Shown here piece by piece: positions 1-64,000 of a stretch of 64,000 bases of DNA; position 1 is the first letter of the stretch, and each line of letters begins with the position of its first letter. The notes below the pieces were generated by a model. The model worked only from the letters and a program-made list of their open reading frames with translations, did not search any database and was not told where the DNA came from. Location of the stretch: NCBI GenBank assembly GCA_946186505.1, contig CAMHNI010000001.1, positions 37,416 through 101,415 on the forward strand, read 5' to 3'. Position numbers and translations under genes: made by a program. This DNA is from an uncultured Prevotellaceae bacterium (lineage in GTDB: Bacteria; Bacteroidota; Bacteroidia; Bacteroidales; Bacteroidaceae).

Positions 1-1161
1 CGTATAGGTACAGAGGTTGTTGTTCAGAATCAGACCTGTACGTTCGCCCTCAAACTTCAACTCACGGTGATAGGTCATCTGCGGAGTGAAAGGCCACTGC
101 GAGGCAGTATAGAGCGTACCATTACTGTATTCCACAGGTGTAGCACCATAGAGGATGCCTCCCTCATCGAACGGACGATGATAAACGTGGTACTTGGGAT
201 AACGCCTGTCGTAGTCGTAAGTGATGAGTGAGTCCGTGGGAGAGGACTGGATGGTACGGCTGAAGATGGCATCGCTAAGCAAGGCACGGTTGGCCCATAA
301 ACGCTGCAGCGAGTCGGCATTCTCAACGGTGGCATCAAAGCGGTAGTATCTCATTGCTTCCTGCCATACCCGCTGCCACTCATCGGCCGTAGGCACAATA
401 AACAGATAGGTGGAGTCCTCGGCGGCCAACTTGCCCACGCGGTCGAGCAGGAGGTTGCGTTCAATGAAGACGGAGTCGGCATAGATCTGCTCACCATCGA
501 CCATGCCGCCCTCCACCGACTGATTGGGGTCGAACTCGTCTTGCTCGTAACTGGCCAGCTGCTCTCCGATGAGGCTGTATCGCGGATCGTTGAGCATAAT
601 CTCATAGAGGTTATTGCGATAGGGCAGTGCACTCTGCAGGACGTGCATCACACCGCCTTTTGCCTTGATGTTGCCCTCCTTGATAGGAATGTCGAGCGCC
701 TTGTTATTGCCGATGGTTGCCCGCTTGGTATTGAGCAGGAAGAACTCGGTAGGAGTACCGTCATTTGAAATTAGGTTGTAGGACAGGTGGTTGCCCACGA
801 AAGAGCGTTCCACCATGGAGTCACCCCTGTTAGTAGCCAGCAGGCTGAGCAAGGAGTCCTTGTTGAAGGATCCGTTGACTGGAGCCAGTACAGTGTACGT
901 CTGGGCACCGTCGAGCAGGTCGGCATAGCTCACGTCGGTTTTCTTGTGATGCTTGAACACCTTGGTCTTGGTGAGCACGTCACAGAAGTCACTAAGTTCA
1001 GGGCGCTGCTGCATGGCCTGCCAGATGGTTGGCTCGCTGCCGGAGAGGGACAGCGGATCTTCATAGTGGTCTGTCCAATCGGAGCAGGCGGTGAAGGCTG
1101 CGGCGGCTCCACAGCATAGCGAACCTGCGATAAGGAAATGTTTTATGCTTTTGGTAATCAT
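1..1161 (-). CDS. Fasciclin (FAS1) domain lipoprotein, N-terminal 387 codons only. The ORF runs off the left edge and is absent from the supplied ORF track.
   Basis: Manual minus-strand translation from the ATG at 1161-1159 stays open to base 1. It begins MITKSIKHFLIAGSLCCGAAAAFTACSD (lipoprotein signal with Cys). FAS1-like motifs are present: TYTVLAPVNGSF and GGVMHVLQSAL. The gene lies 26 nt downstream of the previous gene in the same operon. Confidence 0.75.
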   Translation of the reverse strand, partial: MITKSIKHFLIAGSLCCGAAAAFTACSDWTDHYEDPLSLSGSEPTIWQAMQQRPELSDFCDVLTKTKVFKHHKKTDVSYADLLDGAQTYTVLAPVNGSFNKDSLLSLLATNRGDSMVERSFVGNHLSYNLISNDGTPTEFFLLNTKRATIGNNKALDIPIKEGNIKAKGGVMHVLQSALPYRNNLYEIMLNDPRYSLIGEQLASYEQDEFDPNQSVEGGMVDGEQIYADSVFIERNLLLDRVGKLAAEDSTYLFIVPTADEWQRVWQEAMRYYRFDATVENADSLQRLWANRALLSDAIFSRTIQSSPTDSLITYDYDRRYPKYHVYHRPFDEGGILYGATPVEYSNGTLYTASQWPFTPQMTYHRELKFEGERTGLILNNNLCTYT

Positions 1162-1187
1162 AATTATCAATTGTCAATTATCAATTA
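1162..1187 (-). repeat. Heptanucleotide tandem repeat that fills the whole intergenic spacer, about 3.7 copies of AATTGAY
   Basis: The minus strand reads taattgataattgacaattgataatt followed directly by ATG at 1161. The period is 7. Confidence 0.8.
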
Positions 1188-3185
1188 TTAGTGTCGGTCC
1201 TCGCCTTCGAGGCTGTCATAGATGTCTTTGGGACAGAGTTCGATGTAGTCGATGGACATGTAGAGCGTGCTGCCTTCAAGAATCTGACGGAAGCGCAGCC
1301 AGTAGTCCTGATCGGCACGCATGTACTGCTTCACCAAGATGCGACGTACGTCGTTGCTGTAAGTACGGAACGGCTCTGAGGTGCTGCCATAGCTGTCCAT
1401 GGCCTTCATGAAGCCACGGTTGCGCATGGCCTTGTCGATGGCCTTGTTCTCCTCTTCGTCGTTGGTGTCAGCCTCCCAGCCGATGTTGCTGTCGAAGTTA
1501 CGGAAGCTGATGGGGATGCCGCAAGGCTCGTTGTTCAGATAGACCTGAGCAATACCACGGTCATCGCCGAGTGAGTAACCCAAACGCACCTCGTAGGTAC
1601 CGTCGTGGGGTACAGGGGGCAGTTTCACCGAAGCGTCGAACTTCTCACCAGTGATACAGACACCGCTGCCCTGGTAGTGACGCCAGCCGGTCTGCTCGTT
1701 ACCACAGCCGATGAAGGTTTTGGCGTTGTGCATCTTGAAGTCGGTCAGATAGCCGTTCTTGAAGCCAATCATCATCTCCTCCTTACCCATGTGCTCCATG
1801 CGGGCGTGGCCGTTCATGAAATCAGGGCTGAGGCAGCTGCCGTCAATGCGGATGCGGCGGTTGAGTACCTCTTCGCGTACCTTCTTGGAGTAAACCAGGA
1901 TGTCGTCAATATAGATATATCGGCCATTTTTGCACGACTGCGTGTAGTTGTCGCCCTCGTCATTCTTCAGCACACGCACGCCACGCACCGACGCACTGGA
2001 CTGGAGACCTACACGATTGATGAAAATCTCCTCACCAGGGTTACTGCAGAAGCGGATGAGCGTATGCGGAGCCATGGTCTCGTAGTAGTCCTCTGGGTCG
2101 TAGATCTTGAACAGACACCTTTGCGTATAGATGTCACCCCGACAGTGTACCCAGTAGTCACGGGGTCCCGTGCGGTTGATGAGGTGGTAGCTCACGAAAC
2201 GGTTCAGGGGGTTGTGACGGCTCTTGAAGTCCTCGTCGTACTTGCCGGCATCATCGGGATAGGACTCATCGTAAATCTCCTTGGCATAGGCAATCAGTTC
2301 CTCGATGTTGTTGATGCCGTGGGCACGGTAGATGGAGTCGGTCTCGACAAAGGCCGTAAACTTGAAGAAGCGTTTCTCAGGATACCACGTCTTGCACTGC
2401 TTCGAGGCTGTTCCGTCGTTGGCAGTACCATATGGCACTTTGAAGCCCTTGCCGCCCCAAGCTGAGTCAGGATCGACAGTGTAGGTGTCGTCGTTGTACT
2501 TGGTGAGTGAGTCAGCCATGCCTGTAAGTTTCAGAGCTTGGCTGAAGAGTGAGAGGTTGGGGTTCTCCTCCATAAGGCCGGGAAGAAACTGGTTGCTGGC
2601 CTTGATGACGTGGTCGATGACATGAACCACGCCGTTCGTCACAGAGTCGTCTTTCTGGATGATTCGTGAGTTCTTGTTCACGTAGATGAGCAGCGCGTTG
2701 TTGTTGTAAATGTCGCTGTCGGAAGTCATCTCAATGTAGTCGTCATTCATGTTGACTGGAGGTATCTCGCCGCCCATGTCAGTTGTGAAGTAGGCCTTGT
2801 CCTGTACTATATGTGTACGTGAGAGGGTGTCGCACTGTTCGCGGGGCAGCTCATCGAGTGATGCGTAGCCGTTCTCCTGAAGGTATAGTTGTATAGCCTC
2901 GTTAGTGGGTGCGAAAACGGTGTAGTGGCCGTAGGTTTTCAGAATAGAGAGATAGTTGCTCCGTTCCAGAATGTTCCTGAAGTCACTGAACTGCGCGTCA
3001 TTGGCCTCGATGAAGCCAGCGGCCGTGAGGCGCACTGAAGAGTAGAAGTTCAGCGGAGTATCGCTGTCATCATCGCTACAGGAGGTGAGAGCCCACCCAA
3101 GCCCTCCCAAAGGGAGGGATGTTAATATGCTGGCAAGCCATAAGACACCCGACGTTACCTTTTGTTTCATTGTATGTAATTTCAT
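1188..3185 (-). CDS. Fasciclin (FAS1) domain-containing lipoprotein with a large C-terminal region of unknown function
   Basis: 665-aa ORF with a lipobox (...ALTSCSDDD). FAS1 motifs HYTVFAPTNEAIQLYL and NGVVHVIDHVI are present. The start is ATG at 3185 or 3170. It follows the SusD-like gene. Confidence 0.8.
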   Translation of the reverse strand: MKLHTMKQKVTSGVLWLASILTSLPLGGLGWALTSCSDDDSDTPLNFYSSVRLTAAGFIEANDAQFSDFRNILERSNYLSILKTYGHYTVFAPTNEAIQLYLQENGYASLDELPREQCDTLSRTHIVQDKAYFTTDMGGEIPPVNMNDDYIEMTSDSDIYNNNALLIYVNKNSRIIQKDDSVTNGVVHVIDHVIKASNQFLPGLMEENPNLSLFSQALKLTGMADSLTKYNDDTYTVDPDSAWGGKGFKVPYGTANDGTASKQCKTWYPEKRFFKFTAFVETDSIYRAHGINNIEELIAYAKEIYDESYPDDAGKYDEDFKSRHNPLNRFVSYHLINRTGPRDYWVHCRGDIYTQRCLFKIYDPEDYYETMAPHTLIRFCSNPGEEIFINRVGLQSSASVRGVRVLKNDEGDNYTQSCKNGRYIYIDDILVYSKKVREEVLNRRIRIDGSCLSPDFMNGHARMEHMGKEEMMIGFKNGYLTDFKMHNAKTFIGCGNEQTGWRHYQGSGVCITGEKFDASVKLPPVPHDGTYEVRLGYSLGDDRGIAQVYLNNEPCGIPISFRNFDSNIGWEADTNDEEENKAIDKAMRNRGFMKAMDSYGSTSEPFRTYSNDVRRILVKQYMRADQDYWLRFRQILEGSTLYMSIDYIELCPKDIYDSLEGEDRH
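3091..3119 (-). repeat. GC-rich hairpin plus G-tract mini-element, copy C, in sense orientation and in frame within the signal peptide
   Basis: The minus strand reads tccctccctttgggagggcttgggtgggc. CCCTCCC and GGGAGGG form a 7-bp stem with a ttt loop, followed by GGG T GGG. It encodes SLPLGGLGWA just before the lipobox Cys. Confidence 0.7.
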
Positions 3186-3233
3186 ATCTCTTTCCTTTAT
3201 TCTTTAATCTTTTCTTCTTTAGGACGTGGTCTG

Positions 3234-4943
3234 CTAATTCTTTTCCAAGTCAGCATCATCGCCAGTGTTGTAGGCAGGATTCTGCTTCAAGTAGGGATTC
3301 ACTTTCAACTCATTGCGGTAGTAGGGCAGATAGAGCGCATTGGGGTCAGCCAGCCGAATCTGGATACCGCTGATGTTGGTAATCTGCTTCTTAGTGACCG
3401 TAGTTGCCAGTTTCTTGGTATTGCCCGTACGGCGTGCCTGACGCAACAGGTCGTACCAGCGCTTGCCCTCGAACATCAGTTCGCGGTGGCGCTCCTCCAA
3501 GACAAGGTCTTCCATGTCTTCCTTGGACTCCTTGTAGTCGTTGAACTTCAGAACTTCGCCAGTACCTAGTGCGAAGGAGTTCACTGCTCGCTTGCTCACA
3601 GCGTTAATCAGGTTGAACGCATTCTCGTAGTTATCACTCCCTAACTGGATGAGGGCTTCGGCTTTCATCAGCATGACATCGGTCAGACGGTAGATAATCC
3701 AGTGTGCGTAATTGTCGGAACGCCAGCGGTAATCAGGCACCCAGTTGCTCTTCGAGTTGTCGATGGTGACCCTGGTGGCGGCGTACTTGGCAATGTAGTA
3801 CTGCGTGGTACCTGCCTGATAGATGGACTCGTAGGCTCGGCAGTCATTCAGATTGAAGAGATCGGTGCTCTTCGTGGGCAGTTCGCCGTAGAACTCGTCA
3901 AAGGGAGCCAGGCGACCGTTCGAGAGCGTGTTGCCGCTGTTGTTGGCATAGTAACTGCCAACGTAACCGTTCTTATTGTCCTTGTTGAGCGTCTCATTGA
4001 ATGTCAGCTCAAAAAGGCTCTCGAAGGAGTTGCCCTCTCCGAAGATTTCGTTATAGGCGTTACCCGAGGTGTTCTCTGTCTTCTCCATGATAAGGGGAAT
4101 GTCATTGAAAAGGTACACCTCGTTTTGCAGCCTGCGCTTCAGATTCTCATACTCTTTCTGCTTGAAGTCAATAATGTAGTCACAGCACTCCACACACTTC
4201 TGCCAGTCGCCCTGCCACAAGTAAAGGTCGGCCAGCAGGGCATAGATGGCCGGGCGGGTAACACGGGCCGTGTTGTCGCGCTCGGCGTCTTCCTTCTGCT
4301 TGTCTGGGTCGGGCTTGCGGAAGTATAGCTGAGCATCGTCTTTGACGGCCTCCAGGTCGAAAATCAGGTTGTTGAGGACCACATCGAATGAGTCAGCAGG
4401 AATCTGGTAGTTCTGCGTGTCATCGATGCTGGGTTCGCGAGTGAAGGGAACATCACGGAAAGCACGGATAAGGTGGAAGTAGCAGAGGGAACGGATGAAT
4501 GTGGCCTCAGCTATGTTAGCCTTCATTTCGCTCAGAGCATAGTTCGGATCAAGTTCCTGCACTTGAGGTGCATAGTGTATAACGATATTACAACGGTTGA
4601 TGGTCTTGTAGAAAGCCTCCCAGTTGCAGAAGGGGTTGCTGGGCAGCATGTCTTCCTTGACTAACTGTTCCAGATCCTGTGACGTTGAGACGCCGATAAT
4701 CATGTTGTCGGAACGAGCCTCACCCCATAGTCCCATACGGGTGATACAGTCTTCGGAGTGCAGGCTCTCGTAGCAGCCCATTAGCACACTGGTAACATCG
4801 CTTTTCTTCGTCCAGTAGTTCTCGAGCACTACGTCATTCAACGGCTTCACGTCGAGAAAGTCGGAGCAGGCGGTAAAGGCAGCGGCAGCGCCGCAGCACA
4901 GCCAACAGACGGCGATGGTATGTTTTATGTTTTTGGTAATCAT
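3234..4943 (-). CDS. SusD/RagB family nutrient-binding outer-membrane lipoprotein
   Basis: 569-aa ORF with a lipoprotein signal (LCCGAAAAFTACSD). It carries a SusD-like C-terminal block (ERHRELMFEGKRWYDLLR) and lies directly downstream of the SusC-like gene. Confidence 0.9.
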   Translation of the reverse strand: MITKNIKHTIAVCWLCCGAAAAFTACSDFLDVKPLNDVVLENYWTKKSDVTSVLMGCYESLHSEDCITRMGLWGEARSDNMIIGVSTSQDLEQLVKEDMLPSNPFCNWEAFYKTINRCNIVIHYAPQVQELDPNYALSEMKANIAEATFIRSLCYFHLIRAFRDVPFTREPSIDDTQNYQIPADSFDVVLNNLIFDLEAVKDDAQLYFRKPDPDKQKEDAERDNTARVTRPAIYALLADLYLWQGDWQKCVECCDYIIDFKQKEYENLKRRLQNEVYLFNDIPLIMEKTENTSGNAYNEIFGEGNSFESLFELTFNETLNKDNKNGYVGSYYANNSGNTLSNGRLAPFDEFYGELPTKSTDLFNLNDCRAYESIYQAGTTQYYIAKYAATRVTIDNSKSNWVPDYRWRSDNYAHWIIYRLTDVMLMKAEALIQLGSDNYENAFNLINAVSKRAVNSFALGTGEVLKFNDYKESKEDMEDLVLEERHRELMFEGKRWYDLLRQARRTGNTKKLATTVTKKQITNISGIQIRLADPNALYLPYYRNELKVNPYLKQNPAYNTGDDADLEKN

Positions 4944-4974
4944 AATTACTAATTTCTAATTACTAATTCCTAAT
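4944..4974 (-). repeat. Heptanucleotide tandem repeat that fills the SusC-SusD spacer, about 4.4 copies of AATTAGN
   Basis: The minus strand reads attaggaattagtaattagaaattagtaatt followed directly by ATG at 4943. Confidence 0.8.
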
Positions 4975-7900
4975 TTAGAACGAAATGGTTATACCTCCTG
5001 TGAACGACTTGGCTCGCGGGGTCTGTGCGTTGTCAGTCACTATTCCATATCCTCCGTAGCCCACCTCTGGGTCGGCTCCCGAGTACTTGGTAATGACAAA
5101 CAGGTTATTGGCAGAAACGTATAGGCTCAGCTGGTTCAGACCGAACTTCTTCAATGTCTTGGGCGAAAGGGCATAGCTCAGCTGCGAATAGTTCAGACGG
5201 ATAAAGGAGCCGTCTTCGACGAAACGATTGCTACCGAGCCAGTTGTAGCCATAGTTGTAAAGTGCACGGGGAATAGGGGCGATGTCACCTTCAACGCGCC
5301 AACGCCACAACACGGCACGACTTTGGTTATTGTTTGAGTACATATTCTCGGCATTCATACGTGCCTTGTTGATAATCTTGTTGCCGTAACGGAAGTTGAA
5401 TTGATTGTTCCACGTCAGCTTGCCCCAACGGAGCTTGAAGCCGAAACCGCCAGTGAACTTAGGCAGTGACGAACCAAGATAGACAATATCAAGTTCGTTG
5501 ATCTGACCATCGGCATTCACGTCCTCGTAGATGGCATCACCACCATGGAAGGTCTTGTCCTCGTCCTCTACGCCGGTGTAGCAGAACATCATGGGCTTTG
5601 TCCGGCCGTAGTTGTCGAGGATGACATTGCCGTCCTTGTCACGGACAACAGGTGCATTCGGTCCGCTCACACCGGGTACTTCTTCCTCAGAATACTTGCT
5701 GTATTGATAGACGCCTAAGTAGCGGAAGCCGTAGATACCTCCCAAGGGTCGGTTCAGCTCCACACGCGAGAGATAGCTGCCGTTCTTGCGGTCGAAGTCG
5801 CCGTTGAGCGAAGCCAGCACGGTTTCGTCCATCTCCGTCAGCTTGTTGCGGTTATTAGCGAAGGTGATGTTGAAGTCGGCACCGAACTTGCCAATCTTAA
5901 CAATGTTGTTACCGTTTAGGTTGAACTCCCAACCCACATTCTCCATAGCGCCCACGTTCTGGTAGGCCAGCGAGGCAAAACCTGAGCTAGAAGGCAGTGA
6001 ACGGTTGCCCATGAGCAGGTCGGTGGTCTTCTGCTTATAGACTTCAACGTTACCGTTGATGCGGTCATCCCAGAATCCGAAATCGAAACCTAAGTTGAAG
6101 GTCTCCTTCTGCTCCCATTTCAGGTTTTTCAACTGCACGTTGCTCTGATAGACAGAGCCGTTGTCCATATAGCCCTTGCCGCCGGTATATTTGCTGTAGA
6201 AAAGTCCTTCACTACCAGGCTGTGCACCCACGATACCCCAGCCTGGACGGATGGCCAGCATGCTAATGAACGGCAGAGACCGCTTCATCCAAGGCTCGTC
6301 GCTGATAACCCACTTACCTGACAGGGCAGGGAAGTTACCCCAACGCTGGTCGGGGCCGAACTTCGTCGAGCCGTCACGACGGACGGAGAAATCAACAACA
6401 TAGCGGCCTTTGTAGGCATAGTGGGCAGAATAGGTGAAGTAAATGCTGCGCCACTGGCCGGGCGAGGAGCTGAAGCTTGAAATGATACCGGGTGCGCTGG
6501 CCGAAGTAATTGTACCCGTAGGCAGTCCGTACTCACTAGTATTCTGTCCAGTGCTGGTACCGTCGGTAAGCTGTCCTCTCAGCATCATCATCAGGGAGTG
6601 GTCCTGATTGCTAAAGTGGGGGACGTACGTAAGTGTATGGGTGGTGGTGATACCTAAGCTCTTGTAGGCATTATTTGTAGCCAAGTTGGCATCGCTGCTG
6701 TTCCAGCCGCCGGTGCTCAGCTCCAAGGGCCTGAACATGTCGTTGTAGCGGTTGAAGATGTTGAACACGATCTTGCCTTCGTAGGTAAGTCGCGATTTCT
6801 CCTCCTCAATGCCCAACAGCTCATAGTTCAGTTTGAACTCCGGCTCGATGTTGTAGCTCGTCTCTTCGTTCTTTGCCAGGTGAGCCAGTGCTATGGGGTT
6901 GTAGTCCTTGAGCTGGTTCTCGCGGAACACTTCGTTCACCGTGGGCAGCATATTATAATAGGTGCCCAGGCTGTTGCCGTCCTTGTCCTGTTCGTAGATG
7001 GCCAGGTTAGGCATGCGTCGGTAGGCCACGGAGAGCAGGTCGGCATAGTTTTTTTGGTTGTCGGTATAGGTCAGTGCAACGTTGGTGGCAATCTTGATGC
7101 GGTCACTGACGAAGTAGTCCAAGGCCACACGCGTGGTGAAGCGGTCTAACTGCTGCTTGATGATAGAACCTGTCTCATGGTCGTAACCGGCGGCAATGCG
7201 GAAGTTGGCCTTCTCACCGCCACCGCTCAGTGCTACATAGTGGTTCTGGCGCCAACCAGTCTTCTTCACGGCATCTACCCAGTCGGTGTTTTCGTTATAC
7301 ATCTGGTACTCCGAGAACTCACCGCCCGAGCGATAGTTGATCTCATCGATGTTGTCACTAGCACCAGCCTGCAGGTGGGGGTTGAAGTACTCCTCCTTCA
7401 GCATCATGGTATATTCGTCACCGTTCAGCAGTTTCATGCCATTGGGCTGGTAGGTACTGGTCAGTCGCAGGCTATAGGTCACCTTGGTCTTACCACGGGC
7501 ACCGCGCTTGGTTTTGATTTCGATGACACCATTGGCACCCTGCGAACCCCAGATGGCTGTTGCAGCGGCATCCTTCAGCACGGCAATGCTCTCAATGTCC
7601 TCGGGGTTGACGTTCAACAGCTCGGCGAACTTCTCGTCGTTGGCCGATGAGAAATCGAAGTCCTTCGTGCTGCTGCCCGTCTCCCAGACGTTACCATCAA
7701 CAACGATGAGCGGCTCACTGGAACCGTTGATACTCGACACACCGCGCAGGCGCATCGATGTGCCTGAACCTAAGTTACCTGAGTTGGCCACGATGTCAAG
7801 ACCGGCGATACGTCCCTGCAGGGCTTCATCGACGGTAGTGATGGCCAGACCTTCAAACTCTTTCATATCGATACTCTGACGGGCCGTAGAGATTTCCTTC

Positions 7901-8286
7901 TGCGGAATGGCCAGGCCAGAACCTTGAGCACGCTTCTTCGATGTCACGGTGACCTCGCCAATCTGGGTGGCATCCGTCATTCTCACAGAATAATGCGTCT
8001 TATTGATAGGAAGGGTGACTGTTTTGTATCCCACAAACGAGATGCGCAGCTTGTCCTTCGGGTTCTTCAACTTGAACGAGAAGTTACCGCTCATATCCGT
8101 CACGGCTGATGCCACGATACGGTTAGCGGCGTCAAGCTCCACTACATTGGCCATCATCACGGGACCCATATTGTCCGTCACCTGTCCACTGATGATGTCG
8201 CCGGCCTTCTGTGCAAACGAATTGACAATTGATAACTGACAAATAATTATCAATCCTATAATATTCTTAAATCTCTTAGTAATCAT
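4975..8286 (-). CDS. SusC/RagA family TonB-dependent outer-membrane transporter
   Basis: ORF of about 1100 aa. It has an N-terminal carboxypeptidase-regulatory-like domain (ISGQVTD...GNFSFKL...DKLRISFVGY), a plug region, and a long beta-barrel ending in ...GGITISF. The ORF-track start at 8295 is TTG. The ATG at 8286 gives MITKRFKN. Confidence 0.9.
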   Translation of the reverse strand: MITKRFKNIIGLIIICQLSIVNSFAQKAGDIISGQVTDNMGPVMMANVVELDAANRIVASAVTDMSGNFSFKLKNPKDKLRISFVGYKTVTLPINKTHYSVRMTDATQIGEVTVTSKKRAQGSGLAIPQKEISTARQSIDMKEFEGLAITTVDEALQGRIAGLDIVANSGNLGSGTSMRLRGVSSINGSSEPLIVVDGNVWETGSSTKDFDFSSANDEKFAELLNVNPEDIESIAVLKDAAATAIWGSQGANGVIEIKTKRGARGKTKVTYSLRLTSTYQPNGMKLLNGDEYTMMLKEEYFNPHLQAGASDNIDEINYRSGGEFSEYQMYNENTDWVDAVKKTGWRQNHYVALSGGGEKANFRIAAGYDHETGSIIKQQLDRFTTRVALDYFVSDRIKIATNVALTYTDNQKNYADLLSVAYRRMPNLAIYEQDKDGNSLGTYYNMLPTVNEVFRENQLKDYNPIALAHLAKNEETSYNIEPEFKLNYELLGIEEEKSRLTYEGKIVFNIFNRYNDMFRPLELSTGGWNSSDANLATNNAYKSLGITTTHTLTYVPHFSNQDHSLMMMLRGQLTDGTSTGQNTSEYGLPTGTITSASAPGIISSFSSSPGQWRSIYFTYSAHYAYKGRYVVDFSVRRDGSTKFGPDQRWGNFPALSGKWVISDEPWMKRSLPFISMLAIRPGWGIVGAQPGSEGLFYSKYTGGKGYMDNGSVYQSNVQLKNLKWEQKETFNLGFDFGFWDDRINGNVEVYKQKTTDLLMGNRSLPSSSGFASLAYQNVGAMENVGWEFNLNGNNIVKIGKFGADFNITFANNRNKLTEMDETVLASLNGDFDRKNGSYLSRVELNRPLGGIYGFRYLGVYQYSKYSEEEVPGVSGPNAPVVRDKDGNVILDNYGRTKPMMFCYTGVEDEDKTFHGGDAIYEDVNADGQINELDIVYLGSSLPKFTGGFGFKLRWGKLTWNNQFNFRYGNKIINKARMNAENMYSNNNQSRAVLWRWRVEGDIAPIPRALYNYGYNWLGSNRFVEDGSFIRLNYSQLSYALSPKTLKKFGLNQLSLYVSANNLFVITKYSGADPEVGYGGYGIVTDNAQTPRAKSFTGGITISF

Positions 8287-8317
8287 AATTCTCAATTCTC
8301 AATTCTTAATTCTCAAT
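8287..8317 (-). repeat. Heptanucleotide tandem repeat, about 4.4 copies of AATTGAG/AATTAAG, spanning the upstream gene's stop and the SusC start
   Basis: The minus strand reads attgagaattaagaattgagaattgagaatt followed by ATG at 8286. The TAA stop of the 866-aa gene lies inside the repeat. Confidence 0.8.
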
Positions 8318-10906
8318 CATCAGCGGTCCGTCAATTAAATGGACAACTGCCGACGAAGAGTTGTGGATGATTGTAGCCTTGCTCTTGTCGGAATTTTGAT
8401 AGGTATATTCACGAGCCATCAAGTTGAAAAGACCAGGCTTCTCGGTCATCACTCTGCGGGTCTGTCCTGCCTTGTCCTGAATGGTAAGACCGGTACCGCT
8501 CTTGTCGGTGGTGACCCTCAGTTTGTTGAAGGTCTTGCTCTTCTTGTTGATAGAGGCCGTCTCGTACTCTGTCGTGATGGCATCGGAGGCTCCTGTGTCA
8601 TCACTGTCTGATGTGTTGTCTGAACCGATGTAGAGGGCGTTGTCCTGAATATGGTAGCGCAGGAACTCGTTGATCTGCTGGGTGTACTGCATATAGGTCT
8701 CACGCTGCTTGTAGTCCATGGTGTCAAGGACTGACACGTCATCCCATGTCGGCAGCTTCTTCGCAGCAATCAGGGCATCAATGCTCTCATTGGTGGGTAC
8801 GTAGATGGTATAGTGGAAGTTGTTGAAAACGCTGACACAGGTGTCGTGGCAGGCAAAACGTCCGTCGTGGATGGTCTCTAGCAGGTCGCTACCCTCCAGG
8901 AGTTCGCGGAAACGGCTGAATTCAGGATGCTGACCCAAGATGCTGAAAACAGTCTGACGCGTGCCTAACACAGGACCTTGTTCCAAGATGTAGGTCTTAC
9001 CGTTACCGCCGTTGGTCTGGTCGTAGATATAGCTGATAGGTACGGAAGGTGTCTCGCCGTTCACCTGGAGGCTGCCTTCCACTAACATGCCTTGGGCACC
9101 TTGACCCACATTGCGAACACGGAGGGTAGAACCGCCTTTGGTGCGGTAATACTCATGGCCATCCTCTACGTCGCCAATCACCACATGGTCGTCCAGAATG
9201 TTATACAGACGGTTCAGGATGGGGTTGCCGTCCAAACTCTTGCCGCCGGTATTGGTATAGACGCCGATAGAGTCGCCTACAACGCCGGTCTCGGGGTCAA
9301 TATTATGGATGCTGGCATACACCTCACTGCCTTTTTTATTGGGGTCGTAGTGGAAACGCAGCATCTGGCGCTGGGGCTTGCCGTAGCTGACGGGATCGAT
9401 ATACTCCAAAAGCGCATTGTTCGACGGCAAGAAAAAGCTATAGCGCGAATTCAGCGAATTCAAGTAGGCACCATAGTTCAGCTGGTCAATGGCCCAGTGC
9501 ATGATACTCATGTTCTGGTCAACTACTGTGGGGTACATCACACTCACGAACGATGTTGGCGTAAACACGTGGTTTGTCAGATAGACGGCACCGTTACAGG
9601 CCAGCCACACCGAATCAACATGTTCCTTGGTGATGCCCATTGGGTCGGCAGCATCGTTCAGGATATATTGGAATTTGCTGGGCACGCTACTGATGAACGA
9701 TGACAACATGTTTGCTTTCATGAACTCTGTCAGGGTTGAGTAGGGAACATTGTCCCATGTGCCGAAACTCTTGCGCAGGGCAGCACCGGCTCCGTTCTCC
9801 CAATAGTCGTTCAGTGCCTTGTTGCTGGGAACAAGCATCACGGCCATATCTTGCTGCAGGGCTGTCTCACTGTTTTCGCTCGACAGGATATAGTAGCTGT
9901 TCCATCCCGGGTCAAACGACAGCTCACCGTTGGCCTGGCTTTTCTGGTTGTGCGTCGTGGTGAACTCCCTTCCGCCTTGCGAGCGCTTCGAGAAGTAACG
10001 CAACTGGAACACCGAGTCAACGTCGGTGCCACGGTTGGCATTGTAGGCGCGCGTCACCTCGTCGCCGCAATAGTCAAGCACTGAGTAGCGCTGCAGCAGG
10101 TGGGCAAAGGCACTGGTGTTCGGCTTGTTGTTTATGATGTCGGCCATGTTGGGTAGCGGTGTCATCACCTCACTCATGCGATTGATGAAACCATTCAGAC
10201 AACGGATGTTCTGCTCCACAATCTGTGCGCCGTTCACCGAGGCATCACCGCTCTGTCGGTGTGTGCGGTAGTTGTAGAGGAAATCATAGTCGTCGTTCGT
10301 AATCTGCTTGTTGGCCATGTGGCGCTCAATGAAGTGAATCAGGGGCGTCGGTGTCATGTCATGCATAACGACTAAGTCGTCACGGTCACGATAATTCTGC
10401 CAGTAGATGGCATCGGGAATATCTTCCTTCTTCAGTACTGGTACGGTGTCGTATATGGAGAGCGACGACTGACGGCGCATACAATTGCCCTCAATCGGCC
10501 CCTCGGTGCTCGATAGTGCCTGTACCTGGTAGCTGTTGTCAATCATACTGCCGAAGAGCAGCATCTTCTTCTGCGAGGTGGATAGCTCTTTGTAGCTCTT
10601 CACACCCCACCCGTTGTTGCTGTAAAACCTTTCGTAAGCTTCGTCATCAGCCACGAAAAGTGTTTTCGAACCAGTCTTGGCCAACACCTCACGATAACCA
10701 AGATCGTTAATCATCTGTACCGTGTTGGTGTAGTTGCCCTGCTCGTCAAGCCAACCGTAGATGGACTGGGTGCCACCGAGGCTGTCGGGCGCCCTTTCAT
10801 CCAAGTCGTAGCTATCACAGGCTGTGCTTGCCAGACCAGCAACGAGCATGGTACCGAGCACTAATCCATGCTGGCACCACTTGCACATTGTCTTTCGTTT
10901 TCCCAT
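8306..10906 (-). CDS. Multi-FAS1 (fasciclin) domain lipoprotein, first gene of the SusC/D operon
   Basis: 866-aa ORF with a lipobox (LASTACDS). FAS1-type motifs recur: TLFVADDEAYERF, MLVPSNKALNDYW, FFLPSNNALLEYI, TIYVPTNESIDALI and AVVHLIDGPL. Confidence 0.8.
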   Translation of the reverse strand: MGKRKTMCKWCQHGLVLGTMLVAGLASTACDSYDLDERAPDSLGGTQSIYGWLDEQGNYTNTVQMINDLGYREVLAKTGSKTLFVADDEAYERFYSNNGWGVKSYKELSTSQKKMLLFGSMIDNSYQVQALSSTEGPIEGNCMRRQSSLSIYDTVPVLKKEDIPDAIYWQNYRDRDDLVVMHDMTPTPLIHFIERHMANKQITNDDYDFLYNYRTHRQSGDASVNGAQIVEQNIRCLNGFINRMSEVMTPLPNMADIINNKPNTSAFAHLLQRYSVLDYCGDEVTRAYNANRGTDVDSVFQLRYFSKRSQGGREFTTTHNQKSQANGELSFDPGWNSYYILSSENSETALQQDMAVMLVPSNKALNDYWENGAGAALRKSFGTWDNVPYSTLTEFMKANMLSSFISSVPSKFQYILNDAADPMGITKEHVDSVWLACNGAVYLTNHVFTPTSFVSVMYPTVVDQNMSIMHWAIDQLNYGAYLNSLNSRYSFFLPSNNALLEYIDPVSYGKPQRQMLRFHYDPNKKGSEVYASIHNIDPETGVVGDSIGVYTNTGGKSLDGNPILNRLYNILDDHVVIGDVEDGHEYYRTKGGSTLRVRNVGQGAQGMLVEGSLQVNGETPSVPISYIYDQTNGGNGKTYILEQGPVLGTRQTVFSILGQHPEFSRFRELLEGSDLLETIHDGRFACHDTCVSVFNNFHYTIYVPTNESIDALIAAKKLPTWDDVSVLDTMDYKQRETYMQYTQQINEFLRYHIQDNALYIGSDNTSDSDDTGASDAITTEYETASINKKSKTFNKLRVTTDKSGTGLTIQDKAGQTRRVMTEKPGLFNLMAREYTYQNSDKSKATIIHNSSSAVVHLIDGPLMIEN

Positions 10907-10946
10907 GTTGTTTTTTGGTTTTTTAGAATATTCTGAATTGTGGGTG

Positions 10947-10954
10947 CAAAGGTA
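10947..10954 (-). promoter_or_regulatory. Bacteroidetes -7 promoter box (TACCTTTG) for the FAS1/SusC/SusD operon
   Basis: Matches TAnnTTTG on the minus strand, about 40 nt upstream of the ATG at 10906, in an intergenic region. Confidence 0.55.
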
Positions 10955-11082
10955 AGCAAAATAACTCTTAATAATTTATAATAAAGGCTACTCGTATTTC
11001 AAATTCGTATCAAGTCGCGGAAAAACATCTCTTAGACTTGCAAAAACATCTCATATGTAACGCTTTTCCCGAAGATAATGTG

Positions 11083-11090
11083 TAACTTTG
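11083..11090 (+). promoter_or_regulatory. Bacteroidetes -7 promoter box (TAACTTTG) for xerD
   Basis: TAnnTTTG lies 23 nt upstream of the ATG at 11113. Confidence 0.55.
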
Positions 11091-11112
11091 CGGCGAAAAT
11101 GAATAAAACGGC

Positions 11113-12027
11113 ATGATAGAGAGACGTGGAGACATCGTCAAGAACTATGTTCGCTTTCTCAAACTGGAACGCAACATGTCACCCAACACACTGGAAGCCT
11201 ACCAGCGTGATTTGGAGAAATTGCTCGCCTTCCTGAAACGGGAAGACAAGGATGTGCTCGATGTCCAATTAGAAGACTTGCAGACATTCGCCGCCGGCCT
11301 GCATGACATAGGCATCGGACCGCGCTCACAGTGCCGCATTTTGAGCGGTGTGCGTTCATTCTACCGGTTCCTGCTCATTGACGGCTACCGCGACAATGAT
11401 CCCACAGAGCTGTTGGAGTCCCCCGCTTTGGGCGAACATCTGCCCGAGGTGCTATCGACCGCCGAGGTTGACCAATTGGAAGCGTCGATAGACCTGTCAA
11501 AATGGGAAGGGCATCGTAACCGCGCCATTATCGAGGTGCTCTTCTCGTGCGGTCTCCGCGTCAGCGAACTAGTAACGCTGCGCCTGTCAAATCTCTACAT
11601 CGAAGAAGGCTTCGTCCGCGTTAATGGCAAGGGTGCTAAGGAACGGCTGGTGCCCATCTCATCCCGTGCCGTCAAGGAACTGGACCTCTGGTTTGACGAC
11701 CGACGTCAAATGTCCATTAAACCAGGGGAGGAGGACTATGTGTTCCTGAACCGACGGGGGGGCCACTTGACGCGCACCATGATTCTAATCATGATCAAAC
11801 AGCAGGCTGAGGCGGCCGGTATCAGCAAGACGATATCGCCCCATACACTGCGTCACTCCTTTGCCACCGCCCTGCTTGAGGGCGGTGCCGACCTGCGAGC
11901 CATCCAGGTCATGCTGGGCCACGAGTCTATTGGCACCACCGAAATCTACACCCACATAGACACAACTACACTGCGCAAGGAAATCTTGGAGCATCACCCG
12001 CGCAACATCGGGTTTTCACAGAAATAG
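11113..12027 (+). CDS. xerD: Site-specific tyrosine recombinase XerD
   Basis: 304 aa with an N-terminal SAM-like domain. The catalytic region reads HTLRHSFATALLEGGADLRAIQVMLGHESIGTTEIYTH, the R..HxxR..Y signature of the Xer family. Confidence 0.85.
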   Translation: MIERRGDIVKNYVRFLKLERNMSPNTLEAYQRDLEKLLAFLKREDKDVLDVQLEDLQTFAAGLHDIGIGPRSQCRILSGVRSFYRFLLIDGYRDNDPTELLESPALGEHLPEVLSTAEVDQLEASIDLSKWEGHRNRAIIEVLFSCGLRVSELVTLRLSNLYIEEGFVRVNGKGAKERLVPISSRAVKELDLWFDDRRQMSIKPGEEDYVFLNRRGGHLTRTMILIMIKQQAEAAGISKTISPHTLRHSFATALLEGGADLRAIQVMLGHESIGTTEIYTHIDTTTLRKEILEHHPRNIGFSQK

Positions 12028-12059
12028 CTTTGAAATTATACGATTAACTTCACTGCAGC

Positions 12060-14402
12060 ATGAAAAAATATTTATTATTTGCGATTGCCACCCTAGTTTC
12101 TATAGGAGGTCTGGCAAAAAACAACGACCCGATGTTGGTTCGCATCGAGTCTGGACAGGTAAAAGGCTTCGACCATGAGGGGTCGATAGGATTCCTAGGC
12201 ATTCCATACGCCAAAGTAGAGCGGTTCATGCCGCCGATGCCTGTCGATAAGTGGGACACCGTCAGGGTGTGCGACCACTGGGGACCGCAGGCCATGCAGA
12301 ACACTGGCGGGCGGAGACTGAGCGAAGCCGAGATGTCTGAGAACTGCTGTGTGTTGAACGTCTGGACAACGGACACCAAGAAGCCGAAGCCCGTCATGTT
12401 GTGGCTGCACGGCGGCGGCTTCGACTCTGGCACGTCGGCCTGGGATCCTGGCATGAAACTGGCACAGAAGGACGTTGTGGTGGTGAGCGTCAACCACCGT
12501 CTGAACATCATGGGTTTCCTCGACCTGTCAGCCTGCTCTCCAAAGTATAAGCATTCCGGCAATGTGGGCATGCTCGACGTGATACAGGCCCTGCAATGGA
12601 TTCAGAAGAACATCAGGCAGTTTGGCGGCGACCCCGCAAACGTCACCATCTTCGGTGAGTCGGGTGGCGGTGGCAAGGTGGGCACTCTGCTCTGCATGCC
12701 TCAGGCGAAGGGATTGTTCCACAAGGCTATCATCATGAGCGGCACTATCCTCAATGTCAACACCAAACAGATGACCGAAGAGTTGGGTAAGGCCGTGCTG
12801 AAGGAGTTGAACATCGATAATGAGCATATCGACCGCATCAATACCGTACCCTACGACGAGCTGTATGCCGCAGGGCAACGGGCAATGGCTGCCAGCATCG
12901 GCACTCGCAAACCCGGAACGCCGATGATGTGGGGGTTCGGACCTACTCCCGACGGTGAGACGCTGCTCCAGCAGCCATTCCAGAACGGCTTTGCAGCCAT
13001 CTCCGACAACATCCCTATCTTGATAGGCACCACGTTCAACGAACTGCAGCGCCTGCGCTACAGTCAGCCGTTGGCGCAAGACGAAGCCCGAAGGGAACTC
13101 ATGCAAACCTTCGGCTTCGACACCAATCGCTACATCAATGCCTTTGCCGAGGCTTATCCTAACTATACGCCGCAGGACCTGCTGAGCATCGATTGGCTCT
13201 TCCGTCCGAAGACCATCATTACTGCCGATGAAATTGCCGAAAATCGTCAGGCCAAAACGTGGATGTATATGTTCACATGGCACTCGCCAGTGAACAAGGG
13301 TAGCGTTCACGGCCAGGAACTGAAATTCTGTTTCAACACGCTTCACAGGGCCGGACGCGACCTGCCGAATCCTACGGAGGCCGACCAACGACTGGCCGAC
13401 ACCATGAGCAGTGTATGGGCACAATTTGCCAAGACAGGCGATCCTAACATTCCCGGTCTGCCTACGTGGCACCCCTATACAAAGGAGAACGGCGAACTGA
13501 TGGTACTTGACTACGATTGCACTATCCGCAACAACCCCGACCGCAAACTGGAGGAGATTATTGACAAGCACTGCTTTGCACAACTTGACGAGTTTCGTGC
13601 CGACCAGAAACGCCCCCGGCTGACGGAGGGTGATGTCACTATGAGCATCGATGTTGAGAATGGTGGAAAAATCATGTCGATGAAGTACAAGGGAAAGGAG
13701 GTTATCTCGCAGTCACGCAGGCCGGAAGCTTTTGGCAGCACATTCTGGACAAGTCCACAGAAGGAGTGGAACTGGCCTCCCGTATCGGAGTTCGACAAGA
13801 AACCCTATACCGTGGAGCAACACGATGGTCGCCTCGTCCTGACCAGCACGGTTTCCGAGAAACTGAAGTACCGTGTACGCAAGGAGTTTACCACCGATCC
13901 GGAAGATCACGCCATCATCATCACCTACTCTATAATTAACGAGAGTGACGAGACGAAGCGGGTGGCGCCCTGGGAGATTACCCGTGTGCCAAACGAGGGA
14001 CTGATTTTCTTTGATGCTCCCGTTGAAGGCATCACCCCGGAAGGGCTGATACCGTTCAAGACTGAACACGGAGCCGTTTGGTACCAAACGGACGAGGCCA
14101 ACGAGAACCGCAAGGTCAATGCCGACGGCAAGGGATGGCTTGCCTATGCCAACAACGGCCTGCTGCTGGTCAAGAGGTTCGAGGACCTAACCCCTTTGCA
14201 GCCAGCTCCTGGCGAAGCCGAGATACAGGTCTATGTCAATAGCGGCAAGACCTATATCGAGTTGGAGAGTCAGGGGGCCTATACCACGCTGAAGCCCAAG
14301 GAACAGCTAAGCTGGACGGTACGTTGGTACCTGCTACCCATAGAAGGCGGAACCTCACCATCGGAATACCTGCTGCAAAAAGTTAAAACCGTTATTCCGT
14401 AA
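12060..14402 (+). CDS. Secreted type-B carboxylesterase fused to a C-terminal beta-sandwich domain of about 270 aa (DUF4380 / mutarotase-like, by eye)
   Basis: 780 aa with a signal peptide. Carboxylesterase motifs are present: LWLHGGGF and the nucleophile elbow GESGGG. The extra domain starts near ...DVTMSIDVENGGKIMSMKYKGKEV. Confidence 0.8.
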   Translation: MKKYLLFAIATLVSIGGLAKNNDPMLVRIESGQVKGFDHEGSIGFLGIPYAKVERFMPPMPVDKWDTVRVCDHWGPQAMQNTGGRRLSEAEMSENCCVLNVWTTDTKKPKPVMLWLHGGGFDSGTSAWDPGMKLAQKDVVVVSVNHRLNIMGFLDLSACSPKYKHSGNVGMLDVIQALQWIQKNIRQFGGDPANVTIFGESGGGGKVGTLLCMPQAKGLFHKAIIMSGTILNVNTKQMTEELGKAVLKELNIDNEHIDRINTVPYDELYAAGQRAMAASIGTRKPGTPMMWGFGPTPDGETLLQQPFQNGFAAISDNIPILIGTTFNELQRLRYSQPLAQDEARRELMQTFGFDTNRYINAFAEAYPNYTPQDLLSIDWLFRPKTIITADEIAENRQAKTWMYMFTWHSPVNKGSVHGQELKFCFNTLHRAGRDLPNPTEADQRLADTMSSVWAQFAKTGDPNIPGLPTWHPYTKENGELMVLDYDCTIRNNPDRKLEEIIDKHCFAQLDEFRADQKRPRLTEGDVTMSIDVENGGKIMSMKYKGKEVISQSRRPEAFGSTFWTSPQKEWNWPPVSEFDKKPYTVEQHDGRLVLTSTVSEKLKYRVRKEFTTDPEDHAIIITYSIINESDETKRVAPWEITRVPNEGLIFFDAPVEGITPEGLIPFKTEHGAVWYQTDEANENRKVNADGKGWLAYANNGLLLVKRFEDLTPLQPAPGEAEIQVYVNSGKTYIELESQGAYTTLKPKEQLSWTVRWYLLPIEGGTSPSEYLLQKVKTVIP

Positions 14403-14444
14403 CAGTGCCAACAAGTGAGCCAAGTTGGCTCGGAGAACAGCCCC

Positions 14445-15506
14445 CTAACGATAGACTTTAATCTCCTGTTCGCCGCGCATGGCCCTGAGCACGTTCATGG
14501 CCAATGCAGTCAGTTCGTCCTCACCAGGATAGACGAAAACGGGAGCTATGAAGCTCAGCCTACGTCGCAGCCCGTCAGTGACATACTGGCTGTTGGCGAT
14601 GGCTCCTGTGATGATGACGGCATCCACATGTCCGTTGGTGGCGGGCGCCAGCGAGGCCATCCAGCGTGCAATCGAGTAGATCATGGCATCGAGCACGAGC
14701 TTAGCCTTCTCGTCGCCCTCGCCGATGCGCCGCTCCACTTCTCTCACGTCGTTGGTGCCAAGGTGAGCCGTCAACCCACTGTGGCCGTTTATCTTGCGTA
14801 GCATCTCGGCCTCGGTGTATTGTCCACTGTAACACAACTTCACCAGTTGTACCGTCGGCAGCATACCTGCACGCGATGGTGAGAAGGGGCCATCGCCGCT
14901 CAGGGCGTCACTACACTCTATAGCACGCCCGTGATGGTGCATCGCGAAGGAAATGCCGCTGCCCATGTGGCAGACGATGAGATCCTGTTCCTCATACCTC
15001 ACATCGTGCTCACGACAGTAGCGCTTGGCTATCTCGCGCTGGTTCAGGGCATGCCAGATAGTCTGGTGGGGTAGTTCGGGCAGACCGGTGATGCGTGCCA
15101 CGTCATCGAGTTCATCGACGACACCAGGGTCAACGGTGAAGGCACGACAGCCCTCTATCTCGCGGGCTATGCTCAGTGCCATCAGCGAACCGAGGTTACA
15201 AGCGTGGTGCAGGCGCGGATGCCGTGTGTCCTCTATCACCTTGTCATTCAGCTCATACACGCCGCCCTCAATGGGCTTCACCAGACCGCCGCGGCCCACG
15301 ACAACATCGAAGTCCATCTTGTAGCCCTGGCGTTGCAACTCCTCCATGACTTTCTCCTTTCGATAGTCAAACTCGTCCATGATAAAGGGATAGCGGCACA
15401 ATTCCTCGAAGGGGTGGCTAAGCGTGGCATGCATCAGCAGCTTCTCGTCAGAGAAGATGCCAACCTTGGTCGAAATCATTCCGGGATTGATAGCAAGTAT
15501 TTTCAT
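14445..15506 (-). CDS. buk: Butyrate kinase
   Basis: The protein begins MKILAINPGMISTKVGIF... and contains ...IVCHMGSGIS..., matching the acetate/butyrate kinase family. The ORF-track start at 15551 adds 15 non-homologous codons and overlaps a hairpin, so I use the ATG at 15506. Confidence 0.9.
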   Translation of the reverse strand: MKILAINPGMISTKVGIFSDEKLLMHATLSHPFEELCRYPFIMDEFDYRKEKVMEELQRQGYKMDFDVVVGRGGLVKPIEGGVYELNDKVIEDTRHPRLHHACNLGSLMALSIAREIEGCRAFTVDPGVVDELDDVARITGLPELPHQTIWHALNQREIAKRYCREHDVRYEEQDLIVCHMGSGISFAMHHHGRAIECSDALSGDGPFSPSRAGMLPTVQLVKLCYSGQYTEAEMLRKINGHSGLTAHLGTNDVREVERRIGEGDEKAKLVLDAMIYSIARWMASLAPATNGHVDAVIITGAIANSQYVTDGLRRRLSFIAPVFVYPGEDELTALAMNVLRAMRGEQEIKVYR

Positions 15507-15527
15507 AGTAGTACATGTTAATGTATT

Positions 15528-15564
15528 TTGATATGAGGGCGTGACAGTCACGCCCTCATATCAA
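15528..15564 (-). terminator. Strong inverted repeat between the GH35 gene and buk, a probable intrinsic terminator or processing hairpin
   Basis: The sequence is ttgatatgagggcgtgac a gtcacgccctcatatcaa, with 18-nt arms that are perfectly complementary. It lies 13 nt after the GH35 stop. There is no clear U-tract. Confidence 0.5.
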
Positions 15565-15576
15565 AACAAGTCAGTA

Positions 15577-18009
15577 TCAATAGATGAAAATCCTGTAGTT
15601 CTTTACACTGCCGGGGGCACCCTGCTCTGCACGAGGTAGATACTCAAGAGCTTTGATGCTCTGCTCTGAGCCAAGGTCGATGACGAGGAGGTGAGGAGCC
15701 AAGGCTCCATTCTCCGTCTGCCAGTAGGTACTCTCTTGCAGGTCGAAGACTTTGTCGCCCAGGTGGTTGCCACCCTCATCCTCAGAGTTGGCGTACTTCG
15801 TTTTCCAAGACTCACGACTGATGCGCTTGCCGTCTTGTCCTTGCAGATAAAGTTCGGCGATAGCCACGCGGTCGCCATCCTTCTGGGTCGAGAGACACTC
15901 AATGGCGAGGTAGCGACCCTTGGCGGTCTTGCCGAAGTTGATGGTCTGCCAGCCGTTGCCAGCCTTGAACGAACCTGTGGCAACGGGCGTTACGCTATTG
16001 AGGTCGGGCTTGTCGCCGATATTGTTGTGTTTGTTCGACTTCTCCAGCTGCAGCTTGTTGAGCTCAGGCTCGGCCTGGCCCCAGACGACACGCTCCTTCG
16101 GACCGACAACATCGAGCACAATAATCTCGTTCTTACCTTTCTTCAGCCAGCAACCGGGCACGTAGAGCGTCTGCTGAGGGCCAATGCTCCAGATGCGGCC
16201 CATAGCGTGGCCGTTTACCCATACCTGTCCCTTGCCCCATGTCTCGAAGTTCAGGAACGTGTCGCCCACCTTCTTCAGGTTGAAGTAGCCGCGGTGATAG
16301 CCGGGTTTCATAAATTCAGCGAGCTTTGCTGATTCTTCGTAATTTCTTGTGACAGCGACACCAGGAACACTGCCTTTCAGTTCTTTGCTATTGAAACCTT
16401 TCACCATATCGAGGGCTTTCTTGGCTGTCTCGTAGTCGTCGGGGATGGCAATGTTTGTCCAGTTCTTCGGCGTCAGCACAATCTCGGCATCGTCTGTTTC
16501 TGTGGTCAGAGTGACATTACCGATGATACCCTTGAAGTCCTTGATGGCACGACCGAAGTTGATACGTCCCATACCTTCTACAAAGATGATTAGGTCGGCC
16601 CCCTTCTTGACGGCCGGTATGCTGAGCGACTTTTCGTTCTTCACGCGGTCGATCTTGCCAATGTATTTGCCATCGATGAACACCTGTGCAAAATCGTGGA
16701 ACTCACCTGTCAGGACGCTGGATGAGGTGATTTCCGGTAGTCGGGTAGAGTAGATCATCGTTCCCCAGCCCATATCCATCTCTTCAAAGGTCTTCAAAGC
16801 GCCAGTTTCTGACTTGCCGCCATTCGGCATAGCTGTCATCAGAGTCGCAAACTCCGTCAGCTCAAACTTAGGCACGGTGATAATAGGCATCGGAGCCTTG
16901 GGTACGGCGGGTAGGCCCCCCTTCCGTCCCCCGAGGGGGAAACCTTTATTGTCATATTTCTCCATCATCTTGCGCAGTTCCCAGAACTTCGGGGTGGCCT
17001 GGCCGTACTCGTTGATGGGGGCATCGTAGTCGTAAGAGGTGACGTCGGGGGCGAAGCCGGGAGAGTTGGCACCAGCCCAGTGGCCAAACGAGGTACCTCC
17101 GTGAGTCATGTAGAGCGAGAAGCTGATGCCCTTCGAGAGCATTTCGTCCATACCCTCGACCATATCCTTGGCGGGACGCGTCTCGTGGCGGGCTCCCCAC
17201 TTGTCGAACCAACCGCTCCAGAACTCAGAGCACATCTTCGGGGCATTTGGACGTAGCTGGCCGAGGCGGCGGAACTGGTCGTCGATGTTGGCACCTGTGC
17301 CGAAGTTCATCGTCCAAGTGAGGTCGTCGAGGCCGTTCTTCTCAAAGTTGCTCGACCAGTCGCACTGGAACAGCGACAGTTCCTTGCCATAGATGCCACG
17401 CAGACAATCCCTGATTTCAGAGACGTATGGCTTATCCTCGCCATACGAACCATACTCGTTCTCCACCTGAATCATAATGATAGGACCACCATTCTGGATG
17501 GTCAGCGGCTTCAGCTGCTCACCCACCTTCTCCTCGAAGATTTTGACACGTTCCATAAAATAAGGATCGCGCTCGCGTAGCTTGATGTCCTTTTTCTTCA
17601 GCAGCCACCAAGGCAGGCCACCCATCTCCCATTCTGCACAGACGTATGGACCGGGACGCACAATGACGTAGAGGCCGTTCTTCTGAGCCAGACGGCAGAA
17701 CTCGGCCACGTCGTTATTACCAGTGAAATCAAAGACACCCTCCTGTTGCTCGTGGATGTTCCAGAAGATGTAGATACACACGGCATTCATACCCAGTGCC
17801 TTACACATCTGGATGCGGTGCTCCCAGTAGGGACGAGGAATGCGGGGGTAATGAACCTCGGCAGCCTTCACGATGAAGGGCTGTCCATTGAGCAGGAAAG
17901 TCTTGTCGCCCGTAGTAAACGTGCTGGGCTTCGATGATGCAGCCATCATCAAGGTTGGCGTAAGGGCAAGAAGAGCTGCAATAGTCAGTTGCTTGAAAGT
18001 GCTGTTCAT
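15577..18009 (-). CDS. Glycoside hydrolase family 35 beta-galactosidase with a C-terminal F5/8 type C (discoidin-like) domain
   Basis: The GH35 N-terminus reads FLLNGQPFIVKAAEVHYPRIPRPYWEHRIQMCKALGMNAV...QVENEYGSYG. A signal peptide starts at MNSTFKQL. The ATG at 18009 is used because the -7 box lies at 18070-18077. Confidence 0.9.
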   Translation of the reverse strand: MNSTFKQLTIAALLALTPTLMMAASSKPSTFTTGDKTFLLNGQPFIVKAAEVHYPRIPRPYWEHRIQMCKALGMNAVCIYIFWNIHEQQEGVFDFTGNNDVAEFCRLAQKNGLYVIVRPGPYVCAEWEMGGLPWWLLKKKDIKLRERDPYFMERVKIFEEKVGEQLKPLTIQNGGPIIMIQVENEYGSYGEDKPYVSEIRDCLRGIYGKELSLFQCDWSSNFEKNGLDDLTWTMNFGTGANIDDQFRRLGQLRPNAPKMCSEFWSGWFDKWGARHETRPAKDMVEGMDEMLSKGISFSLYMTHGGTSFGHWAGANSPGFAPDVTSYDYDAPINEYGQATPKFWELRKMMEKYDNKGFPLGGRKGGLPAVPKAPMPIITVPKFELTEFATLMTAMPNGGKSETGALKTFEEMDMGWGTMIYSTRLPEITSSSVLTGEFHDFAQVFIDGKYIGKIDRVKNEKSLSIPAVKKGADLIIFVEGMGRINFGRAIKDFKGIIGNVTLTTETDDAEIVLTPKNWTNIAIPDDYETAKKALDMVKGFNSKELKGSVPGVAVTRNYEESAKLAEFMKPGYHRGYFNLKKVGDTFLNFETWGKGQVWVNGHAMGRIWSIGPQQTLYVPGCWLKKGKNEIIVLDVVGPKERVVWGQAEPELNKLQLEKSNKHNNIGDKPDLNSVTPVATGSFKAGNGWQTINFGKTAKGRYLAIECLSTQKDGDRVAIAELYLQGQDGKRISRESWKTKYANSEDEGGNHLGDKVFDLQESTYWQTENGALAPHLLVIDLGSEQSIKALEYLPRAEQGAPGSVKNYRIFIY
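16914..16943 (-). repeat. GC-rich hairpin plus G-tract mini-element, copy D, in sense orientation and in frame in the GH35 gene
   Basis: The minus strand reads ggtttccccctcgggggacggaaggggggcc. TCCCC and GGGGA form a stem with a 4-nt loop, followed by a G-rich tail. It encodes FPLGGRKGGL. Confidence 0.55.
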
Positions 18010-18069
18010 ATTGTCGTAGATTTTTATAAAATAGTCTGTGATTGCCTTATTGTTAGTACTTTTGTAGTG

Positions 18070-18077
18070 CAAAGATA
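18070..18077 (-). promoter_or_regulatory. Bacteroidetes -7 promoter box (TATCTTTG) for the GH35 gene
   Basis: TAnnTTTG on the minus strand, about 60 nt upstream of the ATG at 18009. Confidence 0.55.
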
Positions 18078-18151
18078 GTCATTTTTGCATAATTCTACAA
18101 TGTTATAACATTTTTTAAGTTTCCAAATGGTGATTCTTCAAAAAAAAAACT

Positions 18152-18159
18152 TAACTTTG
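18152..18159 (+). promoter_or_regulatory. Bacteroidetes -7 promoter box (TAACTTTG) driving a gene-less transcript
   Basis: TAnnTTTG on the plus strand, preceded by an A10 tract (18140-18149). It is divergent from the GH35 promoter. Confidence 0.5.
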
Positions 18160-18164
18160 CAACC

Positions 18165-18319
18165 GAATTTATGTTGAAAGATTATCTATAGTTTTTTTTG
18201 CCTTGGATGTTTCCAAGGATTAGTGTTAAATGTAAATCCTCCCAATTCCCGTGAGGGAAGTAAGAGAGCCCGAAAAATTGACCATAAACCTTCGGCCGTG
18301 AGGTCCAAGGTTTTTTTTT
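18165..18319 (+). ncRNA. Candidate small RNA of about 150 nt, family unknown
   Basis: A -7 box lies at 18152-18159 and an intrinsic terminator at 18287-18319. Internal hairpins are CCTTGGA tgtt TCCAAGG (18201-18218) and TTCCC GTGA GGGAA (18246-18259). The only ORF is 6 codons long. No plus-strand gene lies downstream. Confidence 0.4.
18287..18319 (+). terminator. Intrinsic terminator of the candidate sRNA
   Basis: The stem is AACCTTcGGCC gtga GGTCcAAGGTT with one C-C mismatch, followed by T9. Confidence 0.7.
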
Positions 18320-18363
18320 GGTTTAATCCCAAAGGGTGGCTTGCTGTGAAGCACCCCTACTCT

Positions 18364-18409
18364 TCAAAAAGTGAGGCCAGACTCATCCTCAAAGGGAAAA
18401 GTCTGGCCT
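18364..18409 (-). terminator. Intrinsic terminator of secDF
   Basis: The stem is AGGCCAGAC / GTCTGGCCT (18374-18409) with an 18-nt loop. On the minus strand it is followed by cacTTTTTg. It lies 26 nt after the secDF stop. Confidence 0.65.
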
Positions 18410-18434
18410 TACCTTATTATATATAACGGTCTGT

Positions 18435-21400
18435 TTACTTCACTTCAGCAGGCTCTTCTTCGCGGATGGTCTTACCCATGGTGAGGTAAGCCACAGGAGC
18501 AGCGATGAAAAGTGACGACAGTGTACCGAAGACAACACCAAGAATCATGGCGAACGAGAAGCTGCGGATAGAGTCACCACCGAGGATGAAGATACACAGC
18601 AACACTATCAGGGTCGTCACAGAGGTGTTGATAGTACGTGCCAGCGTCTGGTTCAGCGAGTCGTTGAACAGCGTCTGGCGGTCACGCTTGCCGAAGAGCT
18701 GGATGTTCTCACGGACGCGGTCGAAGACCACCACCTTATCGTTAATGGAGTAACCGATCACAGTCAGGATAGCACCGATGAACGTCTGGTCGATTTCAAG
18801 CGACATGGGCACCCAGCCCCACAGCACACTGTAGAAGCCGATAACCACGAGGGCGTCGAAGAACAGGGCGACGGTAGAACCTACCGAGAAGGCCACATTG
18901 CGGAAGCGGATAAGGATATAGAGGAAAATAGCTATCAGAGCGATGATAACCGAGACGATAGCACCGTATGTGATGTCCTTTGCCACTGATGGGCCCACCT
19001 TAGCAGACGAGATAATGGAACCGCCTTCGCGGACGTCTGGGTTCTTGAAAGCGCTCACTTCTGCCTGATTAATCAGCCCGGCTTTCTTCAGTGCGTTGTA
19101 GAGAATAGTCTCTGCCTTGTCGTCAACTTCAGGATTGTTTGACTCAATGTCCCAGTTAGTAGAGATACGCACGGTCTTGCCGTCGGTACCTAAGGCAATG
19201 ACGCTGGTGTTGGCCTCCTGGTTGGCCTTCTCACCGATAGTGTTGACGAACGCACCGGCAAGTGCCTGACGAACAGACTCGACGGGAGTCTCCTTGTCGA
19301 GCACGACAACGTAATTACGACCACCGGTGAAATCAATACTCTGGCTCAAGCCGCGGACTGCGAACGAAACACAGAAGATAATGGCAGCGACACCCCAGAT
19401 GATGAACGACTTCTTGTAAGCACCCATGAAGTTAATCTTCGGATTCTTCATCAGGTTCTTGGAATAGGCGGTCTCGAAGGTGAGGTTGGTCCACTTGTCC
19501 TTCTTCAGCATGTGCTCATAAACCAGACGGGTCAGGAACACGGCGGTGAAGAATGAGCAGAAGATACCGATGATCCACGTGGTGGCGAAGCCCTTAACAG
19601 GACCAGTACCGAAGAACAACAGGATGAAGCCGGTAATCAATGAGGTAACGTTCGAGTCGAAGATGGCCGAGAAGGCGTTCGAGTAGCCCTTGTTCAGAGC
19701 TTCCTTCATCTTCAAGCCTTTGCGCAGCTCTTCCTTGGTACGCTCATAGATAAGCACGTTGGCATCAACGGCCGTACCGAGGGTCAACACGATACCGGCG
19801 ATACCAGGCATGGTCAGAGCAGCCTGGAACGAGGTGAGGATACCTAATGTAAAGAACAGGTTGAAGAGCAGGGCGCAGTCAGCCATCAGACCGGGGATGG
19901 GGCCATACAACATAATCATATAGATCATCAACAGCACGAAGGCCACGATGAACGAGATGATACCCTGTTGGATAGACTGTGCACCGAGCGACGGACCGAC
20001 AACCTCTTCCTGCACGATACGGGTCGGAGCTGGCATCTTACCAGAGTTCAATGTGTTGGCCAGGTCCTTGGTGTCCTCGATGGTAAAGTTACCGGTAATC
20101 TGTGAATTACCACCGTCAATCTGAGTGAGGATTCGAGGAGCGGAATAGACAGCATCGTCGAGCACGATGGCCACTGCCTTACCGATGTTCTGCTTGGTAA
20201 TCTGACTCCAGCGGCGGGCACCGTCAGAGTTCATCTGCATAGACACAGAGGGGTGCCCCATTTGGTCGAAGTCGTCCTTTGAGTTAGTGATGACATCACC
20301 CTCTAACGGGGCGCGACCATTTGGCTCGGTAATCTTCAGGGCATAGAGCTCGAAGATGTCACCGTTGCTCTGTCCACCAAAAGTTTCGGGCTTGGCACCC
20401 CAACGCAACTTCAACTCAGCAGGGAAGATGGTACCAGCCAGATCAGAATAAATGATCTTGTTGATTTCAGCAGTATCACGGGCATTGGCATAGCCTACCA
20501 CAGCCAGCGTGTTACCCTGTGTGGGCTGGAAGACGGAGAACAGCGGGTTCTGCTTTTTGGCAGCAGCAACAGCCTTGTCATCCTTGGCATTAGCGTCCTT
20601 CTTTGCCAGTTTAGCGGCGAGATCGCTGGAAGCAGTCTTGGCAGTGTCGGCTACAGCCTCAGCCACAGCGGCAGTATCGGCTGCGACGGTATCAGCCTCA
20701 GCAGGAGCGTCACCACCCAGGATAGCATATTTCTGGTTTAACTGAGCCAAGAGGGGAACAATCTCCTGTGAGTTATAGGTCTCCCAGAACTCAAGATTGG
20801 CTGAACCCTGGAGAAGTTTACGGACACGCTCCGGCTCCTTGATACCAGGCATTTCAACCATGATACGTCCACTCTGACCCTCCAGCTTCTGGATGTTGGG
20901 CTGTACGACACCGAACTTGTCAATACGGTTGCGAACAACGTTGAAGGAGTTGTCAACGGCAGACTGGATTTCAGCACGCAAAGCGCTCTCCACTTCTGAA
21001 TCAGTTGACTGGGTGCTCACCTTGCCCTTCATCTGCTGGGTAGCGAAGATGGCTGCGAGTGGGCGACCATTTGAATTCTGTTTCCAATACTTGATGAAGA
21101 GTGAGAGGAAGTCATCCTGACTAGTCTCTTCTTCCTTCTTAGCCTGCTCCATAGACTTCTTGTAGGCAGCATCCTGCTTGTGGTCGGCCAGCACGTCAAC
21201 GACGTCAGGCACAGAGACCTCAAGGATAACGTTCATACCGCCTTTCAGGTCAAGACCCAGGCCGATTTCCATCTCACGGCACTGCTTCAACGAGTAAATG
21301 CCCATATAGACTTTCTCGTTCTTGATGCTGTCAAGATACTCCTGACCAGCCTCCTCACCCATAGCGGCAGCCTTACTTTCGTAGTGGCGTGTCACAAACG

Positions 21401-21473
21401 AGAAGGAGAGGTAGAAGCAGCATACGAGCACCAGAAGCACTGCAATAAACTTTACAATTCCTTTGTTTTGCAT
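18435..21473 (-). CDS. secDF: Protein translocase subunit SecDF (fused SecD-SecF)
   Basis: 1012 aa. It has an N-terminal TM helix, a large periplasmic domain, and two six-TM blocks with typical SecD/SecF sequences (LGLDLKGGMNV..., GPSLGAQSIQ..., IDFTGG..., VVFDRVREN). Confidence 0.95.
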   Translation of the reverse strand: MQNKGIVKFIAVLLVLVCCFYLSFSFVTRHYESKAAAMGEEAGQEYLDSIKNEKVYMGIYSLKQCREMEIGLGLDLKGGMNVILEVSVPDVVDVLADHKQDAAYKKSMEQAKKEEETSQDDFLSLFIKYWKQNSNGRPLAAIFATQQMKGKVSTQSTDSEVESALRAEIQSAVDNSFNVVRNRIDKFGVVQPNIQKLEGQSGRIMVEMPGIKEPERVRKLLQGSANLEFWETYNSQEIVPLLAQLNQKYAILGGDAPAEADTVAADTAAVAEAVADTAKTASSDLAAKLAKKDANAKDDKAVAAAKKQNPLFSVFQPTQGNTLAVVGYANARDTAEINKIIYSDLAGTIFPAELKLRWGAKPETFGGQSNGDIFELYALKITEPNGRAPLEGDVITNSKDDFDQMGHPSVSMQMNSDGARRWSQITKQNIGKAVAIVLDDAVYSAPRILTQIDGGNSQITGNFTIEDTKDLANTLNSGKMPAPTRIVQEEVVGPSLGAQSIQQGIISFIVAFVLLMIYMIMLYGPIPGLMADCALLFNLFFTLGILTSFQAALTMPGIAGIVLTLGTAVDANVLIYERTKEELRKGLKMKEALNKGYSNAFSAIFDSNVTSLITGFILLFFGTGPVKGFATTWIIGIFCSFFTAVFLTRLVYEHMLKKDKWTNLTFETAYSKNLMKNPKINFMGAYKKSFIIWGVAAIIFCVSFAVRGLSQSIDFTGGRNYVVVLDKETPVESVRQALAGAFVNTIGEKANQEANTSVIALGTDGKTVRISTNWDIESNNPEVDDKAETILYNALKKAGLINQAEVSAFKNPDVREGGSIISSAKVGPSVAKDITYGAIVSVIIALIAIFLYILIRFRNVAFSVGSTVALFFDALVVIGFYSVLWGWVPMSLEIDQTFIGAILTVIGYSINDKVVVFDRVRENIQLFGKRDRQTLFNDSLNQTLARTINTSVTTLIVLLCIFILGGDSIRSFSFAMILGVVFGTLSSLFIAAPVAYLTMGKTIREEEPAEVK

Positions 21474-21520
21474 TTTTGTTATTTATAATAATTATTTATT
21501 TATATGCGCATTTGAGCCTG

Positions 21521-21528
21521 CAAATATA
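21521..21528 (-). promoter_or_regulatory. Bacteroidetes -7 promoter box (TATATTTG) for secDF
   Basis: TAnnTTTG on the minus strand, about 48 nt upstream of the ATG at 21473. Confidence 0.5.
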
Positions 21529-21577
21529 CACATTTTTTTATGGTTGGGAAAATTTATCGGCAATTTTCATACATTTT

Positions 21578-22672
21578 TTAATGTTTCTCCCTCATTTTTA
21601 GCCAGCAAATCATTGGATAGTGGTCAGAAAAGTCAATTTCTGCATCAACTTGACAATTATAAGGAACAAAGTCTGAGGAGCAGAAAATGTGGTCGATTCT
21701 GACCCAGAATCCTTTCTGATTATATGACAAACCGATACCTTTGCCTGATGCTCTGAAGCAATCGGTCAGTCCCTGGCCCACGATATAATGGGAGTACGAA
21801 ATGGGGGTGTCGTTGAAATCGCCACAGACGATGACAGGGTACTGCCTATGTGCTTCGATATAACGGTGTACGGCCTCAGCCTCGGGGGCACGTTTGGCGG
21901 CAGTATTGCCCAGCTTGTCGATGAGCAGCATGGACTCCGTCCGCATTGTGTCGCCCTTCATCTCACCCTTCAAGATGTCGTGGTAGCGCGAACGGTCCTC
22001 TTTCGTCAGATGCGTACACTCGAAGTGGTTGTTAATGACAAGCAGTGTGTCTTGGTCCTTCAGCAGGTAGTAAGCCACCGACCCATTGGCCCGGGATGGA
22101 TAGGGAATGCGCTCCTTGCGCAGGATGGGGAAACGGGTGTGTATGCCCACGCCGTTGAAGTTGGCATCACTCTTCTTTAAGACTGTGGTATCGTTGTAGG
22201 GATATATCTCACCGTACTTCTTCATCATATACCTGCGCCACGTATCGACATCCTCCTGCACACAGACGATGTCGGCTTGCTGTTGCTGAATGTAGGCAAG
22301 TATCTGGTCAAAGGCATCGTTGTACTTGGAATTGCCACTATAAGTACAGACGTTGTACGACATCAGTTTGATGCTGCCCTCCGGCACATCCTGCCTGGGG
22401 TTCAGCGGCATGTATGTACTAATAGGTATGTACGCGAGACAAAAACCGGCCACTGGAATCCACGCCTTACGCCATTTGATGACGAGCCAGAAGAACAGGA
22501 ACATGAGGTTGGCGAGCAGGAAGAAGGGGAAGGCCATGCCTATACACGACAGCCGCGGATAGTCCACAGGACTAAGCCTGTCGGAAAAACCGGCAAACAG
22601 CATGATGGTGACAGCGACCACATTGGCCCCGACTATCAGGTTGACGGTGAATTGCTTCAACTGTTTAATCAT
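21578..22672 (-). CDS. Endonuclease/exonuclease/phosphatase (EEP) family membrane protein
   Basis: 364 aa with N-terminal TM helices. The EEP-like catalytic region reads ...KLMSYNV..., ...IVCVQE..., ...GDFNDTP..., ...IDHIF...SDHYP. It overlaps the upstream rhomboid gene by 4 nt. Confidence 0.8.
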   Translation of the reverse strand: MIKQLKQFTVNLIVGANVVAVTIMLFAGFSDRLSPVDYPRLSCIGMAFPFFLLANLMFLFFWLVIKWRKAWIPVAGFCLAYIPISTYMPLNPRQDVPEGSIKLMSYNVCTYSGNSKYNDAFDQILAYIQQQQADIVCVQEDVDTWRRYMMKKYGEIYPYNDTTVLKKSDANFNGVGIHTRFPILRKERIPYPSRANGSVAYYLLKDQDTLLVINNHFECTHLTKEDRSRYHDILKGEMKGDTMRTESMLLIDKLGNTAAKRAPEAEAVHRYIEAHRQYPVIVCGDFNDTPISYSHYIVGQGLTDCFRASGKGIGLSYNQKGFWVRIDHIFCSSDFVPYNCQVDAEIDFSDHYPMICWLKMREKH

Positions 22673-23586
22673 GAGTTGCGGCTGGCATCGAAGAGCCTCT
22701 GTTTTTCTTCCTTGGTCAGACTGTCATAGCCGCTCTTGCGGATTTTGTCCAAAATGGCGTCAATCTCATCCTGGTTCTGCTTCTTGCGGGCATTATAAGC
22801 CATGTCATCCTCCTTTGAACCGCCACATTCAGCATGCATACGGGTGTTCCCACTCTTATGTTTGTCGAAACTGCGTTTCAGGTTATCAAAGAATTCTTGT
22901 CCGCTGGAGCGGTTGAAGCCAGAGTCGGGATGACGGTTCCAGTAGCGAATCATGAGGAATCCGAACAGCATACCGCCCAGATGAGCCATGTGAGCCACAC
23001 CGTCGCCCGAAGAATTGACGGCCGAAAACAGTTCGATGGCTACATAACCCATGACAAACCACTTTGCCTTAATGGGGACAGGCAGCGGGAAGATAAAGAT
23101 GCGCTCGTTGGGAAATATCATGCCGAAGGCCAACAAAATGCCATAGACTGCTCCTGAGGCACCGATTGTCGTCCAAAGATTGATGTAAGCATCTGTTGCC
23201 ATCTGCATGCCCCCGACAGAGACGTACTGGTATGCGGCAAGCCCCTCGATCGTATAGTTGGCGTATTGTACCAATTCCTGCATGACACCGGCTCCGACAC
23301 CGCAAGAAATGTAATAAAAAAGGAATTTCTTTGCCCCCCATACATTCTCGACGACGCAACCAAACATCCACAAGGCGAACATGTTGAAAAAAATGTGTGT
23401 CAGGTTGGCATGTAGGAACATGTAGGTAACAAACTGATACAAATGGAAGTCGCTGGCCATGTAGAAATGCAGTCCAAAGACCGATGCCAAATCGATTTCA
23501 CGCAGCTGGAGAACCCAGGTTGCCACAAATGCCAAGAAGTTGACTATGAGCAAATTCTTGGTAACGACAGGTATGTTGCGAAACAC
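22669..23586 (-). CDS. Rhomboid family intramembrane serine protease
   Basis: 305 aa, multi-TM. It carries the catalytic GASGAVYGIL motif and a conserved H in ...AHLGGMLFG. The start codon is GTG. Confidence 0.85.
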   Translation of the reverse strand: MFRNIPVVTKNLLIVNFLAFVATWVLQLREIDLASVFGLHFYMASDFHLYQFVTYMFLHANLTHIFFNMFALWMFGCVVENVWGAKKFLFYYISCGVGAGVMQELVQYANYTIEGLAAYQYVSVGGMQMATDAYINLWTTIGASGAVYGILLAFGMIFPNERIFIFPLPVPIKAKWFVMGYVAIELFSAVNSSGDGVAHMAHLGGMLFGFLMIRYWNRHPDSGFNRSSGQEFFDNLKRSFDKHKSGNTRMHAECGGSKEDDMAYNARKKQNQDEIDAILDKIRKSGYDSLTKEEKQRLFDASRNS

Positions 23587-23777
23587 GGTTTTAATTTACT
23601 GTTTTCTGATTTTACTGTTATTACTTGTATTTTACGACGCATTGCTTTCGTCGCTTTTCGGGCGCAAAATTACGAAAAATATCTGTTTTACTGCGCAAAA
23701 AGGGCCGCGAACCTATTATTTTTCACTAAAAAAGTAATTTTTTCCAATTTTTTGTTGTTTTTCTGAATACTTTACCC

Positions 23778-23785
23778 TATATTTG
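23778..23785 (+). promoter_or_regulatory. Bacteroidetes -7 promoter box (TATATTTG) for the HU gene
   Basis: TAnnTTTG about 64 nt upstream of the ATG at 23849. Confidence 0.5.
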
Positions 23786-23848
23786 CCGAAGAATTCGTGA
23801 AAGAAAGCATTTTTTTATCATTTATAAATCATTAAAATTAATAGAATT

Positions 23849-24121
23849 ATGAACAAAACAGAATTGGTAGAGAAGATTGCAGCTGGTGCTGGTCTCTCAA
23901 AGGCAGACTCAAAGAAGGCTCTTGACGCTGCTGTTGCAGCCATCAAGGATGCCCTCGTAGCTGGTGAAAAGATTGCTCTCGTTGGCTTTGGTACATTCAG
24001 CGTGAACGAGCGTCCCGCCCGTGAGGGTATCAACCCCGCTACCAAGGAGAAGATTACCATCGCTGCCAAGAAGATTGCCAAGTTCAAGGCTGGCGCTGAA
24101 CTAGCTGACGCTCTGAATTAA
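23849..24121 (+). CDS. HU family DNA-binding protein
   Basis: 90 aa: MNKTELVEKIA...VGFGTFSVNERPAREGINPATKEKITIAAKK..., the classic HU/IHF fold signature. Confidence 0.9.
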   Translation: MNKTELVEKIAAGAGLSKADSKKALDAAVAAIKDALVAGEKIALVGFGTFSVNERPAREGINPATKEKITIAAKKIAKFKAGAELADALN

Positions 24122-24140
24122 TTTTGTAATAAAAAATCAA

Positions 24141-24176
24141 AAGAGACGGTTCCGTGCGGTTCCGTCTCTTTTTATT
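24141..24176 (+). terminator. Intrinsic terminator of the HU gene
   Basis: The stem is AAGAGACGG / CCGTCTCTT with a 12-nt loop, followed by a T-rich run (tttttattt). Confidence 0.8.
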
Positions 24177-24230
24177 TGATGCCGTCAGACCATCTCAAAA
24201 AAGTCGGGGAAAAATTCTGTCAATTCAAAA

Positions 24231-24246
24231 TAACTTTGTACCTTTG
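24231..24246 (+). promoter_or_regulatory. Two adjacent -7 boxes (TAACTTTG and TACCTTTG) upstream of the Wza-like gene
   Basis: Both match TAnnTTTG and lie 36-51 nt upstream of the ATG at 24282. Confidence 0.5.
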
Positions 24247-24281
24247 CACCCGAATTGTGATAATGTCCCAAAAAAGGTAAC

Positions 24282-25070
24282 ATGAAAAATAGTGTTTTTG
24301 TATTTTTGATGTCAGCCGTGATTCTGACTTCTTGCAAGACCCCACGTGATATTGCATATCTGCAGGATGCGATAGAGAATGTCCCTATCCAGACACAGAC
24401 TGACGGGAACATACGTTTTCAGCCGGGTGACAAACTCAGCATCTTTGTTCATAGCCGTGACCCGCAGTTGATGAACCTTTTCAACCTCACGGGAAACAGT
24501 GGCGGCGGTATGATGTCAGGTAGTAGCACTCGCGGTGCATATACTGTTGACAACAAGGGCGAAATAGATTTCCCCGTGCTGGGTCCCATCAAGATACAAG
24601 GCTTCACACGCAACGAGGTGGCCATTACCATCAAGAACGAGCTGATGAGCAGAAGCCTGTGTAACGACCCCGTCGTCACCGTTGAATTCTACAACATGAA
24701 TTTCTACGTCCTGGGTGAGTCCGGACGTGGCGAGCATTCTATTACCAAGGACAAGATTACGCTGTTGGAGGCTGTCTCCCTGTCCGGCGACCTCAATATC
24801 GACGGTTTGCGCAAAAACATCATGGTACTGCGCCAGGAGGGTGACCACCAGATTCCCTACCGCGTTGACCTTACATCGGCCAACAGTGTCTATAACTCAC
24901 CCGTCTATTATATCCGGCAGAACGATGTCGTGTATGTCGAGCCTAACGACAAAGCCAAGCGTGGCAGTACCGTCATGGGATCCAGTGCCTATACCCCCAG
25001 TTTCTGGCTTGGCATGTTCTCGGCTGGTGTCTCTACATATCTTCTTATCGAGAACTTAATCAAAAAGTAA
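24282..25070 (+). CDS. Polysaccharide export outer-membrane protein (Wza/BexD-like)
   Basis: 262 aa with a lipoprotein signal (LTSC). The Poly_export-like motif reads ...IRFQPGDKLSIFV...YTVDNKGEIDFPVLGPIKIQGFT. A SLBB-like segment follows. Confidence 0.85.
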   Translation: MKNSVFVFLMSAVILTSCKTPRDIAYLQDAIENVPIQTQTDGNIRFQPGDKLSIFVHSRDPQLMNLFNLTGNSGGGMMSGSSTRGAYTVDNKGEIDFPVLGPIKIQGFTRNEVAITIKNELMSRSLCNDPVVTVEFYNMNFYVLGESGRGEHSITKDKITLLEAVSLSGDLNIDGLRKNIMVLRQEGDHQIPYRVDLTSANSVYNSPVYYIRQNDVVYVEPNDKAKRGSTVMGSSAYTPSFWLGMFSAGVSTYLLIENLIKK

Positions 25071-25086
25071 CACACCCCATTCAAAC

Positions 25087-27510
25087 ATGGCACAGTCAAG
25101 TAACTCTGAAATTATTAAGCGCGTAAAGACGGATGACTCACTCAGCATCCAGGACATGCTGATGATCTGTCTCCGATATTGGCCCTGGTTCATCCTCTCC
25201 ATTGCCGTTATCATGGGAGCCGTCACACTCTACCTGCTCTCAACGCCGAAAATCTATACCCGAACGGCATCTATTCTGGTCAAGAGCGGCAGTAACAAGC
25301 GTAACAGCGAAATGCGTATGTATGAGGAGTTAGGCGTGGCTAACCTCACCTCCGACATTAACGACGAAGTCGTGGCCATCCACTCGCCTGCAGCGGTCTA
25401 TGACATGGTGAAGCGGCTTCATCTTGATCTCGACTATCATCGCCCCGGCTTCTTCCAGGATGAGACGCTTTTTGCCAACTCGCTTCCTGTAGAAGTGGAA
25501 TTTGAGGACATCAAGGATAATGAAACAGCTACATTCACCCTGAAACTGACGGGAGACGGGAACGTCATCATTTCTGACATGAAATTCCAAGGACGTGAGA
25601 TTTCCGGTAGCCACAAAATGAAATTAGACAGACGATACAAGTCGCCCTTCGGTATTATGAGCATCAAACCGTCTCTCGGCTACAAAGAGGGCCAGAAAGA
25701 CGAGATTCTCGTTACCCGCAACAGTTATTTAGCTGTTGCCGGCAGATATGGCGGACTGATTACGGCTGCTGTACAGTCTAATGCCTACAACATCATCGAC
25801 ATCCGCTGTCAGGATGTCAGCATACCACGTGCCGACAACATCCTCAACACCATTATTAATATATATAATGAGAACTGGGTCAAGAACCGCAACCAGATTA
25901 GCGTAGCTACCAATGAGTTCATCAAGGAGCGTCTGGGGGTCATTGAGCAGGAACTGGGGCATGTGGAAAAGGATATTGCTGACTACAAGAGCGAACGCGC
26001 CATGCCAAGCGTTGATGCTGTGGCTGGCGAGGCCATGGGACAGCGGAGTACTACCGAGGCCCAGAGCCAGCAACTCAACAACCAGCTCTACATGATTAAG
26101 TACGTGCGCAACTATATCTCAGACGACAGTCACGCATCACAGCTGCTCCCTGCCAGTTCGGGTGTCGGTGCCACTGAGGCTCAGATTTCGGAGTACAACA
26201 ACAAGTTGCTGCAGCGCAACAATCTCGTAGCCAACTCCAGCGAGCAGAACCCGCTGGTACAGGATATGGACATCGCTTTGAAAAACATGCGCAGTGCCAT
26301 CGTCAACTCACTCGACAACGAGCAGGCTACCATCAACATCCAGTTGCGCAATGTGCAGGCCGTCCACGGACAGGCCATAGCCAAGTTGGCCGCCAACCCG
26401 AGGCAGGCCAACGACCTGCTCAGCATCGAGCGCCAGCAGAAGGTGAAGGAGAGCCTCTACCTCTTCCTGCTCCAGAAGCGCGAGGAAAACGAACTGAGCC
26501 AGGCGTTCACCGCCTACAACACCCGTATCATTGCCAACCCCTACGGCAGTAGTGTGCCTACATCGCCCGAACGCAACAAGATACTGCTCATGGCTTTCGG
26601 ACTGTCCCTGGCTCTGCCCGCCACATTCTTCATACTGCGCGAAATCAGCAAATCCAAGGTGCGTGGCCGCAAAGACCTGGAAGGGCTGTCCCTGCCTTAC
26701 GTTGGCGAACTGCCCCTGTGGAAGCCCAAGAAGGGTGAAGAGGCGCCTAAAGGCTATCACTTCGTCGTCAAGCACCACAAGCGCGACCTCGTCAACGAGG
26801 CCTTCCGTGTTGTACGTACCAACCTCGAGTTCATGGCCAACCCCGACAAGAAGTGCAAGCTCATCATGCTCACATCGTTCAATCCGGGGTCTGGTAAGAC
26901 CTTCATCTGTGCCAATATCGGCGCATCGTTCAGCATTCGCGGCAGCCGTGTGCTCTGCATAGACCTTGACCTGCGCCGCGCCTCACTGTCTGAGTTGGTC
27001 GATTCGCCCAAAAAGGGTATCGTCGATTACCTTGGCGGTCATGTCGATGACTACCATTCTCTCATTATAAAGAATGAGGAGACCGGCCTTGACTTCCTGC
27101 CCGTGGGCAAGATACCGCCCAACCCCACCGAGTTGCTCTATTCACCAAAGTTCAAACCCATGCTCGACCAGCTGCGCCAGGAGTACGACTACGTGTTTGT
27201 TGACTGTCCGCCCGTCGAGATTGTGGCTGATGCCACAATTATCAGCCATGAGTCCGACATCACACTCTTTGTTATCCGCGCCGGTATGCTTGAACGTAAC
27301 ATGTTGCCCGAGCTTGAGAGGAATTACGAAGAGAAGAGGTACAACAACATGGCTATGATTCTCAACGGTACCGATGCCAGCCGAGGCTATGGCTACCACC
27401 GCTACGGCTACGGCTACGGGCGCTATGGCTATGGCTACGGACACTATGGCAACCGCTACGGTTACAGCTACTACGGCGGCAGTAAGAAGAGTAAGAAGAG
27501 CAAGGATTAA
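25087..27510 (+). CDS. Polysaccharide co-polymerase / tyrosine autokinase (Wzc-like)
   Basis: 807 aa. It has a Wzz-type N-terminal TM and coiled-coil region. The C-terminal kinase has a Walker A (SFNPGSGKTF) and a terminal Tyr cluster (GYGYHRYGYGYGRYGYGYGHYGNRYGYSYYGG). Confidence 0.9.
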   Translation: MAQSSNSEIIKRVKTDDSLSIQDMLMICLRYWPWFILSIAVIMGAVTLYLLSTPKIYTRTASILVKSGSNKRNSEMRMYEELGVANLTSDINDEVVAIHSPAAVYDMVKRLHLDLDYHRPGFFQDETLFANSLPVEVEFEDIKDNETATFTLKLTGDGNVIISDMKFQGREISGSHKMKLDRRYKSPFGIMSIKPSLGYKEGQKDEILVTRNSYLAVAGRYGGLITAAVQSNAYNIIDIRCQDVSIPRADNILNTIINIYNENWVKNRNQISVATNEFIKERLGVIEQELGHVEKDIADYKSERAMPSVDAVAGEAMGQRSTTEAQSQQLNNQLYMIKYVRNYISDDSHASQLLPASSGVGATEAQISEYNNKLLQRNNLVANSSEQNPLVQDMDIALKNMRSAIVNSLDNEQATINIQLRNVQAVHGQAIAKLAANPRQANDLLSIERQQKVKESLYLFLLQKREENELSQAFTAYNTRIIANPYGSSVPTSPERNKILLMAFGLSLALPATFFILREISKSKVRGRKDLEGLSLPYVGELPLWKPKKGEEAPKGYHFVVKHHKRDLVNEAFRVVRTNLEFMANPDKKCKLIMLTSFNPGSGKTFICANIGASFSIRGSRVLCIDLDLRRASLSELVDSPKKGIVDYLGGHVDDYHSLIIKNEETGLDFLPVGKIPPNPTELLYSPKFKPMLDQLRQEYDYVFVDCPPVEIVADATIISHESDITLFVIRAGMLERNMLPELERNYEEKRYNNMAMILNGTDASRGYGYHRYGYGYGRYGYGYGHYGNRYGYSYYGGSKKSKKSKD

Positions 27511-28245
27511 ATGTGGCCTTTCAGCAAGAAACGGTATTCCCTTATTGACAGCGGCCTGTTACAGGGCATGACCGACTGTCACTCACATATTCTTCCAGGG
27601 GTGGACGACGGTGTCCAGAACCTGGAAGATTCTTTGCGAACGCTTCAGATCCTCGGCGACCTTGGTGTTAGCAAACTATGGCTTACGCCGCACATCATGG
27701 AGGATATTCCAAATACTACAGCCGACCTGAAAAAGCATTTTGTGGAACTTACACACAAGCTTCCTTCTCCTAAGATAGAACTGCATCTGGCGGCCGAACA
27801 CATGCTCGACGGCCTTTTCGCCCGCCGTTTCGCAGAGAAAGACGTACTTCCGCTAGGAGCGTTGTCTTCCGCTCCCGCCCATCCCCTCCTGCTCGTTGAA
27901 ACCTCATATTTCAACCCGCCCCTACACTTCTGGGATATGCTCGAAGACATTCGCCGACAGGGCTACACCCCCGTTCTGGCCCACCCTGAACGCTACGTCT
28001 ATATGCACGGTTCCGATTATCAGCGGCTGACGGACATGGGGGTGATCCTACAGCTTAACCTGCTCTCACTCACGGGAGCCTACGGCGAGGGTGCCCGCCA
28101 CAAAGCCCTGCGCCTGTTGTATTCCGGTTTTTACACCCTCATGGGTACCGACCTGCACAATGTTGATGACTTCGTCGAATATGCGTCAGAGAAGTGCCTT
28201 ACCCAAAAAGACATTGACACGCTCGCTGGCATCAATACCTTGTAG
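27511..28245 (+). CDS. PHP-family protein-tyrosine phosphatase (CpsB/CapC-like)
   Basis: 244 aa with the N-terminal metal-binding motif DCHSHILPGVDDG and a later AHPERY motif. The start abuts the Wzc stop. Confidence 0.8.
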   Translation: MWPFSKKRYSLIDSGLLQGMTDCHSHILPGVDDGVQNLEDSLRTLQILGDLGVSKLWLTPHIMEDIPNTTADLKKHFVELTHKLPSPKIELHLAAEHMLDGLFARRFAEKDVLPLGALSSAPAHPLLLVETSYFNPPLHFWDMLEDIRRQGYTPVLAHPERYVYMHGSDYQRLTDMGVILQLNLLSLTGAYGEGARHKALRLLYSGFYTLMGTDLHNVDDFVEYASEKCLTQKDIDTLAGINTL

Positions 28246-28342
28246 CCGCCGACATCTCGAATAACGAGCCTTCCATGAATGGAAAATGAGGGGCAGTTTT
28301 CACTTTTTTGCCCTTCAAAACAGATAATTCGGAATTTTTTTA

Positions 28343-28350
28343 TAAGTTTG
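28343..28350 (+). promoter_or_regulatory. Bacteroidetes -7 promoter box (TAAGTTTG)
   Basis: TAnnTTTG lies inside the N-terminal extension of the ORF-track model and 36 nt upstream of the ATG at 28386. This supports the shorter start. Confidence 0.5.
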
Positions 28351-28385
28351 CAGCTGAAATACGCAAAGACCTAAAACTGTATTAT

Positions 28386-30044
28386 ATGGAAAATGTTCAG
28401 ATTCGCTGCCATAACAACGGCCAGACTATAAGTTTGCCTATGGGTGCTACGCTAGAAGAGGCATACGCACTGACGGGGCTGAAGATGGAGTACGGGCCTG
28501 TGCTGGCCAAAGTCAACAACAAGATTGAGGGCATGCACTTCAGAGTGTATAATGCCAAGGACGTTGAGTTCCTTGATATGACCTCGCCGTCAGGTCTCAG
28601 GGCCTATACACGGTCACTGTTCTTCGTCCTCTGCAAGGCCGTACACGACATCTGCGACAAGGCAAAGGTGTCGATAGACATTCCCGTATCTAACGGCTAC
28701 TACGTCGATCTCGACATCGGCCATCCCGTGACGTTGGAGGATGCCGGACACATCCGCCGCCGCATGCAGGAGATTGTCGATGCGGCTCTGCCCATTCATC
28801 GCTACGAGACCACCACCGAAGAGGCCATCAAGATGTTTACCGCACTGCACACTTTTTCGAAGGTGAAGTTGCTGAAGAACATCGGGCGCATCTATACCAC
28901 CTATTATGATATAGACGGATACATCGACTACTACTACGGAGCACTGCTTACCAACACGTCACAGCTCTACCTTTTTGGGTTGGAGAAATACTATGACGGG
29001 CTGCTGCTACGCATCCCCTCGCCTGACCATCCCGGCGAGTTGGGCGAGATGACCCATCAGGACAAGATGTTCGGCATTTTCAAGGAGCATCACCGCTGGC
29101 AAGACATCATCGGCCTGCGTACCATCGGCGACCTGAACGAGGCTATCGACGCCGGGCACTCCGCCCAGCTCATCCAAGTGAGCGAAGCCCTACAAGAAAA
29201 GAAGATTGCCAATATTGCCGACGAGATAGCCAACCGCAAAGGCATTAAGCTCGTGCTGATAGCAGGACCCAGCAGCAGTGGAAAGACCACCACCTGCAAG
29301 CGCCTGTCGGTGCAACTGGCCGTCAACGGCTTCAAGCCCATGGGTATCTCGCTCGACGATTACTTTGTAAACCGTGAGCACACGCCGCGCGACGAGAAGG
29401 GTGACTACGATTTCGAACACCTGCATGCCCTGAACCTCGACCTGCTGAACGAGCATATGAATGCCCTACTGCGGGGCGACGAGGTGGAGCTGCCCCGCTA
29501 CAACTTCCAGCTGGGACGCAGTGAGTGGAGCGGCCGTAAGCTGCGTTTGCACGACGATGAAGTGCTGGTGGTAGAAGGCATCCACGCCCTGAACCCTGAG
29601 CTGATGTCACAGGTACCCAGTGAGCAGGTCTATCGTGTCTATGCGTCGGCACTCACCACGCTGCTATTGGACAAGCACAACTATATACCCACTACAGACA
29701 ACCGATTGTTGAGGCGTATTATCCGCGACCACAAGTACCGCGGTGTATCGGCTCAAGAAACCATCCGCCGCTGGCCGTCAGTACGCGCCGGCGAAAACAA
29801 GTGGATATTCCCCTATCAAGAGAATGCCGATGCCATGTTCAATACCGCCATGCTCTTCGAGCTGGCCGTCATCAAACGTCAGGCTGAGCCACTTTTGGAA
29901 CAGGTGCCCGAGAACGTCCCGGAATATGCTGAGGCTTACCGTCTGCTAAAGTTCCTTCGCTATATCAAGCCCATACCCGAGACACAGATTCCCCCGACCT
30001 CGCTGCTGCGTGAGTTCCTTGGCGGCTCGTCGTTCGAGTATTAA
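28386..30044 (+). CDS. Uridine kinase-family nucleoside kinase with an N-terminal TGS-like domain
   Basis: P-loop GPSSSGKTT. The uridine/PRK-type kinase region reads ...ISLDDYF...YDFEHL...VVEGIHALNP. I trimmed the start to MENVQIRCH on promoter position. Confidence 0.7.
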   Translation: MENVQIRCHNNGQTISLPMGATLEEAYALTGLKMEYGPVLAKVNNKIEGMHFRVYNAKDVEFLDMTSPSGLRAYTRSLFFVLCKAVHDICDKAKVSIDIPVSNGYYVDLDIGHPVTLEDAGHIRRRMQEIVDAALPIHRYETTTEEAIKMFTALHTFSKVKLLKNIGRIYTTYYDIDGYIDYYYGALLTNTSQLYLFGLEKYYDGLLLRIPSPDHPGELGEMTHQDKMFGIFKEHHRWQDIIGLRTIGDLNEAIDAGHSAQLIQVSEALQEKKIANIADEIANRKGIKLVLIAGPSSSGKTTTCKRLSVQLAVNGFKPMGISLDDYFVNREHTPRDEKGDYDFEHLHALNLDLLNEHMNALLRGDEVELPRYNFQLGRSEWSGRKLRLHDDEVLVVEGIHALNPELMSQVPSEQVYRVYASALTTLLLDKHNYIPTTDNRLLRRIIRDHKYRGVSAQETIRRWPSVRAGENKWIFPYQENADAMFNTAMLFELAVIKRQAEPLLEQVPENVPEYAEAYRLLKFLRYIKPIPETQIPPTSLLREFLGGSSFEY

Positions 30045-30131
30045 ACACCCAGAGGGGTTGAGAACATCTGGATTAAGCGGCAAAAAAAGCAAATAGCAGA
30101 CGTAAAATTTGGTTTTTTGCTCACTTAATCG

Positions 30132-30139
30132 TACCTTTG
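30132..30139 (+). promoter_or_regulatory. Bacteroidetes -7 promoter box (TACCTTTG) for trpS
   Basis: TAnnTTTG 28 nt upstream of the ATG at 30167. It overlaps the ORF-track start at 30137, which I therefore reject. Confidence 0.55.
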
Positions 30140-30166
30140 CAGCCAAAAACAAAAGAAACAGGAAAA

Positions 30167-31234
30167 ATGGGAAAAGTAATATTGACCGGCGACCGTCCCA
30201 CAGGCAGGCTCCATCTGGGCCATTACGTGGGTTCGCTACGTCGCCGCGTAGAGCTGCAGAACGCAGGCGACTACGACCGCATGTTTGTTTTCATGGCTGA
30301 TGTACAGGCACTGACCGACAATGCCGACAACCCCGAGAAACTGCGCCAAAGCATTATCCAAGTGGCGCTCGACTACCTCTCGGCAGGCCTCGACCCCGCG
30401 AAGTGTACCATCTTCATACAGAGCCACATCCCTGAGCTGGCCGAGTTGACCACCTACCTGATGAACCTCATCTCGGTAAGCCGCGTACAGCGCAACCCGA
30501 CGGTGAAGACAGAAATCAAGATGCGCGGCTTCGAGGGTGAGAGCATCCCTCTGGGCTTCTTCTGCTATCCCGTCTCTCAGGCTGCCGACATCACGCTGTT
30601 CAAGGCTACGACGGTGCCTGCCGGCGAGGATCAGGAGCCGATGCTCGAGGTGACGCGAGAGCTGGTGAACCGCTTTAACAACATCTACGCACCAGTACTG
30701 GTGGAACCTCACATCATGCTGCCTGAAAATGCTACGGCCCGCCGTCTGCCTGGTACCGACGGCAAGGAGAAGATGTCGAAGTCGCTGGGCAACTGCATCT
30801 ACCTCTCCGACTCAAAGGACGAGGTGTGGCAGAAGGTGCGCTCGATGTACACCGACCCCACTCACCTCAATGTCTCTGACCCCGGCCATGTGGAGGGTAA
30901 TGCCGTCTTTACCTATCTCGACGCCTTCTCTACTGACCAGGACTTTGCTGACTTCTGGCCTGAGTACCAGAACCTGGACGAGCTGAAGGAGCACTACCAG
31001 CGCGGCGGTCTGGGCGACATGAAGTGCAAGAAGTTCCTCAACGAGGTGCTCAACAAGTTCCTTGACCCTATGCGCCAGCGCCGTGCTGAGCTTGAGACCG
31101 ACATTGCCGAGATTCAGAACATCCTGAGGAAGGGTACTGAGCAGGCCCGCGAGGTGGGTGCCCAGACGATGGACGAGGTGCGCAAGGCTATGCGCATCGA
31201 CTACTTCAACGATGAAAAAATGTGGAGAATTTGA
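30167..31234 (+). CDS. trpS: Tryptophan--tRNA ligase
   Basis: Class I aaRS motifs: HIGH-type (TGRLHLGHY) and KMSKS. Overall length and sequence are TrpRS-like. Confidence 0.95.
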
Positions 31235-31640
31235 GGCGCTGCTTATAGCGCACGACATTAAGCCGACGGCAAACCGCATTGTCGTGGCAAAGACATTGGC
31301 CGCTGCAGAGCGGCCAATGTCATTGTCGGAACTGGAATATAAAATCCTATCCATTGACAAGTCGGGGGTATTCCGCGCCCTGACGCTGTTCCGCGAACAC
31401 CACCTGGTGCACGTCATTGAGGACGGCGGCGACGGCGTGCGCTACGAGCTCTGCCATAGTCACGACGGTCACGCTGAGGACGATGACCAGCACGTACACT
31501 TCTACTGCGAGCGGTGCCACCGCACCTTCTGTCTGACAGACACGCCCATTCCCGCTGTCGAGCTGCCTGCGGGCTATCGGCTGACCAGCATCAACTATAT
31601 GGCCAAAGGCCTATGTCCCGACTGCTCCTCTGTCTATTGA
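31212..31640 (+). CDS. Fur family transcriptional regulator (metal or peroxide responsive)
   Basis: 142 aa from [11 protein letters not shown]... It has a winged-helix N-terminus, an HSHD...H metal site, and CxxC...CxxC (CERC...CPDC). It overlaps the trpS 3' end by 23 nt. Confidence 0.8.
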
Positions 31641-32797
31641 CGCTCGTCGCGACAGCTGGGCACGCTCAGAATGCTGCGACGACGGTAGTGGCCGATGCCG
31701 TTACCCATGAGCCGCTTGCCCATGTCTCGCTCTTCACCAAGGAGGGTGGCCGTTTCCACTCTGTCATCAGCAACACGCAGGGCGTCGCCAAGGTGACGTT
31801 CCCCTTCCAGCGGCTCACCGTCAGTCACCTGAACTACGAGCGGCGCACCGTCAGGCAGCTGTCCGACACCCTCTTCCTGCAACCCCGTTACATGTCGACA
31901 GGCGAAGTGGTGGTCACGAACAAGGAGCCCGAGTGGATACGCCGCTGTCTGAAGGAGACGGTCAAGCGCAAGACCCAGAACTATTTTACCCATGACGGCT
32001 ACGAGCAGGTGGACTTCCACACCCAGAACATGGGTCGCAACAACATCTACCGCTTCCACCTGCAAGGACTGTTGCGCACGAAGAGTCCTGACCGCAAACG
32101 CTACGCCCTCTTTTGCGACAGCGTAAACGCACAGATCGTGGCCTCCGACTCCACCCGGCTTACCGACACGCAGAACCTGCGGCGCATGCTCTACGAGGAC
32201 TTCATGGAAGACCTGACACGAGGCTTCATCAGCGACCACCGCTTCTACCATTATGCCGACTATGAGGGCAAGAGCAAGGACGAGGTGAAGCTGAGCTTCA
32301 AGGCCAAGCATAATACCGACGACCGCGGATGGCTGATTCTCGACACCACGCGCTGCATCGTCCTGCGTGCCTATCGTTCTACAGGCACGAAGACCAACCG
32401 TCAGGAGCGTATCGGCACCTTGATGTACGGCTTGTCAAAAATGTTCGGCTACCGTGTCGACACCTTCACCCGCGACTATCGCGTCAGCTACGGCGAGCGC
32501 TCCGACGGCACGCTGTATCCCGCTGAAGTGCGCTACAAGATGTACTATGCTGGGCGCGACGGCGACTCCACCAAGGAGGAAGCGGAGTTCAGCGAACAGA
32601 CGGGCGGCGGATTCCCCAATATGGAAGCAACGATGACACTCTCGCCCGTCACCACTCACCCGTCACCCGACACCATTACGTGGCACGAGCTGCCCGCTTC
32701 ATGGTATGTCACATTCAATTCTGAGGCCGACCGCCAGTTGGAGGTGAAACTGTCGAATCTTCCTGCCATTTTCAGCATCTACGACGACAATCCCTGA
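31613..32797 (+). CDS. Secreted hypothetical protein with an N-terminal carboxypeptidase-regulatory-like domain
   Basis: A signal peptide ([19 protein letters not shown]) begins at the ATG at 31613. It is followed by VVADAVTHEPLAHVSLF...NTQGVAKV. The gene overlaps the fur-family 3' end by 28 nt. Confidence 0.6.
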   Translation: MSRLLLCLLTLVATAGHAQNAATTVVADAVTHEPLAHVSLFTKEGGRFHSVISNTQGVAKVTFPFQRLTVSHLNYERRTVRQLSDTLFLQPRYMSTGEVVVTNKEPEWIRRCLKETVKRKTQNYFTHDGYEQVDFHTQNMGRNNIYRFHLQGLLRTKSPDRKRYALFCDSVNAQIVASDSTRLTDTQNLRRMLYEDFMEDLTRGFISDHRFYHYADYEGKSKDEVKLSFKAKHNTDDRGWLILDTTRCIVLRAYRSTGTKTNRQERIGTLMYGLSKMFGYRVDTFTRDYRVSYGERSDGTLYPAEVRYKMYYAGRDGDSTKEEAEFSEQTGGGFPNMEATMTLSPVTTHPSPDTITWHELPASWYVTFNSEADRQLEVKLSNLPAIFSIYDDNP

Positions 32798-32836
32798 AAA
32801 GAAATCACTTTTTCCCGTTTTTTCCGTAGTTTTTTG

Positions 32837-32844
32837 TATCTTTG
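32837..32844 (+). promoter_or_regulatory. Bacteroidetes -7 promoter box (TATCTTTG) for the ECF sigma factor gene
   Basis: TAnnTTTG overlaps the TTG start of the ORF-track model. This favours the ATG at 32884, or at 32854. Confidence 0.5.
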
Positions 32845-32883
32845 TCGCGTCTAATGGGTAAAGATTCAAAAAACAGAACGACA

Positions 32884-33366
32884 ATGACGACATTAGAACG
32901 ACAGTTTGCGCAAACCGTTGCAGAACACAAGAGCACCATCTACACCGTGTGCTACATGTTCTCGCAAGATGCCGACGAAGTGAACGACCTGTTCCAAGAG
33001 GTACTAGTCAATCTTTGGAAAGGCTTCGAAAGCTTCGAGCATCGCTCAGACATCAAGACGTGGATCTACCGCGTCGCCCTCAACACCTGCATCTCTCTCG
33101 ACAGGAAGAAGAAGCGGCGCTCGGCAGAAGTCCGGCTCACGATGGACATCAACCTCTTTGAAGACCGCGACGAGGACACGCGCCAGGTGGACATGCTCCA
33201 CAAGCGCATCTCCCGGCTCCAGCCCTTCGACCGCGCGATTGTCCTGCTTTGGCTCGAGAACCTGTCGTACGAGGAAATCGGCCAGATTGTGGGTATCTCT
33301 ACTAAGAACGTCAGCGTCCGTCTGTACAGAATCCGTGAACAGTTAAAACAAATGTCTAACGATTAA
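32884..33366 (+). CDS. RNA polymerase ECF-type sigma-70 factor
   Basis: Region 2 reads DLFQEVLVNLWKGFESF...WIYRVALNTCIS. Region 4 reads LENLSYEEIGQIVGISTKNVSVRLYRIREQL. Confidence 0.85.
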   Translation: MTTLERQFAQTVAEHKSTIYTVCYMFSQDADEVNDLFQEVLVNLWKGFESFEHRSDIKTWIYRVALNTCISLDRKKKRRSAEVRLTMDINLFEDRDEDTRQVDMLHKRISRLQPFDRAIVLLWLENLSYEEIGQIVGISTKNVSVRLYRIREQLKQMSND

Positions 33367-33380
33367 AAACTATACCCATT

Positions 33381-33965
33381 ATGAACGATATGGAATTAGA
33401 GAACATGCGCCAGCAGCTTGGCACGCTCAAGAAAAAGCTCAATGAGCAGGAAATAGTGAACGACCACCTCATGCGCCGCTCCATGCGCAACGAAGTGAAT
33501 ACCATCACCCGTCGCTACTACATCATCATGGCCATTGGCTTGTTTATGATACCTTACGGCTACTGGTGCTTTGTGAAATTGTGCGGTCTCTCCCTTTTCT
33601 TCTGGATTGTCACCAGCATCTTCATGCTCGTATGTGCAGGTGCTACCTACTACACCAATCACAAAATCAGCGATCCAAATCTTATGAACCATAACCTTGT
33701 GGAGGCCCGCAAAAAAGTGGCCAGCGCCAAGAAGTTCGAAGCCAACTGGCTGTTCTTTGGCATCCCCGCCGTTATCCTGTGGATGAGCTGGTTCCTCTAC
33801 GAGACCTATCAGCTTCATGGCGGCACCTTCAGCAACGGACTCTTCTGGGGTAGTTGCATAGGTGGCATCATCGGCGCCATCTGCGGTCTCAGCATTCACT
33901 TCAAGACCCAGCACCAGTATCAGGACATCATCGACCAGATAGAGGACCTGACGAAGGGAGAGTAA
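33381..33965 (+). CDS. Membrane protein with a coiled-coil N-terminus and 4 predicted TM helices. It may be the partner or anti-sigma of the upstream ECF sigma factor.
   Basis: 194-aa ORF 15 nt after the sigma gene. Hydrophobic segments are visible. No recognisable family motif. Confidence 0.6.
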   Translation: MNDMELENMRQQLGTLKKKLNEQEIVNDHLMRRSMRNEVNTITRRYYIIMAIGLFMIPYGYWCFVKLCGLSLFFWIVTSIFMLVCAGATYYTNHKISDPNLMNHNLVEARKKVASAKKFEANWLFFGIPAVILWMSWFLYETYQLHGGTFSNGLFWGSCIGGIIGAICGLSIHFKTQHQYQDIIDQIEDLTKGE

Positions 33966-33985
33966 TCATCGGGAGGTAGAAGACA

Positions 33986-34020
33986 GGAGGGTGTGCATGG
34001 GCACACCCTCCTTCCGTTTA
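33986..34020. terminator. Strong GC-rich hairpin between convergent units, a likely bidirectional terminator
   Basis: The stem is GGAGGGTGTGC atgg GCACACCCTCC (11 bp, 4-nt loop), followed by a T-rich stretch on the plus strand. Confidence 0.65.
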
Positions 34021-34023
34021 TAT

Positions 34024-34323
34024 TCACTGCTGTGCGATTTTGCTGATGAGCAGCACAACGTCAACGACGTTCCATTGGTTGTCGCCGTTCTGGTCGGCGG
34101 CGTCGAGGTCGAGGTATTGGAAGTTGACCTGGCCCGTAATGTAGCCGATGAGCAGGCTCAGGTCTTCGCCGTCGAGCTTGCCGTCGCTGCTTGCGTCGCC
34201 CGTTCCCCTGTCTTCAAGGTCGCCAACGAACGTCACATTCACTTCGAACGATGAGTCTTTGCCAAACTTCGACTGGAATTTCTCCAGATAGTTCTTCCTC
34301 ACGTGGCACACCGTCGCCTTCAA
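34024..34323 (-). pseudogene. 5'-truncated remnant that encodes only a dockerin-type (double EF-hand-like) C-terminal module
   Basis: The frame is open for only 104 codons and has no signal peptide. Two dockerin-like repeats are present: DASSDGKLDGEDLSLLIGYI and DQNGDNQWNVVDVVLLISKI. They resemble the C-terminus of the 860-aa protein at 35625-38207. Confidence 0.5.
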
Positions 34324-34402
34324 CTCCGAGTCCGATCGTCAACAGGAGGTAAAACTGTCGAACCTGCCTGCCACATTCAGCATCTTCAACGGACAACCGT
34401 AA
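34292..34402 (+). pseudogene. 3'-terminal fragment of a paralogue of the gene at 31613-32797
   Basis: The frame is open for only 36 codons: FFLTWHTVAFNSESDRQQEVKLSNLPATFSIFNGQP*. The intact gene ends TWHELPASWYVTFNSEADRQLEVKLSNLPAIFSIYDDNP*. DNA similarity is clear (gaggtRaaactgtcgaaYctKcctgcca). Confidence 0.6.
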
Positions 34403-34579
34403 AAGTATAAATGATGTGCAGTCAGGAAATCTTTGAGATATTGAGCGCGGCCCCGTATCTCTGAAGTATGGAGAGTGGCACACTCCAAAGACTCAAGGAG
34501 CAAAATTTGCATGTTTGCCCTGCCCTGTTCTCAAAATGGTGAACCGCAACTGGTGGCGAACGGTACGCCTATATGCATT

Positions 34580-34664
34580 AAATTCTCTCGAGAATTCAGC
34601 CGAAAGTAACGGGGTAAGTCATGTCAAGGATGCGGGTAACTGTCAAATTCTCTCGAGAATTCAG
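34580..34664 (+). repeat. Two exact 20-bp direct repeats (aaattctctcgagaattcag) spaced 65 bp apart, start to start
   Basis: The copies are at 34580-34599 and 34645-34664. Each contains the 8-bp palindrome TCTCGAGA. The region is non-coding. Confidence 0.85.
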
Positions 34665-34751
34665 TCTCCGAGTTTATCCTCAGACATCTGTTCCATAAGA
34701 CTTCCTTTGAGTTTGCCGTCACTGCGTAGCGGAAAAGAAGCCTGAATTCCT

Positions 34752-34832
34752 GTCACCCTCCAGTCACCCTTGTCACCCTCTAAAAAGGGTGCAAATGCCC
34801 TGTACATCGGCGTTCTGTCACCCTGTCACCCT
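34752..34832 (+). repeat. Cluster of five GTCACCCT octamers
   Basis: The copies are at 34752, 34763, 34772, 34817 and 34825. The third forms a CACCCT ctaaaa AGGGTG hairpin with downstream sequence. Confidence 0.85.
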
Positions 34833-34934
34833 AAAACAAAAAAATATATACTTGCATGCGCGCCAGTTCTGTATCTAAAGTCATGTGGAAGTCATTTTTC
34901 CCCTTTTTCATTTTGTGGTTTCAGAACTTCTTTG

Positions 34935-34942
34935 TACCTTTG
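34935..34942 (+). promoter_or_regulatory. Bacteroidetes -7 promoter box (TACCTTTG) for the FAH-family gene
   Basis: TAnnTTTG about 77 nt upstream of the ATG at 35019. Confidence 0.5.
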
Positions 34943-35018
34943 CCACATAATTAAGGCAAAATCAGAAGGAATGGCAACAATAGCATTTCTGCCCAAAGTG
35001 TAGCCGACGAAAAGCGTT

Positions 35019-35621
35019 ATGAAGATATTTGCAGTAGGAATGAACTATGCAGCACACCAAAAAGAGCTGCACGACACATTGTTGAAGCCGGACGCACCCG
35101 TTGTCTTCTTGAAGGCGGACTCGGCACTACTGAAGCCCGGAAAACCCTTTTTCGTGCCCGACCATTTTGGACGCATCGACTACGAGGCTGAGGTGGTGGT
35201 GCGCATCTGTCGGTTAGGCAAGAACATACCTGTGCGGTTTGCCAGCCGATACTACGATGCTATGACAGTGGGCATTGACTTCACGGCCCGCGACCTGCAG
35301 CGTAAGGCCAGCCAGAACGGGCAACCGTGGACTATCTCGAAGGGGTTTGACGGGGCGGCAGCCATCGGTGAGTGGCGGGAGGCTATGGCAAGTGTACGTT
35401 TTCGCTTAGACCGGAATGGTGAGACTATGCAGCAGGGCTGTACGGACGACATGCTCTACAGCATAGATGAGACAATCAGTTATATCTCGCAGTTCTTTAC
35501 CCTGAAGACTGGCGACCTACTCTATACGGGAACTCCGGCAGGTGTCGGTCCTATACAGATAGGTGACCATTTGGAGGGTTGGCTTGAGGAGGAGAAGGTG
35601 CTGGACTTGTATTGCCGGTAA
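35019..35621 (+). CDS. Fumarylacetoacetate hydrolase (FAH) family protein
   Basis: 200 aa: MKIFAVGMNYAAH...FFVPD...IDYEAEVVVRI...DFTARDLQ...KGFDGAA...GDLLYTGTPAGVG, the short FAH/HpcE-type fold. Confidence 0.85.
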   Translation: MKIFAVGMNYAAHQKELHDTLLKPDAPVVFLKADSALLKPGKPFFVPDHFGRIDYEAEVVVRICRLGKNIPVRFASRYYDAMTVGIDFTARDLQRKASQNGQPWTISKGFDGAAAIGEWREAMASVRFRLDRNGETMQQGCTDDMLYSIDETISYISQFFTLKTGDLLYTGTPAGVGPIQIGDHLEGWLEEEKVLDLYCR

Positions 35622-35624
35622 CGT

Positions 35625-38207
35625 TCAGAGAAGCTTGTCGAGTAGCGAGACGATGTCGCTGTTGTCGATGGTGCCGTCGCCGTTGACATCACCGGTACCG
35701 GTAATAAAGCCGTCCACCTCTCGTCCCTGTACGTAGTCAATGATCATAGTCAGGTCAACGACGTTGATGCTGCCATCGCCGTTGACATCACCTGCCAATA
35801 ATAGGCGCACGTTGTCGAAACCGATAATCTTCTCCGTACCATTATTGTTATGCATAGCCACCAGGGCGATGGTGGTCGAGGCTACGCCGTCGCTCTCGAA
35901 ACCAACGCTCATCTGCTGCCACTCCTCTTTGTTCTCAACGGTCGGAGCCTGCTCCGTCGCGCCGTCCTGAGTGACAGCCTGCAGATAGGCGTCGCCGCCG
36001 AGACCACTCTTCCAGACGTCGGCGGTCAGCGTATAGCGGCCTGCGGGCAAGAGCAGTTCCTGCTTCAACATGATGGTGCTTGTGCCCCAGTTCTGGCGTA
36101 CCCAGTAGGTCTGCTTACTGCCAGCAGACGGACTAGGGCGCGAGCCGAAAAAACGGTCGAAGTAGAGGTCGCCCGACTTCAGGGCCGTCAGATCGTTCTC
36201 GTTGCGCCCTGTATAGTCGATGGTCCAGCCCTGCGGCACATAGATGGCACGGTCACTGCTGACACCACTGCCCTGCATGGGGGCGTAACTGCTCTCAAAG
36301 TCACCGTTGGTCAGACTTTTAGGCAGATTGGCATTCTGCTCGGCCTTCATCGCAGCCTTCGTCTTTGCCACAATCTGCTGCACTTCCAAAGGCGTGGCCG
36401 CCAAAATATACGTACTAACGGCAAGACACTGTTGTTTGAAGCCGTCGCCTCGGACGCCGATATGGCCGACATCGAGCCCCTCTATCGCAATCACCTGGTC
36501 TACCAGACCGTTGCGGTAGGTGGTGAGCGTCTCGCCGTCGTAGGTCATCGTGAGCACCCAAGTCTTGAGCTTTGTGGGGTGGTTGTCGCCACTGGTTCCA
36601 GTAGAGCCATTGGCCCAGTCGTCACTCGTCAGCAGGCGGTTCTGACTGCGGAAGGTCTTGCCGTTGATAGTCAGTTCCGGATACTGCGTTGAAGCGTTGA
36701 GGGCATAGCTGAACTTCCCGTCGTTACCACTGAGCAATGTACCACCGTAGTTCTCGGCATCCATCAGGAAGCCTACGCTGAGCGTCCCGTTCTTCTTCAG
36801 GCAGACACAATCGACAGCCTGTTCCTCGACGGGCCGCACCGTCTCCTGCCAGTCGTAGTCGCAGTGGATGGCCGTAGGGTAGCCCTTGGGATAGTTCTTG
36901 TTCACCATCCAGTAATAGTAGTCGCCCTGCATCCAGCCGAGGCGCAGGGGGGAGTCCTTCGAACCGGGGATGACGAAAGGACGGGCGTTGTTCTTCGGTG
37001 AGTTTTTCGTCAGCTGCTTGGAGCCGCTCACGTTTCCGTCGTCGTCGATGGTGTAGCGCCATATCTCATAGACACCATCCTTGTCGTATTTGCCATCCTT
37101 GGTAGGGATGGAGAGGTACATATCATTGATGTTGTCGGGGTCGATGGTCATGCCGCCCGAGTAGCAGCATTCGGTATTGTTCCAGTTCTGATGGAAGGCG
37201 TGTCCTCCGTACTGCACCCACGTGTTCTTCCACGACGAGCCGTTCCAGCGGGCATACCAATAGACGTGCGAGGTCTTGGCATCATCGATGTGGGGGTAGG
37301 CAATGACGGGGTGCTCGTCCTTGTCCAAGGCAATCTGCCACACCCAGTTGCGGATGCCAGCCGTTTTATCGACGATGGTGGCGGGGTACTGCGAGGCGTA
37401 GGAGTCAGTCTTACTGACGTTGAACACACCGTCACTGATGACCTTCAGCTGCTTGCCGTTCAGGTCGCGCAGGATGGGGCCGTTCCCCTTGTTGATGTCG
37501 ATGACGTTGAAATAGAGCCAATCGGGCATCTCGTTGTCGGGGTGGCCGGTGGTGTAGCTGACGTAAATCTTGTCCTTGCCGTTGCTGGCGTACTTGGCGT
37601 AGGGCCGGGCGCCTGTCGATTGGACAATCTGCTTGGGACCAAAGTCGAACGCGCAGTTGTCGTTCTCGTCGGGCATCGTCAGGCGTGCGATTGTGGGATG
37701 CCAGTTGATGCCGCGCCAGCAGAGGTAGATGTGCTGCGGGTCGTCACTTAATATAAAAGGTGAGGGATAGGTGGTATTGTTTGCCGTTGCCAGATACTTC
37801 TCCTCGCCCAAGGCGGTGATGTCACCGGGTTTCATGGAGATGCGGTACCATATCTTCTTTTCGTCGGTGTGGCGCGTGTAGAATATCATCACACGCCCGT
37901 CGGGCAGCACGAGGAACGTGGGGTTGTTGTGGTCATCGGGCTGGAAGTACGAGCGCACTAGCACGTCAGTCTTGCGACCGCTGAGCCAATCGTACTGCGT
38001 GGCCTTCACGTTGCCGTGAACGTCGATGTAGCCCAGAAAAGTGGCGTTGATGGTACCTTCTGCATTTTCGTAGTGCAGTGCACGCGGGTCAGCAAACCAG
38101 CACCAAGCTCCCTCATCAGCAACAACGGTTGAGGCCGACGTCTTCAGGTTGGATACCAGACAGAGTAAACTGGCCATAAATAGCTTAAACATCGTGGCTT
38201 GTTTCAT
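35625..38207 (-). CDS. Secreted multidomain protein. By eye it has an N-terminal BNR_4-like beta-propeller, a central LamG/ConA-like domain, a CBM-like domain and a C-terminal dockerin-type module. It is a putative glycan-active enzyme.
   Basis: 860 aa with a signal peptide. The N-terminus reads VVADEGAWCWFADPRALHYE... The C-terminus reads GDVNGDGSINVVDLTMIIDYV...GDVNGDGTIDNSDIVSLLDKLL, two dockerin-like repeats. It is the last gene of the sugar operon. Confidence 0.6.
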   Translation of the reverse strand: MKQATMFKLFMASLLCLVSNLKTSASTVVADEGAWCWFADPRALHYENAEGTINATFLGYIDVHGNVKATQYDWLSGRKTDVLVRSYFQPDDHNNPTFLVLPDGRVMIFYTRHTDEKKIWYRISMKPGDITALGEEKYLATANNTTYPSPFILSDDPQHIYLCWRGINWHPTIARLTMPDENDNCAFDFGPKQIVQSTGARPYAKYASNGKDKIYVSYTTGHPDNEMPDWLYFNVIDINKGNGPILRDLNGKQLKVISDGVFNVSKTDSYASQYPATIVDKTAGIRNWVWQIALDKDEHPVIAYPHIDDAKTSHVYWYARWNGSSWKNTWVQYGGHAFHQNWNNTECCYSGGMTIDPDNINDMYLSIPTKDGKYDKDGVYEIWRYTIDDDGNVSGSKQLTKNSPKNNARPFVIPGSKDSPLRLGWMQGDYYYWMVNKNYPKGYPTAIHCDYDWQETVRPVEEQAVDCVCLKKNGTLSVGFLMDAENYGGTLLSGNDGKFSYALNASTQYPELTINGKTFRSQNRLLTSDDWANGSTGTSGDNHPTKLKTWVLTMTYDGETLTTYRNGLVDQVIAIEGLDVGHIGVRGDGFKQQCLAVSTYILAATPLEVQQIVAKTKAAMKAEQNANLPKSLTNGDFESSYAPMQGSGVSSDRAIYVPQGWTIDYTGRNENDLTALKSGDLYFDRFFGSRPSPSAGSKQTYWVRQNWGTSTIMLKQELLLPAGRYTLTADVWKSGLGGDAYLQAVTQDGATEQAPTVENKEEWQQMSVGFESDGVASTTIALVAMHNNNGTEKIIGFDNVRLLLAGDVNGDGSINVVDLTMIIDYVQGREVDGFITGTGDVNGDGTIDNSDIVSLLDKLL

Positions 38208-38230
38208 TTCTTAATCTATAAAGAAGGTGA

Positions 38231-39517
38231 TTAGACGGTCATTTTTGTCATGCGGCTTCCATAGATGGTAACAACGAGGAAACAGATAAAGGGTAGCACA
38301 AACGAAGCGTTGGTGGCGGGGAATGAGCCGAAGAAGGTGCCTTGGTCGATAATCATGGCCTGCAGCGGTGGCAGTACCGAACCGCCGAGGATAGCCATGA
38401 TGAGTCCTGCAGCACCGAATTTGGCGTCGTCACCCAGCCCGTCGAGGGCTATACCGTAGATGGTGGGGAACATGAGTGACATGCAGGCGCTGACGCAGAC
38501 AAGGCAGTAGAGTCCCATGCGGTTCTCGAACAGCACGACACCCACTGTGAGTATCATGGCGAGTATGCCGAAGATGGCCAGCAGGCGGGCGGGTTGTATC
38601 CAGCGCATCAGGAAAGTGGCGATAAAGCGTGAACAGATGAAGAAAATCATGGCTGCGATGTTGAAGCGTTGCGACAGCACTTCGGCAGCCTGTTCGTCCA
38701 TTCCCTCGTCCATGAAGATGCGCGTGCCGTACTGTATGATAAAGGTCCAGCACATAATCTGTGCACCGACATAGAAGAACTGTGCGATGACACCCTCACG
38801 GTAGCGTTTGAGCACAAATATTCGCCGTAGGGTAGGCATGACGCTGATTTCATGGTTCTGGTCGCCATTCTTCGGCATCTTTGTGAACAGGATGATGAGA
38901 AACATCAGCACGATGACGGCACCGATGGCCAGATAAGGCGAGATGAGCACGTCAAGGTCAGCCTGCTTAAGCACTTCGAAATCGGCATCGCCCAAGAGTG
39001 CCCGCTCGTCGCTGCTCATGGGGTTGAGCTTGGCCTGAATGAAGTTCATGGCCACGTACATGCCAATGATGGAGCCGCAGGGGTTGAAGCACTGCGCGAG
39101 GTTCAGTCGGCGTGTGGCCGTCTTCGGATCGCCCATCGAGAGGATGTAGGGGTTGCACGATGTCTCAAGGAACGACAGTCCACAGGTCATGATGAAGTAG
39201 GACACGAGAAAACAGCCATAGATGCCGATGGTCTTCGACGGGAAGAACAGAAGTGCGCCAGCGGCGTAGAGACCGAGCCCCATGAGTACACCCGCCTTGT
39301 AGGAGTACTTGCGTATGAAAATGGCGGCAGGGAAGGCCATACAGAAGTAACCACCGTAGAACGCCACCTGGACGAGTGCGCCCTCGGTGACGTTCATGCG
39401 GAATATTTTTGAGAAAGCCTTCACCATTGGGTTCGTGATGTCGTTGGCAAAGCCCCAGAGGGCAAAGCAGAATGTCACGAGGATGAAGGGCAGGATGTAG
39501 TTATTGGCTTTTTTCAT
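38231..39517 (-). CDS. MFS sugar:H+ symporter of the L-fucose permease (FucP) family
   Basis: 428 aa with 12 predicted TM helices. The N-terminus is FucP-like: FILVTFCFALWGFANDITNPMVKAFSKIF. Confidence 0.85.
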   Translation of the reverse strand: MKKANNYILPFILVTFCFALWGFANDITNPMVKAFSKIFRMNVTEGALVQVAFYGGYFCMAFPAAIFIRKYSYKAGVLMGLGLYAAGALLFFPSKTIGIYGCFLVSYFIMTCGLSFLETSCNPYILSMGDPKTATRRLNLAQCFNPCGSIIGMYVAMNFIQAKLNPMSSDERALLGDADFEVLKQADLDVLISPYLAIGAVIVLMFLIILFTKMPKNGDQNHEISVMPTLRRIFVLKRYREGVIAQFFYVGAQIMCWTFIIQYGTRIFMDEGMDEQAAEVLSQRFNIAAMIFFICSRFIATFLMRWIQPARLLAIFGILAMILTVGVVLFENRMGLYCLVCVSACMSLMFPTIYGIALDGLGDDAKFGAAGLIMAILGGSVLPPLQAMIIDQGTFFGSFPATNASFVLPFICFLVVTIYGSRMTKMTV

Positions 39518-39545
39518 TTAGGAGAGTAGTTTGATGATAAGTGTG

Positions 39546-40562
39546 CTAGAAACGAACTAAGATGCGGAACACCTTGCCAGGACTTTCTGCCCACTGCTTC
39601 ATGGAGGCAGGTGCCTCTTCAGGTGTTACCTCACGGCTGATAAGCCGGTCAACAGGGCAGGTGCCTCGCTCTAAGTAATGGATGACGGCACGGAAGTCGC
39701 TGGGCTGGGCATTGCGTGAGCCTCGGATGTCGAGTTCCTTCTGCACGAAGAATTTCGTCTGGAATGACACTTCGGTCTTGGCATAGCCAATACAGATGAC
39801 GCGACCCGTGAAAGCCACTTCGTTGACGGCCATCTGGTAGGTGGGTACGCTGCCCACGGCCTCAATAACCACGTCGGGGCCGAAGCCACCCGTCATCTCG
39901 TTCAGACGGGCATGTACGTCCTCGCTGATGGTGTTGATGGTGTAGGTGGCACCCATCTCCCTGGCCAGAGCCAGCTTCTCGTCATCAATGTCGGCAGCGA
40001 TGACGGTGGCACCGCGTAGGGCAGCACGCACGATGGCACCCATGCCTACCATACCGCAGCCAATGACCATCACCACGTCAATGTCAGTGACCTGCGCACG
40101 ACTGACGGCGTGGAAGCCTACGCTCATCGGTTCGATAAGGGCACAGGTTCGGGGGTCCAGTCCTCCAGCGGGGATGACCTTCTCCCACGGCAGGGCGATT
40201 TTCTCACGCATGGCTCCCCAGCGCTGGACTCCCAGCGTCTCATTGTGTTCGCAGGCATTGACACGTCCGTTACGGCACGAGGCACATTTGCCGCAGTTGG
40301 TATAGGGGTTGCAGGTTACCACCATACCCGGCTTCAAGCCTTCAGGCACGTCGGCTCCTACAGCCTCTATGACGGCTCCCACTTCATGGCCTGGTACTAC
40401 AGGCATCTTCACCATAGGGTTCTTGCCTAAGTAGGTGCTTAGGTCTGAACCGCAGAACCCTACATACTCGAGACGCAGCAGCACCTCATTGCTTTTCAAC
40501 TCAACTTCGGGAATGTCAACGATTCCCATTTGCCTATCGGCACTGATTTGTATTGCTTTCAT
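39546..40562 (-). CDS. Zinc-binding medium-chain alcohol/polyol dehydrogenase. From context it may be an L-galactonate 5-dehydrogenase.
   Basis: 338 aa. Motifs: GFCGSDL, GHEVGAVIEAVG, a structural-Zn Cys cluster (CGKCASCRNGRVNAC), and the Rossmann motif GCGMVGMGA. Confidence 0.75.
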   Translation of the reverse strand: MKAIQISADRQMGIVDIPEVELKSNEVLLRLEYVGFCGSDLSTYLGKNPMVKMPVVPGHEVGAVIEAVGADVPEGLKPGMVVTCNPYTNCGKCASCRNGRVNACEHNETLGVQRWGAMREKIALPWEKVIPAGGLDPRTCALIEPMSVGFHAVSRAQVTDIDVVMVIGCGMVGMGAIVRAALRGATVIAADIDDEKLALAREMGATYTINTISEDVHARLNEMTGGFGPDVVIEAVGSVPTYQMAVNEVAFTGRVICIGYAKTEVSFQTKFFVQKELDIRGSRNAQPSDFRAVIHYLERGTCPVDRLISREVTPEEAPASMKQWAESPGKVFRILVRF

Positions 40563-40565
40563 ATG

Positions 40566-41504
40566 TTATTCACTCATGTTTTTGATATACGGCAGTACCG
40601 GCAGTTCGCCGAAGCCGTAGAAGCGGCGGGCGTTGTCGCCGAGAAACAGCTGTTTTTCTTTGTCGCTGAGTTCTGCGGACTTCGTGATGAAGTCGTACGA
40701 CATGCGGTAGGTGATGGCAGTGATAGTGCGCGGATAGTCAGAACCCCACATTAGCTTGTCCCAGCCCACAAGGTCGGCGGCCTCACGGACGGCACGGACT
40801 GCTGAGGGGAAGGGATAGAACTCAGCGTTATAAAGCCAAGTGATGCCGCCACTTTCAATCATGACGTTCTCGTAGCGGGCCAACTTTATCTGCTCCTGCC
40901 AGTCAGGATTCTTCCAACAGGGTGTCTGCGGCGGATTGGCCATACCTAAATGGCCGATGGCTATTTTCAGTCGTGGGCACTCCTGGATGACCTCCCTCAG
41001 CTCGCCTACCTGCTTGTCACCGTCGGCCAGCGTGATGGACAGGAGCCTGTGGTTGGTCTCCATCAGACGGAACATCTTCATCATCTCAGGACAGGTGAGC
41101 GACCGTTCCAACAACCTGTGGCCGGGGATGGCCATACCACGGAAATTCCGGACAGCCATCAGATGAAGCGCTTGCTCGTAGAACCCATCCTTGAGGTAGT
41201 CGGCCATACCGAAGCAGAAAAAACGTTCTGGGAAGCGCTGCTGTACATCGGCTAAGTAGTCGTTCTGAAGGCCGTCGATGAACTCCTGCACGACAACGGC
41301 TGCCGATACCAGGGCGTAGTCCATGTTTGAGAGGAAAACCTCTGCCGTATTCCGTCCGTCCGTCATGAATGGGGGCAGCATCTGCACCTCTTCGCCGAGG
41401 AACATCGAGCGACCATTCTGGGTGGTGCGGATTTCCTGTCCGTTCCATGAGGTGTCCTGCCTGAGCCAAAGGTGGCTGTGAGCATCGATTATGAGTTTTT
41501 CCAT
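40566..41504 (-). CDS. Amidohydrolase-superfamily protein. From context it may be a sugar 1,5-lactonase.
   Basis: 312 aa. The N-terminus carries the metal-binding motif IIDAHSHLW, and ...GHLG... and ...WGSDYP... follow later. This matches the amidohydrolase_2 / cog3618-type pattern. Confidence 0.75.
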   Translation of the reverse strand: MEKLIIDAHSHLWLRQDTSWNGQEIRTTQNGRSMFLGEEVQMLPPFMTDGRNTAEVFLSNMDYALVSAAVVVQEFIDGLQNDYLADVQQRFPERFFCFGMADYLKDGFYEQALHLMAVRNFRGMAIPGHRLLERSLTCPEMMKMFRLMETNHRLLSITLADGDKQVGELREVIQECPRLKIAIGHLGMANPPQTPCWKNPDWQEQIKLARYENVMIESGGITWLYNAEFYPFPSAVRAVREAADLVGWDKLMWGSDYPRTITAITYRMSYDFITKSAELSDKEKQLFLGDNARRFYGFGELPVLPYIKNMSE

Positions 41505-42439
41505 CTTACGAACATTTGGTCACCAATGATACCCTGCACTTCCTTCACCAGAGCCTCGTCCATCGGGTCGTTGACAAAGCCAATATTCTTCAATACGTTG
41601 TCAGGATTGGCACTGCTGAAGAGCGTTGTGGCGATGCGCGGGTTGAGGCTGGTAGAGAATTGTATGGCCAGTTTCTCTATGGGGTAACCCTGTGCATTAC
41701 AGAAGGCGGCAGCCCGTGCACAGGCATCCTTCAGGGGCTGTGGGGCGGGGTGCCAGTCTGGCGTTCCTCGGCTTGACAGCAATCCCATCGACAGCGGAGA
41801 GGCGTTGATGACACCCACGTTGTGCTGTTCGAAAAAGTCCAAGTAATCGGTCAGCATCGTGTCGTTCAATGAGTAGTGGCAGAAGTTGAGGATGCTCTCC
41901 ACCGTACCCTCCTCTACGTGCTCGATGACCCACTTCAGGTTCTCGGGCTGGAGGTCGGTGATGCCCACATGTCCCACGATACCTTTCTGCTTCAATGCGA
42001 CGAGAGCGGGGAGCGTTTCGTCGCAGACTTTTTGTAAGCCGCCAGGCAGGGCAGCTTGGAATTCGATATCATGGACGTTAATCAGGTCGATAAAATCGAC
42101 ATTCAGTCGTTCCATGCTCTCATAAACGCTCTTTGTAACACGCTCGGCAGAGTAATCCCATGTGTTGATGCCGTCCTTGCCATAGCGACCTACTTTCGTC
42201 GAGAGATAATAGCGGTCGCGGGGAATCTCGCGGAGCGCTTTGCCTAAGACGGTCTCTGCCTTGAGATGGCCGTAATAGGGAGAAACGTCGATAAAGTTGA
42301 TACCGCCGTCAACGGCTACATGGACGGCACGAATGCCCTCCTCTTCGCGGATGCTGTGGAACACGCCACCTAAGGATGACGCACCAAAACCTAGGTTTGC
42401 CACCCGCATACCAGTCTTTCCAATCTCGTTGTATGTCAT
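41489..42439 (-). CDS. Aldo/keto reductase. From context it may be an L-galactose or L-fucose 1-dehydrogenase.
   Basis: The protein begins MTYNEIGKTGMRVANLGFGASSLGG...INFIDVSPYYG...LSTKVGRY..., a classic AKR pattern. I trimmed the start to the ATG at 42439 because the -7 box lies at 42468-42475. It overlaps the next gene by 16 nt. Confidence 0.8.
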   Translation of the reverse strand: MTYNEIGKTGMRVANLGFGASSLGGVFHSIREEEGIRAVHVAVDGGINFIDVSPYYGHLKAETVLGKALREIPRDRYYLSTKVGRYGKDGINTWDYSAERVTKSVYESMERLNVDFIDLINVHDIEFQAALPGGLQKVCDETLPALVALKQKGIVGHVGITDLQPENLKWVIEHVEEGTVESILNFCHYSLNDTMLTDYLDFFEQHNVGVINASPLSMGLLSSRGTPDWHPAPQPLKDACARAAAFCNAQGYPIEKLAIQFSTSLNPRIATTLFSSANPDNVLKNIGFVNDPMDEALVKEVQGIIGDQMFVRWKNS

Positions 42440-42467
42440 CTTTTCCTTTGTTATAGAATAAACGGTG

Positions 42468-42475
42468 CAAAGATA
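42468..42475 (-). promoter_or_regulatory. Bacteroidetes -7 promoter box (TATCTTTG) for the AKR/lactonase/ADH/permease operon
   Basis: TAnnTTTG on the minus strand, 29 nt upstream of the ATG at 42439. Confidence 0.55.
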
Positions 42476-42594
42476 CAAAAAAAAGTGAAATGCAAAGAGT
42501 TTATAAAGAAAAAAATGCAGCCGTTGCAAAAGTCTTTTTCTTATTTTTTCGCCGGCTTTTCTTAGCCTTTCAAGATGGCGTTGTTTGTAGTCGG

Positions 42595-42876
42595 CTATTC
42601 GCTTGGAAAAGGCCAGGTCTTTCTTATTATTGGCATCAGGCGTAAACTCCAGATATTCAGGAATCTAGCGGCCGTAGTCTTGCCCCTAACGGAGAAGAGG
42701 GGGTGGTGAAGCACCACAATCTTCCATCGGGCCCGATTCTGTCCGAGTTGCTGCTTGAGCCATTAGCGCTGGGTATATGGGTAAGGCAGTTCGCGATTGC
42801 TGTCCAACAGGAAGAACTGGATGGGACCATGGCAAAACAACGCTGTCGTGTCTATCTTTATCGTTTTCCTATTCAT
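42595..42876 (-). pseudogene. Relic of a calcineurin-like metallophosphoesterase gene, truncated at both ends with an in-frame stop
   Basis: The minus-strand translation is ...GPIQFFLLDSNRELPYPYTQR*WLKQQLGQNRARWKIVVLHHPLFSVRGK... This matches the central xxVLDSN / WLxxxL / W(K/R)IVxxHHPLYS blocks. The N-terminal GDxHG and C-terminal GHxH blocks are missing. Confidence 0.45.
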
Positions 42877-42958
42877 TTATCTCTCTTAAAAACCCCAATC
42901 CAAATGCAAAAATACTAAAAAAAAGAGAATGGAGAACAGAGAATAATTATTTTTTGCG

Positions 42959-42966
42959 TATTTTTG
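42959..42966 (+). promoter_or_regulatory. Bacteroidetes -7 promoter box (TATTTTTG) for the small ORF and LPS cluster
   Basis: TAnnTTTG 21 nt upstream of the ATG at 42987. Confidence 0.45.
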
Positions 42967-42986
42967 CAATTTAATAGAAATAGTAG

Positions 42987-43184
42987 ATGCCTACAGTACT
43001 CTCATACCTGCATTACCAGGACGTGACAGCCGCCTATCGATACCGCACAGACTCGCTGCTCACTCGCGACGTGATGAAGACGATGCCCCAAGACACCTTG
43101 CGGCAGATGACGCAACAGAAGAAATCCATCATACAGCAATACATGCAACGTATGAATAATGACAAGTTGGTGGTTGGAGATTGA
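42987..43184 (+). CDS. Small hypothetical protein (65 aa)
   Basis: An ATG-initiated ORF sits directly behind a -7 box and leads into the ABC transporter gene. The sequence is polar with no recognisable motif. Confidence 0.4.
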   Translation: MPTVLSYLHYQDVTAAYRYRTDSLLTRDVMKTMPQDTLRQMTQQKKSIIQQYMQRMNNDKLVVGD

Positions 43185-43226
43185 AGGTTGAAGGTTGAGA
43201 ATTGAAAATTGAAGATTGAGAATTGA
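43172..43226 (+). repeat. Heptanucleotide tandem repeat, about 8 copies of RRTTGAR, ending at the start codon of the ABC transporter
   Basis: The sequence is ggttgga gattgaa ggttgaa ggttgag aattgaa aattgaa gattgag aattga followed by ATG at 43227. It overlaps the stop of the 65-aa ORF. Confidence 0.85.
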
Positions 43227-45056
43227 ATGAAAGAATTCCTGAACGTGCTGAGGCGGTTTGTGCCGCCCTATAAGAAATACCTGGTGTTGTCGATTATCTT
43301 CAACATCCTGTCGGCAGTGCTCAACATCTTCTCGTTTGCAGCACTGATACCTATCCTGCAGATTCTGTTCCAGACGGGTGACGCCAAGGCGGCCACCGCT
43401 CTGATGGACTGGGACTGGGGAAACGTGCAGGATGTGCTGATGAACAACCTGAACTTCTACGTGAGTCAGCTTATCAACGAATACGGCCAGACCACGACGC
43501 TGCTGTTCATCGGCTTGTTCCTGGCCCTGACCACCGCCCTGAAGACGGGTGCATACTTCCTCTCGTCGGCCACCATCATCCCCATTCGCACTGGTGTGGT
43601 GCGCGACATCCGCAACCAGCTCTATCAGAAGATTACCGCCCTGCCATTAGGCTTCTTCAGCGAGGAGCGCAAGGGCGACATCATTGCCCGAATGAGCGGC
43701 GACGTGCAGGAGGTGGAGTCGAGCATCATGTCGAGTCTCGATATGCTGTTCAAGAATCCTATCCTCATCGTGGTCTATTTCGCCACACTGCTCTTCGTGT
43801 CGTGGCAGCTCACGCTGTTCACCATCATCTTCGTGCCAGTCTTCGGGTGGTTTATGGGACTCGTCGGGCGACGGCTGAAGCAGAAGAGCATCAAGGCACA
43901 GGCCTTGTGGAGCGACACGATGAGTCAGGTGGAGGAGACGTTAGGCGGACTGCGCATCATCAAGGCCTTCTGTGCCGAAGACAAGATGAATAAGCGCTTC
44001 GACAAGATCAACTGTGCCTACCGTAACGATATTATGCGCGTGAACATCCGCCAGTCGATGGCCCATCCGATGTCGGAGTTTCTGGGTACGGTGATGATCA
44101 TCATCGTGCTGTGGTTCGGAGGCATCCTCGTGCTGAACAGCAAAGCCATTACTGGTCCTACCTTCATCTACTATATGGTGATTCTCTACAGCATCATCCA
44201 GCCGTTGAAGGAGTTCTCGAAAGCGGGCTATAACATCCCGAAGGGCCTTGCCTCGATGGAGCGTATTGACAAAATCCTGAAGGCCGAGAACACCATCAAG
44301 GAAGTGGCACATCCACGACGGATTTCCAGCTTCGAGCATCAGATAGAGTTCCGTAACGTCTCGTTCAAGTATGGCGAGCAGTGGGTGTTGCGCGACATCA
44401 ACCTGACCATCCCCAAGGGCAAGACCGTTGCCCTCGTAGGACAGAGCGGCAGTGGCAAGTCGACACTCGTCGACCTCATCCCCCGTTACTACGACGTTCA
44501 GGAGGGTGAAGTGCTCATCGACGGCATCAACGTGAAGGAACTCGGCATCCACGACCTGCGACAGCTGATAGGCAATGTCAATCAGGAGGCCATCCTGTTT
44601 AACGATTCGTTCAGGAACAACATCTCATTCGGTGTTGAAAATGCCACTGAAGAACAGATTGCCGAGGCAGCGAAGATTGCCAATGCCTATGACTTCATCA
44701 TGGCATCGGAGAACGGTTTCGACACGAACATCGGCGACCGCGGCGGCAGACTCTCCGGTGGTCAGCGTCAGCGTGTGAGCATCGCCCGTGCCATCCTGAA
44801 GAATCCGCCGATTCTGATTCTCGACGAAGCCACCTCGGCACTTGACACGGAGAGCGAGCGACTGGTACAGGATGCATTGGAGCGACTGATGAAGACGCGT
44901 ACGACGGTGGCCATCGCCCACCGCCTGAGTACCATCAAGAATGCCGATGAGATATGCGTCATCCACGAAGGCCGCATCGTGGAGCGTGGCACGCACGAAG
45001 AATTGCTCAAAATCGACGGTTACTACAAGAAACTGCACGATATGCAACAAGTCTAA
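43227..45056 (+). CDS. ABC transporter permease/ATP-binding protein, MsbA-like lipid exporter
   Basis: 609 aa with a six-TM N-terminal domain. Motifs: Walker A GQSGSGKST, signature LSGGQRQR, Walker B ILILDEATSALD. Confidence 0.9.
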   Translation: MKEFLNVLRRFVPPYKKYLVLSIIFNILSAVLNIFSFAALIPILQILFQTGDAKAATALMDWDWGNVQDVLMNNLNFYVSQLINEYGQTTTLLFIGLFLALTTALKTGAYFLSSATIIPIRTGVVRDIRNQLYQKITALPLGFFSEERKGDIIARMSGDVQEVESSIMSSLDMLFKNPILIVVYFATLLFVSWQLTLFTIIFVPVFGWFMGLVGRRLKQKSIKAQALWSDTMSQVEETLGGLRIIKAFCAEDKMNKRFDKINCAYRNDIMRVNIRQSMAHPMSEFLGTVMIIIVLWFGGILVLNSKAITGPTFIYYMVILYSIIQPLKEFSKAGYNIPKGLASMERIDKILKAENTIKEVAHPRRISSFEHQIEFRNVSFKYGEQWVLRDINLTIPKGKTVALVGQSGSGKSTLVDLIPRYYDVQEGEVLIDGINVKELGIHDLRQLIGNVNQEAILFNDSFRNNISFGVENATEEQIAEAAKIANAYDFIMASENGFDTNIGDRGGRLSGGQRQRVSIARAILKNPPILILDEATSALDTESERLVQDALERLMKTRTTVAIAHRLSTIKNADEICVIHEGRIVERGTHEELLKIDGYYKKLHDMQQV

Positions 45057-45084
45057 GGTTTACTATTTACAATTTACGATTTGG
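45057..45084 (+). repeat. Heptanucleotide tandem repeat, 4 copies of NNTTTAC-like units, in the spacer before the next gene
   Basis: The sequence is ggtttac tatttac aatttac gatttgg. The last unit contains the TTG start at 45081. Confidence 0.7.
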
Positions 45085-46871
45085 CAGCGCGAATAAAGAC
45101 ATTAGTGAAGACGTTTTTGTGGACGGTGGTGGTGTTCATCATCGCCAAGATTGGATTCATGTTCTTCTGTCGCGAGGGGCACGGCTTTTCGGTAGCCGAC
45201 GTCATGCAGGTCATCACCCACGGTCTGTCGCTGGACCTCTCTACGGCACTTTATTTCCTCATTGTGCCTTTCCTGCTCACGATGACCAGCATCTGGGTGC
45301 GGGTGCCACGGTGGTTATACAACGCTTACTATGCTGTGATTGCCGTCGCTTTTGCCTTGGCCATTGTGGCCGACACCAGCCTCTACCCCTTTTGGGGCTT
45401 CAAGCTCGACGCCTCCTGTCTGCAATACCTGTCAACCCCCAACGAGGCTGCTGCCAGCGTCTCTACGGGTTATCTGTTGGTCAGGCTAGTTATACTAGTT
45501 ATTCTAGTCATACTAGTATATAAAGGATATACGCGCCCCCATATCCAATTCCAACCCTCTCGTCATCGCCTCGCTGAGACTGTGTCTTATCTCTTCTGCA
45601 TCCCGCTGATGGTGATTGGCATTCGTGGCGGCGTTGACGAATCGACGACGAACATCGGGCAGGTGTACTTCTCGCAGAACCAGTTCCTGAACCATTCGGC
45701 TGTCAACCCCGTGTTCAACTTCATCTATTCGCTGAGTCACCAACTGGGCAATGACAATGATTACCGGTTTACCGAACCCTCAGAATGTGTGGAGCTGGTG
45801 AAGGACATCTATACGACCGAGAGCATCGGCACCGACACGCTGCTCAACACCACGAGGCCCAATATCGTCATCATCCTCTTGGAGAGCTGTGGTGAGCAGT
45901 TCGCCGCCGTGATGCCCCGTCTGCAGCAGCTGAAGCAGGAGGGCATCTGGTTCAGCCAGTGCTACGGCAACAGCTGGCGCACGGACCGCGGCACCGTCTG
46001 CACCCTGAGCGGCTATCCGTCGTTCCCCTCCCTGTCGGTGATGAAGATGCCCGAGAAGAGCCGGTCGCTGCCCAGCATCGCCAGTAGGCTGCAGAAGGAA
46101 GGCTACCAGACCTCCTTCCTCTATGGCGGCGACATCAACTTCACAAACATGCGCAGCTATCTCATCGCTACGGGCTGGGAGAAGCTGACGTGGAAGAACG
46201 ACTACTCACGCGAAGAACAGAAGACGTCGGAATGGGGCGTCAGGGACGATATCACCTTCCAGACGCTCTTCAACCAGATATGCGCCTCTGACACAACCCG
46301 GCGTTTCCTCATCGGCTACTCCACCCTCAGCAGCCACGAACCATGGGACGTGCCCACGAAGCATCACGACGACGAGGTGCTCAATGCCTTCAGCTACCTT
46401 GACGATTGTCTTGGCGACTTCATCGACAAGCTGAAGCCGACCCCGCAATGGCAGGACCTGCTCGTCGTGCTGGTGGCTGATCATGGCATCAACTACAAAC
46501 AAATCGACGAGCAGCAGCCCCTGCTGCGCAATCATATCCCCCTGCTGATGGTGGGTGGTGCAGTCAAGGAGCCCCGTACCGTCACGACGCTCTGTAACCA
46601 GACCGACATCTGCGCCACGCTGCTGGGACAGCTTGCGCTGTCGCACGATGACTTCAGCTTCAGCCGCGACGTGCTCTCGAAGAGCTATCTGCATCCTACC
46701 GCCGTACACAACTACAACAACGCCCAGTTGCTCATCGACTCAACAGGGTATATCCTCTACGACTTCGACGCTAGCCGCTTCACCGTCAGCAAAAGCACTG
46801 ACCAGGAACGGCTGCTGCGCATCAACAAAGCTATCCTGCAACTTACCACCGACGACTTAATCAACAGATAA
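45081..46871 (+). CDS. LTA-synthase / sulfatase-family membrane phosphotransferase (alkaline-phosphatase superfamily)
   Basis: 596 aa with N-terminal TM helices and an extracytoplasmic sulfatase-like domain (NIVIILLESCG..., ...TDRGT..., ...LVADHG). The apparent start is TTG. There is no in-frame ATG before residue 27. Confidence 0.8.
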   Translation: MAARIKTLVKTFLWTVVVFIIAKIGFMFFCREGHGFSVADVMQVITHGLSLDLSTALYFLIVPFLLTMTSIWVRVPRWLYNAYYAVIAVAFALAIVADTSLYPFWGFKLDASCLQYLSTPNEAAASVSTGYLLVRLVILVILVILVYKGYTRPHIQFQPSRHRLAETVSYLFCIPLMVIGIRGGVDESTTNIGQVYFSQNQFLNHSAVNPVFNFIYSLSHQLGNDNDYRFTEPSECVELVKDIYTTESIGTDTLLNTTRPNIVIILLESCGEQFAAVMPRLQQLKQEGIWFSQCYGNSWRTDRGTVCTLSGYPSFPSLSVMKMPEKSRSLPSIASRLQKEGYQTSFLYGGDINFTNMRSYLIATGWEKLTWKNDYSREEQKTSEWGVRDDITFQTLFNQICASDTTRRFLIGYSTLSSHEPWDVPTKHHDDEVLNAFSYLDDCLGDFIDKLKPTPQWQDLLVVLVADHGINYKQIDEQQPLLRNHIPLLMVGGAVKEPRTVTTLCNQTDICATLLGQLALSHDDFSFSRDVLSKSYLHPTAVHNYNNAQLLIDSTGYILYDFDASRFTVSKSTDQERLLRINKAILQLTTDDLINR

Positions 46872-47821
46872 TGAAGCAACTCTCCTACCGCCTGCTCTAC
46901 GGCGTTACATACGTCATCTCACTGCTGCCCTTCTGGCTGCTCTACCTGATATCCGACGGGTTCTTCCTGCTGATTTATTATATAGTTAGGTACAGGCGTG
47001 GGATTGTCAGGAAGAATCTCGCCACTTCTTTCCCGGAATACGACGCCGCTCATCTCCGTAAGTTGGAACGGCAGTTCTACCACTGGCTCTGCGACTATTT
47101 CGTGGAGACCGTCAAGCTGCTCAGCATCAGCAATGAGAAGCTGCTCCGCCGCATCGAGTTCAGGGGCGTCGAACAGCTGGAGCAGTGCTTTGACAACGGA
47201 CAGGACTGTGCCGCCATCCTCGGTCACTACTGCAACTGGGAGTGGCTCTCCGCCACGGGCCTGGCTTTCAAGCGTTATCCTGAGGCTGTGATGGGGCTCA
47301 TCTACCACCCCCTCTACAACGACGCCTTCGACCAGCTGTTTATTGACATCCGCAAGGCCCACGGAGGCGACTGCATCCCCAAACAGGACATCCTGCGCCA
47401 CCTCATCACCCTGAAACGCGAAAACCGCCGCTCGCTCTTAGGCTACATCAGCGACCAGGCTCCCCGCTGGCATAATATCCACCTGTGGCTGCCGTTCCTG
47501 AACCACGACACACCCGTATTTACCGGTGGCGAGCGCATCATGCGGAAGATGGACGATGCCGTCTTCTACGTCGAGATGGAGCGTCCTCGCCGCGGACAGT
47601 ATGTCTGCACCTTCAAGCTGGTCTCTCCCCACGCTGCCCAGGAACCGGAGAATGAGATTACCCGCCGCTTCTTCCAGATGCTGGAAGAGACCATCCGCAG
47701 GGCACCCTCCTACTACCTCTGGACGCACAACCGCTGGAAGCGCACCCACGAAGAGTTCGACCGTCAGTATGTGATGGTCAACGGCAAAGCTATCCCCAGA
47801 GAAGAATTCAAGGAATCATGA
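46871..47821 (+). CDS. Lipid A biosynthesis (Kdo)-lipid IVA acyltransferase family protein (LpxL/HtrB-like)
   Basis: 316 aa with an N-terminal TM helix. It carries the acyltransferase motif LGHYCNWEW (HX4D/E-like) and the family-typical ...YLWTHNRWK C-terminus. The start overlaps the previous stop (TAATG). Confidence 0.8.
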   Translation: MKQLSYRLLYGVTYVISLLPFWLLYLISDGFFLLIYYIVRYRRGIVRKNLATSFPEYDAAHLRKLERQFYHWLCDYFVETVKLLSISNEKLLRRIEFRGVEQLEQCFDNGQDCAAILGHYCNWEWLSATGLAFKRYPEAVMGLIYHPLYNDAFDQLFIDIRKAHGGDCIPKQDILRHLITLKRENRRSLLGYISDQAPRWHNIHLWLPFLNHDTPVFTGGERIMRKMDDAVFYVEMERPRRGQYVCTFKLVSPHAAQEPENEITRRFFQMLEETIRRAPSYYLWTHNRWKRTHEEFDRQYVMVNGKAIPREEFKES

Positions 47822-48582
47822 GCAGACATATCAGCATCAACCCCAAATACGAGCATCTGCGCGACTATGTCAGTCAGCTGCCCTCCATCATGGACAATGG
47901 CGGTACCTATATCTATGGCGGTCGGCGGAACCTTATCAAGCTCTTCGAGGCCGACGATGGCACGCTGTTGAATGTCAAGCGCTTCCGCAAGCCTCGCCTG
48001 CTGAATAATCTGATCTACTCCACGGGCATCCGCCAGCCCAAGGGCATCCGCGCCTTCACCTATCCTGAGCGTCTGCTCGCCAAAGGCATTGAGACACCGG
48101 AGGCAGTGGCCTATATCGAAGACCGCAGTGCCCTGGGACTGCTACAGCAGAGCTGGTTCGTCAGTCTGCAGTGCCCTTACAGTCATCTGCTCTACGAGCT
48201 GGGCGATGCTGCCCCTGAACTCTACGAACCCCTATCCGAGGCGCTGGCCCACTATGCGGCCTTCATGCACGAGCAGGAAGTGCTCCACCTCGACTTCTCG
48301 CCCGGCAATATCCTGTGGGAACAGACCCCTGACGGTGCGTTCCACTTCTCCATCGTCGATATCAACCGCATGCGCTTCGGAGCCGTCGATATGGACAGCG
48401 GTTGCAAGAGTTTTATCCGGCTTTGGGGCCCCAAACGGTTTATCCAACTGCTCGTCGAGGCATACGCCCGCCAGCGGCACTTCGACCCCGAGACCTGTGT
48501 CAGCATTACGATGAAGGCCCGTGCCGACTTCTGGCGGAGATATATGAAAAAGCGCGAAATAGAATTCAATCTGGAATTATGA
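47818..48582 (+). CDS. Lipopolysaccharide kinase family protein (Kdo kinase / InaA-like)
   Basis: 254 aa. It has a kinase catalytic-loop-like motif (LHLDFSPGNILWE) and IVDINRM. It overlaps both neighbours by 4 nt. Confidence 0.7.
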   Translation: MSRHISINPKYEHLRDYVSQLPSIMDNGGTYIYGGRRNLIKLFEADDGTLLNVKRFRKPRLLNNLIYSTGIRQPKGIRAFTYPERLLAKGIETPEAVAYIEDRSALGLLQQSWFVSLQCPYSHLLYELGDAAPELYEPLSEALAHYAAFMHEQEVLHLDFSPGNILWEQTPDGAFHFSIVDINRMRFGAVDMDSGCKSFIRLWGPKRFIQLLVEAYARQRHFDPETCVSITMKARADFWRRYMKKREIEFNLEL

Positions 48583-49418
48583 GACTACATAACGAAACCA
48601 ACTACGACATCCGCATCCTGCAACGGAAGATTATCGGCAATCTGGAGGCCATCGATGCCGTCTGCCGCGAACACGGCCTGCGCTATTATCTCTGGGCAGG
48701 CACGATGCTCGGTGCCGTACGCCACAAAGGGTTTATCCCTTGGGACGACGATATGGACATCTGTATGCCGCGACCCGACTACGAGCAACTCATCAGTCAC
48801 TGGCGCGAATGGCTGCCTCAGCCCTACGAGGTGATTGCTCCGGAGACCGATCCTACCTACCCTTATCCATTCGCCAAGATTGAGGATGCCTCGACAACGG
48901 TGCTTGAGCGCCCCGACTTCAAGTTTCTTGAAGGTGTCTATATCGATGTGTTCCCTATTGACGGAGCGCCAGCCGATGAGCAGGAGCGTAAGTCTCACTT
49001 CAAGCGCTATAAGTTCTGGCGGCATCTGCTGTTCCTCCGTGGGCGCGACCCCTTCAAGCACGGCCATGGTCCCCGCTCGTGGTTCCCGTGGCTGCTGCAT
49101 CGGGTCTATTCGCTCGAGAGTCTGCAGCAAAAGGTCAAGCGGTTTATGACGAAATATCCCTACGACGAGTCCGACTACGTCTGCGACTACGACGACGGTC
49201 TGCGGGGCGTTATCGAGAAGCGCATCCTCGGCACGCCGCAAGTCTATCCCTTCGAGGACAGGCAGTTCCTCGGTGTGGAGCACTACGATGAATACCTCTC
49301 CAACAAGTACGGCGACTACATGCAGTTGCCCCCGAAGGAGAAACAGATTCAGCACCACTTCTTCCGTTTAGACCTGAACCGTCCGTATAAACAGACCACT
49401 ATCGAGGATATCCTATGA
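48579..49418 (+). CDS. LicD family phosphotransferase (phosphocholine / phospho-alcohol transfer to glycans)
   Basis: The protein begins MRLHNETNY... and contains GLRYYLWAGTMLGAVRHKGFIPWDDDMDI (the LicD DxD motif). I trimmed the start to the ATG at 48579, which overlaps the previous stop as ATGA. Confidence 0.8.
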   Translation: MRLHNETNYDIRILQRKIIGNLEAIDAVCREHGLRYYLWAGTMLGAVRHKGFIPWDDDMDICMPRPDYEQLISHWREWLPQPYEVIAPETDPTYPYPFAKIEDASTTVLERPDFKFLEGVYIDVFPIDGAPADEQERKSHFKRYKFWRHLLFLRGRDPFKHGHGPRSWFPWLLHRVYSLESLQQKVKRFMTKYPYDESDYVCDYDDGLRGVIEKRILGTPQVYPFEDRQFLGVEHYDEYLSNKYGDYMQLPPKEKQIQHHFFRLDLNRPYKQTTIEDIL

Positions 49419-50431
49419 AGATACTCGTTGTCCGCTTCCGTCAGATGGGCGATGCCATTCTGGCCACACCCCTGCTCAGTACCCTGCACCGCAGCTTTCC
49501 TGACGCAGAGATTCACTTCGTGCTCAACGAGCGGATAGCCCCACTCTTTGAAGGTCATCCTGCCATTAGCCGCATCATCACCTTTAGCGATGCGGAGCGT
49601 CACGCCCCGATGACTTATCTCAGAAAGGTATGGCAGACGGTGCATCAGACACGCTACGATGCCATCATCGACATGCGTTCTACGCTGAACACGATGCCCT
49701 TCGCCCTCTTCTCGTTGCACAGCAGATGGCGCATCGGCATCCGGAAGCCCTACACCTTCGGCATCTATAACCACCGCATAGAGGGCTGTGAGGACGATGA
49801 AAGTATGATTACCCACAACCTGAAGTTGGCAGAACCCTTGAAGCCCACGGTCACTGACCGTAACCTCACGCTCAGCATCACGGAGAAGGAGAAGGCCGAC
49901 TTCCGTGCCTATATGCAGCACGAAGGCATCGACTTCAGCCGTCCTGTCCTGCTCGTGGGTGTAACGGCGAAACTCGAAAGCAAGACGTGGGCCGAAGACC
50001 GTATGACAGAGACCTTGCGCCGTCTGCTCGACGCCTTCCCCCACCTGCAGCTCATCTTCAACTACGCCCCGGGACGTGAGGCCGAGAATGCCCGTCGTAT
50101 CTACTCATTTCTTTCTCCGCATTCCTCCCTCCCTACAGGGGAGGGTCGGGGTGGGGCTTCAATCTTCCTCAACATCAACGCCAAGTCACCACGTGAGTTA
50201 GCCGCTATGGCCGCCAACTGCACAGCCTACTTCGGCAATGAGGGAGGCGGTCGTCACATCGTCCACGCTATGGGCAAGCCCTCACTCGTGGTCTGCTCTC
50301 CTATGGCCAGCAAGACCACATGGCTGCCGCAGGACACCGATGTCCTGGCCTGGGGCATCGATGCCAACAACGCTACTGTAGAAGAAGTATGGAGTCTGTT
50401 ACTTGCCTTCTGCAAGGAGCTGGCGATATAG
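49415..50431 (+). CDS. Glycosyltransferase family 9 (LPS heptosyltransferase-like)
   Basis: 338 aa: MKILVVRFRQMGDAILATPL... (GT9 N-terminus) and ...YFGNEGGGRHI... It contains the in-frame GC-rich mini-element. Confidence 0.8.
   Translation: MKILVVRFRQMGDAILATPLLSTLHRSFPDAEIHFVLNERIAPLFEGHPAISRIITFSDAERHAPMTYLRKVWQTVHQTRYDAIIDMRSTLNTMPFALFSLHSRWRIGIRKPYTFGIYNHRIEGCEDDESMITHNLKLAEPLKPTVTDRNLTLSITEKEKADFRAYMQHEGIDFSRPVLLVGVTAKLESKTWAEDRMTETLRRLLDAFPHLQLIFNYAPGREAENARRIYSFLSPHSSLPTGEGRGGASIFLNINAKSPRELAAMAANCTAYFGNEGGGRHIVHAMGKPSLVVCSPMASKTTWLPQDTDVLAWGIDANNATVEEVWSLLLAFCKELAI
50123..50159 (+). repeat. GC-rich hairpin plus G-tract mini-element, copy A, in sense orientation and in frame in the GT9 gene
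   Basis: The sequence is tcctccctccctacaggggagggtcggggtggggctt. CCCTCCC and GGGAGGG form the stem. The G tracts run GGGG A GGG TC GGGG T GGGG. It encodes SLPTGEGRGGA. Confidence 0.8.
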
Positions 50432-51457
50432 GCGGATGTACGCTTCCGTGTAAGACTGATAGTTGAATCCCTGAGAATGTTCCAAGGCTGCCGTAGCCTC
50501 CGGACCATCCTTCTGCCAGGCGGCAATGCCCTCGCGCACCACGGTGGCCATAGCAGCAGGCTCGTAATCATCCCAATAGGTGGCGTGACTGCTGCATACC
50601 TCCGGCAGACTGCTGAAGCGCGAAGAAAAAACCTTGCAGCGGTAGCGCATGGCCTCGAGCACAGGAATGCCGAAGCCCTCCAAACGACTCGGAAAGAGGA
50701 AAGCCTCCGCATGACTGTAGAGCCAGCGCTTCTCCTCGTCGCTGATCTTTCCCGTCAGCACAACTCGTCCTTCGCCCTCTGCCTCAATCAGCTTCCGTAG
50801 CTCCTGGGCAAAGGCAAAATGGTCGTCGCCACAGATGTAGAGCCTGTAGTCGGGCAAGTGCTTCATCATGGGCACCAGCGTCTGGAAATTCTTCTTCTCA
50901 CGAATCTGTCCGATGGTGAAGAAGAACGGCTTGTCATTGACGATAATGGCCGGACATTGCTGAGGCCCATCCTCATGGCTGGCAATGCCGTTGTATATCA
51001 CGTCGAGTGCTTTATTGCCAATATGGTAATGGGCCAAGATGTCATCCTTCACATACTGCGAGATACACGTCAGGTGGTCGCTGCGCCGCATGCGCCATTT
51101 CAGCTGAATGATATGCCGCCAACGGTGCAGGCCGCTCTTCTCGCGCAGGAAGTTCAGGTCGTGAACCGTCAACAGCTGGATGGTCTTGCTGTCGCCGCCC
51201 CGCAGATGGAACTGCTGGTCGGTGGCGTGCCAAAGGTCTATATGGCATGTCAGCTGCCTCAGGTCTTCGCGCTTCCTGCTTCGGCGGATATAGTCGATAT
51301 GAGGACCGAAGGTTCCCACCAAATGGTCGGGCACGACAAAGATCAAGTGCATATCGTCCAACTGTGCCTTGGCCAGCAGCGGCGCATAGTTTCGGGCAAT
51401 CTCGCCGAAGCCATTCATATCCGCCAGATGCGAAAAGTCAACTACTACGTTCTTCAT
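50399..51457 (-). CDS. Glycosyltransferase family 4 (GT1-type fold)
   Basis: The protein begins MKNVVVDFSHL... and contains the EX7E-type C-terminal motif ...FPSRLEGFGIPVLEAM... The ATG at 51457 is preferred to the TTG at 51469. Its 3' end overlaps the convergent GT9 gene by 33 nt. Confidence 0.85.
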   Translation of the reverse strand: MKNVVVDFSHLADMNGFGEIARNYAPLLAKAQLDDMHLIFVVPDHLVGTFGPHIDYIRRSRKREDLRQLTCHIDLWHATDQQFHLRGGDSKTIQLLTVHDLNFLREKSGLHRWRHIIQLKWRMRRSDHLTCISQYVKDDILAHYHIGNKALDVIYNGIASHEDGPQQCPAIIVNDKPFFFTIGQIREKKNFQTLVPMMKHLPDYRLYICGDDHFAFAQELRKLIEAEGEGRVVLTGKISDEEKRWLYSHAEAFLFPSRLEGFGIPVLEAMRYRCKVFSSRFSSLPEVCSSHATYWDDYEPAAMATVVREGIAAWQKDGPEATAALEHSQGFNYQSYTEAYIRLYRQLLAEGK

Positions 51458-51465
51458 CCTTCTTC

Positions 51466-52305
51466 TCAAATTTCTCCCTCCCTACAGGGGAGGGCCGGGG
51501 TGGGGCTTTTATAAGGCTTGTCGAAGTCCAGCACGTGGAAGTTGTGCTGCCGCTGGTGGTCACCGTCGGGAATCACCATGTAGTCGCCGTATTTTCGTGT
51601 GAGATAGGTGTCGGCCTGTTCTACGCCCAACACCTGCTCTCCCTCGAAGGGGTAGGGCTGCGGAGTTCCGAGTATTTCGGGCGACATGGTACCTCGCTGG
51701 CCGTCGTCATAGTCGGCCACCAGCGCCGACTTTTCGTAGTCGTAGGCCAGCAACAGGCGGCGTATCTTCTGCTGTACGCCTGCCAGCGTGTAAAGCCGCC
51801 GACAGAGCAGCGGCACCCACGACGAAGGGCCGTGGCCGTGCTTGTAAGGGTCGCGGTGCAGCAGATAGAGCACCCGCTTCAGGTATTCGTAATGGGCGAA
51901 GTGCAATCGGCGGCGCCAGCTCGAGGCCGGCACACCGTCGATGGGGAACACGTCGATATAGATGCCGCCGAGGTAGCGTAGGTGGAGTCGCTCAATGAGC
52001 GTTGTCGAGGCATCCTGTACCTTACCGAACGGCAGTGGGTAGGCCGCGTCGTTCTCTGCACAGACAAACTCGAAGGGCTGCTGAAGCCACTCTCGGCTAT
52101 GGGCGATGAACTGCTCGTAGTCAGGCCGTGGCATGGCAATGTCAATGTCGTCATCCCAGGGAATAAACCCCTGATGACGCACGGCGCCTAACTGAGTGCC
52201 CGCCCAGATGTAGTACCGCAGCCCGTGCTCACGACAACAGCTGTCCACAGCCAATAGGATGCGGAGAATGCGCTGATGAAGCTGGTTGACGTCGTAGTTT
52301 GCCAT
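51466..52305 (-). CDS. LicD family phosphotransferase, second paralogue
   Basis: The protein begins MANYDVNQL... and contains GLRYYIWAGTQLGAVRHQGFIPWDDDIDI. I trimmed the start to the ATG at 52305 because the -7 box lies at 52327-52334. The last 13 codons are encoded by the antisense of mini-element copy B. Confidence 0.8.
   Translation of the reverse strand: MANYDVNQLHQRILRILLAVDSCCREHGLRYYIWAGTQLGAVRHQGFIPWDDDIDIAMPRPDYEQFIAHSREWLQQPFEFVCAENDAAYPLPFGKVQDASTTLIERLHLRYLGGIYIDVFPIDGVPASSWRRRLHFAHYEYLKRVLYLLHRDPYKHGHGPSSWVPLLCRRLYTLAGVQQKIRRLLLAYDYEKSALVADYDDGQRGTMSPEILGTPQPYPFEGEQVLGVEQADTYLTRKYGDYMVIPDGDHQRQHNFHVLDFDKPYKSPTPALPCREGEI
51475..51508 (+). repeat. GC-rich hairpin plus G-tract mini-element, copy B. 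It is antisense to the genes and sits at the LicD2 / GT4 junction.
   Basis: The sequence is tccctccctacaggggagggccggggtggggctt, which matches copy A at 33 of 34 positions. Confidence 0.8.
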
Positions 52306-52326
52306 AGCTTTTCCCGTATTTTTGTG

Positions 52327-52334
52327 CAAAGATA
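52327..52334 (-). promoter_or_regulatory. Bacteroidetes -7 promoter box (TATCTTTG) for LicD2/GT4
   Basis: TAnnTTTG on the minus strand, 22 nt upstream of the ATG at 52305. Confidence 0.5.
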
Positions 52335-52397
52335 CAAAGATTTTACGAAATAAGCTTTGACAGGCCTATTATTTTTGGTAGTTTCATGCTTTTATTG

Positions 52398-52405
52398 TAT
52401 CTTTG
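52398..52405 (+). promoter_or_regulatory. Bacteroidetes -7 promoter box (TATCTTTG) for the GH51/GH105 genes
   Basis: TAnnTTTG 36 nt upstream of the ATG at 52441. Confidence 0.55.
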
Positions 52406-52440
52406 CAAAGCGAAACTAATAACCTAATAAAACAACAGAC

Positions 52441-54879
52441 ATGAACAGAATGACTCTTTCACTGTCAGTCATGCTCGCCGCCACAGCCGCTACGGCACAG
52501 GTGAGCATTGATATTGACGCAAACCAGCGTGGCCCGAAGATCAGCCCCACGCACTACGGCATCTTCTTCGAGGACATCAACCACGCCGCCGACGGCGGAC
52601 TCTATGCCGAGCTCATCCGCAACCGCTCGTTCGAGGACGGTCCCGCCTACGGCCAGCCCGCCGACATGCAGGCCTGGTCCACCTATGCTGCGGCACCGTC
52701 AAAGCTCACAGCGCGTCTCATCCAGCCCACCAAGAAGACACCCCTGCTGAACAGTGCCCAGCAGAACGCCCTCGAACTGACCATCGACGGCACCCGCCAG
52801 CCCGTATGCTTAGTGAACGAGGGCTACTGGGGCATCAACACCGTCCAGGGACGCCACTACCGCCTGTCGTTCTGGGCTAAAGGTAACTACAAGGGCACCA
52901 TCAAGGCCACCCTTGCCGCCAAGGACGGCTCCGTCATCTATGCCTCAACCGATGTTGAGGCCACGCTGACGAAAAACTGGACGAAGTACACAGCCACTAT
53001 GACCGCCGACGGCAACGACCCGCAGGCGCAGTTCGTTCTGGTCTTCGACGGCAAGGGGGTCATCGACCTTGATGTCGTGAGCCTGTTCCCGCCGACGTTC
53101 AAGAACCGCGAGAACGGCCTGCGCCCCGACCTGGCACAGATGCTCTTCGAGATGCATCCTAAGTTCATGCGTTTCCCCGGTGGTTGCTTCGTCGAGGGAC
53201 AGATTTCGCCGGAAAATGCCTTCCGCTGGGAGCGTACCATTGGTCCCATTGAGGAGCGTCCAGGCCACTGGAACGTGAATTGGGGCTACCGCACTACCGA
53301 CGGCATCGGCTTCCATGAGTATCTGCAGATGGCCGAGGACCTCGGTGCCAAGCCGCTCTACGTGGTGAACGTGGGCATCTGGCACGGCGGACAGACAGCC
53401 GTCGACTCGCTGCAGCCGTGGATTGACGAGACGCTGGCCGCCCTTGAGTATGCCAACGGCGACGTGACCACAAAGTACGGTGCCCTCCGCGCCAAGAACG
53501 GCCATCCTGCTCCGTTCAACATCGAGTACTTAGAGATTGGCAACGAGAACAACCAGCCCGACCCCCGCCAGCAGAGCGACCACTACTACGACCGCTTCCG
53601 CCTGTTCAAGGAGCAGATACTGAAGAAGTACCCGAAGATGCACCTCATCGGCAACGTCGCCGCCTGGGGCACCGACACGCCGACGTGGGACAGCCAGGAG
53701 AGCGTCGAGCTCCTCGACGAGCACTACTACCGCAACCCGGCGTGGTTTGCCGACAACTTCCATAAGTACGACACCTACGACCGCCGTGGCCCGAAAATCT
53801 ACGTCGGCGAGTATGCCGTCACCGACGGCTTCGGCGACTTGGGCAACATGAACGCCGCCCTCGGCGAGGCTGTCTACATGATGGGCATGGAGAACAACAG
53901 TGATGTTGTGCCGCTGAACTCATACGCCCCCATCTTCGTCAACGAGAACGACGCCCGGTGGCGTCCAGACATGATTCGCTTCAACTCCAGCCGCGTCATG
54001 GGCACACCTTCTTATTATGTACAGATGCTCATGCCCCGCAACGTGGGCACACAGGTGGTGAAGGTCAGCCAGACGAATCCCTACGAGGGTGCTGCCTTCA
54101 GGAAGCCCGTCACGCCGCAGAAGAGTCGCGTGGGTTATGCTACCTGGGGCACCAAGGCATCGTACACCCACATGGATCCGCTGCCCAAGACCGGCAAGCC
54201 GCAATTCGTCGTCGGCGACTGGCAGGTCACCGACGGCGTGCTGAGTCAGACGAGCCTGCGGGAGCAATGCGTGGCGCTGTGTACCGCCGAGGTGGGCGAC
54301 CACTATACCGTGAAGTGCCGTGCCCGCAAGGACGACGGCCGCGAGGGCTTCATCATTGTGTTCAACTACGTCGATCCGCAGCACTACTGCTGGGTGAACT
54401 TCGGCGGCTGGGGCAACACGCAGCATGGTCTGGAGCAGATCAGTGGCAGCGGTAAGTCGCAGACGGCCACCAAGCGGGGCCGCGTGGAGGCTGGCCGCTG
54501 GTATGACGTGACGCTGACCGTCAGCGGCGACTCGGTGAAAGCGTGGCTCGACAACGACCTGGTGTTCGACACCGTGCTGAAGCACGACACGTCGACGGGT
54601 GTCTTCTCGAGTGCCACCATCGACGACCAGACGGGTGAACTCATCGTCAAGGTTGTCAACTCGCAGGCCGAGGGCACTACCGCCCGCCTGAACATCAGCA
54701 ACTTTGCGGTGAAGAGTGCCAAGCTCATCCAGCTGCGCGCCAACACAGGTTACGACGAGAACACCCTGCAGCAGCCCACCAACATCAGTCCAACCGAGCA
54801 CGAGCTGTCGCCGGAGTGCAATGCCGTCGACGTGGAGCTGCCCGCCTATTCGCTTAACATTATCAGAATCAAGAAATAA
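52441..54879 (+). CDS. Glycoside hydrolase family 51 alpha-L-arabinofuranosidase with an extra C-terminal beta-sandwich domain
   Basis: 812 aa with a signal peptide. The N-terminus is GH51-like (ISPTHYGIFFEDINHAADGGLYAELIRNRSFE). The acid/base region reads YLEIGNENN. An added lectin-like C-terminal region covers about 250 aa. Confidence 0.85.
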   Translation: MNRMTLSLSVMLAATAATAQVSIDIDANQRGPKISPTHYGIFFEDINHAADGGLYAELIRNRSFEDGPAYGQPADMQAWSTYAAAPSKLTARLIQPTKKTPLLNSAQQNALELTIDGTRQPVCLVNEGYWGINTVQGRHYRLSFWAKGNYKGTIKATLAAKDGSVIYASTDVEATLTKNWTKYTATMTADGNDPQAQFVLVFDGKGVIDLDVVSLFPPTFKNRENGLRPDLAQMLFEMHPKFMRFPGGCFVEGQISPENAFRWERTIGPIEERPGHWNVNWGYRTTDGIGFHEYLQMAEDLGAKPLYVVNVGIWHGGQTAVDSLQPWIDETLAALEYANGDVTTKYGALRAKNGHPAPFNIEYLEIGNENNQPDPRQQSDHYYDRFRLFKEQILKKYPKMHLIGNVAAWGTDTPTWDSQESVELLDEHYYRNPAWFADNFHKYDTYDRRGPKIYVGEYAVTDGFGDLGNMNAALGEAVYMMGMENNSDVVPLNSYAPIFVNENDARWRPDMIRFNSSRVMGTPSYYVQMLMPRNVGTQVVKVSQTNPYEGAAFRKPVTPQKSRVGYATWGTKASYTHMDPLPKTGKPQFVVGDWQVTDGVLSQTSLREQCVALCTAEVGDHYTVKCRARKDDGREGFIIVFNYVDPQHYCWVNFGGWGNTQHGLEQISGSGKSQTATKRGRVEAGRWYDVTLTVSGDSVKAWLDNDLVFDTVLKHDTSTGVFSSATIDDQTGELIVKVVNSQAEGTTARLNISNFAVKSAKLIQLRANTGYDENTLQQPTNISPTEHELSPECNAVDVELPAYSLNIIRIKK

Positions 54880-54882
54880 GCT

Positions 54883-56001
54883 ATGAGAAAACTACTCTTA
54901 TCTTTATGCCTGCTCGCCGCAGCTGCTGTGCAGGCGAAGCAGTGGACGGCAGACCAGGTGAAGGACGTCATCCGCAAAGTGAACACCTACTGGCAGACGA
55001 ACAACAAGGCTGAGGTGCGCTCCTTTTGGGACAACGCCGCCTACCACACCGGTAACATGGAAGTATGGAAACTGCTCGGTGACCAGCAGATGCTCGACTA
55101 CAGCATACGCTGGGCTGAGCACAACGAGTGGAAGGGTGCCAAGGAGGCCGACCCTGCCAAGTGGAAGTACAAGAACTACGGCGAGGGCCAGGACTACGTG
55201 CTCTTCGGCGACTGGCAGATCTGCTTCCAGACTTACATTGACCTTTACAACATTCAGAAGGACGAGAAGCGTGTAGCCCGTGCCAAGGAGGTGATGGGTT
55301 ACGAGGCCGACTCCGAGGCCAACGACTACTGGTGGTGGGCCGACGCCCTTTATATGGTGATGCCCGTGATGACGAAGATGTACAAGCTGACGGGTAACAA
55401 GAAGTACCTCGACAAGCTCTATGAGAACCTGCTCTACTCCGACGGCATCATGCTCGACCCCGAGACGGGCATCTACTTCCGCGACGGCAAGTACGTCTAC
55501 CCCAAGCACAAGTCGGCCAACGGCAAGAAGGACTTTTGGGCACGCGGCGACGGCTGGGTGCTCGCCGGACTGGCCAAGGTGCTGCAGGACATGCCCGAGG
55601 AATATGTGCGCCAGCCGTTCTTCGTCAATAAGTACGTGACGCTGGCACGCGCCGTGGCCAAGCTTCAGCAGAAGGAGGGCTACTGGACGCGCTCGATGGC
55701 CGACCCCGACCATGCCCCCGGTCCCGAGACTTCGGGTACGGCGTTCTTCACCTATGGCATGCTGTGGGGCGTCAACCACGGCTACCTGTCGAAGAAGGAG
55801 TTCGCCCCCGTTATTGCCCGTGCTTGGAAGTACCTGACGGAGACCGCCCTGCAGCCCTCAGGCAAGGTGGGCTACGTGCAGCCCATCGGCGAACGCGCCA
55901 TCCCCGGACAGACCGTTGACCAGAACTCCGAAGCCAACTTCGGCGTCGGTGCCTTCCTGCTCGCAGCTTGCGAATACGTAAGATATCTGCAAGGTCATTA
56001 A
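54883..56001 (+). CDS. Glycoside hydrolase family 105 (unsaturated rhamnogalacturonyl hydrolase, YteR/YesR-like)
   Basis: 372 aa with a signal peptide. Motifs: ...DYWWWADALYMVMPV..., ...FWARGDGWV..., ...GTAFFTYG... Confidence 0.85.
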   Translation: MRKLLLSLCLLAAAAVQAKQWTADQVKDVIRKVNTYWQTNNKAEVRSFWDNAAYHTGNMEVWKLLGDQQMLDYSIRWAEHNEWKGAKEADPAKWKYKNYGEGQDYVLFGDWQICFQTYIDLYNIQKDEKRVARAKEVMGYEADSEANDYWWWADALYMVMPVMTKMYKLTGNKKYLDKLYENLLYSDGIMLDPETGIYFRDGKYVYPKHKSANGKKDFWARGDGWVLAGLAKVLQDMPEEYVRQPFFVNKYVTLARAVAKLQQKEGYWTRSMADPDHAPGPETSGTAFFTYGMLWGVNHGYLSKKEFAPVIARAWKYLTETALQPSGKVGYVQPIGERAIPGQTVDQNSEANFGVGAFLLAACEYVRYLQGH

Positions 56002-56025
56002 TATTACCTGTCATGATACTGGAAG

Positions 56026-56074
56026 CGCTTCCTTGCTGTCATCGCTTTTGTCAGCAAGGAAGCGATGCTTTTAC
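56026..56074 (+). terminator. Intrinsic terminator after the GH105 gene
   Basis: The stem is CGCTTCCTTGCTG / CAGCAAGGAAGCG (13 bp) with a 13-nt loop, followed by atgcTTTT. Confidence 0.6.
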
Positions 56075-56137
56075 TACGGGGAAAACATGAGAAAGGTGCC
56101 ATCTAAAGGCTAAAGTAGACCGTGCAAAAGTTAAAAC

Positions 56138-56209
56138 GGCGACAATGGATGATAAAACAATGCCAATGGATAATAAAACAGCGACATTGGATGATAAAAC
56201 GGTGACGCC
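56138..56209 (+). repeat. 21-bp tandem repeat, about 3.4 copies, upstream of an ECF sigma factor gene
   Basis: The units are ggcgacaatggatgataaaac / aatgccaatggataataaaac / agcgacattggatgataaaac / ggtgacgcc... Confidence 0.85.
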
Positions 56210-56283
56210 GTTTAATCTTTTTGAGTGAAAAATGCAATGTTTTTCCATCTTGTGTGTATATATAGGTAGAAGACAAAGTCAAA

Positions 56284-56823
56284 ATGGAACAAGACTCAAC
56301 CATCCTGATCAGCAACCTGCGACAGCGCAAGCCTGCCGCCTGCCAACGGCTACTCACGGAGTATGGTCCGGCGGTGTTTCGCATGGTACAGCGCATCGTT
56401 ACGCGCCGCGAGGATGCCGAAGAGGTCTATCAGGATGTGTTTGTCAAGGCCCTGCGCGGCATCGAGGGCTATAATCCCCGTCAGGCATCGCTCGCCACAT
56501 GGCTGGGCCGCATTGCCTACCACGAGTCGCTCAACTTCGTGCGCGGCAAAAAGCCCAACATCGTCTATATGGACGACAGCGAGCTGGGCATCGACACGCT
56601 GGAGGCCCCCGACGATGCCCAGCCTGACGAACAGACCATCCGTCAGCTGGAACAGGCCCTGGCGATGCTGCCGTCCCATGAGCAGGCCATCGTCAGCATG
56701 TTCTACTACGATAACATGAGCCTCGCCGACATTGCATTCGTCACAGGTTCCATTCCCTCTACCGTCGGCTCGCAGCTGAGCCGTATCCGCAAGAAACTCT
56801 ACCGAATCATCAAAACGCTCTGA
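56284..56823 (+). CDS. RNA polymerase ECF-type sigma-70 factor
   Basis: 179 aa. Region 2 reads AEEVYQDVFVKALRGIEGY...WLGRIAYHESLNF. Region 4 reads DNMSLADIAFVTGSIPSTVGSQLSRIRKKL. Confidence 0.85.
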   Translation: MEQDSTILISNLRQRKPAACQRLLTEYGPAVFRMVQRIVTRREDAEEVYQDVFVKALRGIEGYNPRQASLATWLGRIAYHESLNFVRGKKPNIVYMDDSELGIDTLEAPDDAQPDEQTIRQLEQALAMLPSHEQAIVSMFYYDNMSLADIAFVTGSIPSTVGSQLSRIRKKLYRIIKTL

Positions 56824-56826
56824 ACA

Positions 56827-57858
56827 ATGAACGACATCAAAAACGACAAGAACCTGCGCGAGGCTGTCAGCCGACGGGAGCAACAGTTGCCGCCCATACC
56901 TGATGACCTGAATGAAAGGGTGATGAAGAGCCTTGTGGAGCCTGAGACGGCTCCAAAGTCTCGCCGACTGTGGGTCTATGCAGCCGTAGCCGCTGCCGCC
57001 AGCATCGCCCTGCTGATAGTTTTTAACTGGGGCAAGCAGCAGAGCCCGCAGGAGCCCGTCGTGGCACAACAGAGTCCGCGACACGAAGTCAGCCCAGTCA
57101 GCCCAGCCAGCGCAACCATCGTCCAACCAGAGGTCGTGCCCGACGAGCAGCCAGAGGAAAAACCCGTATCGGCACTCAGCGAGGATGCGCCTCAGCAGGC
57201 AGAGCCGGCATCTACGGAGGATGTCAGCCCCCACCAATCTCCCCTCGAAGAAGAGGCTCCCCCTCTTTGGGAGGGGGCGGGGGGGGAGACCGAGCCCTTC
57301 TTCATTGCCTCCACATCGTATATGGTCACGCACAGGAACTACAGAGGCAGCCTCGCCACGTCGGAATCTGAGGAAGGCTCTGCAATCCAAATGTCGACGA
57401 AAACGGTATCACAGAACCGCCCCCAGAGGCCCCAGATTCCCCTTCGTAAGCTGACGAAGAAGGAAAGGGAACAGGCAGCTGTGCTCGGTGCCATTGCCAC
57501 GAAGCGGTGGCATATCGATATCACTTCGATGAACACCCTGCGCTATGGGTCGCGAGCAGTGACGTCTGACTTCTATCTCGAACTGCGAGGCGACACACTG
57601 CGTAGCTACCTGCCCTATCTCGGTGATGCCCATATACCGACGATGTCGCCGTCGATAGGCCTGAACTTCGAGGAGCCTGTGCTGACCTACAAGGAGAGCA
57701 AGCCGAAGAAGTACACACAGATTGACATCGACGTGAGGACCCGTGAGGACTCCTACCACTATGTGGTTGAAATATACGACAATGGTCAGGCGTATATCCG
57801 TGTACGATCGATGAACCGCGACCCCATCAGCTTCGACGGCACATTGGAAATCGAATAA
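56827..57858 (+). CDS. Putative anti-sigma-like membrane protein with a low-complexity linker and a C-terminal DUF4251-like domain
   Basis: 343 aa, starting 4 nt after the sigma gene. It has a short cytoplasmic N-terminus, one TM helix (LWVYAAVAAAASIALLIVF), a Pro/Glu/Ser-rich linker, and a C-terminal beta-rich domain. Confidence 0.55.
   Translation: MNDIKNDKNLREAVSRREQQLPPIPDDLNERVMKSLVEPETAPKSRRLWVYAAVAAAASIALLIVFNWGKQQSPQEPVVAQQSPRHEVSPVSPASATIVQPEVVPDEQPEEKPVSALSEDAPQQAEPASTEDVSPHQSPLEEEAPPLWEGAGGETEPFFIASTSYMVTHRNYRGSLATSESEEGSAIQMSTKTVSQNRPQRPQIPLRKLTKKEREQAAVLGAIATKRWHIDITSMNTLRYGSRAVTSDFYLELRGDTLRSYLPYLGDAHIPTMSPSIGLNFEEPVLTYKESKPKKYTQIDIDVRTREDSYHYVVEIYDNGQAYIRVRSMNRDPISFDGTLEIE
57257..57288 (+). 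repeat. GC-rich hairpin plus G-tract mini-element, copy E, in sense orientation and in frame in the anti-sigma-like gene. It contains a G8 run.
   Basis: The sequence is ctccccctctttgggagggggcggggggggag. CCCCCTC and GAGGGGG form the stem, followed by C G8. It encodes PPLWEGAGGE. Confidence 0.65.
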
Positions 57859-57876
57859 CTAAATATCAACCGACTT

Positions 57877-59691
57877 ATGAAGAAAATACTGAACATCATC
57901 GCACTGGCCCTCATCGCCAGCCTCGCCACAGCCCAGACGGGCGTCACCTTTGTGATCGACGAGAATCTCTCGCCTGTTGAAAATGATGCTATCGAGAAAT
58001 ACCAAAGCAGTGGCGCTCAGGCGCTCAACGGGATTTTTCATGACGAAGGCGTTCCCGGCGACACCCACGCCAAGATTGCCTGGAGCTTCGCTGACGACGA
58101 GAAGTTTTACACCTTTACCGGGAAGGACGTTTTCTTCAAGACGGTTGTGCGGGCCTACGCCGAGCACCGTCCGCTCGTGCTCTCGCCCGACATGATTTGG
58201 GTGCTCATCAGTCAGGGGTTCGCCCGCTATGTAAATGCTCACCCCGAGCAGCTGCGCGACCAGCTGGTGAACCACTCAGGGAAGATGGACCTCGTGGTGC
58301 AGTCCGACAAGGACTTGCTCTCCGGCGATGCCGACTGGCAGAAGCTGATGGCCGACTTCACGGCACAGATCAACGATGCCACCAAGGGCGACATCGCCAA
58401 GACCATCACCGCCGACTTCACTACCACGGGCATCACCGAGCGCATCACCTCGCAGATTACGCTGATGGAGACCATGAAGAGCTATTTCGACTATGTGGTC
58501 CATTATATAGCCTGCGGCATCCCTTCCGTCACGCTTACCGGCACGCCCCAAGACTGGCAGAAAGTGCTTGAGAAGACGCAGCAGCTGCAGAAGTATGCCG
58601 TCGGCCCGTGGACAAAGCGCCTCGTCCCCATCCTGACGGAGTTTGTCAAAGCCTCCGAGGGGAAGGCCGACCAAGCTTTCTGGCAGGGCATGGTCAAGAA
58701 ACAACGTGTTGATAAATTGGCTGGTGGCGGGTGCGACTTCCGCAAACCTACGAAGCTGGACGGATGGATACTCAAGTTCTTCCCCGACGAGAACGGACAG
58801 ACGCCCGACCAGGTGCCACACACGCACAAGATGCCATCGGAACGGGTGTATGTGGACTTCAAATACAAGGTGATTAGCCCTGCCGACGGTACGGTCCTCA
58901 CTGATATCCCGATGCAGCTCGTGGCCGGCTTCATCGGAACAGAGGTGGACACCCTGACACATGCCCTTACACCCAAGATGGGGTGGGTGGTGCGACAGAT
59001 GGAGGGCAGCGACAGCATCGTGAAGCGACTCCAGAAGATGGACTCAGAGGATTCCTTCTTCGGCATCGAATTGCGCGTGAACAAAGTGCCCGAACACCTT
59101 GCCCAGTTGCCGCACATCAAGCGGCTGACCCTCTACTTTACCGACAAAGTCGAACTGCCCGAGTGGTTCTATCATCTGCAGATTGACAACCTGCGCATCG
59201 ATGGCGAGATGACCGGCGAGCAGGAAGCCGCCATCTGGAAGCATTTCCCCAATGCCATTCTCAATTCAAAGGGAGCCGCATCAAGGAGCGACATTCCTGC
59301 CGTTCCTTCCGTCGAACAGATTCTGCAGCGGCAGGGTTTAAGCGCCCTGCCGATACCTACACGCGAGGTAACCAAGGCTAAAAAAGCGAATAAGAAAAGA
59401 GTGAAGGCCGGCAAGAAGATCTCCGGCATCGTGAAAGACGAGTTCGACCCCGTTTTCGGCGCTATCGTCTGCGAGGTCAACGAAAACGGCCAAGTCGTGG
59501 CTTCAACTATTACTGACGTCAACGGCAACTTCACGCTCAAAGTAGTTGACCCTCAGGACAAACTCCGCATCTCGTACATAGGATTACGGACTGTGATGCT
59601 CGACATCGACCGCAAAGCGTACAACGTCATGATGAAACCGTCGACTATTTTGAAGACGGTTCCAGTAACTCCTAAAAAGCGTGCTGATTAA
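57877..59691 (+). CDS. Secreted DUF4419-like protein with a C-terminal carboxypeptidase-regulatory-like domain
   Basis: 604 aa with a signal peptide. The DUF4419-type block (by eye) reads ...LVLSPDMIWVLISQGFARYV... The last 90 aa resemble the N-terminal domain of the SusC-like protein in this window. Confidence 0.6.
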   Translation: MKKILNIIALALIASLATAQTGVTFVIDENLSPVENDAIEKYQSSGAQALNGIFHDEGVPGDTHAKIAWSFADDEKFYTFTGKDVFFKTVVRAYAEHRPLVLSPDMIWVLISQGFARYVNAHPEQLRDQLVNHSGKMDLVVQSDKDLLSGDADWQKLMADFTAQINDATKGDIAKTITADFTTTGITERITSQITLMETMKSYFDYVVHYIACGIPSVTLTGTPQDWQKVLEKTQQLQKYAVGPWTKRLVPILTEFVKASEGKADQAFWQGMVKKQRVDKLAGGGCDFRKPTKLDGWILKFFPDENGQTPDQVPHTHKMPSERVYVDFKYKVISPADGTVLTDIPMQLVAGFIGTEVDTLTHALTPKMGWVVRQMEGSDSIVKRLQKMDSEDSFFGIELRVNKVPEHLAQLPHIKRLTLYFTDKVELPEWFYHLQIDNLRIDGEMTGEQEAAIWKHFPNAILNSKGAASRSDIPAVPSVEQILQRQGLSALPIPTREVTKAKKANKKRVKAGKKISGIVKDEFDPVFGAIVCEVNENGQVVASTITDVNGNFTLKVVDPQDKLRISYIGLRTVMLDIDRKAYNVMMKPSTILKTVPVTPKKRAD

Positions 59692-59696
59692 ATTTC

Positions 59697-59727
59697 AAGC
59701 CGAAAGTTTTGCGCTTTCGGCTTTTTT
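59697..59727 (+). terminator. Intrinsic terminator
   Basis: The stem is AAGCCGAAAG / CTTTCGGCTT with a 7-nt loop, followed by TTTT. Confidence 0.8.
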
Positions 59728-59730
59728 GTT

Positions 59731-59738
59731 TACTTTTG
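59731..59738 (+). promoter_or_regulatory. Bacteroidetes -7 promoter box (TACTTTTG) for the DUF2264-like gene
   Basis: TAnnTTTG 38 nt upstream of the ATG at 59776. Confidence 0.5.
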
Positions 59739-59775
59739 CATCCTGAACAGCCAAGAAATACTAAAACAAAAACCT

Positions 59776-61041
59776 ATGAAGAAAGCAATTATCCTACTGG
59801 TGGCGCTGATGGCGCTGATGCCTGTCGAGGCAAAGAAGGTGAAGAAGGCGGTGCAGACCGACCGCGAATACTGGGCAGGACTGACCTACAAGATGGCGGC
59901 TCCTGTCCTGGAGAACATGGCCAAGGGCGAACTGCAGAAGAACATGAAGACGGAATTCTCGCCCTCGTTCGACAACCGCAACCGCAAGGTGGTCTACATG
60001 GAGACCTTCGGGCGCCTGATGGCGGGCATTGCCCCGTGGCTCTCGCTACCCGACGACGACACCGCCGAGGGACACCTGCGACACCAGCTGCGCGAGTGGG
60101 CACTGGCCTCGTATAAGAACAGCGTCGACCCGCAGTCGCCCGACTATCTCGTCTGGGGTGCCTCCGGCCAGAATCTCGTGGACGCCGCTTACATCGCCGA
60201 GTCGTTCATCCGTGCCTACGATGCCCTGTGGGTGCCGCTCGACCAAACCACGAAAGACCGCTATATCGCGGAGTTCAAGAAACTGCGCTCCATCGAGCCG
60301 CCCTACACCAACTGGTTCCTCTTCTCCTCGGTTATCGAGAGCTTCATTGCCAAGGCCGTGGGTCTGAAGGAGTACGACGACTTCCGCGTGATGATGACCA
60401 TCCGCAAGGTCGAGGAGTGGTATGTGGGCGACGGCTGGTATGCCGACGGCCCCGTCTTCGCCTTCGACTACTACTCGAGCTACGTCTTCCACGCCATGTA
60501 CTTGGAGACGCTGCAGAACATGATCGACGCCAAGGCCAACACCCGCTTGGAATACAAGAAGTACTACGACCGTGCGCTGAAGCGCGCCCAGAAGTTCAGT
60601 ATTATCCTCGAGCGCTTCATCTCGCCCGAGGGCACCTTCCCCGTCATCGGCCGGAGCACGCCCTACCGTCTGGCTGCTATGCAGCCCTTAGCCTTGATGG
60701 CCTGGTACCAGAAGCTGCCGAAGGATTTGTCAAACGGACAGGTGCGCGCCGCCCTCACCGCCGTGATGCACCGAATGTTCGACCAACAGCAGAACTATAA
60801 CGATGCTGGTTTCCTGACCATCGGCTTCTGCGGCTCGCAGCCTGAGACGGCCGACTGGTACACCAACAATGGCTCGCTCTACATGACCAGCCTCTCGTTC
60901 ATGCCCCTTGGTCTGCCCGCCGACCATCCGTTCTGGACCGACAAGGCCGAGCCGTGGACGCAGGTCAAGGCCTGGGGCGGACAACCCTTCCCGAAGGACC
61001 ACCGTTGGGCCGACGATATCCAGACGAAAGACCGCTGGTAA
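59776..61041 (+). CDS. Secreted DUF2264-like protein, possibly glycan-related
   Basis: 421 aa with a signal peptide. The sequence looks alpha/alpha-toroid-like (...YTNWFLFSSVIESF..., ...GDGWYADG...). The family assignment comes from memory of DUF2264 proteins and is not verified. Confidence 0.6.
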   Translation: MKKAIILLVALMALMPVEAKKVKKAVQTDREYWAGLTYKMAAPVLENMAKGELQKNMKTEFSPSFDNRNRKVVYMETFGRLMAGIAPWLSLPDDDTAEGHLRHQLREWALASYKNSVDPQSPDYLVWGASGQNLVDAAYIAESFIRAYDALWVPLDQTTKDRYIAEFKKLRSIEPPYTNWFLFSSVIESFIAKAVGLKEYDDFRVMMTIRKVEEWYVGDGWYADGPVFAFDYYSSYVFHAMYLETLQNMIDAKANTRLEYKKYYDRALKRAQKFSIILERFISPEGTFPVIGRSTPYRLAAMQPLALMAWYQKLPKDLSNGQVRAALTAVMHRMFDQQQNYNDAGFLTIGFCGSQPETADWYTNNGSLYMTSLSFMPLGLPADHPFWTDKAEPWTQVKAWGGQPFPKDHRWADDIQTKDRW

Positions 61042-61056
61042 GAAAAGTAGTTGCTA

Positions 61057-61467
61057 TCAACGGATAGCCAAAGCTTCATCCTCGGCAGCCTCCATCAGTT
61101 CACGCTCACCCGGTCCCTTATCGTTAAGACCGCAGAGATGGAGGATGCCGTGGATGATGACACGATGCAGTTCCTCGTTGTAGTCCTTGTGGAATTTCTC
61201 GGCATTGGTGCGTACGGTGTCGAGCGATATGACAAGGTCGCCGTTCAGTGTGTCACCTTCGTCGTAGTCGAAGGTGATGATGTCGGTGTAATAGTCGTGA
61301 CCAAGGTATTCGCGGTTCACCTCAAGAATGTGATTGTCATCGCAGAAAAGGTAGCCTATCTCGCCCACCTTTTTATTATAGGTGGCAGCCACGCGTCGAA
61401 TCCATGCTGTGGTGTCACGGCGACGGATGGCTGGCATCTTGACGTTTTCTGTGTTATAGGTTATCAT
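61057..61467 (-). CDS. ybeY: rRNA maturation endoribonuclease YbeY
   Basis: 136 aa with the zinc motif HGILHLCGLND (HxxxHxxGxxH-type). Confidence 0.9.
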   Translation of the reverse strand: MITYNTENVKMPAIRRRDTTAWIRRVAATYNKKVGEIGYLFCDDNHILEVNREYLGHDYYTDIITFDYDEGDTLNGDLVISLDTVRTNAEKFHKDYNEELHRVIIHGILHLCGLNDKGPGERELMEAAEDEALAIR

Positions 61468-61475
61468 GTCTATGA

Positions 61476-61919
61476 TTATTTGGGGAGGAATTGGGATACG
61501 TCAACACCGAAATGGCTGAGCTCGCGCAATGCGCTGCTTGAGATGCTGGCAAGTTCAGGCTCTGTATATAGCAGGATAGTCTCTATGCCGCCAAGACGGC
61601 GGTTGAAGTCAGCCTGCCATTGCTCATATTCAAAGTCGGAGACGGAACGGACACCCTTGACAATGAATTGCGCACCCTCATTGCGTGCAAAATCCATGGC
61701 TAATCCGAAATAGACTTTCACTTCGATGGCAGGAAAGTCTTTGTAGAGGTTCCTGATGGCTTCCATCCGCGTTTCTGCGGGACTCATGTTGGGCTTATGT
61801 ACATTGTCACCTACAACACCAATTATTAACCGGTCGAATAATGGCAATGCACGGCGCACGATAGAATCGTGTCCGATAGTAAAAGGGTCAAAAGTGCCCA
61901 CAAATATTCCTGTTTTCAT
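61476..61919 (-). CDS. coaD: Pantetheine-phosphate adenylyltransferase
   Basis: The protein begins MKTGIFVGTFDPFTIGHDSIV (the nucleotidyltransferase T/HxGH motif) and contains ...ISSSALRE... I trimmed the start to the ATG at 61919 because the -7 box lies at 61929-61936. Confidence 0.9.
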   Translation of the reverse strand: MKTGIFVGTFDPFTIGHDSIVRRALPLFDRLIIGVVGDNVHKPNMSPAETRMEAIRNLYKDFPAIEVKVYFGLAMDFARNEGAQFIVKGVRSVSDFEYEQWQADFNRRLGGIETILLYTEPELASISSSALRELSHFGVDVSQFLPK

Positions 61920-61928
61920 ATTTGCGGG

Positions 61929-61936
61929 CAAAGTTA
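61929..61936 (-). promoter_or_regulatory. Bacteroidetes -7 promoter box (TAACTTTG) for coaD-ybeY
   Basis: TAnnTTTG on the minus strand, 10 nt upstream of the ATG at 61919, giving a near-leaderless arrangement. It lies inside the 3' end of the XRE gene. Confidence 0.45.
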
Positions 61937-61968
61937 CGAAAAAATCGAGAGCAGAACAAAAAGTTTTC

Positions 61969-62190
61969 TCACTTTTTAGGCTTTCCGTCCTTAAAACATT
62001 CTTTAGAGAGGTCATTAAAGAAATCATACTCCAGGATAAGGCCTATTTTCTGCAGTAGTCCCGTGCTGATATCCTTCCGGCTGAAAATGTTATAGACGTT
62101 AGTTCGTTCGCAGTCAATTTCCCTGGCCAACCATGTTACAGGCTTGCGTCTTTGTTCCAGTACCTCCTTGATTTTCTTTCCGATATGCAT
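61969..62190 (-). CDS. XRE-family helix-turn-helix transcriptional regulator (73 aa)
   Basis: The sequence is MHIGKKIKEVLEQRRKPVTWLAREIDCERTNVYNIFSRKDIS..., a typical HTH_3-like layout. Confidence 0.7.
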   Translation of the reverse strand: MHIGKKIKEVLEQRRKPVTWLAREIDCERTNVYNIFSRKDISTGLLQKIGLILEYDFFNDLSKECFKDGKPKK

Positions 62191-62283
62191 AAAGTCCTCA
62201 TTTAGTTAATATTACTTTTTCCTTTGTTGTTGGTTTGTAGCCAGAATTGTACACATTCTTACTACGGGCATTCTAATTGGGGA

Positions 62284-62291
62284 CAAATATA
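62284..62291 (-). promoter_or_regulatory. Bacteroidetes -7 promoter box (TATATTTG) upstream of the XRE gene
   Basis: TAnnTTTG on the minus strand, about 94 nt upstream of the ATG at 62190. Confidence 0.4.
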
Positions 62292-62377
62292 CAAAAAAAA
62301 TTGATGCAACAGGCGAATTTTTAGTGAAAATAAATTAAAACACCAAAAAGAAGAGTTTGTAGCCCGAAAATTGTCAC

Positions 62378-63253
62378 TTAATACTCCACATACGGCTCTA
62401 ATCGTTCTGTAGCTTCTGGCGGAAAGTTGCGTGACAGACTCAGCTGTCGTAAGTCTTCAAGACGACCGTGCAAGCGGCGGTAGTCCACTATTTCGCGGGC
62501 TTGGTAGAAATTGATGTATGGATGTCGTTTCAGCTCGTTCATGCTTAGGCGATTCAGGTTTATCTTTTTCAGTTGTGTCGAGTCAGGGATGATGAAGAAG
62601 CTGATGGCTGTTTCCGGGAAGTTCTCAATCTCTAATAGTTGTTGTATGCGGTAATAGCCGCCTAATCGTCGGCGGTACTCCACAATTTGACGGGCAAAGT
62701 GTGAACCGATTCCAGGCACCTTACGCAACTGGTTGGTGTCGGCAAGATTCAGCACGATGCGTTCGTCTGGTAACAGTTTGACCGGATAACGCAAAGTGTC
62801 ACGCTCACTTGCTGGTTCATAATTATATAAACTGTCGGCATGATTTTCTACAGAAATGAGCATATATGGTTTTAATCGCTGGTATTGTTTGGCAGTCAGT
62901 CCGTAAAGGCGGGCAAAGTCACTCGGTTTGCGGAAAACGCCTCCGGCCTCGCGGTATTTATAGATGTTACGAACCTGCCATGATTTCAGTCCTAAACGTA
63001 GCAGTTCTGTGCTGTCAGCAGTGTTGGGGTCGAAGGGGAACAGTTCAGGAACCTTTGACACATCATGGCGAAAAAACTGTTTGTTCTTATGGGCATACCC
63101 CTTCTCACCTTTAGAACTGGGTATTTGTTCCAATGGTGCTTCCTCTTGCCGACCTGTGGTCAGTTGGATGACTGCCAGCGACACCACGATGATGCATAGC
63201 AATATGATGATAGTGCGGCGATCGGACTTTTGCAGATAGAAAAACTTGCTCAT
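62378..63253 (-). CDS. ComEA-like helix-hairpin-helix DNA-binding protein
   Basis: 291 aa with an N-terminal TM anchor. HhH-type segments repeat: ...NTADSTELLRLGL..., ...NQLRKVPGIGSHFARQIVEYR..., ...MNELKRHPYINFYQAREIVDYR... Confidence 0.7.
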   Translation of the reverse strand: MSKFFYLQKSDRRTIIILLCIIVVSLAVIQLTTGRQEEAPLEQIPSSKGEKGYAHKNKQFFRHDVSKVPELFPFDPNTADSTELLRLGLKSWQVRNIYKYREAGGVFRKPSDFARLYGLTAKQYQRLKPYMLISVENHADSLYNYEPASERDTLRYPVKLLPDERIVLNLADTNQLRKVPGIGSHFARQIVEYRRRLGGYYRIQQLLEIENFPETAISFFIIPDSTQLKKINLNRLSMNELKRHPYINFYQAREIVDYRRLHGRLEDLRQLSLSRNFPPEATERLEPYVEY

Positions 63254-63293
63254 AGGTCACATCTTCAGCTGCATTATGCCACCATCTCGACGG

Positions 63294-63301
63294 CAAAATT
63301 A
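63294..63301 (-). promoter_or_regulatory. Bacteroidetes -7 promoter box (TAATTTTG) for the ComEA-like gene
   Basis: TAnnTTTG on the minus strand, 41 nt upstream of the ATG at 63253. Confidence 0.4.
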
Positions 63302-63418
63302 AAACATATTTCTGATACTCCCAAATTTTGGAGAAACTATTTCATTCTTACCTCTTCCATCAGCCCTCATACATTTACTATCCTTCTCCCTCTACTGCTC
63401 GACTTTAGTCACTTGCCC

Positions 63419-63997
63419 TCAGTCTTTCATGAGTTTCTCCAATTCCGAATCGGGCTTATCAAGAAGTTCGTTGGTTTTGTAGAATTTCGTGAGCATGGTG
63501 GCAAAGACCTTGTTGTTGTAGATGAAGACAAAGTCATAGTAGCCGGGATTAACCTCCTCGGGATGAAGGTAGAAGGAACCCCAATGACTGTTTTCTTCAG
63601 CGTCGGGGTCTTTGTTCAGTTCACATCCCTGAACATAACCAGGGGTTTCGTCGTTCAAGGCGTTCTTCAGGTAGAAGCCCTGGTCGTCCTTGTGTTGGAA
63701 GACCATCACCTTGATGTCTGTCGTCGCAGTTGCCTGCGGATGAAACTCTACCCATTCGTCAAGTTCAAAAACGGAGCGGATACCTTCGGCGGCATAAGGC
63801 TTTTTGTTGAAATCAACGCTGCCGCAACGGTTACCAGCCAGAGTCAGGGCCTTCATGACAGGCTGTTCCCCCTCTTTGAGATTCACGAAATTGAGTTTGC
63901 CAAGCACCATCTTGTCTTGGGCCTGTGCGGTGTTGTTGCCGATGACTGTCGAAGCCATTGCAAGTACTACGGTTAAGAATAAAGCAAATCTTTTCAT
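63419..63997 (-). CDS. Secreted hypothetical protein
   Basis: 192-aa ORF with a signal peptide (MKRFALFLTVVLAMASTVIG). No recognisable family motif. Confidence 0.6.
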   Translation of the reverse strand: MKRFALFLTVVLAMASTVIGNNTAQAQDKMVLGKLNFVNLKEGEQPVMKALTLAGNRCGSVDFNKKPYAAEGIRSVFELDEWVEFHPQATATTDIKVMVFQHKDDQGFYLKNALNDETPGYVQGCELNKDPDAEENSHWGSFYLHPEEVNPGYYDFVFIYNNKVFATMLTKFYKTNELLDKPDSELEKLMKD

Positions 63998-64000
63998 ATA

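Follow-up and report, generated by a model that had tools for sequence, protein, structure and literature searches.

Triplex motifs of the BoxC/PIT type are abundant in many bacteria and are linked to genome instability. They were reportedly described in the 1990s, by Bachellier, and again by Hoyne and Maher in 2000 and 2002, while Rickettsia palindromic elements (RPEs) are said to go back to Ogata et al. in 2000. The class II motifs and the Escherichia coli element TM_ECO were defined by Holder et al. (2015, PMC4666352). The class II ITxF definition requires a 3' block able to lie antiparallel to the purine arm as a mirror repeat, G facing G-C and A or T facing A-T. For the TM_ECO single strand, which has a 9-nt stem, NMR demonstrated a triplex in vitro and excluded a G-quadruplex (G4); by DMS footprinting the same authors saw no triplex in vivo, nor did they see one in duplex DNA, and they reported that TM_ECO in MG1655 is always intergenic (PMC4666352). 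In addition, the Methanomicrobiaceae carry G4-prone repeats with a C3TC3 track, for which an equilibrium between hairpin, antiparallel triplex, and G4 has been shown experimentally in vitro (PMC8044849).

Here, we analyze five short elements (A to E) that a sequence-only reading had picked out in a 64-kb stretch of DNA from an uncultured Prevotellaceae bacterium (the whole stretch is called the window below). We consider it probable, at roughly 0.78, that A to E are short-stem class II purine-motif intrastrand triplex repeats that have spread as tolerated in-frame selfish or neutral insertions.

Five copies of a structured repeat in the window

The coordinates and sequences of all five elements were verified against the window (Table 1). 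A strict detector, which requires a pure C/T arm, a perfect hairpin, and a mirror third block, returned five sites in the window, exactly these five, and none in 100 dinucleotide-preserving shuffles; a relaxed detector returned a mean of 0.05 sites per shuffle. Only four canonical G4 motifs exist in the 64 kb, counting both strands, and only four perfect pyrimidine-arm hairpins of at least 7 bp, and in both cases these are A, B, C, and E. Copy D is weaker, with a stem of 6 bp around a 2-nt loop or 4 bp around a 4-nt loop, and has no G4 potential. The match between A and B that had been put at 33 of 34 positions is contained in a longer direct repeat of 39 nt, identical at 37 of 39 positions, whose two units are 1.35 kb apart. 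Rfam covariance models gave no match at the gathering threshold in the whole window and, in the region 50000-51650, no match even at E up to 1.

Table 1. Positions of the five repeat copies and of the genes that they overlap (window coordinates; Y, pyrimidine; R, purine)
Feature	Position	Strand	Extent in sequence-only reading	Description
Copy A	50121..50159	+	50123-50159	Class II triplex motif; Y arm 50127-50133 CCCTCCC; loop 50134-50138 TACAG; R arm 50139-50145 GGGAGGG; linker 50146-50148 TCG; third block 50149-50155 GGGTGGG; flanks ATTCCT, GCTT
Copy B	51470..51508	+	51475-51508	Subtype shared with A; Y arm 51476-51482; loop 51483-51487; R arm 51488-51494; linker 51495-51497 CCG; third block 51498-51504
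Copy C	3091..3122	-	3091-3119	Core 3092-3118; CAT-CCCTCCC-TTT-GGGAGGG-CTT-GGGTGGG-CT
Copy D	16914..16943	-		Core 16917-16940; asymmetric, TCCCCC-TC-GGGGGA-CGGA-AGGGGG
Copy E	57257..57288	+		Asymmetric motif; Y arm 57259-57265 CCCCCTC; loop 57266-57270 TTTGG; R arm 57271-57277 GAGGGGG; linker 57278-57281 CGGG; third block 57282-57288 GGGGGAG
Host of A	49415..50431	+		Glycosyltransferase family 9 (GT9), Pfam PF01075
Host of B	51466..52329	-		LicD-family protein, Pfam PF04991; 3' end supplied by B
Host of C	1188..3185	-		Fasciclin-domain lipoprotein, Pfam PF02469
Host of D	15577..18072	-		GH35 beta-galactosidase, Pfam PF01301
Host of E	56827..57858	+		Membrane-anchored DUF4251 protein, Pfam PF14059

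The third block mirrors the purine arm

The five copies form a single family of short structured repeats, as the sequence-only reading had grouped them, and all obey the same three-block rule: a C-rich pyrimidine arm and its complementary G-rich purine arm are followed, on the 3' side, by a G/T(A) block that is the mirror image of the purine arm, and this mirror match is full-length in five of five window copies. Since D and E are asymmetric, they are informative on the mirror rule. Among independent asymmetric hairpins, i.e., those outside the selection made by the scan pattern, the third block matches the purine arm only as a mirror image in 46 and only as a direct copy in 2. The pyrimidine arms of the window copies are pure C/T, 6-8 nt long, and perfectly complemented, which places them within the class II stem range of 6-15 nt, and the first loops (2-5 nt) and linkers (3-4 nt) lie within the class II loop range of 1-6 nt. 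In a set of 205 motifs, most first loops measure 3 or 5 nt and most linkers 3 nt. On single-stranded DNA, the third block would fold back antiparallel into the major groove and form G·G-C and T/A·A-T triplets. Such a triplex is putative for the short (7-nt) stems seen here; the in vitro proof is for TM_ECO with its 9-nt stem.

The sequence-only reading had named no described equivalent among Bacteroidales, which is incorrect for the element itself: the class is the BoxC/PIT/TM motif of Hoyne and Maher (2000) and Holder et al. (2015, PMC4666352). With TM_ECO (=BoxC=PIT) of E. coli and other Proteobacteria, the elements share the order of pyrimidine arm, 3-6 nt loop, purine arm, short linker, and mirror G/T block, as well as the G/C richness, the occurrence as single copies and close inverted pairs, a copy number that differs among relatives, and locally variable sequence around the copies. 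They differ in their stems, which are 6-9 nt (CCCTCCC or C5-6 types) rather than the 9-nt CCCTCNCCC, and the strict TM_ECO pattern (CCCTCNCCC N3-6 GGGNGAGGG N3 GGGNGAGGG) has no match in the window and a single match in 127 loci, in L034 (Ottowia). Unlike TM_ECO, every one of the five window copies is in an ORF, and further Prevotella genes hold several; moreover, the TM_ECO paper (PMC4666352) makes no mention of Bacteroidota, the host phylum here. The in-frame siting of this motif class inside genes is previously unreported and is seen in this Prevotella. The Methanomicrobiaceae repeats resemble the elements in their core words (C3TC3 versus G3AG3-type runs) and in having no strand bias relative to genes, but their C-rich track comes after the G runs, on the 3' side (class I order), and not on the 5' side as here, all of them are intergenic, and their hosts are archaea (PMC8044849).

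In-frame copies at tolerated places in host genes

All five copies overlap ORFs with Pfam-supported products. As had been claimed, A, C, D, and E are in sense orientation and in frame, encoding SLPTGEGRGGA, SLPLGGLGWA, FPLGGRKGGL, and PPLWEGAGGE, respectively; copy B, which had been left outside this in-gene set, overlaps the LicD ORF in antisense.

The syntenic locus L001 has an empty site for A. Relative to it, A is a 39-nt insert (50123-50161) between CCGCAT and ATCTTCC, and no target-site duplication was found at the A site. The copy encodes residues 237-249 of GT9 (SSLPTGEGRGGAS); GT9 homologues with 85-87% amino acid identity have 327 aa versus 338 aa here, and the AF2 model of the protein falls below a pLDDT of 50 solely at residues 240-246, within the insert. 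Read in antisense, copy B provides the last 13 codons of LicD (SPTPALPCREGEI) plus the stop, and at its place in L001 LicD ends in a different 8-codon tail with an ATGA stop/start overlap. The sequence adjoining A and B shows divergence or indels relative to L001.

Copy D (FPLGGRKGG) lies in a linker 3' of the GH35 catalytic domain, where most homologues read GKK. The insert is common to P0152 and P0207 and decayed in P0121, and in alignment with the GH35 structures 6eon and 3d3a, the D site corresponds to a 7-residue gap. Copy C falls in the hydrophobic part of the signal peptide of the lipoprotein; its subtype recurs in L022, L090 (twice), L063, L069, and L070, and homologue P0269 has a decayed copy. 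Copy E, in a linker of the DUF4251 protein, is conserved at the DNA level in L223, where the homologue has 69% amino acid identity. Conservation of the copy there is higher than that of its flanks, which is not expected from pure neutrality. The DUF4251 gene of this homologous locus lies downstream of a sigma-70 family gene, and in L224 a 70-nt deletion ends in the pyrimidine arm of E.

Comparison with homologues thus upholds the idea that the 10-12 aa segments are insertions for A and D, which are lineage-specific, and fails to do so for C (decayed) and E, which are shared at 69-75% amino acid identity. C and E are presumed to be insertions from their membership in the family, not from an empty site. 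Altogether, the in-gene elements are stop-free, multiple-of-three insertions that add 8-13 Gly/Pro-rich residues at tolerated places (a loop at the protein surface, linkers between domains, the core of a signal peptide, and a C-terminal tail), and they are lineage-specific at least for A and D.

Gene context and orientation in a wider sample

Outside the window, ORF context refers to stop-to-stop ORFs rather than to annotated genes. By this measure, 381 motifs show an approximately threefold depletion inside genes and no strand bias. The fraction well inside ORFs is 20-31% in three of four samples, versus 69-77% for control positions; in the fourth sample, from other Bacteroidales, it is 50%, with n = 24 only. 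Motifs well inside ORFs comprise 50 in sense and 58 in antisense orientation. The sense bias suggested by the sequence-only reading is therefore gone in the larger sample, in which motifs are depleted in genes rather than enriched, and the lack of strand bias among the 381 motifs marks the "all sense" pattern of the window as a small-sample effect.

Further Prevotella genes (GltB, GT9, and DegT) carry several such inserts, in both orientations. GltB of L071 has at least five, in both orientations, of which four fall at alignment gaps and one at an unaligned stretch relative to 7mfm, and a GT9 homologue in L127 contains three tandem antisense units plus one sense unit. Antisense copies encode another peptide family (TPLPHREG) from the same DNA. 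Motifs also cluster: 45 of 71 neighboring pairs are within 150 nt, and inverted pairs are common. Identical motifs are found intergenically and in unrelated genes, and many loci, in several species, share subtypes whose loops are conserved.

Discussion

We propose that the elements have no dedicated host function and are selfish or neutral structured repeats. Their copying would be mostly local (tandem, inverted, or 1-2 kb away) and now and then distant; selection would purge intragenic copies save those that are in frame and tolerated, and surviving copies would be inherited and decay slowly. The main effect would be higher local rates of indels and divergence. Our preferred candidates for the copying process are structure-induced template switching in replication or repair and mobilization by a DUF559 endonuclease flanked by motifs.

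The second of these candidates may be formulated as a cassette: the motifs would be the terminal inverted repeats, third blocks outermost, of a selfish element encoding a candidate DUF559 (Vsr-like, PD-(D/E)XK) nuclease, inverted motif pairs would be its ORF-less derivatives, and solo motifs such as A to E would be remnants or single ends. This proposal concerns spread only and is compatible with the triplex-motif identity; we regard it as tentative, and as having the odds somewhat against it. It draws on five loci (L063, L126, L098, L238, and L246) in which a DUF559 gene stands between a minus-strand and a plus-strand motif. The arrangement is intergenic in L063, where each loop is the reverse complement of the other, lies in frame within a DegT aminotransferase in L126 and within an Lhr helicase in L098, and has motif doublets on both sides in L238 and L246. 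The left end in L126 matches window copy B except for one loop base, and the right end belongs to the A/B subtype. Between the window and L126, this subtype keeps 90-97% identity over 32-40 nt, and the two share no other DNA similarity. In E. coli K-12, the annotated DUF559 gene is ycjD; TM_ECO no. 9 (of 23 motifs) follows it on the same strand, 168 nt downstream, and a fragment of a second DUF559 3' end lies between the two; the chance of such proximity is, roughly, 0.4%. Furthermore, the VSR/DUF559 group contains a known homing endonuclease (PMC3424549). However, motifs are near just 3 (strict) to 5 (relaxed) of 80 DUF559-centered viral loci, the gene is present in only 3 of about 215 motif-centered loci and absent from the window, there is no target-site duplication, and the adjacency is equally explained by DUF559 genes inserting into pre-existing motif pairs. 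The fullest version of the proposal, which we regard as about equally tentative, is that BoxC/PIT and its Prevotella variants act in cis as the ends of a selfish element that is widespread and, in its autonomous form, carries the DUF559 endonuclease. Its cassette would insert in frame into conserved genes (Lhr, DegT) with the motifs translated as flexible Gly/Pro linkers, and A to E would be non-autonomous descendants, as REPINs are to RAYTs.

A different account, put forward in the sequence-only reading, is an mRNA switch in which the sense transcript would alternate between a hairpin of 7 bp and a three-layer G4, thereby modulating translation or stability. The two alternative folds are indeed predicted for the RNA of A, B, C, and E, which hold the only G4 motifs of the window: in ViennaRNA, run with G4 energies, the G4 has -22.8 kcal/mol in B and C and -23.2 in A, and a mixed fold of E has -35.9, exceeding the stability of the hairpins (-14 to -19 kcal/mol), and the archaeal equilibrium cited above offers a precedent in vitro. 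The G4 pattern (four runs of at least 3 G, 1-7 nt apart) nevertheless holds for these copies and not as a definition of the family. In contrast to canonical G4 motifs, the G runs here are tied to a complementary C arm and to mirror symmetry, and D and 64% of unselected relatives are incapable of a three-layer G4; the pattern occurs in 22 of 61 unselected members (36%), and the other 39 keep the mirror rule without it. Because the 3' G block mirrors the purine arm, G4 is not the best reading. In addition, orientation relative to ORFs is unbiased, most copies are intergenic, copy B is antisense to its host gene, and G4 was excluded for TM_ECO by NMR. We therefore consider the switch improbable.

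Still less probable, in our judgment, are REP/RAYT- or MITE-type transposable elements, i.e., true RPE analogues moved by a transposase. The likeness to RPEs drawn in the sequence-only reading is fair at the level of behavior: RPEs (reviewed in PMC10969869) are palindromic repeats that lie in frame in unrelated genes at fold-compatible sites and are translated as an extra peptide, and the elements here are likewise inserted in frame at structurally tolerated sites of unrelated genes. Presence/absence polymorphism at A and D, conserved-loop subtypes at many loci in several species, and frequent inverted pairs point in the same direction. But RPEs are about 100-150 bp long, MITE-like, and have family-specific conserved peptides, whereas the elements here are 27-39 nt, follow the three-block triplex rule, use both orientations, and are mostly intergenic. 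Against the MITE/RPE format (about 50-500 bp, terminal inverted repeats, target-site duplication), the units are far too small, a single unit has no terminal inverted repeats, and the empty site of A shows no duplication. REP/REPIN sequences with RAYT are similar in being short, structured, high-copy repeats found as singlets and inverted doublets and, if the DUF559 lead holds, in one or few protein genes being flanked by repeats. They differ in that REPs are extragenic, the elements here have a third mirror block, and the flanked gene encodes a PD-(D/E)XK (DUF559) nuclease rather than the HUH Y1 transposase of RAYT. Nor was a GTAG or CGTC tag found at the palindrome ends, the flanks being ATTCCT and ATTTCT (A and B), ACAT (C), GGTT (D), and GGCT (E).

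Finally, that Gly/Pro-rich loops merely happen to have GC-rich palindromic codons, by chance or ancestry, fits the sharing of C and E among homologues and is scarcely credible given the motif-free shuffles, the same motifs in intergenic sites and unrelated genes, the empty site for A, the 46-to-2 mirror rule, and the different peptide family from antisense copies.

The short-stem class II reading extends the triplex-motif class to Bacteroidota. Contrary to the E. coli picture, these motifs are able to live in genes and to be translated in either orientation, which makes them a source of variation in protein loops, linkers, and tails in gut and rumen Prevotella and, equally, a source of frameshifts and deletions. 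In practical terms, they yield spurious "hypothetical" peptides and homopolymer-prone sites, which affects annotation and assembly. DUF559 is a testable candidate partner protein for these repeats; if the link is true, it would account for where the repeats come from and for what a large family of uncharacterized nucleases does.

Five three-block elements and their host genes

The five G-rich mini-elements described in the sequence-only reading (A to E) were all recovered, in sequence and in position. Specifically, a three-block pattern search of the window returned exactly these five sites, and none in 100 dinucleotide-preserving shuffles. Two scans that are independent of each other both returned A, B, C, and E: these carry the only canonical G-quadruplex (G4) motifs on either strand of the whole window (n = 4) and form its only perfect hairpins of at least 7 bp with a pure C/T 5' arm (n = 4). 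A and B, 1349 nt apart, make up a direct repeat of 39 nt and agree at 37 of 39 positions. The five-element observation is real and non-random. As that reading had also claimed, A, C, D, and E lie in sense and in frame in unrelated genes; it had missed that B, too, is in an ORF, where in antisense it supplies the 13 C-terminal residues and the stop codon of a LicD-family protein. Within its ORF, E contains a G8 run as well as a C5 run, and a homopolymer of the G8 kind can slip and shift the reading frame.

Coordinates of the elements, other repeats, and compared loci (window coordinates unless a locus is named)
Feature	Coordinates	Strand	Context
A	50121-50159	+	GT9 glycosyltransferase gene
B	51470-51508	+	LicD-family gene
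C	3091-3122	-	Fasciclin lipoprotein gene
D	16914-16943	-	GH35 beta-galactosidase gene
E	57257-57288	+	DUF4251 protein gene
G8 run of E	57278-57286		Inside ORF
AT-rich repeat	1148-1186, 4930-4968, 8273-8311		5' ends of ORFs 1188-3185, 4975-8295, 8306-10906 (minus)
AT-rich repeat, inverted copy	43179-43226		Before ORF starting at 43227
43-nt upstream motif	18127-18169, 24214-24256, 28318-28360, 34910-34952		
21-nt tandem repeat	27385-27461		C-terminus of ORF 25087-27510
21-nt tandem repeat	56132-56200		Upstream of sigma-factor-like ORF
Simple repeats, L001	9975-10000, ~11560-11600		CTGTAAA-type, CTCCTGA/TCTCCTG-type
C-subtype motifs	L090 3806-3948, L070 6076-6102, L069 1896-1922		Other Prevotella genomes
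Deletion at E, L224	560-900		Compared with window 57170-57265
Multiple inserts, L071	3-3695	-	Glutamate synthase large subunit
Five-motif array, L021	124-758		Unclassified bacterium
DUF559 cassette, L126	10380-12209		DegT aminotransferase gene
DUF559 cassette, L098	4658-7651	-	Lhr helicase gene, Mucilaginibacter
DUF559 cassette, L063	830-1340		Intergenic, Prevotellaceae genome
DUF559 cassettes, L238 and L246	1362-1991 and 1322-1896		Viral contigs
TM_ECO no. 9	1351204-1351239		E. coli K-12 MG1655
ycjD region, L225	1351204-1351760		E. coli MG1655

The window also holds repeats of other kinds. An AT-rich repeat (...GGTAATCATAATT(ATCAATT)n) stands at the 5' ends of three consecutive large minus-strand ORFs, and an inverted copy precedes a further ORF. 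A 43-nt upstream motif, ending ..TTTG..ACCTTTGCA..AATT and common to four sites, resembles the Bacteroidota promoter consensus. The two 21-nt tandem repeats have three units each, one of them encoding Gly-Tyr repeats. No Rfam family was found at the gathering threshold in the whole window, and none at E up to 1 in 50000-51650.

The third block mirrors the purine arm

Scanning one genome per species for CCCTCCC N3-5 GGGAGGG N1-4 GGGKGGG yielded at least 119 matching stretches, with Prevotellaceae, other Bacteroidota, Sphingomonadales, Paenibacillus, Chloroflexi, and others as hosts among the matches listed. Since the scan pattern itself fixes the stems, we do not take these cross-phylum matches as evidence of homology. 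The matched loci contain many further, unselected elements with asymmetric stems (for example, GGGGGAG-tta-GAGGGGG), in which the 3' block reads as the purine arm in mirror order, not as a direct copy of it and not as the Watson-Crick partner of the C arm. Among asymmetric hairpins not overlapping the scan pattern, the downstream block was mirror only in 46, direct copy only in 2, and both in 4. The same rule is obeyed by D (GGGGGA-cgga-AGGGGG) and E (GAGGGGG-cggg-GGGGGAG). Judged by its sequence, this order of pyrimidine arm, loop, purine arm, linker, and mirror G/T(A) block is that of a putative class II purine-motif intrastrand triplex, whose definition it matches.

The earlier structural reading had been a G4 switch. 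Indeed, RNA folding (ViennaRNA with G4 energies) predicts a three-layer G4 at -22.8 kcal/mol for B and C and -23.2 kcal/mol for A, with a mixed fold for E; predicted RNA hairpins reach -14 to -19 kcal/mol, so that G4 is favored over the hairpin for A, B, C, and E, and G4 is not preferred for D as RNA in this calculation. DNA hairpins are modest (-7 to -8 kcal/mol, z-scores about -1.5). Among 61 family members outside the scan selection, only 22 carry a G4 motif and all 61 obey the mirror rule, which makes the latter the family-wide constraint. G4 is therefore rejected as the family-defining feature. The G4 switch is not the best reading, and G4 potential is a by-product in symmetric G3-N-G3 subtypes.

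Triplex motifs have been catalogued in 5246 prokaryotic genomes and plasmids (Holder et al. 2015, PMC4666352). The best described, TM_ECO, is the BoxC or PIT element of Hoyne and Maher, CCCTCNCCC N3-6 GGGNGAGGG N3 GGGNGAGGG; it is without promoter or terminator activity, its copies are associated with local sequence variability, and CD and NMR show triplex formation by its single strand, with G4 explicitly excluded; no triplex was seen in vivo (PMC4666352). Archaeal G-rich repeats beside a C3TC3 track, all intergenic, interconvert in vitro between hairpin, antiparallel triplex, and G4 (2021, PMC8044849). Because the strict TM_ECO pattern has no match in the window, A to E are not BoxC in the strict sense but a short-stem variant of the class. 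In addition, the 23 TM_ECO copies of MG1655 are always intergenic and without strand bias (PMC4666352), whereas all five window copies lie in ORFs. The sequence-only reading had known of no equivalent in Bacteroidales, which was wrong as regards the element itself; for intragenic life in Bacteroidota it stands as far as the literature was searched, given that neither PMC4666352 nor PMC8044849 mentions Bacteroidota or intragenic copies and a text search found no such paper. What was already known is thus the triplex-motif class, and what is new, as far as searched, is intragenic copies in Bacteroidota.

In-frame insertion at tolerant sites

The clearest insertion is A. Apart from one at 99%, the nearest GT9 homologues are 85-87% identical and 327 aa long, compared with 338 aa here, and the difference falls exactly at SSLPTGEGRGG. 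A syntenic relative contig (L001) has the empty site: the 39-nt insert lies between CCGCAT and ATCTTCC, no target-site duplication was found in this comparison, and the 18-24 nt directly 5' of the insert are diverged and 6 nt shorter. In the AF2 model of the host (mean pLDDT 83), residues 240-246, within the insert, are the only segment below 50 and are predicted to lie in a loop that connects a helix with a strand. At the B site, the LicD gene of L001 ends in a different tail of 8 codons, and its stop overlaps the start of the next gene as ATGA; the window has 14 codons there (13 motif-encoded), followed by a stop and 8 nt of spacer. Elsewhere between 45.3 and 52.3 kb, the two sequences agree evenly (identity about 0.8-0.9) and keep the same gene order, so A and B are point events, not recombination break points or the ends of an inserted segment. 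The other indels of this interval involve unrelated simple repeats. L001 also carries two unrelated simple repeats that are absent at the matching window places.

The exact 30-mer of the A/B subtype occurs in only four stretches of the metagenome collection, two being the window's own locus, which argues against a high-copy element. L126, with one of the few other exact copies, holds at least six slightly different ones within 12.4 kb by BLAST (90-97% identical over 32-40 nt, plus one 55-nt match over a tandem pair at 84%), so the exact-pattern count underestimates the family; beyond these copies, L126 has no DNA similarity to the window.

Lineage-specific presence is also seen at D, and decayed copies in relatives at D and C. 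Most GH35 homologues read ..KYND-GKK-MPAVPK.. at the D site; the insert is common to homologues P0152 and P0207 and decayed in P0121, and others carry a different motif-like insert in the same linker. Together with the empty A site, this bears out the in-frame mini-insertion behavior that the first reading had proposed. C lies in the hydrophobic core of a lipoprotein signal peptide, and a decayed copy is kept in one homologue at 75% identity; no empty site is definable because homologue signal peptides are too variable to align. Homologues with 90% and 69% amino-acid identity retain E. In one homologous locus (L223), a single linker base is the only difference in its motif DNA, with flanks about 85% identical, and an extra motif cluster, absent from the window, lies about 130 nt upstream. 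In another (L224), 70 nt are missing between two CCTC microhomologies. This deletion has one end in the pyrimidine arm of E and splits the DUF4251 gene into ORFs of 185 and 125 aa; the split gene may be a true pseudogene or the result of faulty assembly.

In other Prevotella genomes, C-subtype motifs end 5-7 nt upstream of an ATG, where a ribosome-binding site would sit; the genes behind them include an rnfA-like gene and acetate kinase, and in L090 a diverging pair serves two divergent genes.

Motifs are depleted in genes and clustered

Inserts of both orientations occur in other genes. The glutamate synthase large subunit of the rumen bacterium Prevotella sp. RGIG1522 (L071) has at least five motif-derived in-frame inserts, sense (SPSLGEGLGWA) and antisense (TPLPHREG, LTPDPSRRGEG, and THPQPLPGREG); when aligned to B. 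subtilis GltA (7mfm), four of these coincide with gaps, and one lies between the two aligned domains in a part that does not align. In L127, a GT9 homologue contains a tandem run of three antisense units, with a single sense unit in another loop.

Motifs well inside ORFs (at least 30 codons inside an ORF of at least 150 codons)
Sample	Motifs	Well inside ORF	Control positions	Sense:antisense
Prevotellaceae loci	59	20%	76%	7:5
Other Bacteroidales	24	50%	77%	7:5
Other genomes	111	31%	74%	14:20
Viral contigs	187	27%	69%	22:28

Across the four samples, motifs are depleted about threefold inside genes overall. The sequence-only reading had proposed a genome-wide pattern search, and further copies do exist in many taxa; the total of 50 sense and 58 antisense shows no orientation bias, so the 4:1 sense excess of the window is a small-sample feature. 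The presence of all five window copies in ORFs is likewise such a feature. Clustering is strong, with two or more motifs in 48 of 120 loci and 45 of 71 neighboring pairs within 150 nt, often inverted. In one locus (L021), a motif recurs unchanged every 152 nt, five copies in all.

Proposed mechanism and a possible DUF559 partner

Altogether, we assign a probability of about 0.78 to the account in which these elements are class II triplex motifs inserted in genes. When the G-rich strand becomes single-stranded, the hairpin would form and the third block would dock as a reverse-Hoogsteen strand, as shown in vitro for TM_ECO only. Such a structure may stall polymerases, and template switching or microhomology repair could next produce local copies and deletions; indels are found at motif edges. 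Selection would then purge intragenic copies unless they are in frame, stop-free, and at a tolerant site.

Alternatively or additionally, the motifs may be mobilized by a nuclease of DUF559, a Vsr-like endonuclease family. In five cassettes, DUF559 is bracketed by inverted triplex motifs. The DegT aminotransferase gene of L126 holds, in frame, an antisense motif, a DUF559 domain, and a sense motif; read in reverse complement, its left end is a motif one loop base different from B, and its right end is of the A/B type. The Lhr helicase cassette is also in frame, between the DEAD and Helicase_C domains; the loops of the intergenic cassette are mutually reverse complements; and the two cassettes from a DUF559-centered search of viral contigs have motif doublets on both sides. 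In E. coli, TM_ECO no. 9 lies 168 nt downstream of ycjD, the annotated DUF559 gene of this K-12 region, on the same strand, with a second DUF559 3'-end fragment (ETVLENIRQGLNR...) between them; by a rough estimate, the chance of any of the 23 motifs lying that near one given gene is about 0.4%. A decayed motif arm codes for the C-terminus of YcjD (...RRSPSP*). A homing endonuclease belongs to the VSR/DUF559 group of PD-(D/E)XK nucleases (PMC3424549), and none of the papers found to mention DUF559 connects it with these repeats.

Of 80 viral loci centered on DUF559, only 3 to 5 have motifs close by, and a DUF559 gene occurs in only 3 of about 215 motif-centered loci and not in the window. DUF559 is therefore not supported as a general motif neighbor, and as most viral DUF559 genes are without a nearby motif, only a subset is involved. 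Such low ratios would be expected of few autonomous and many non-autonomous copies, and they would also arise if DUF559 genes targeted motif pairs already in place. We hold a partnership of DUF559 with the motifs to be tentative, with the odds against it. The DUF559 lead is testable and possibly important for the origin of the whole motif class.
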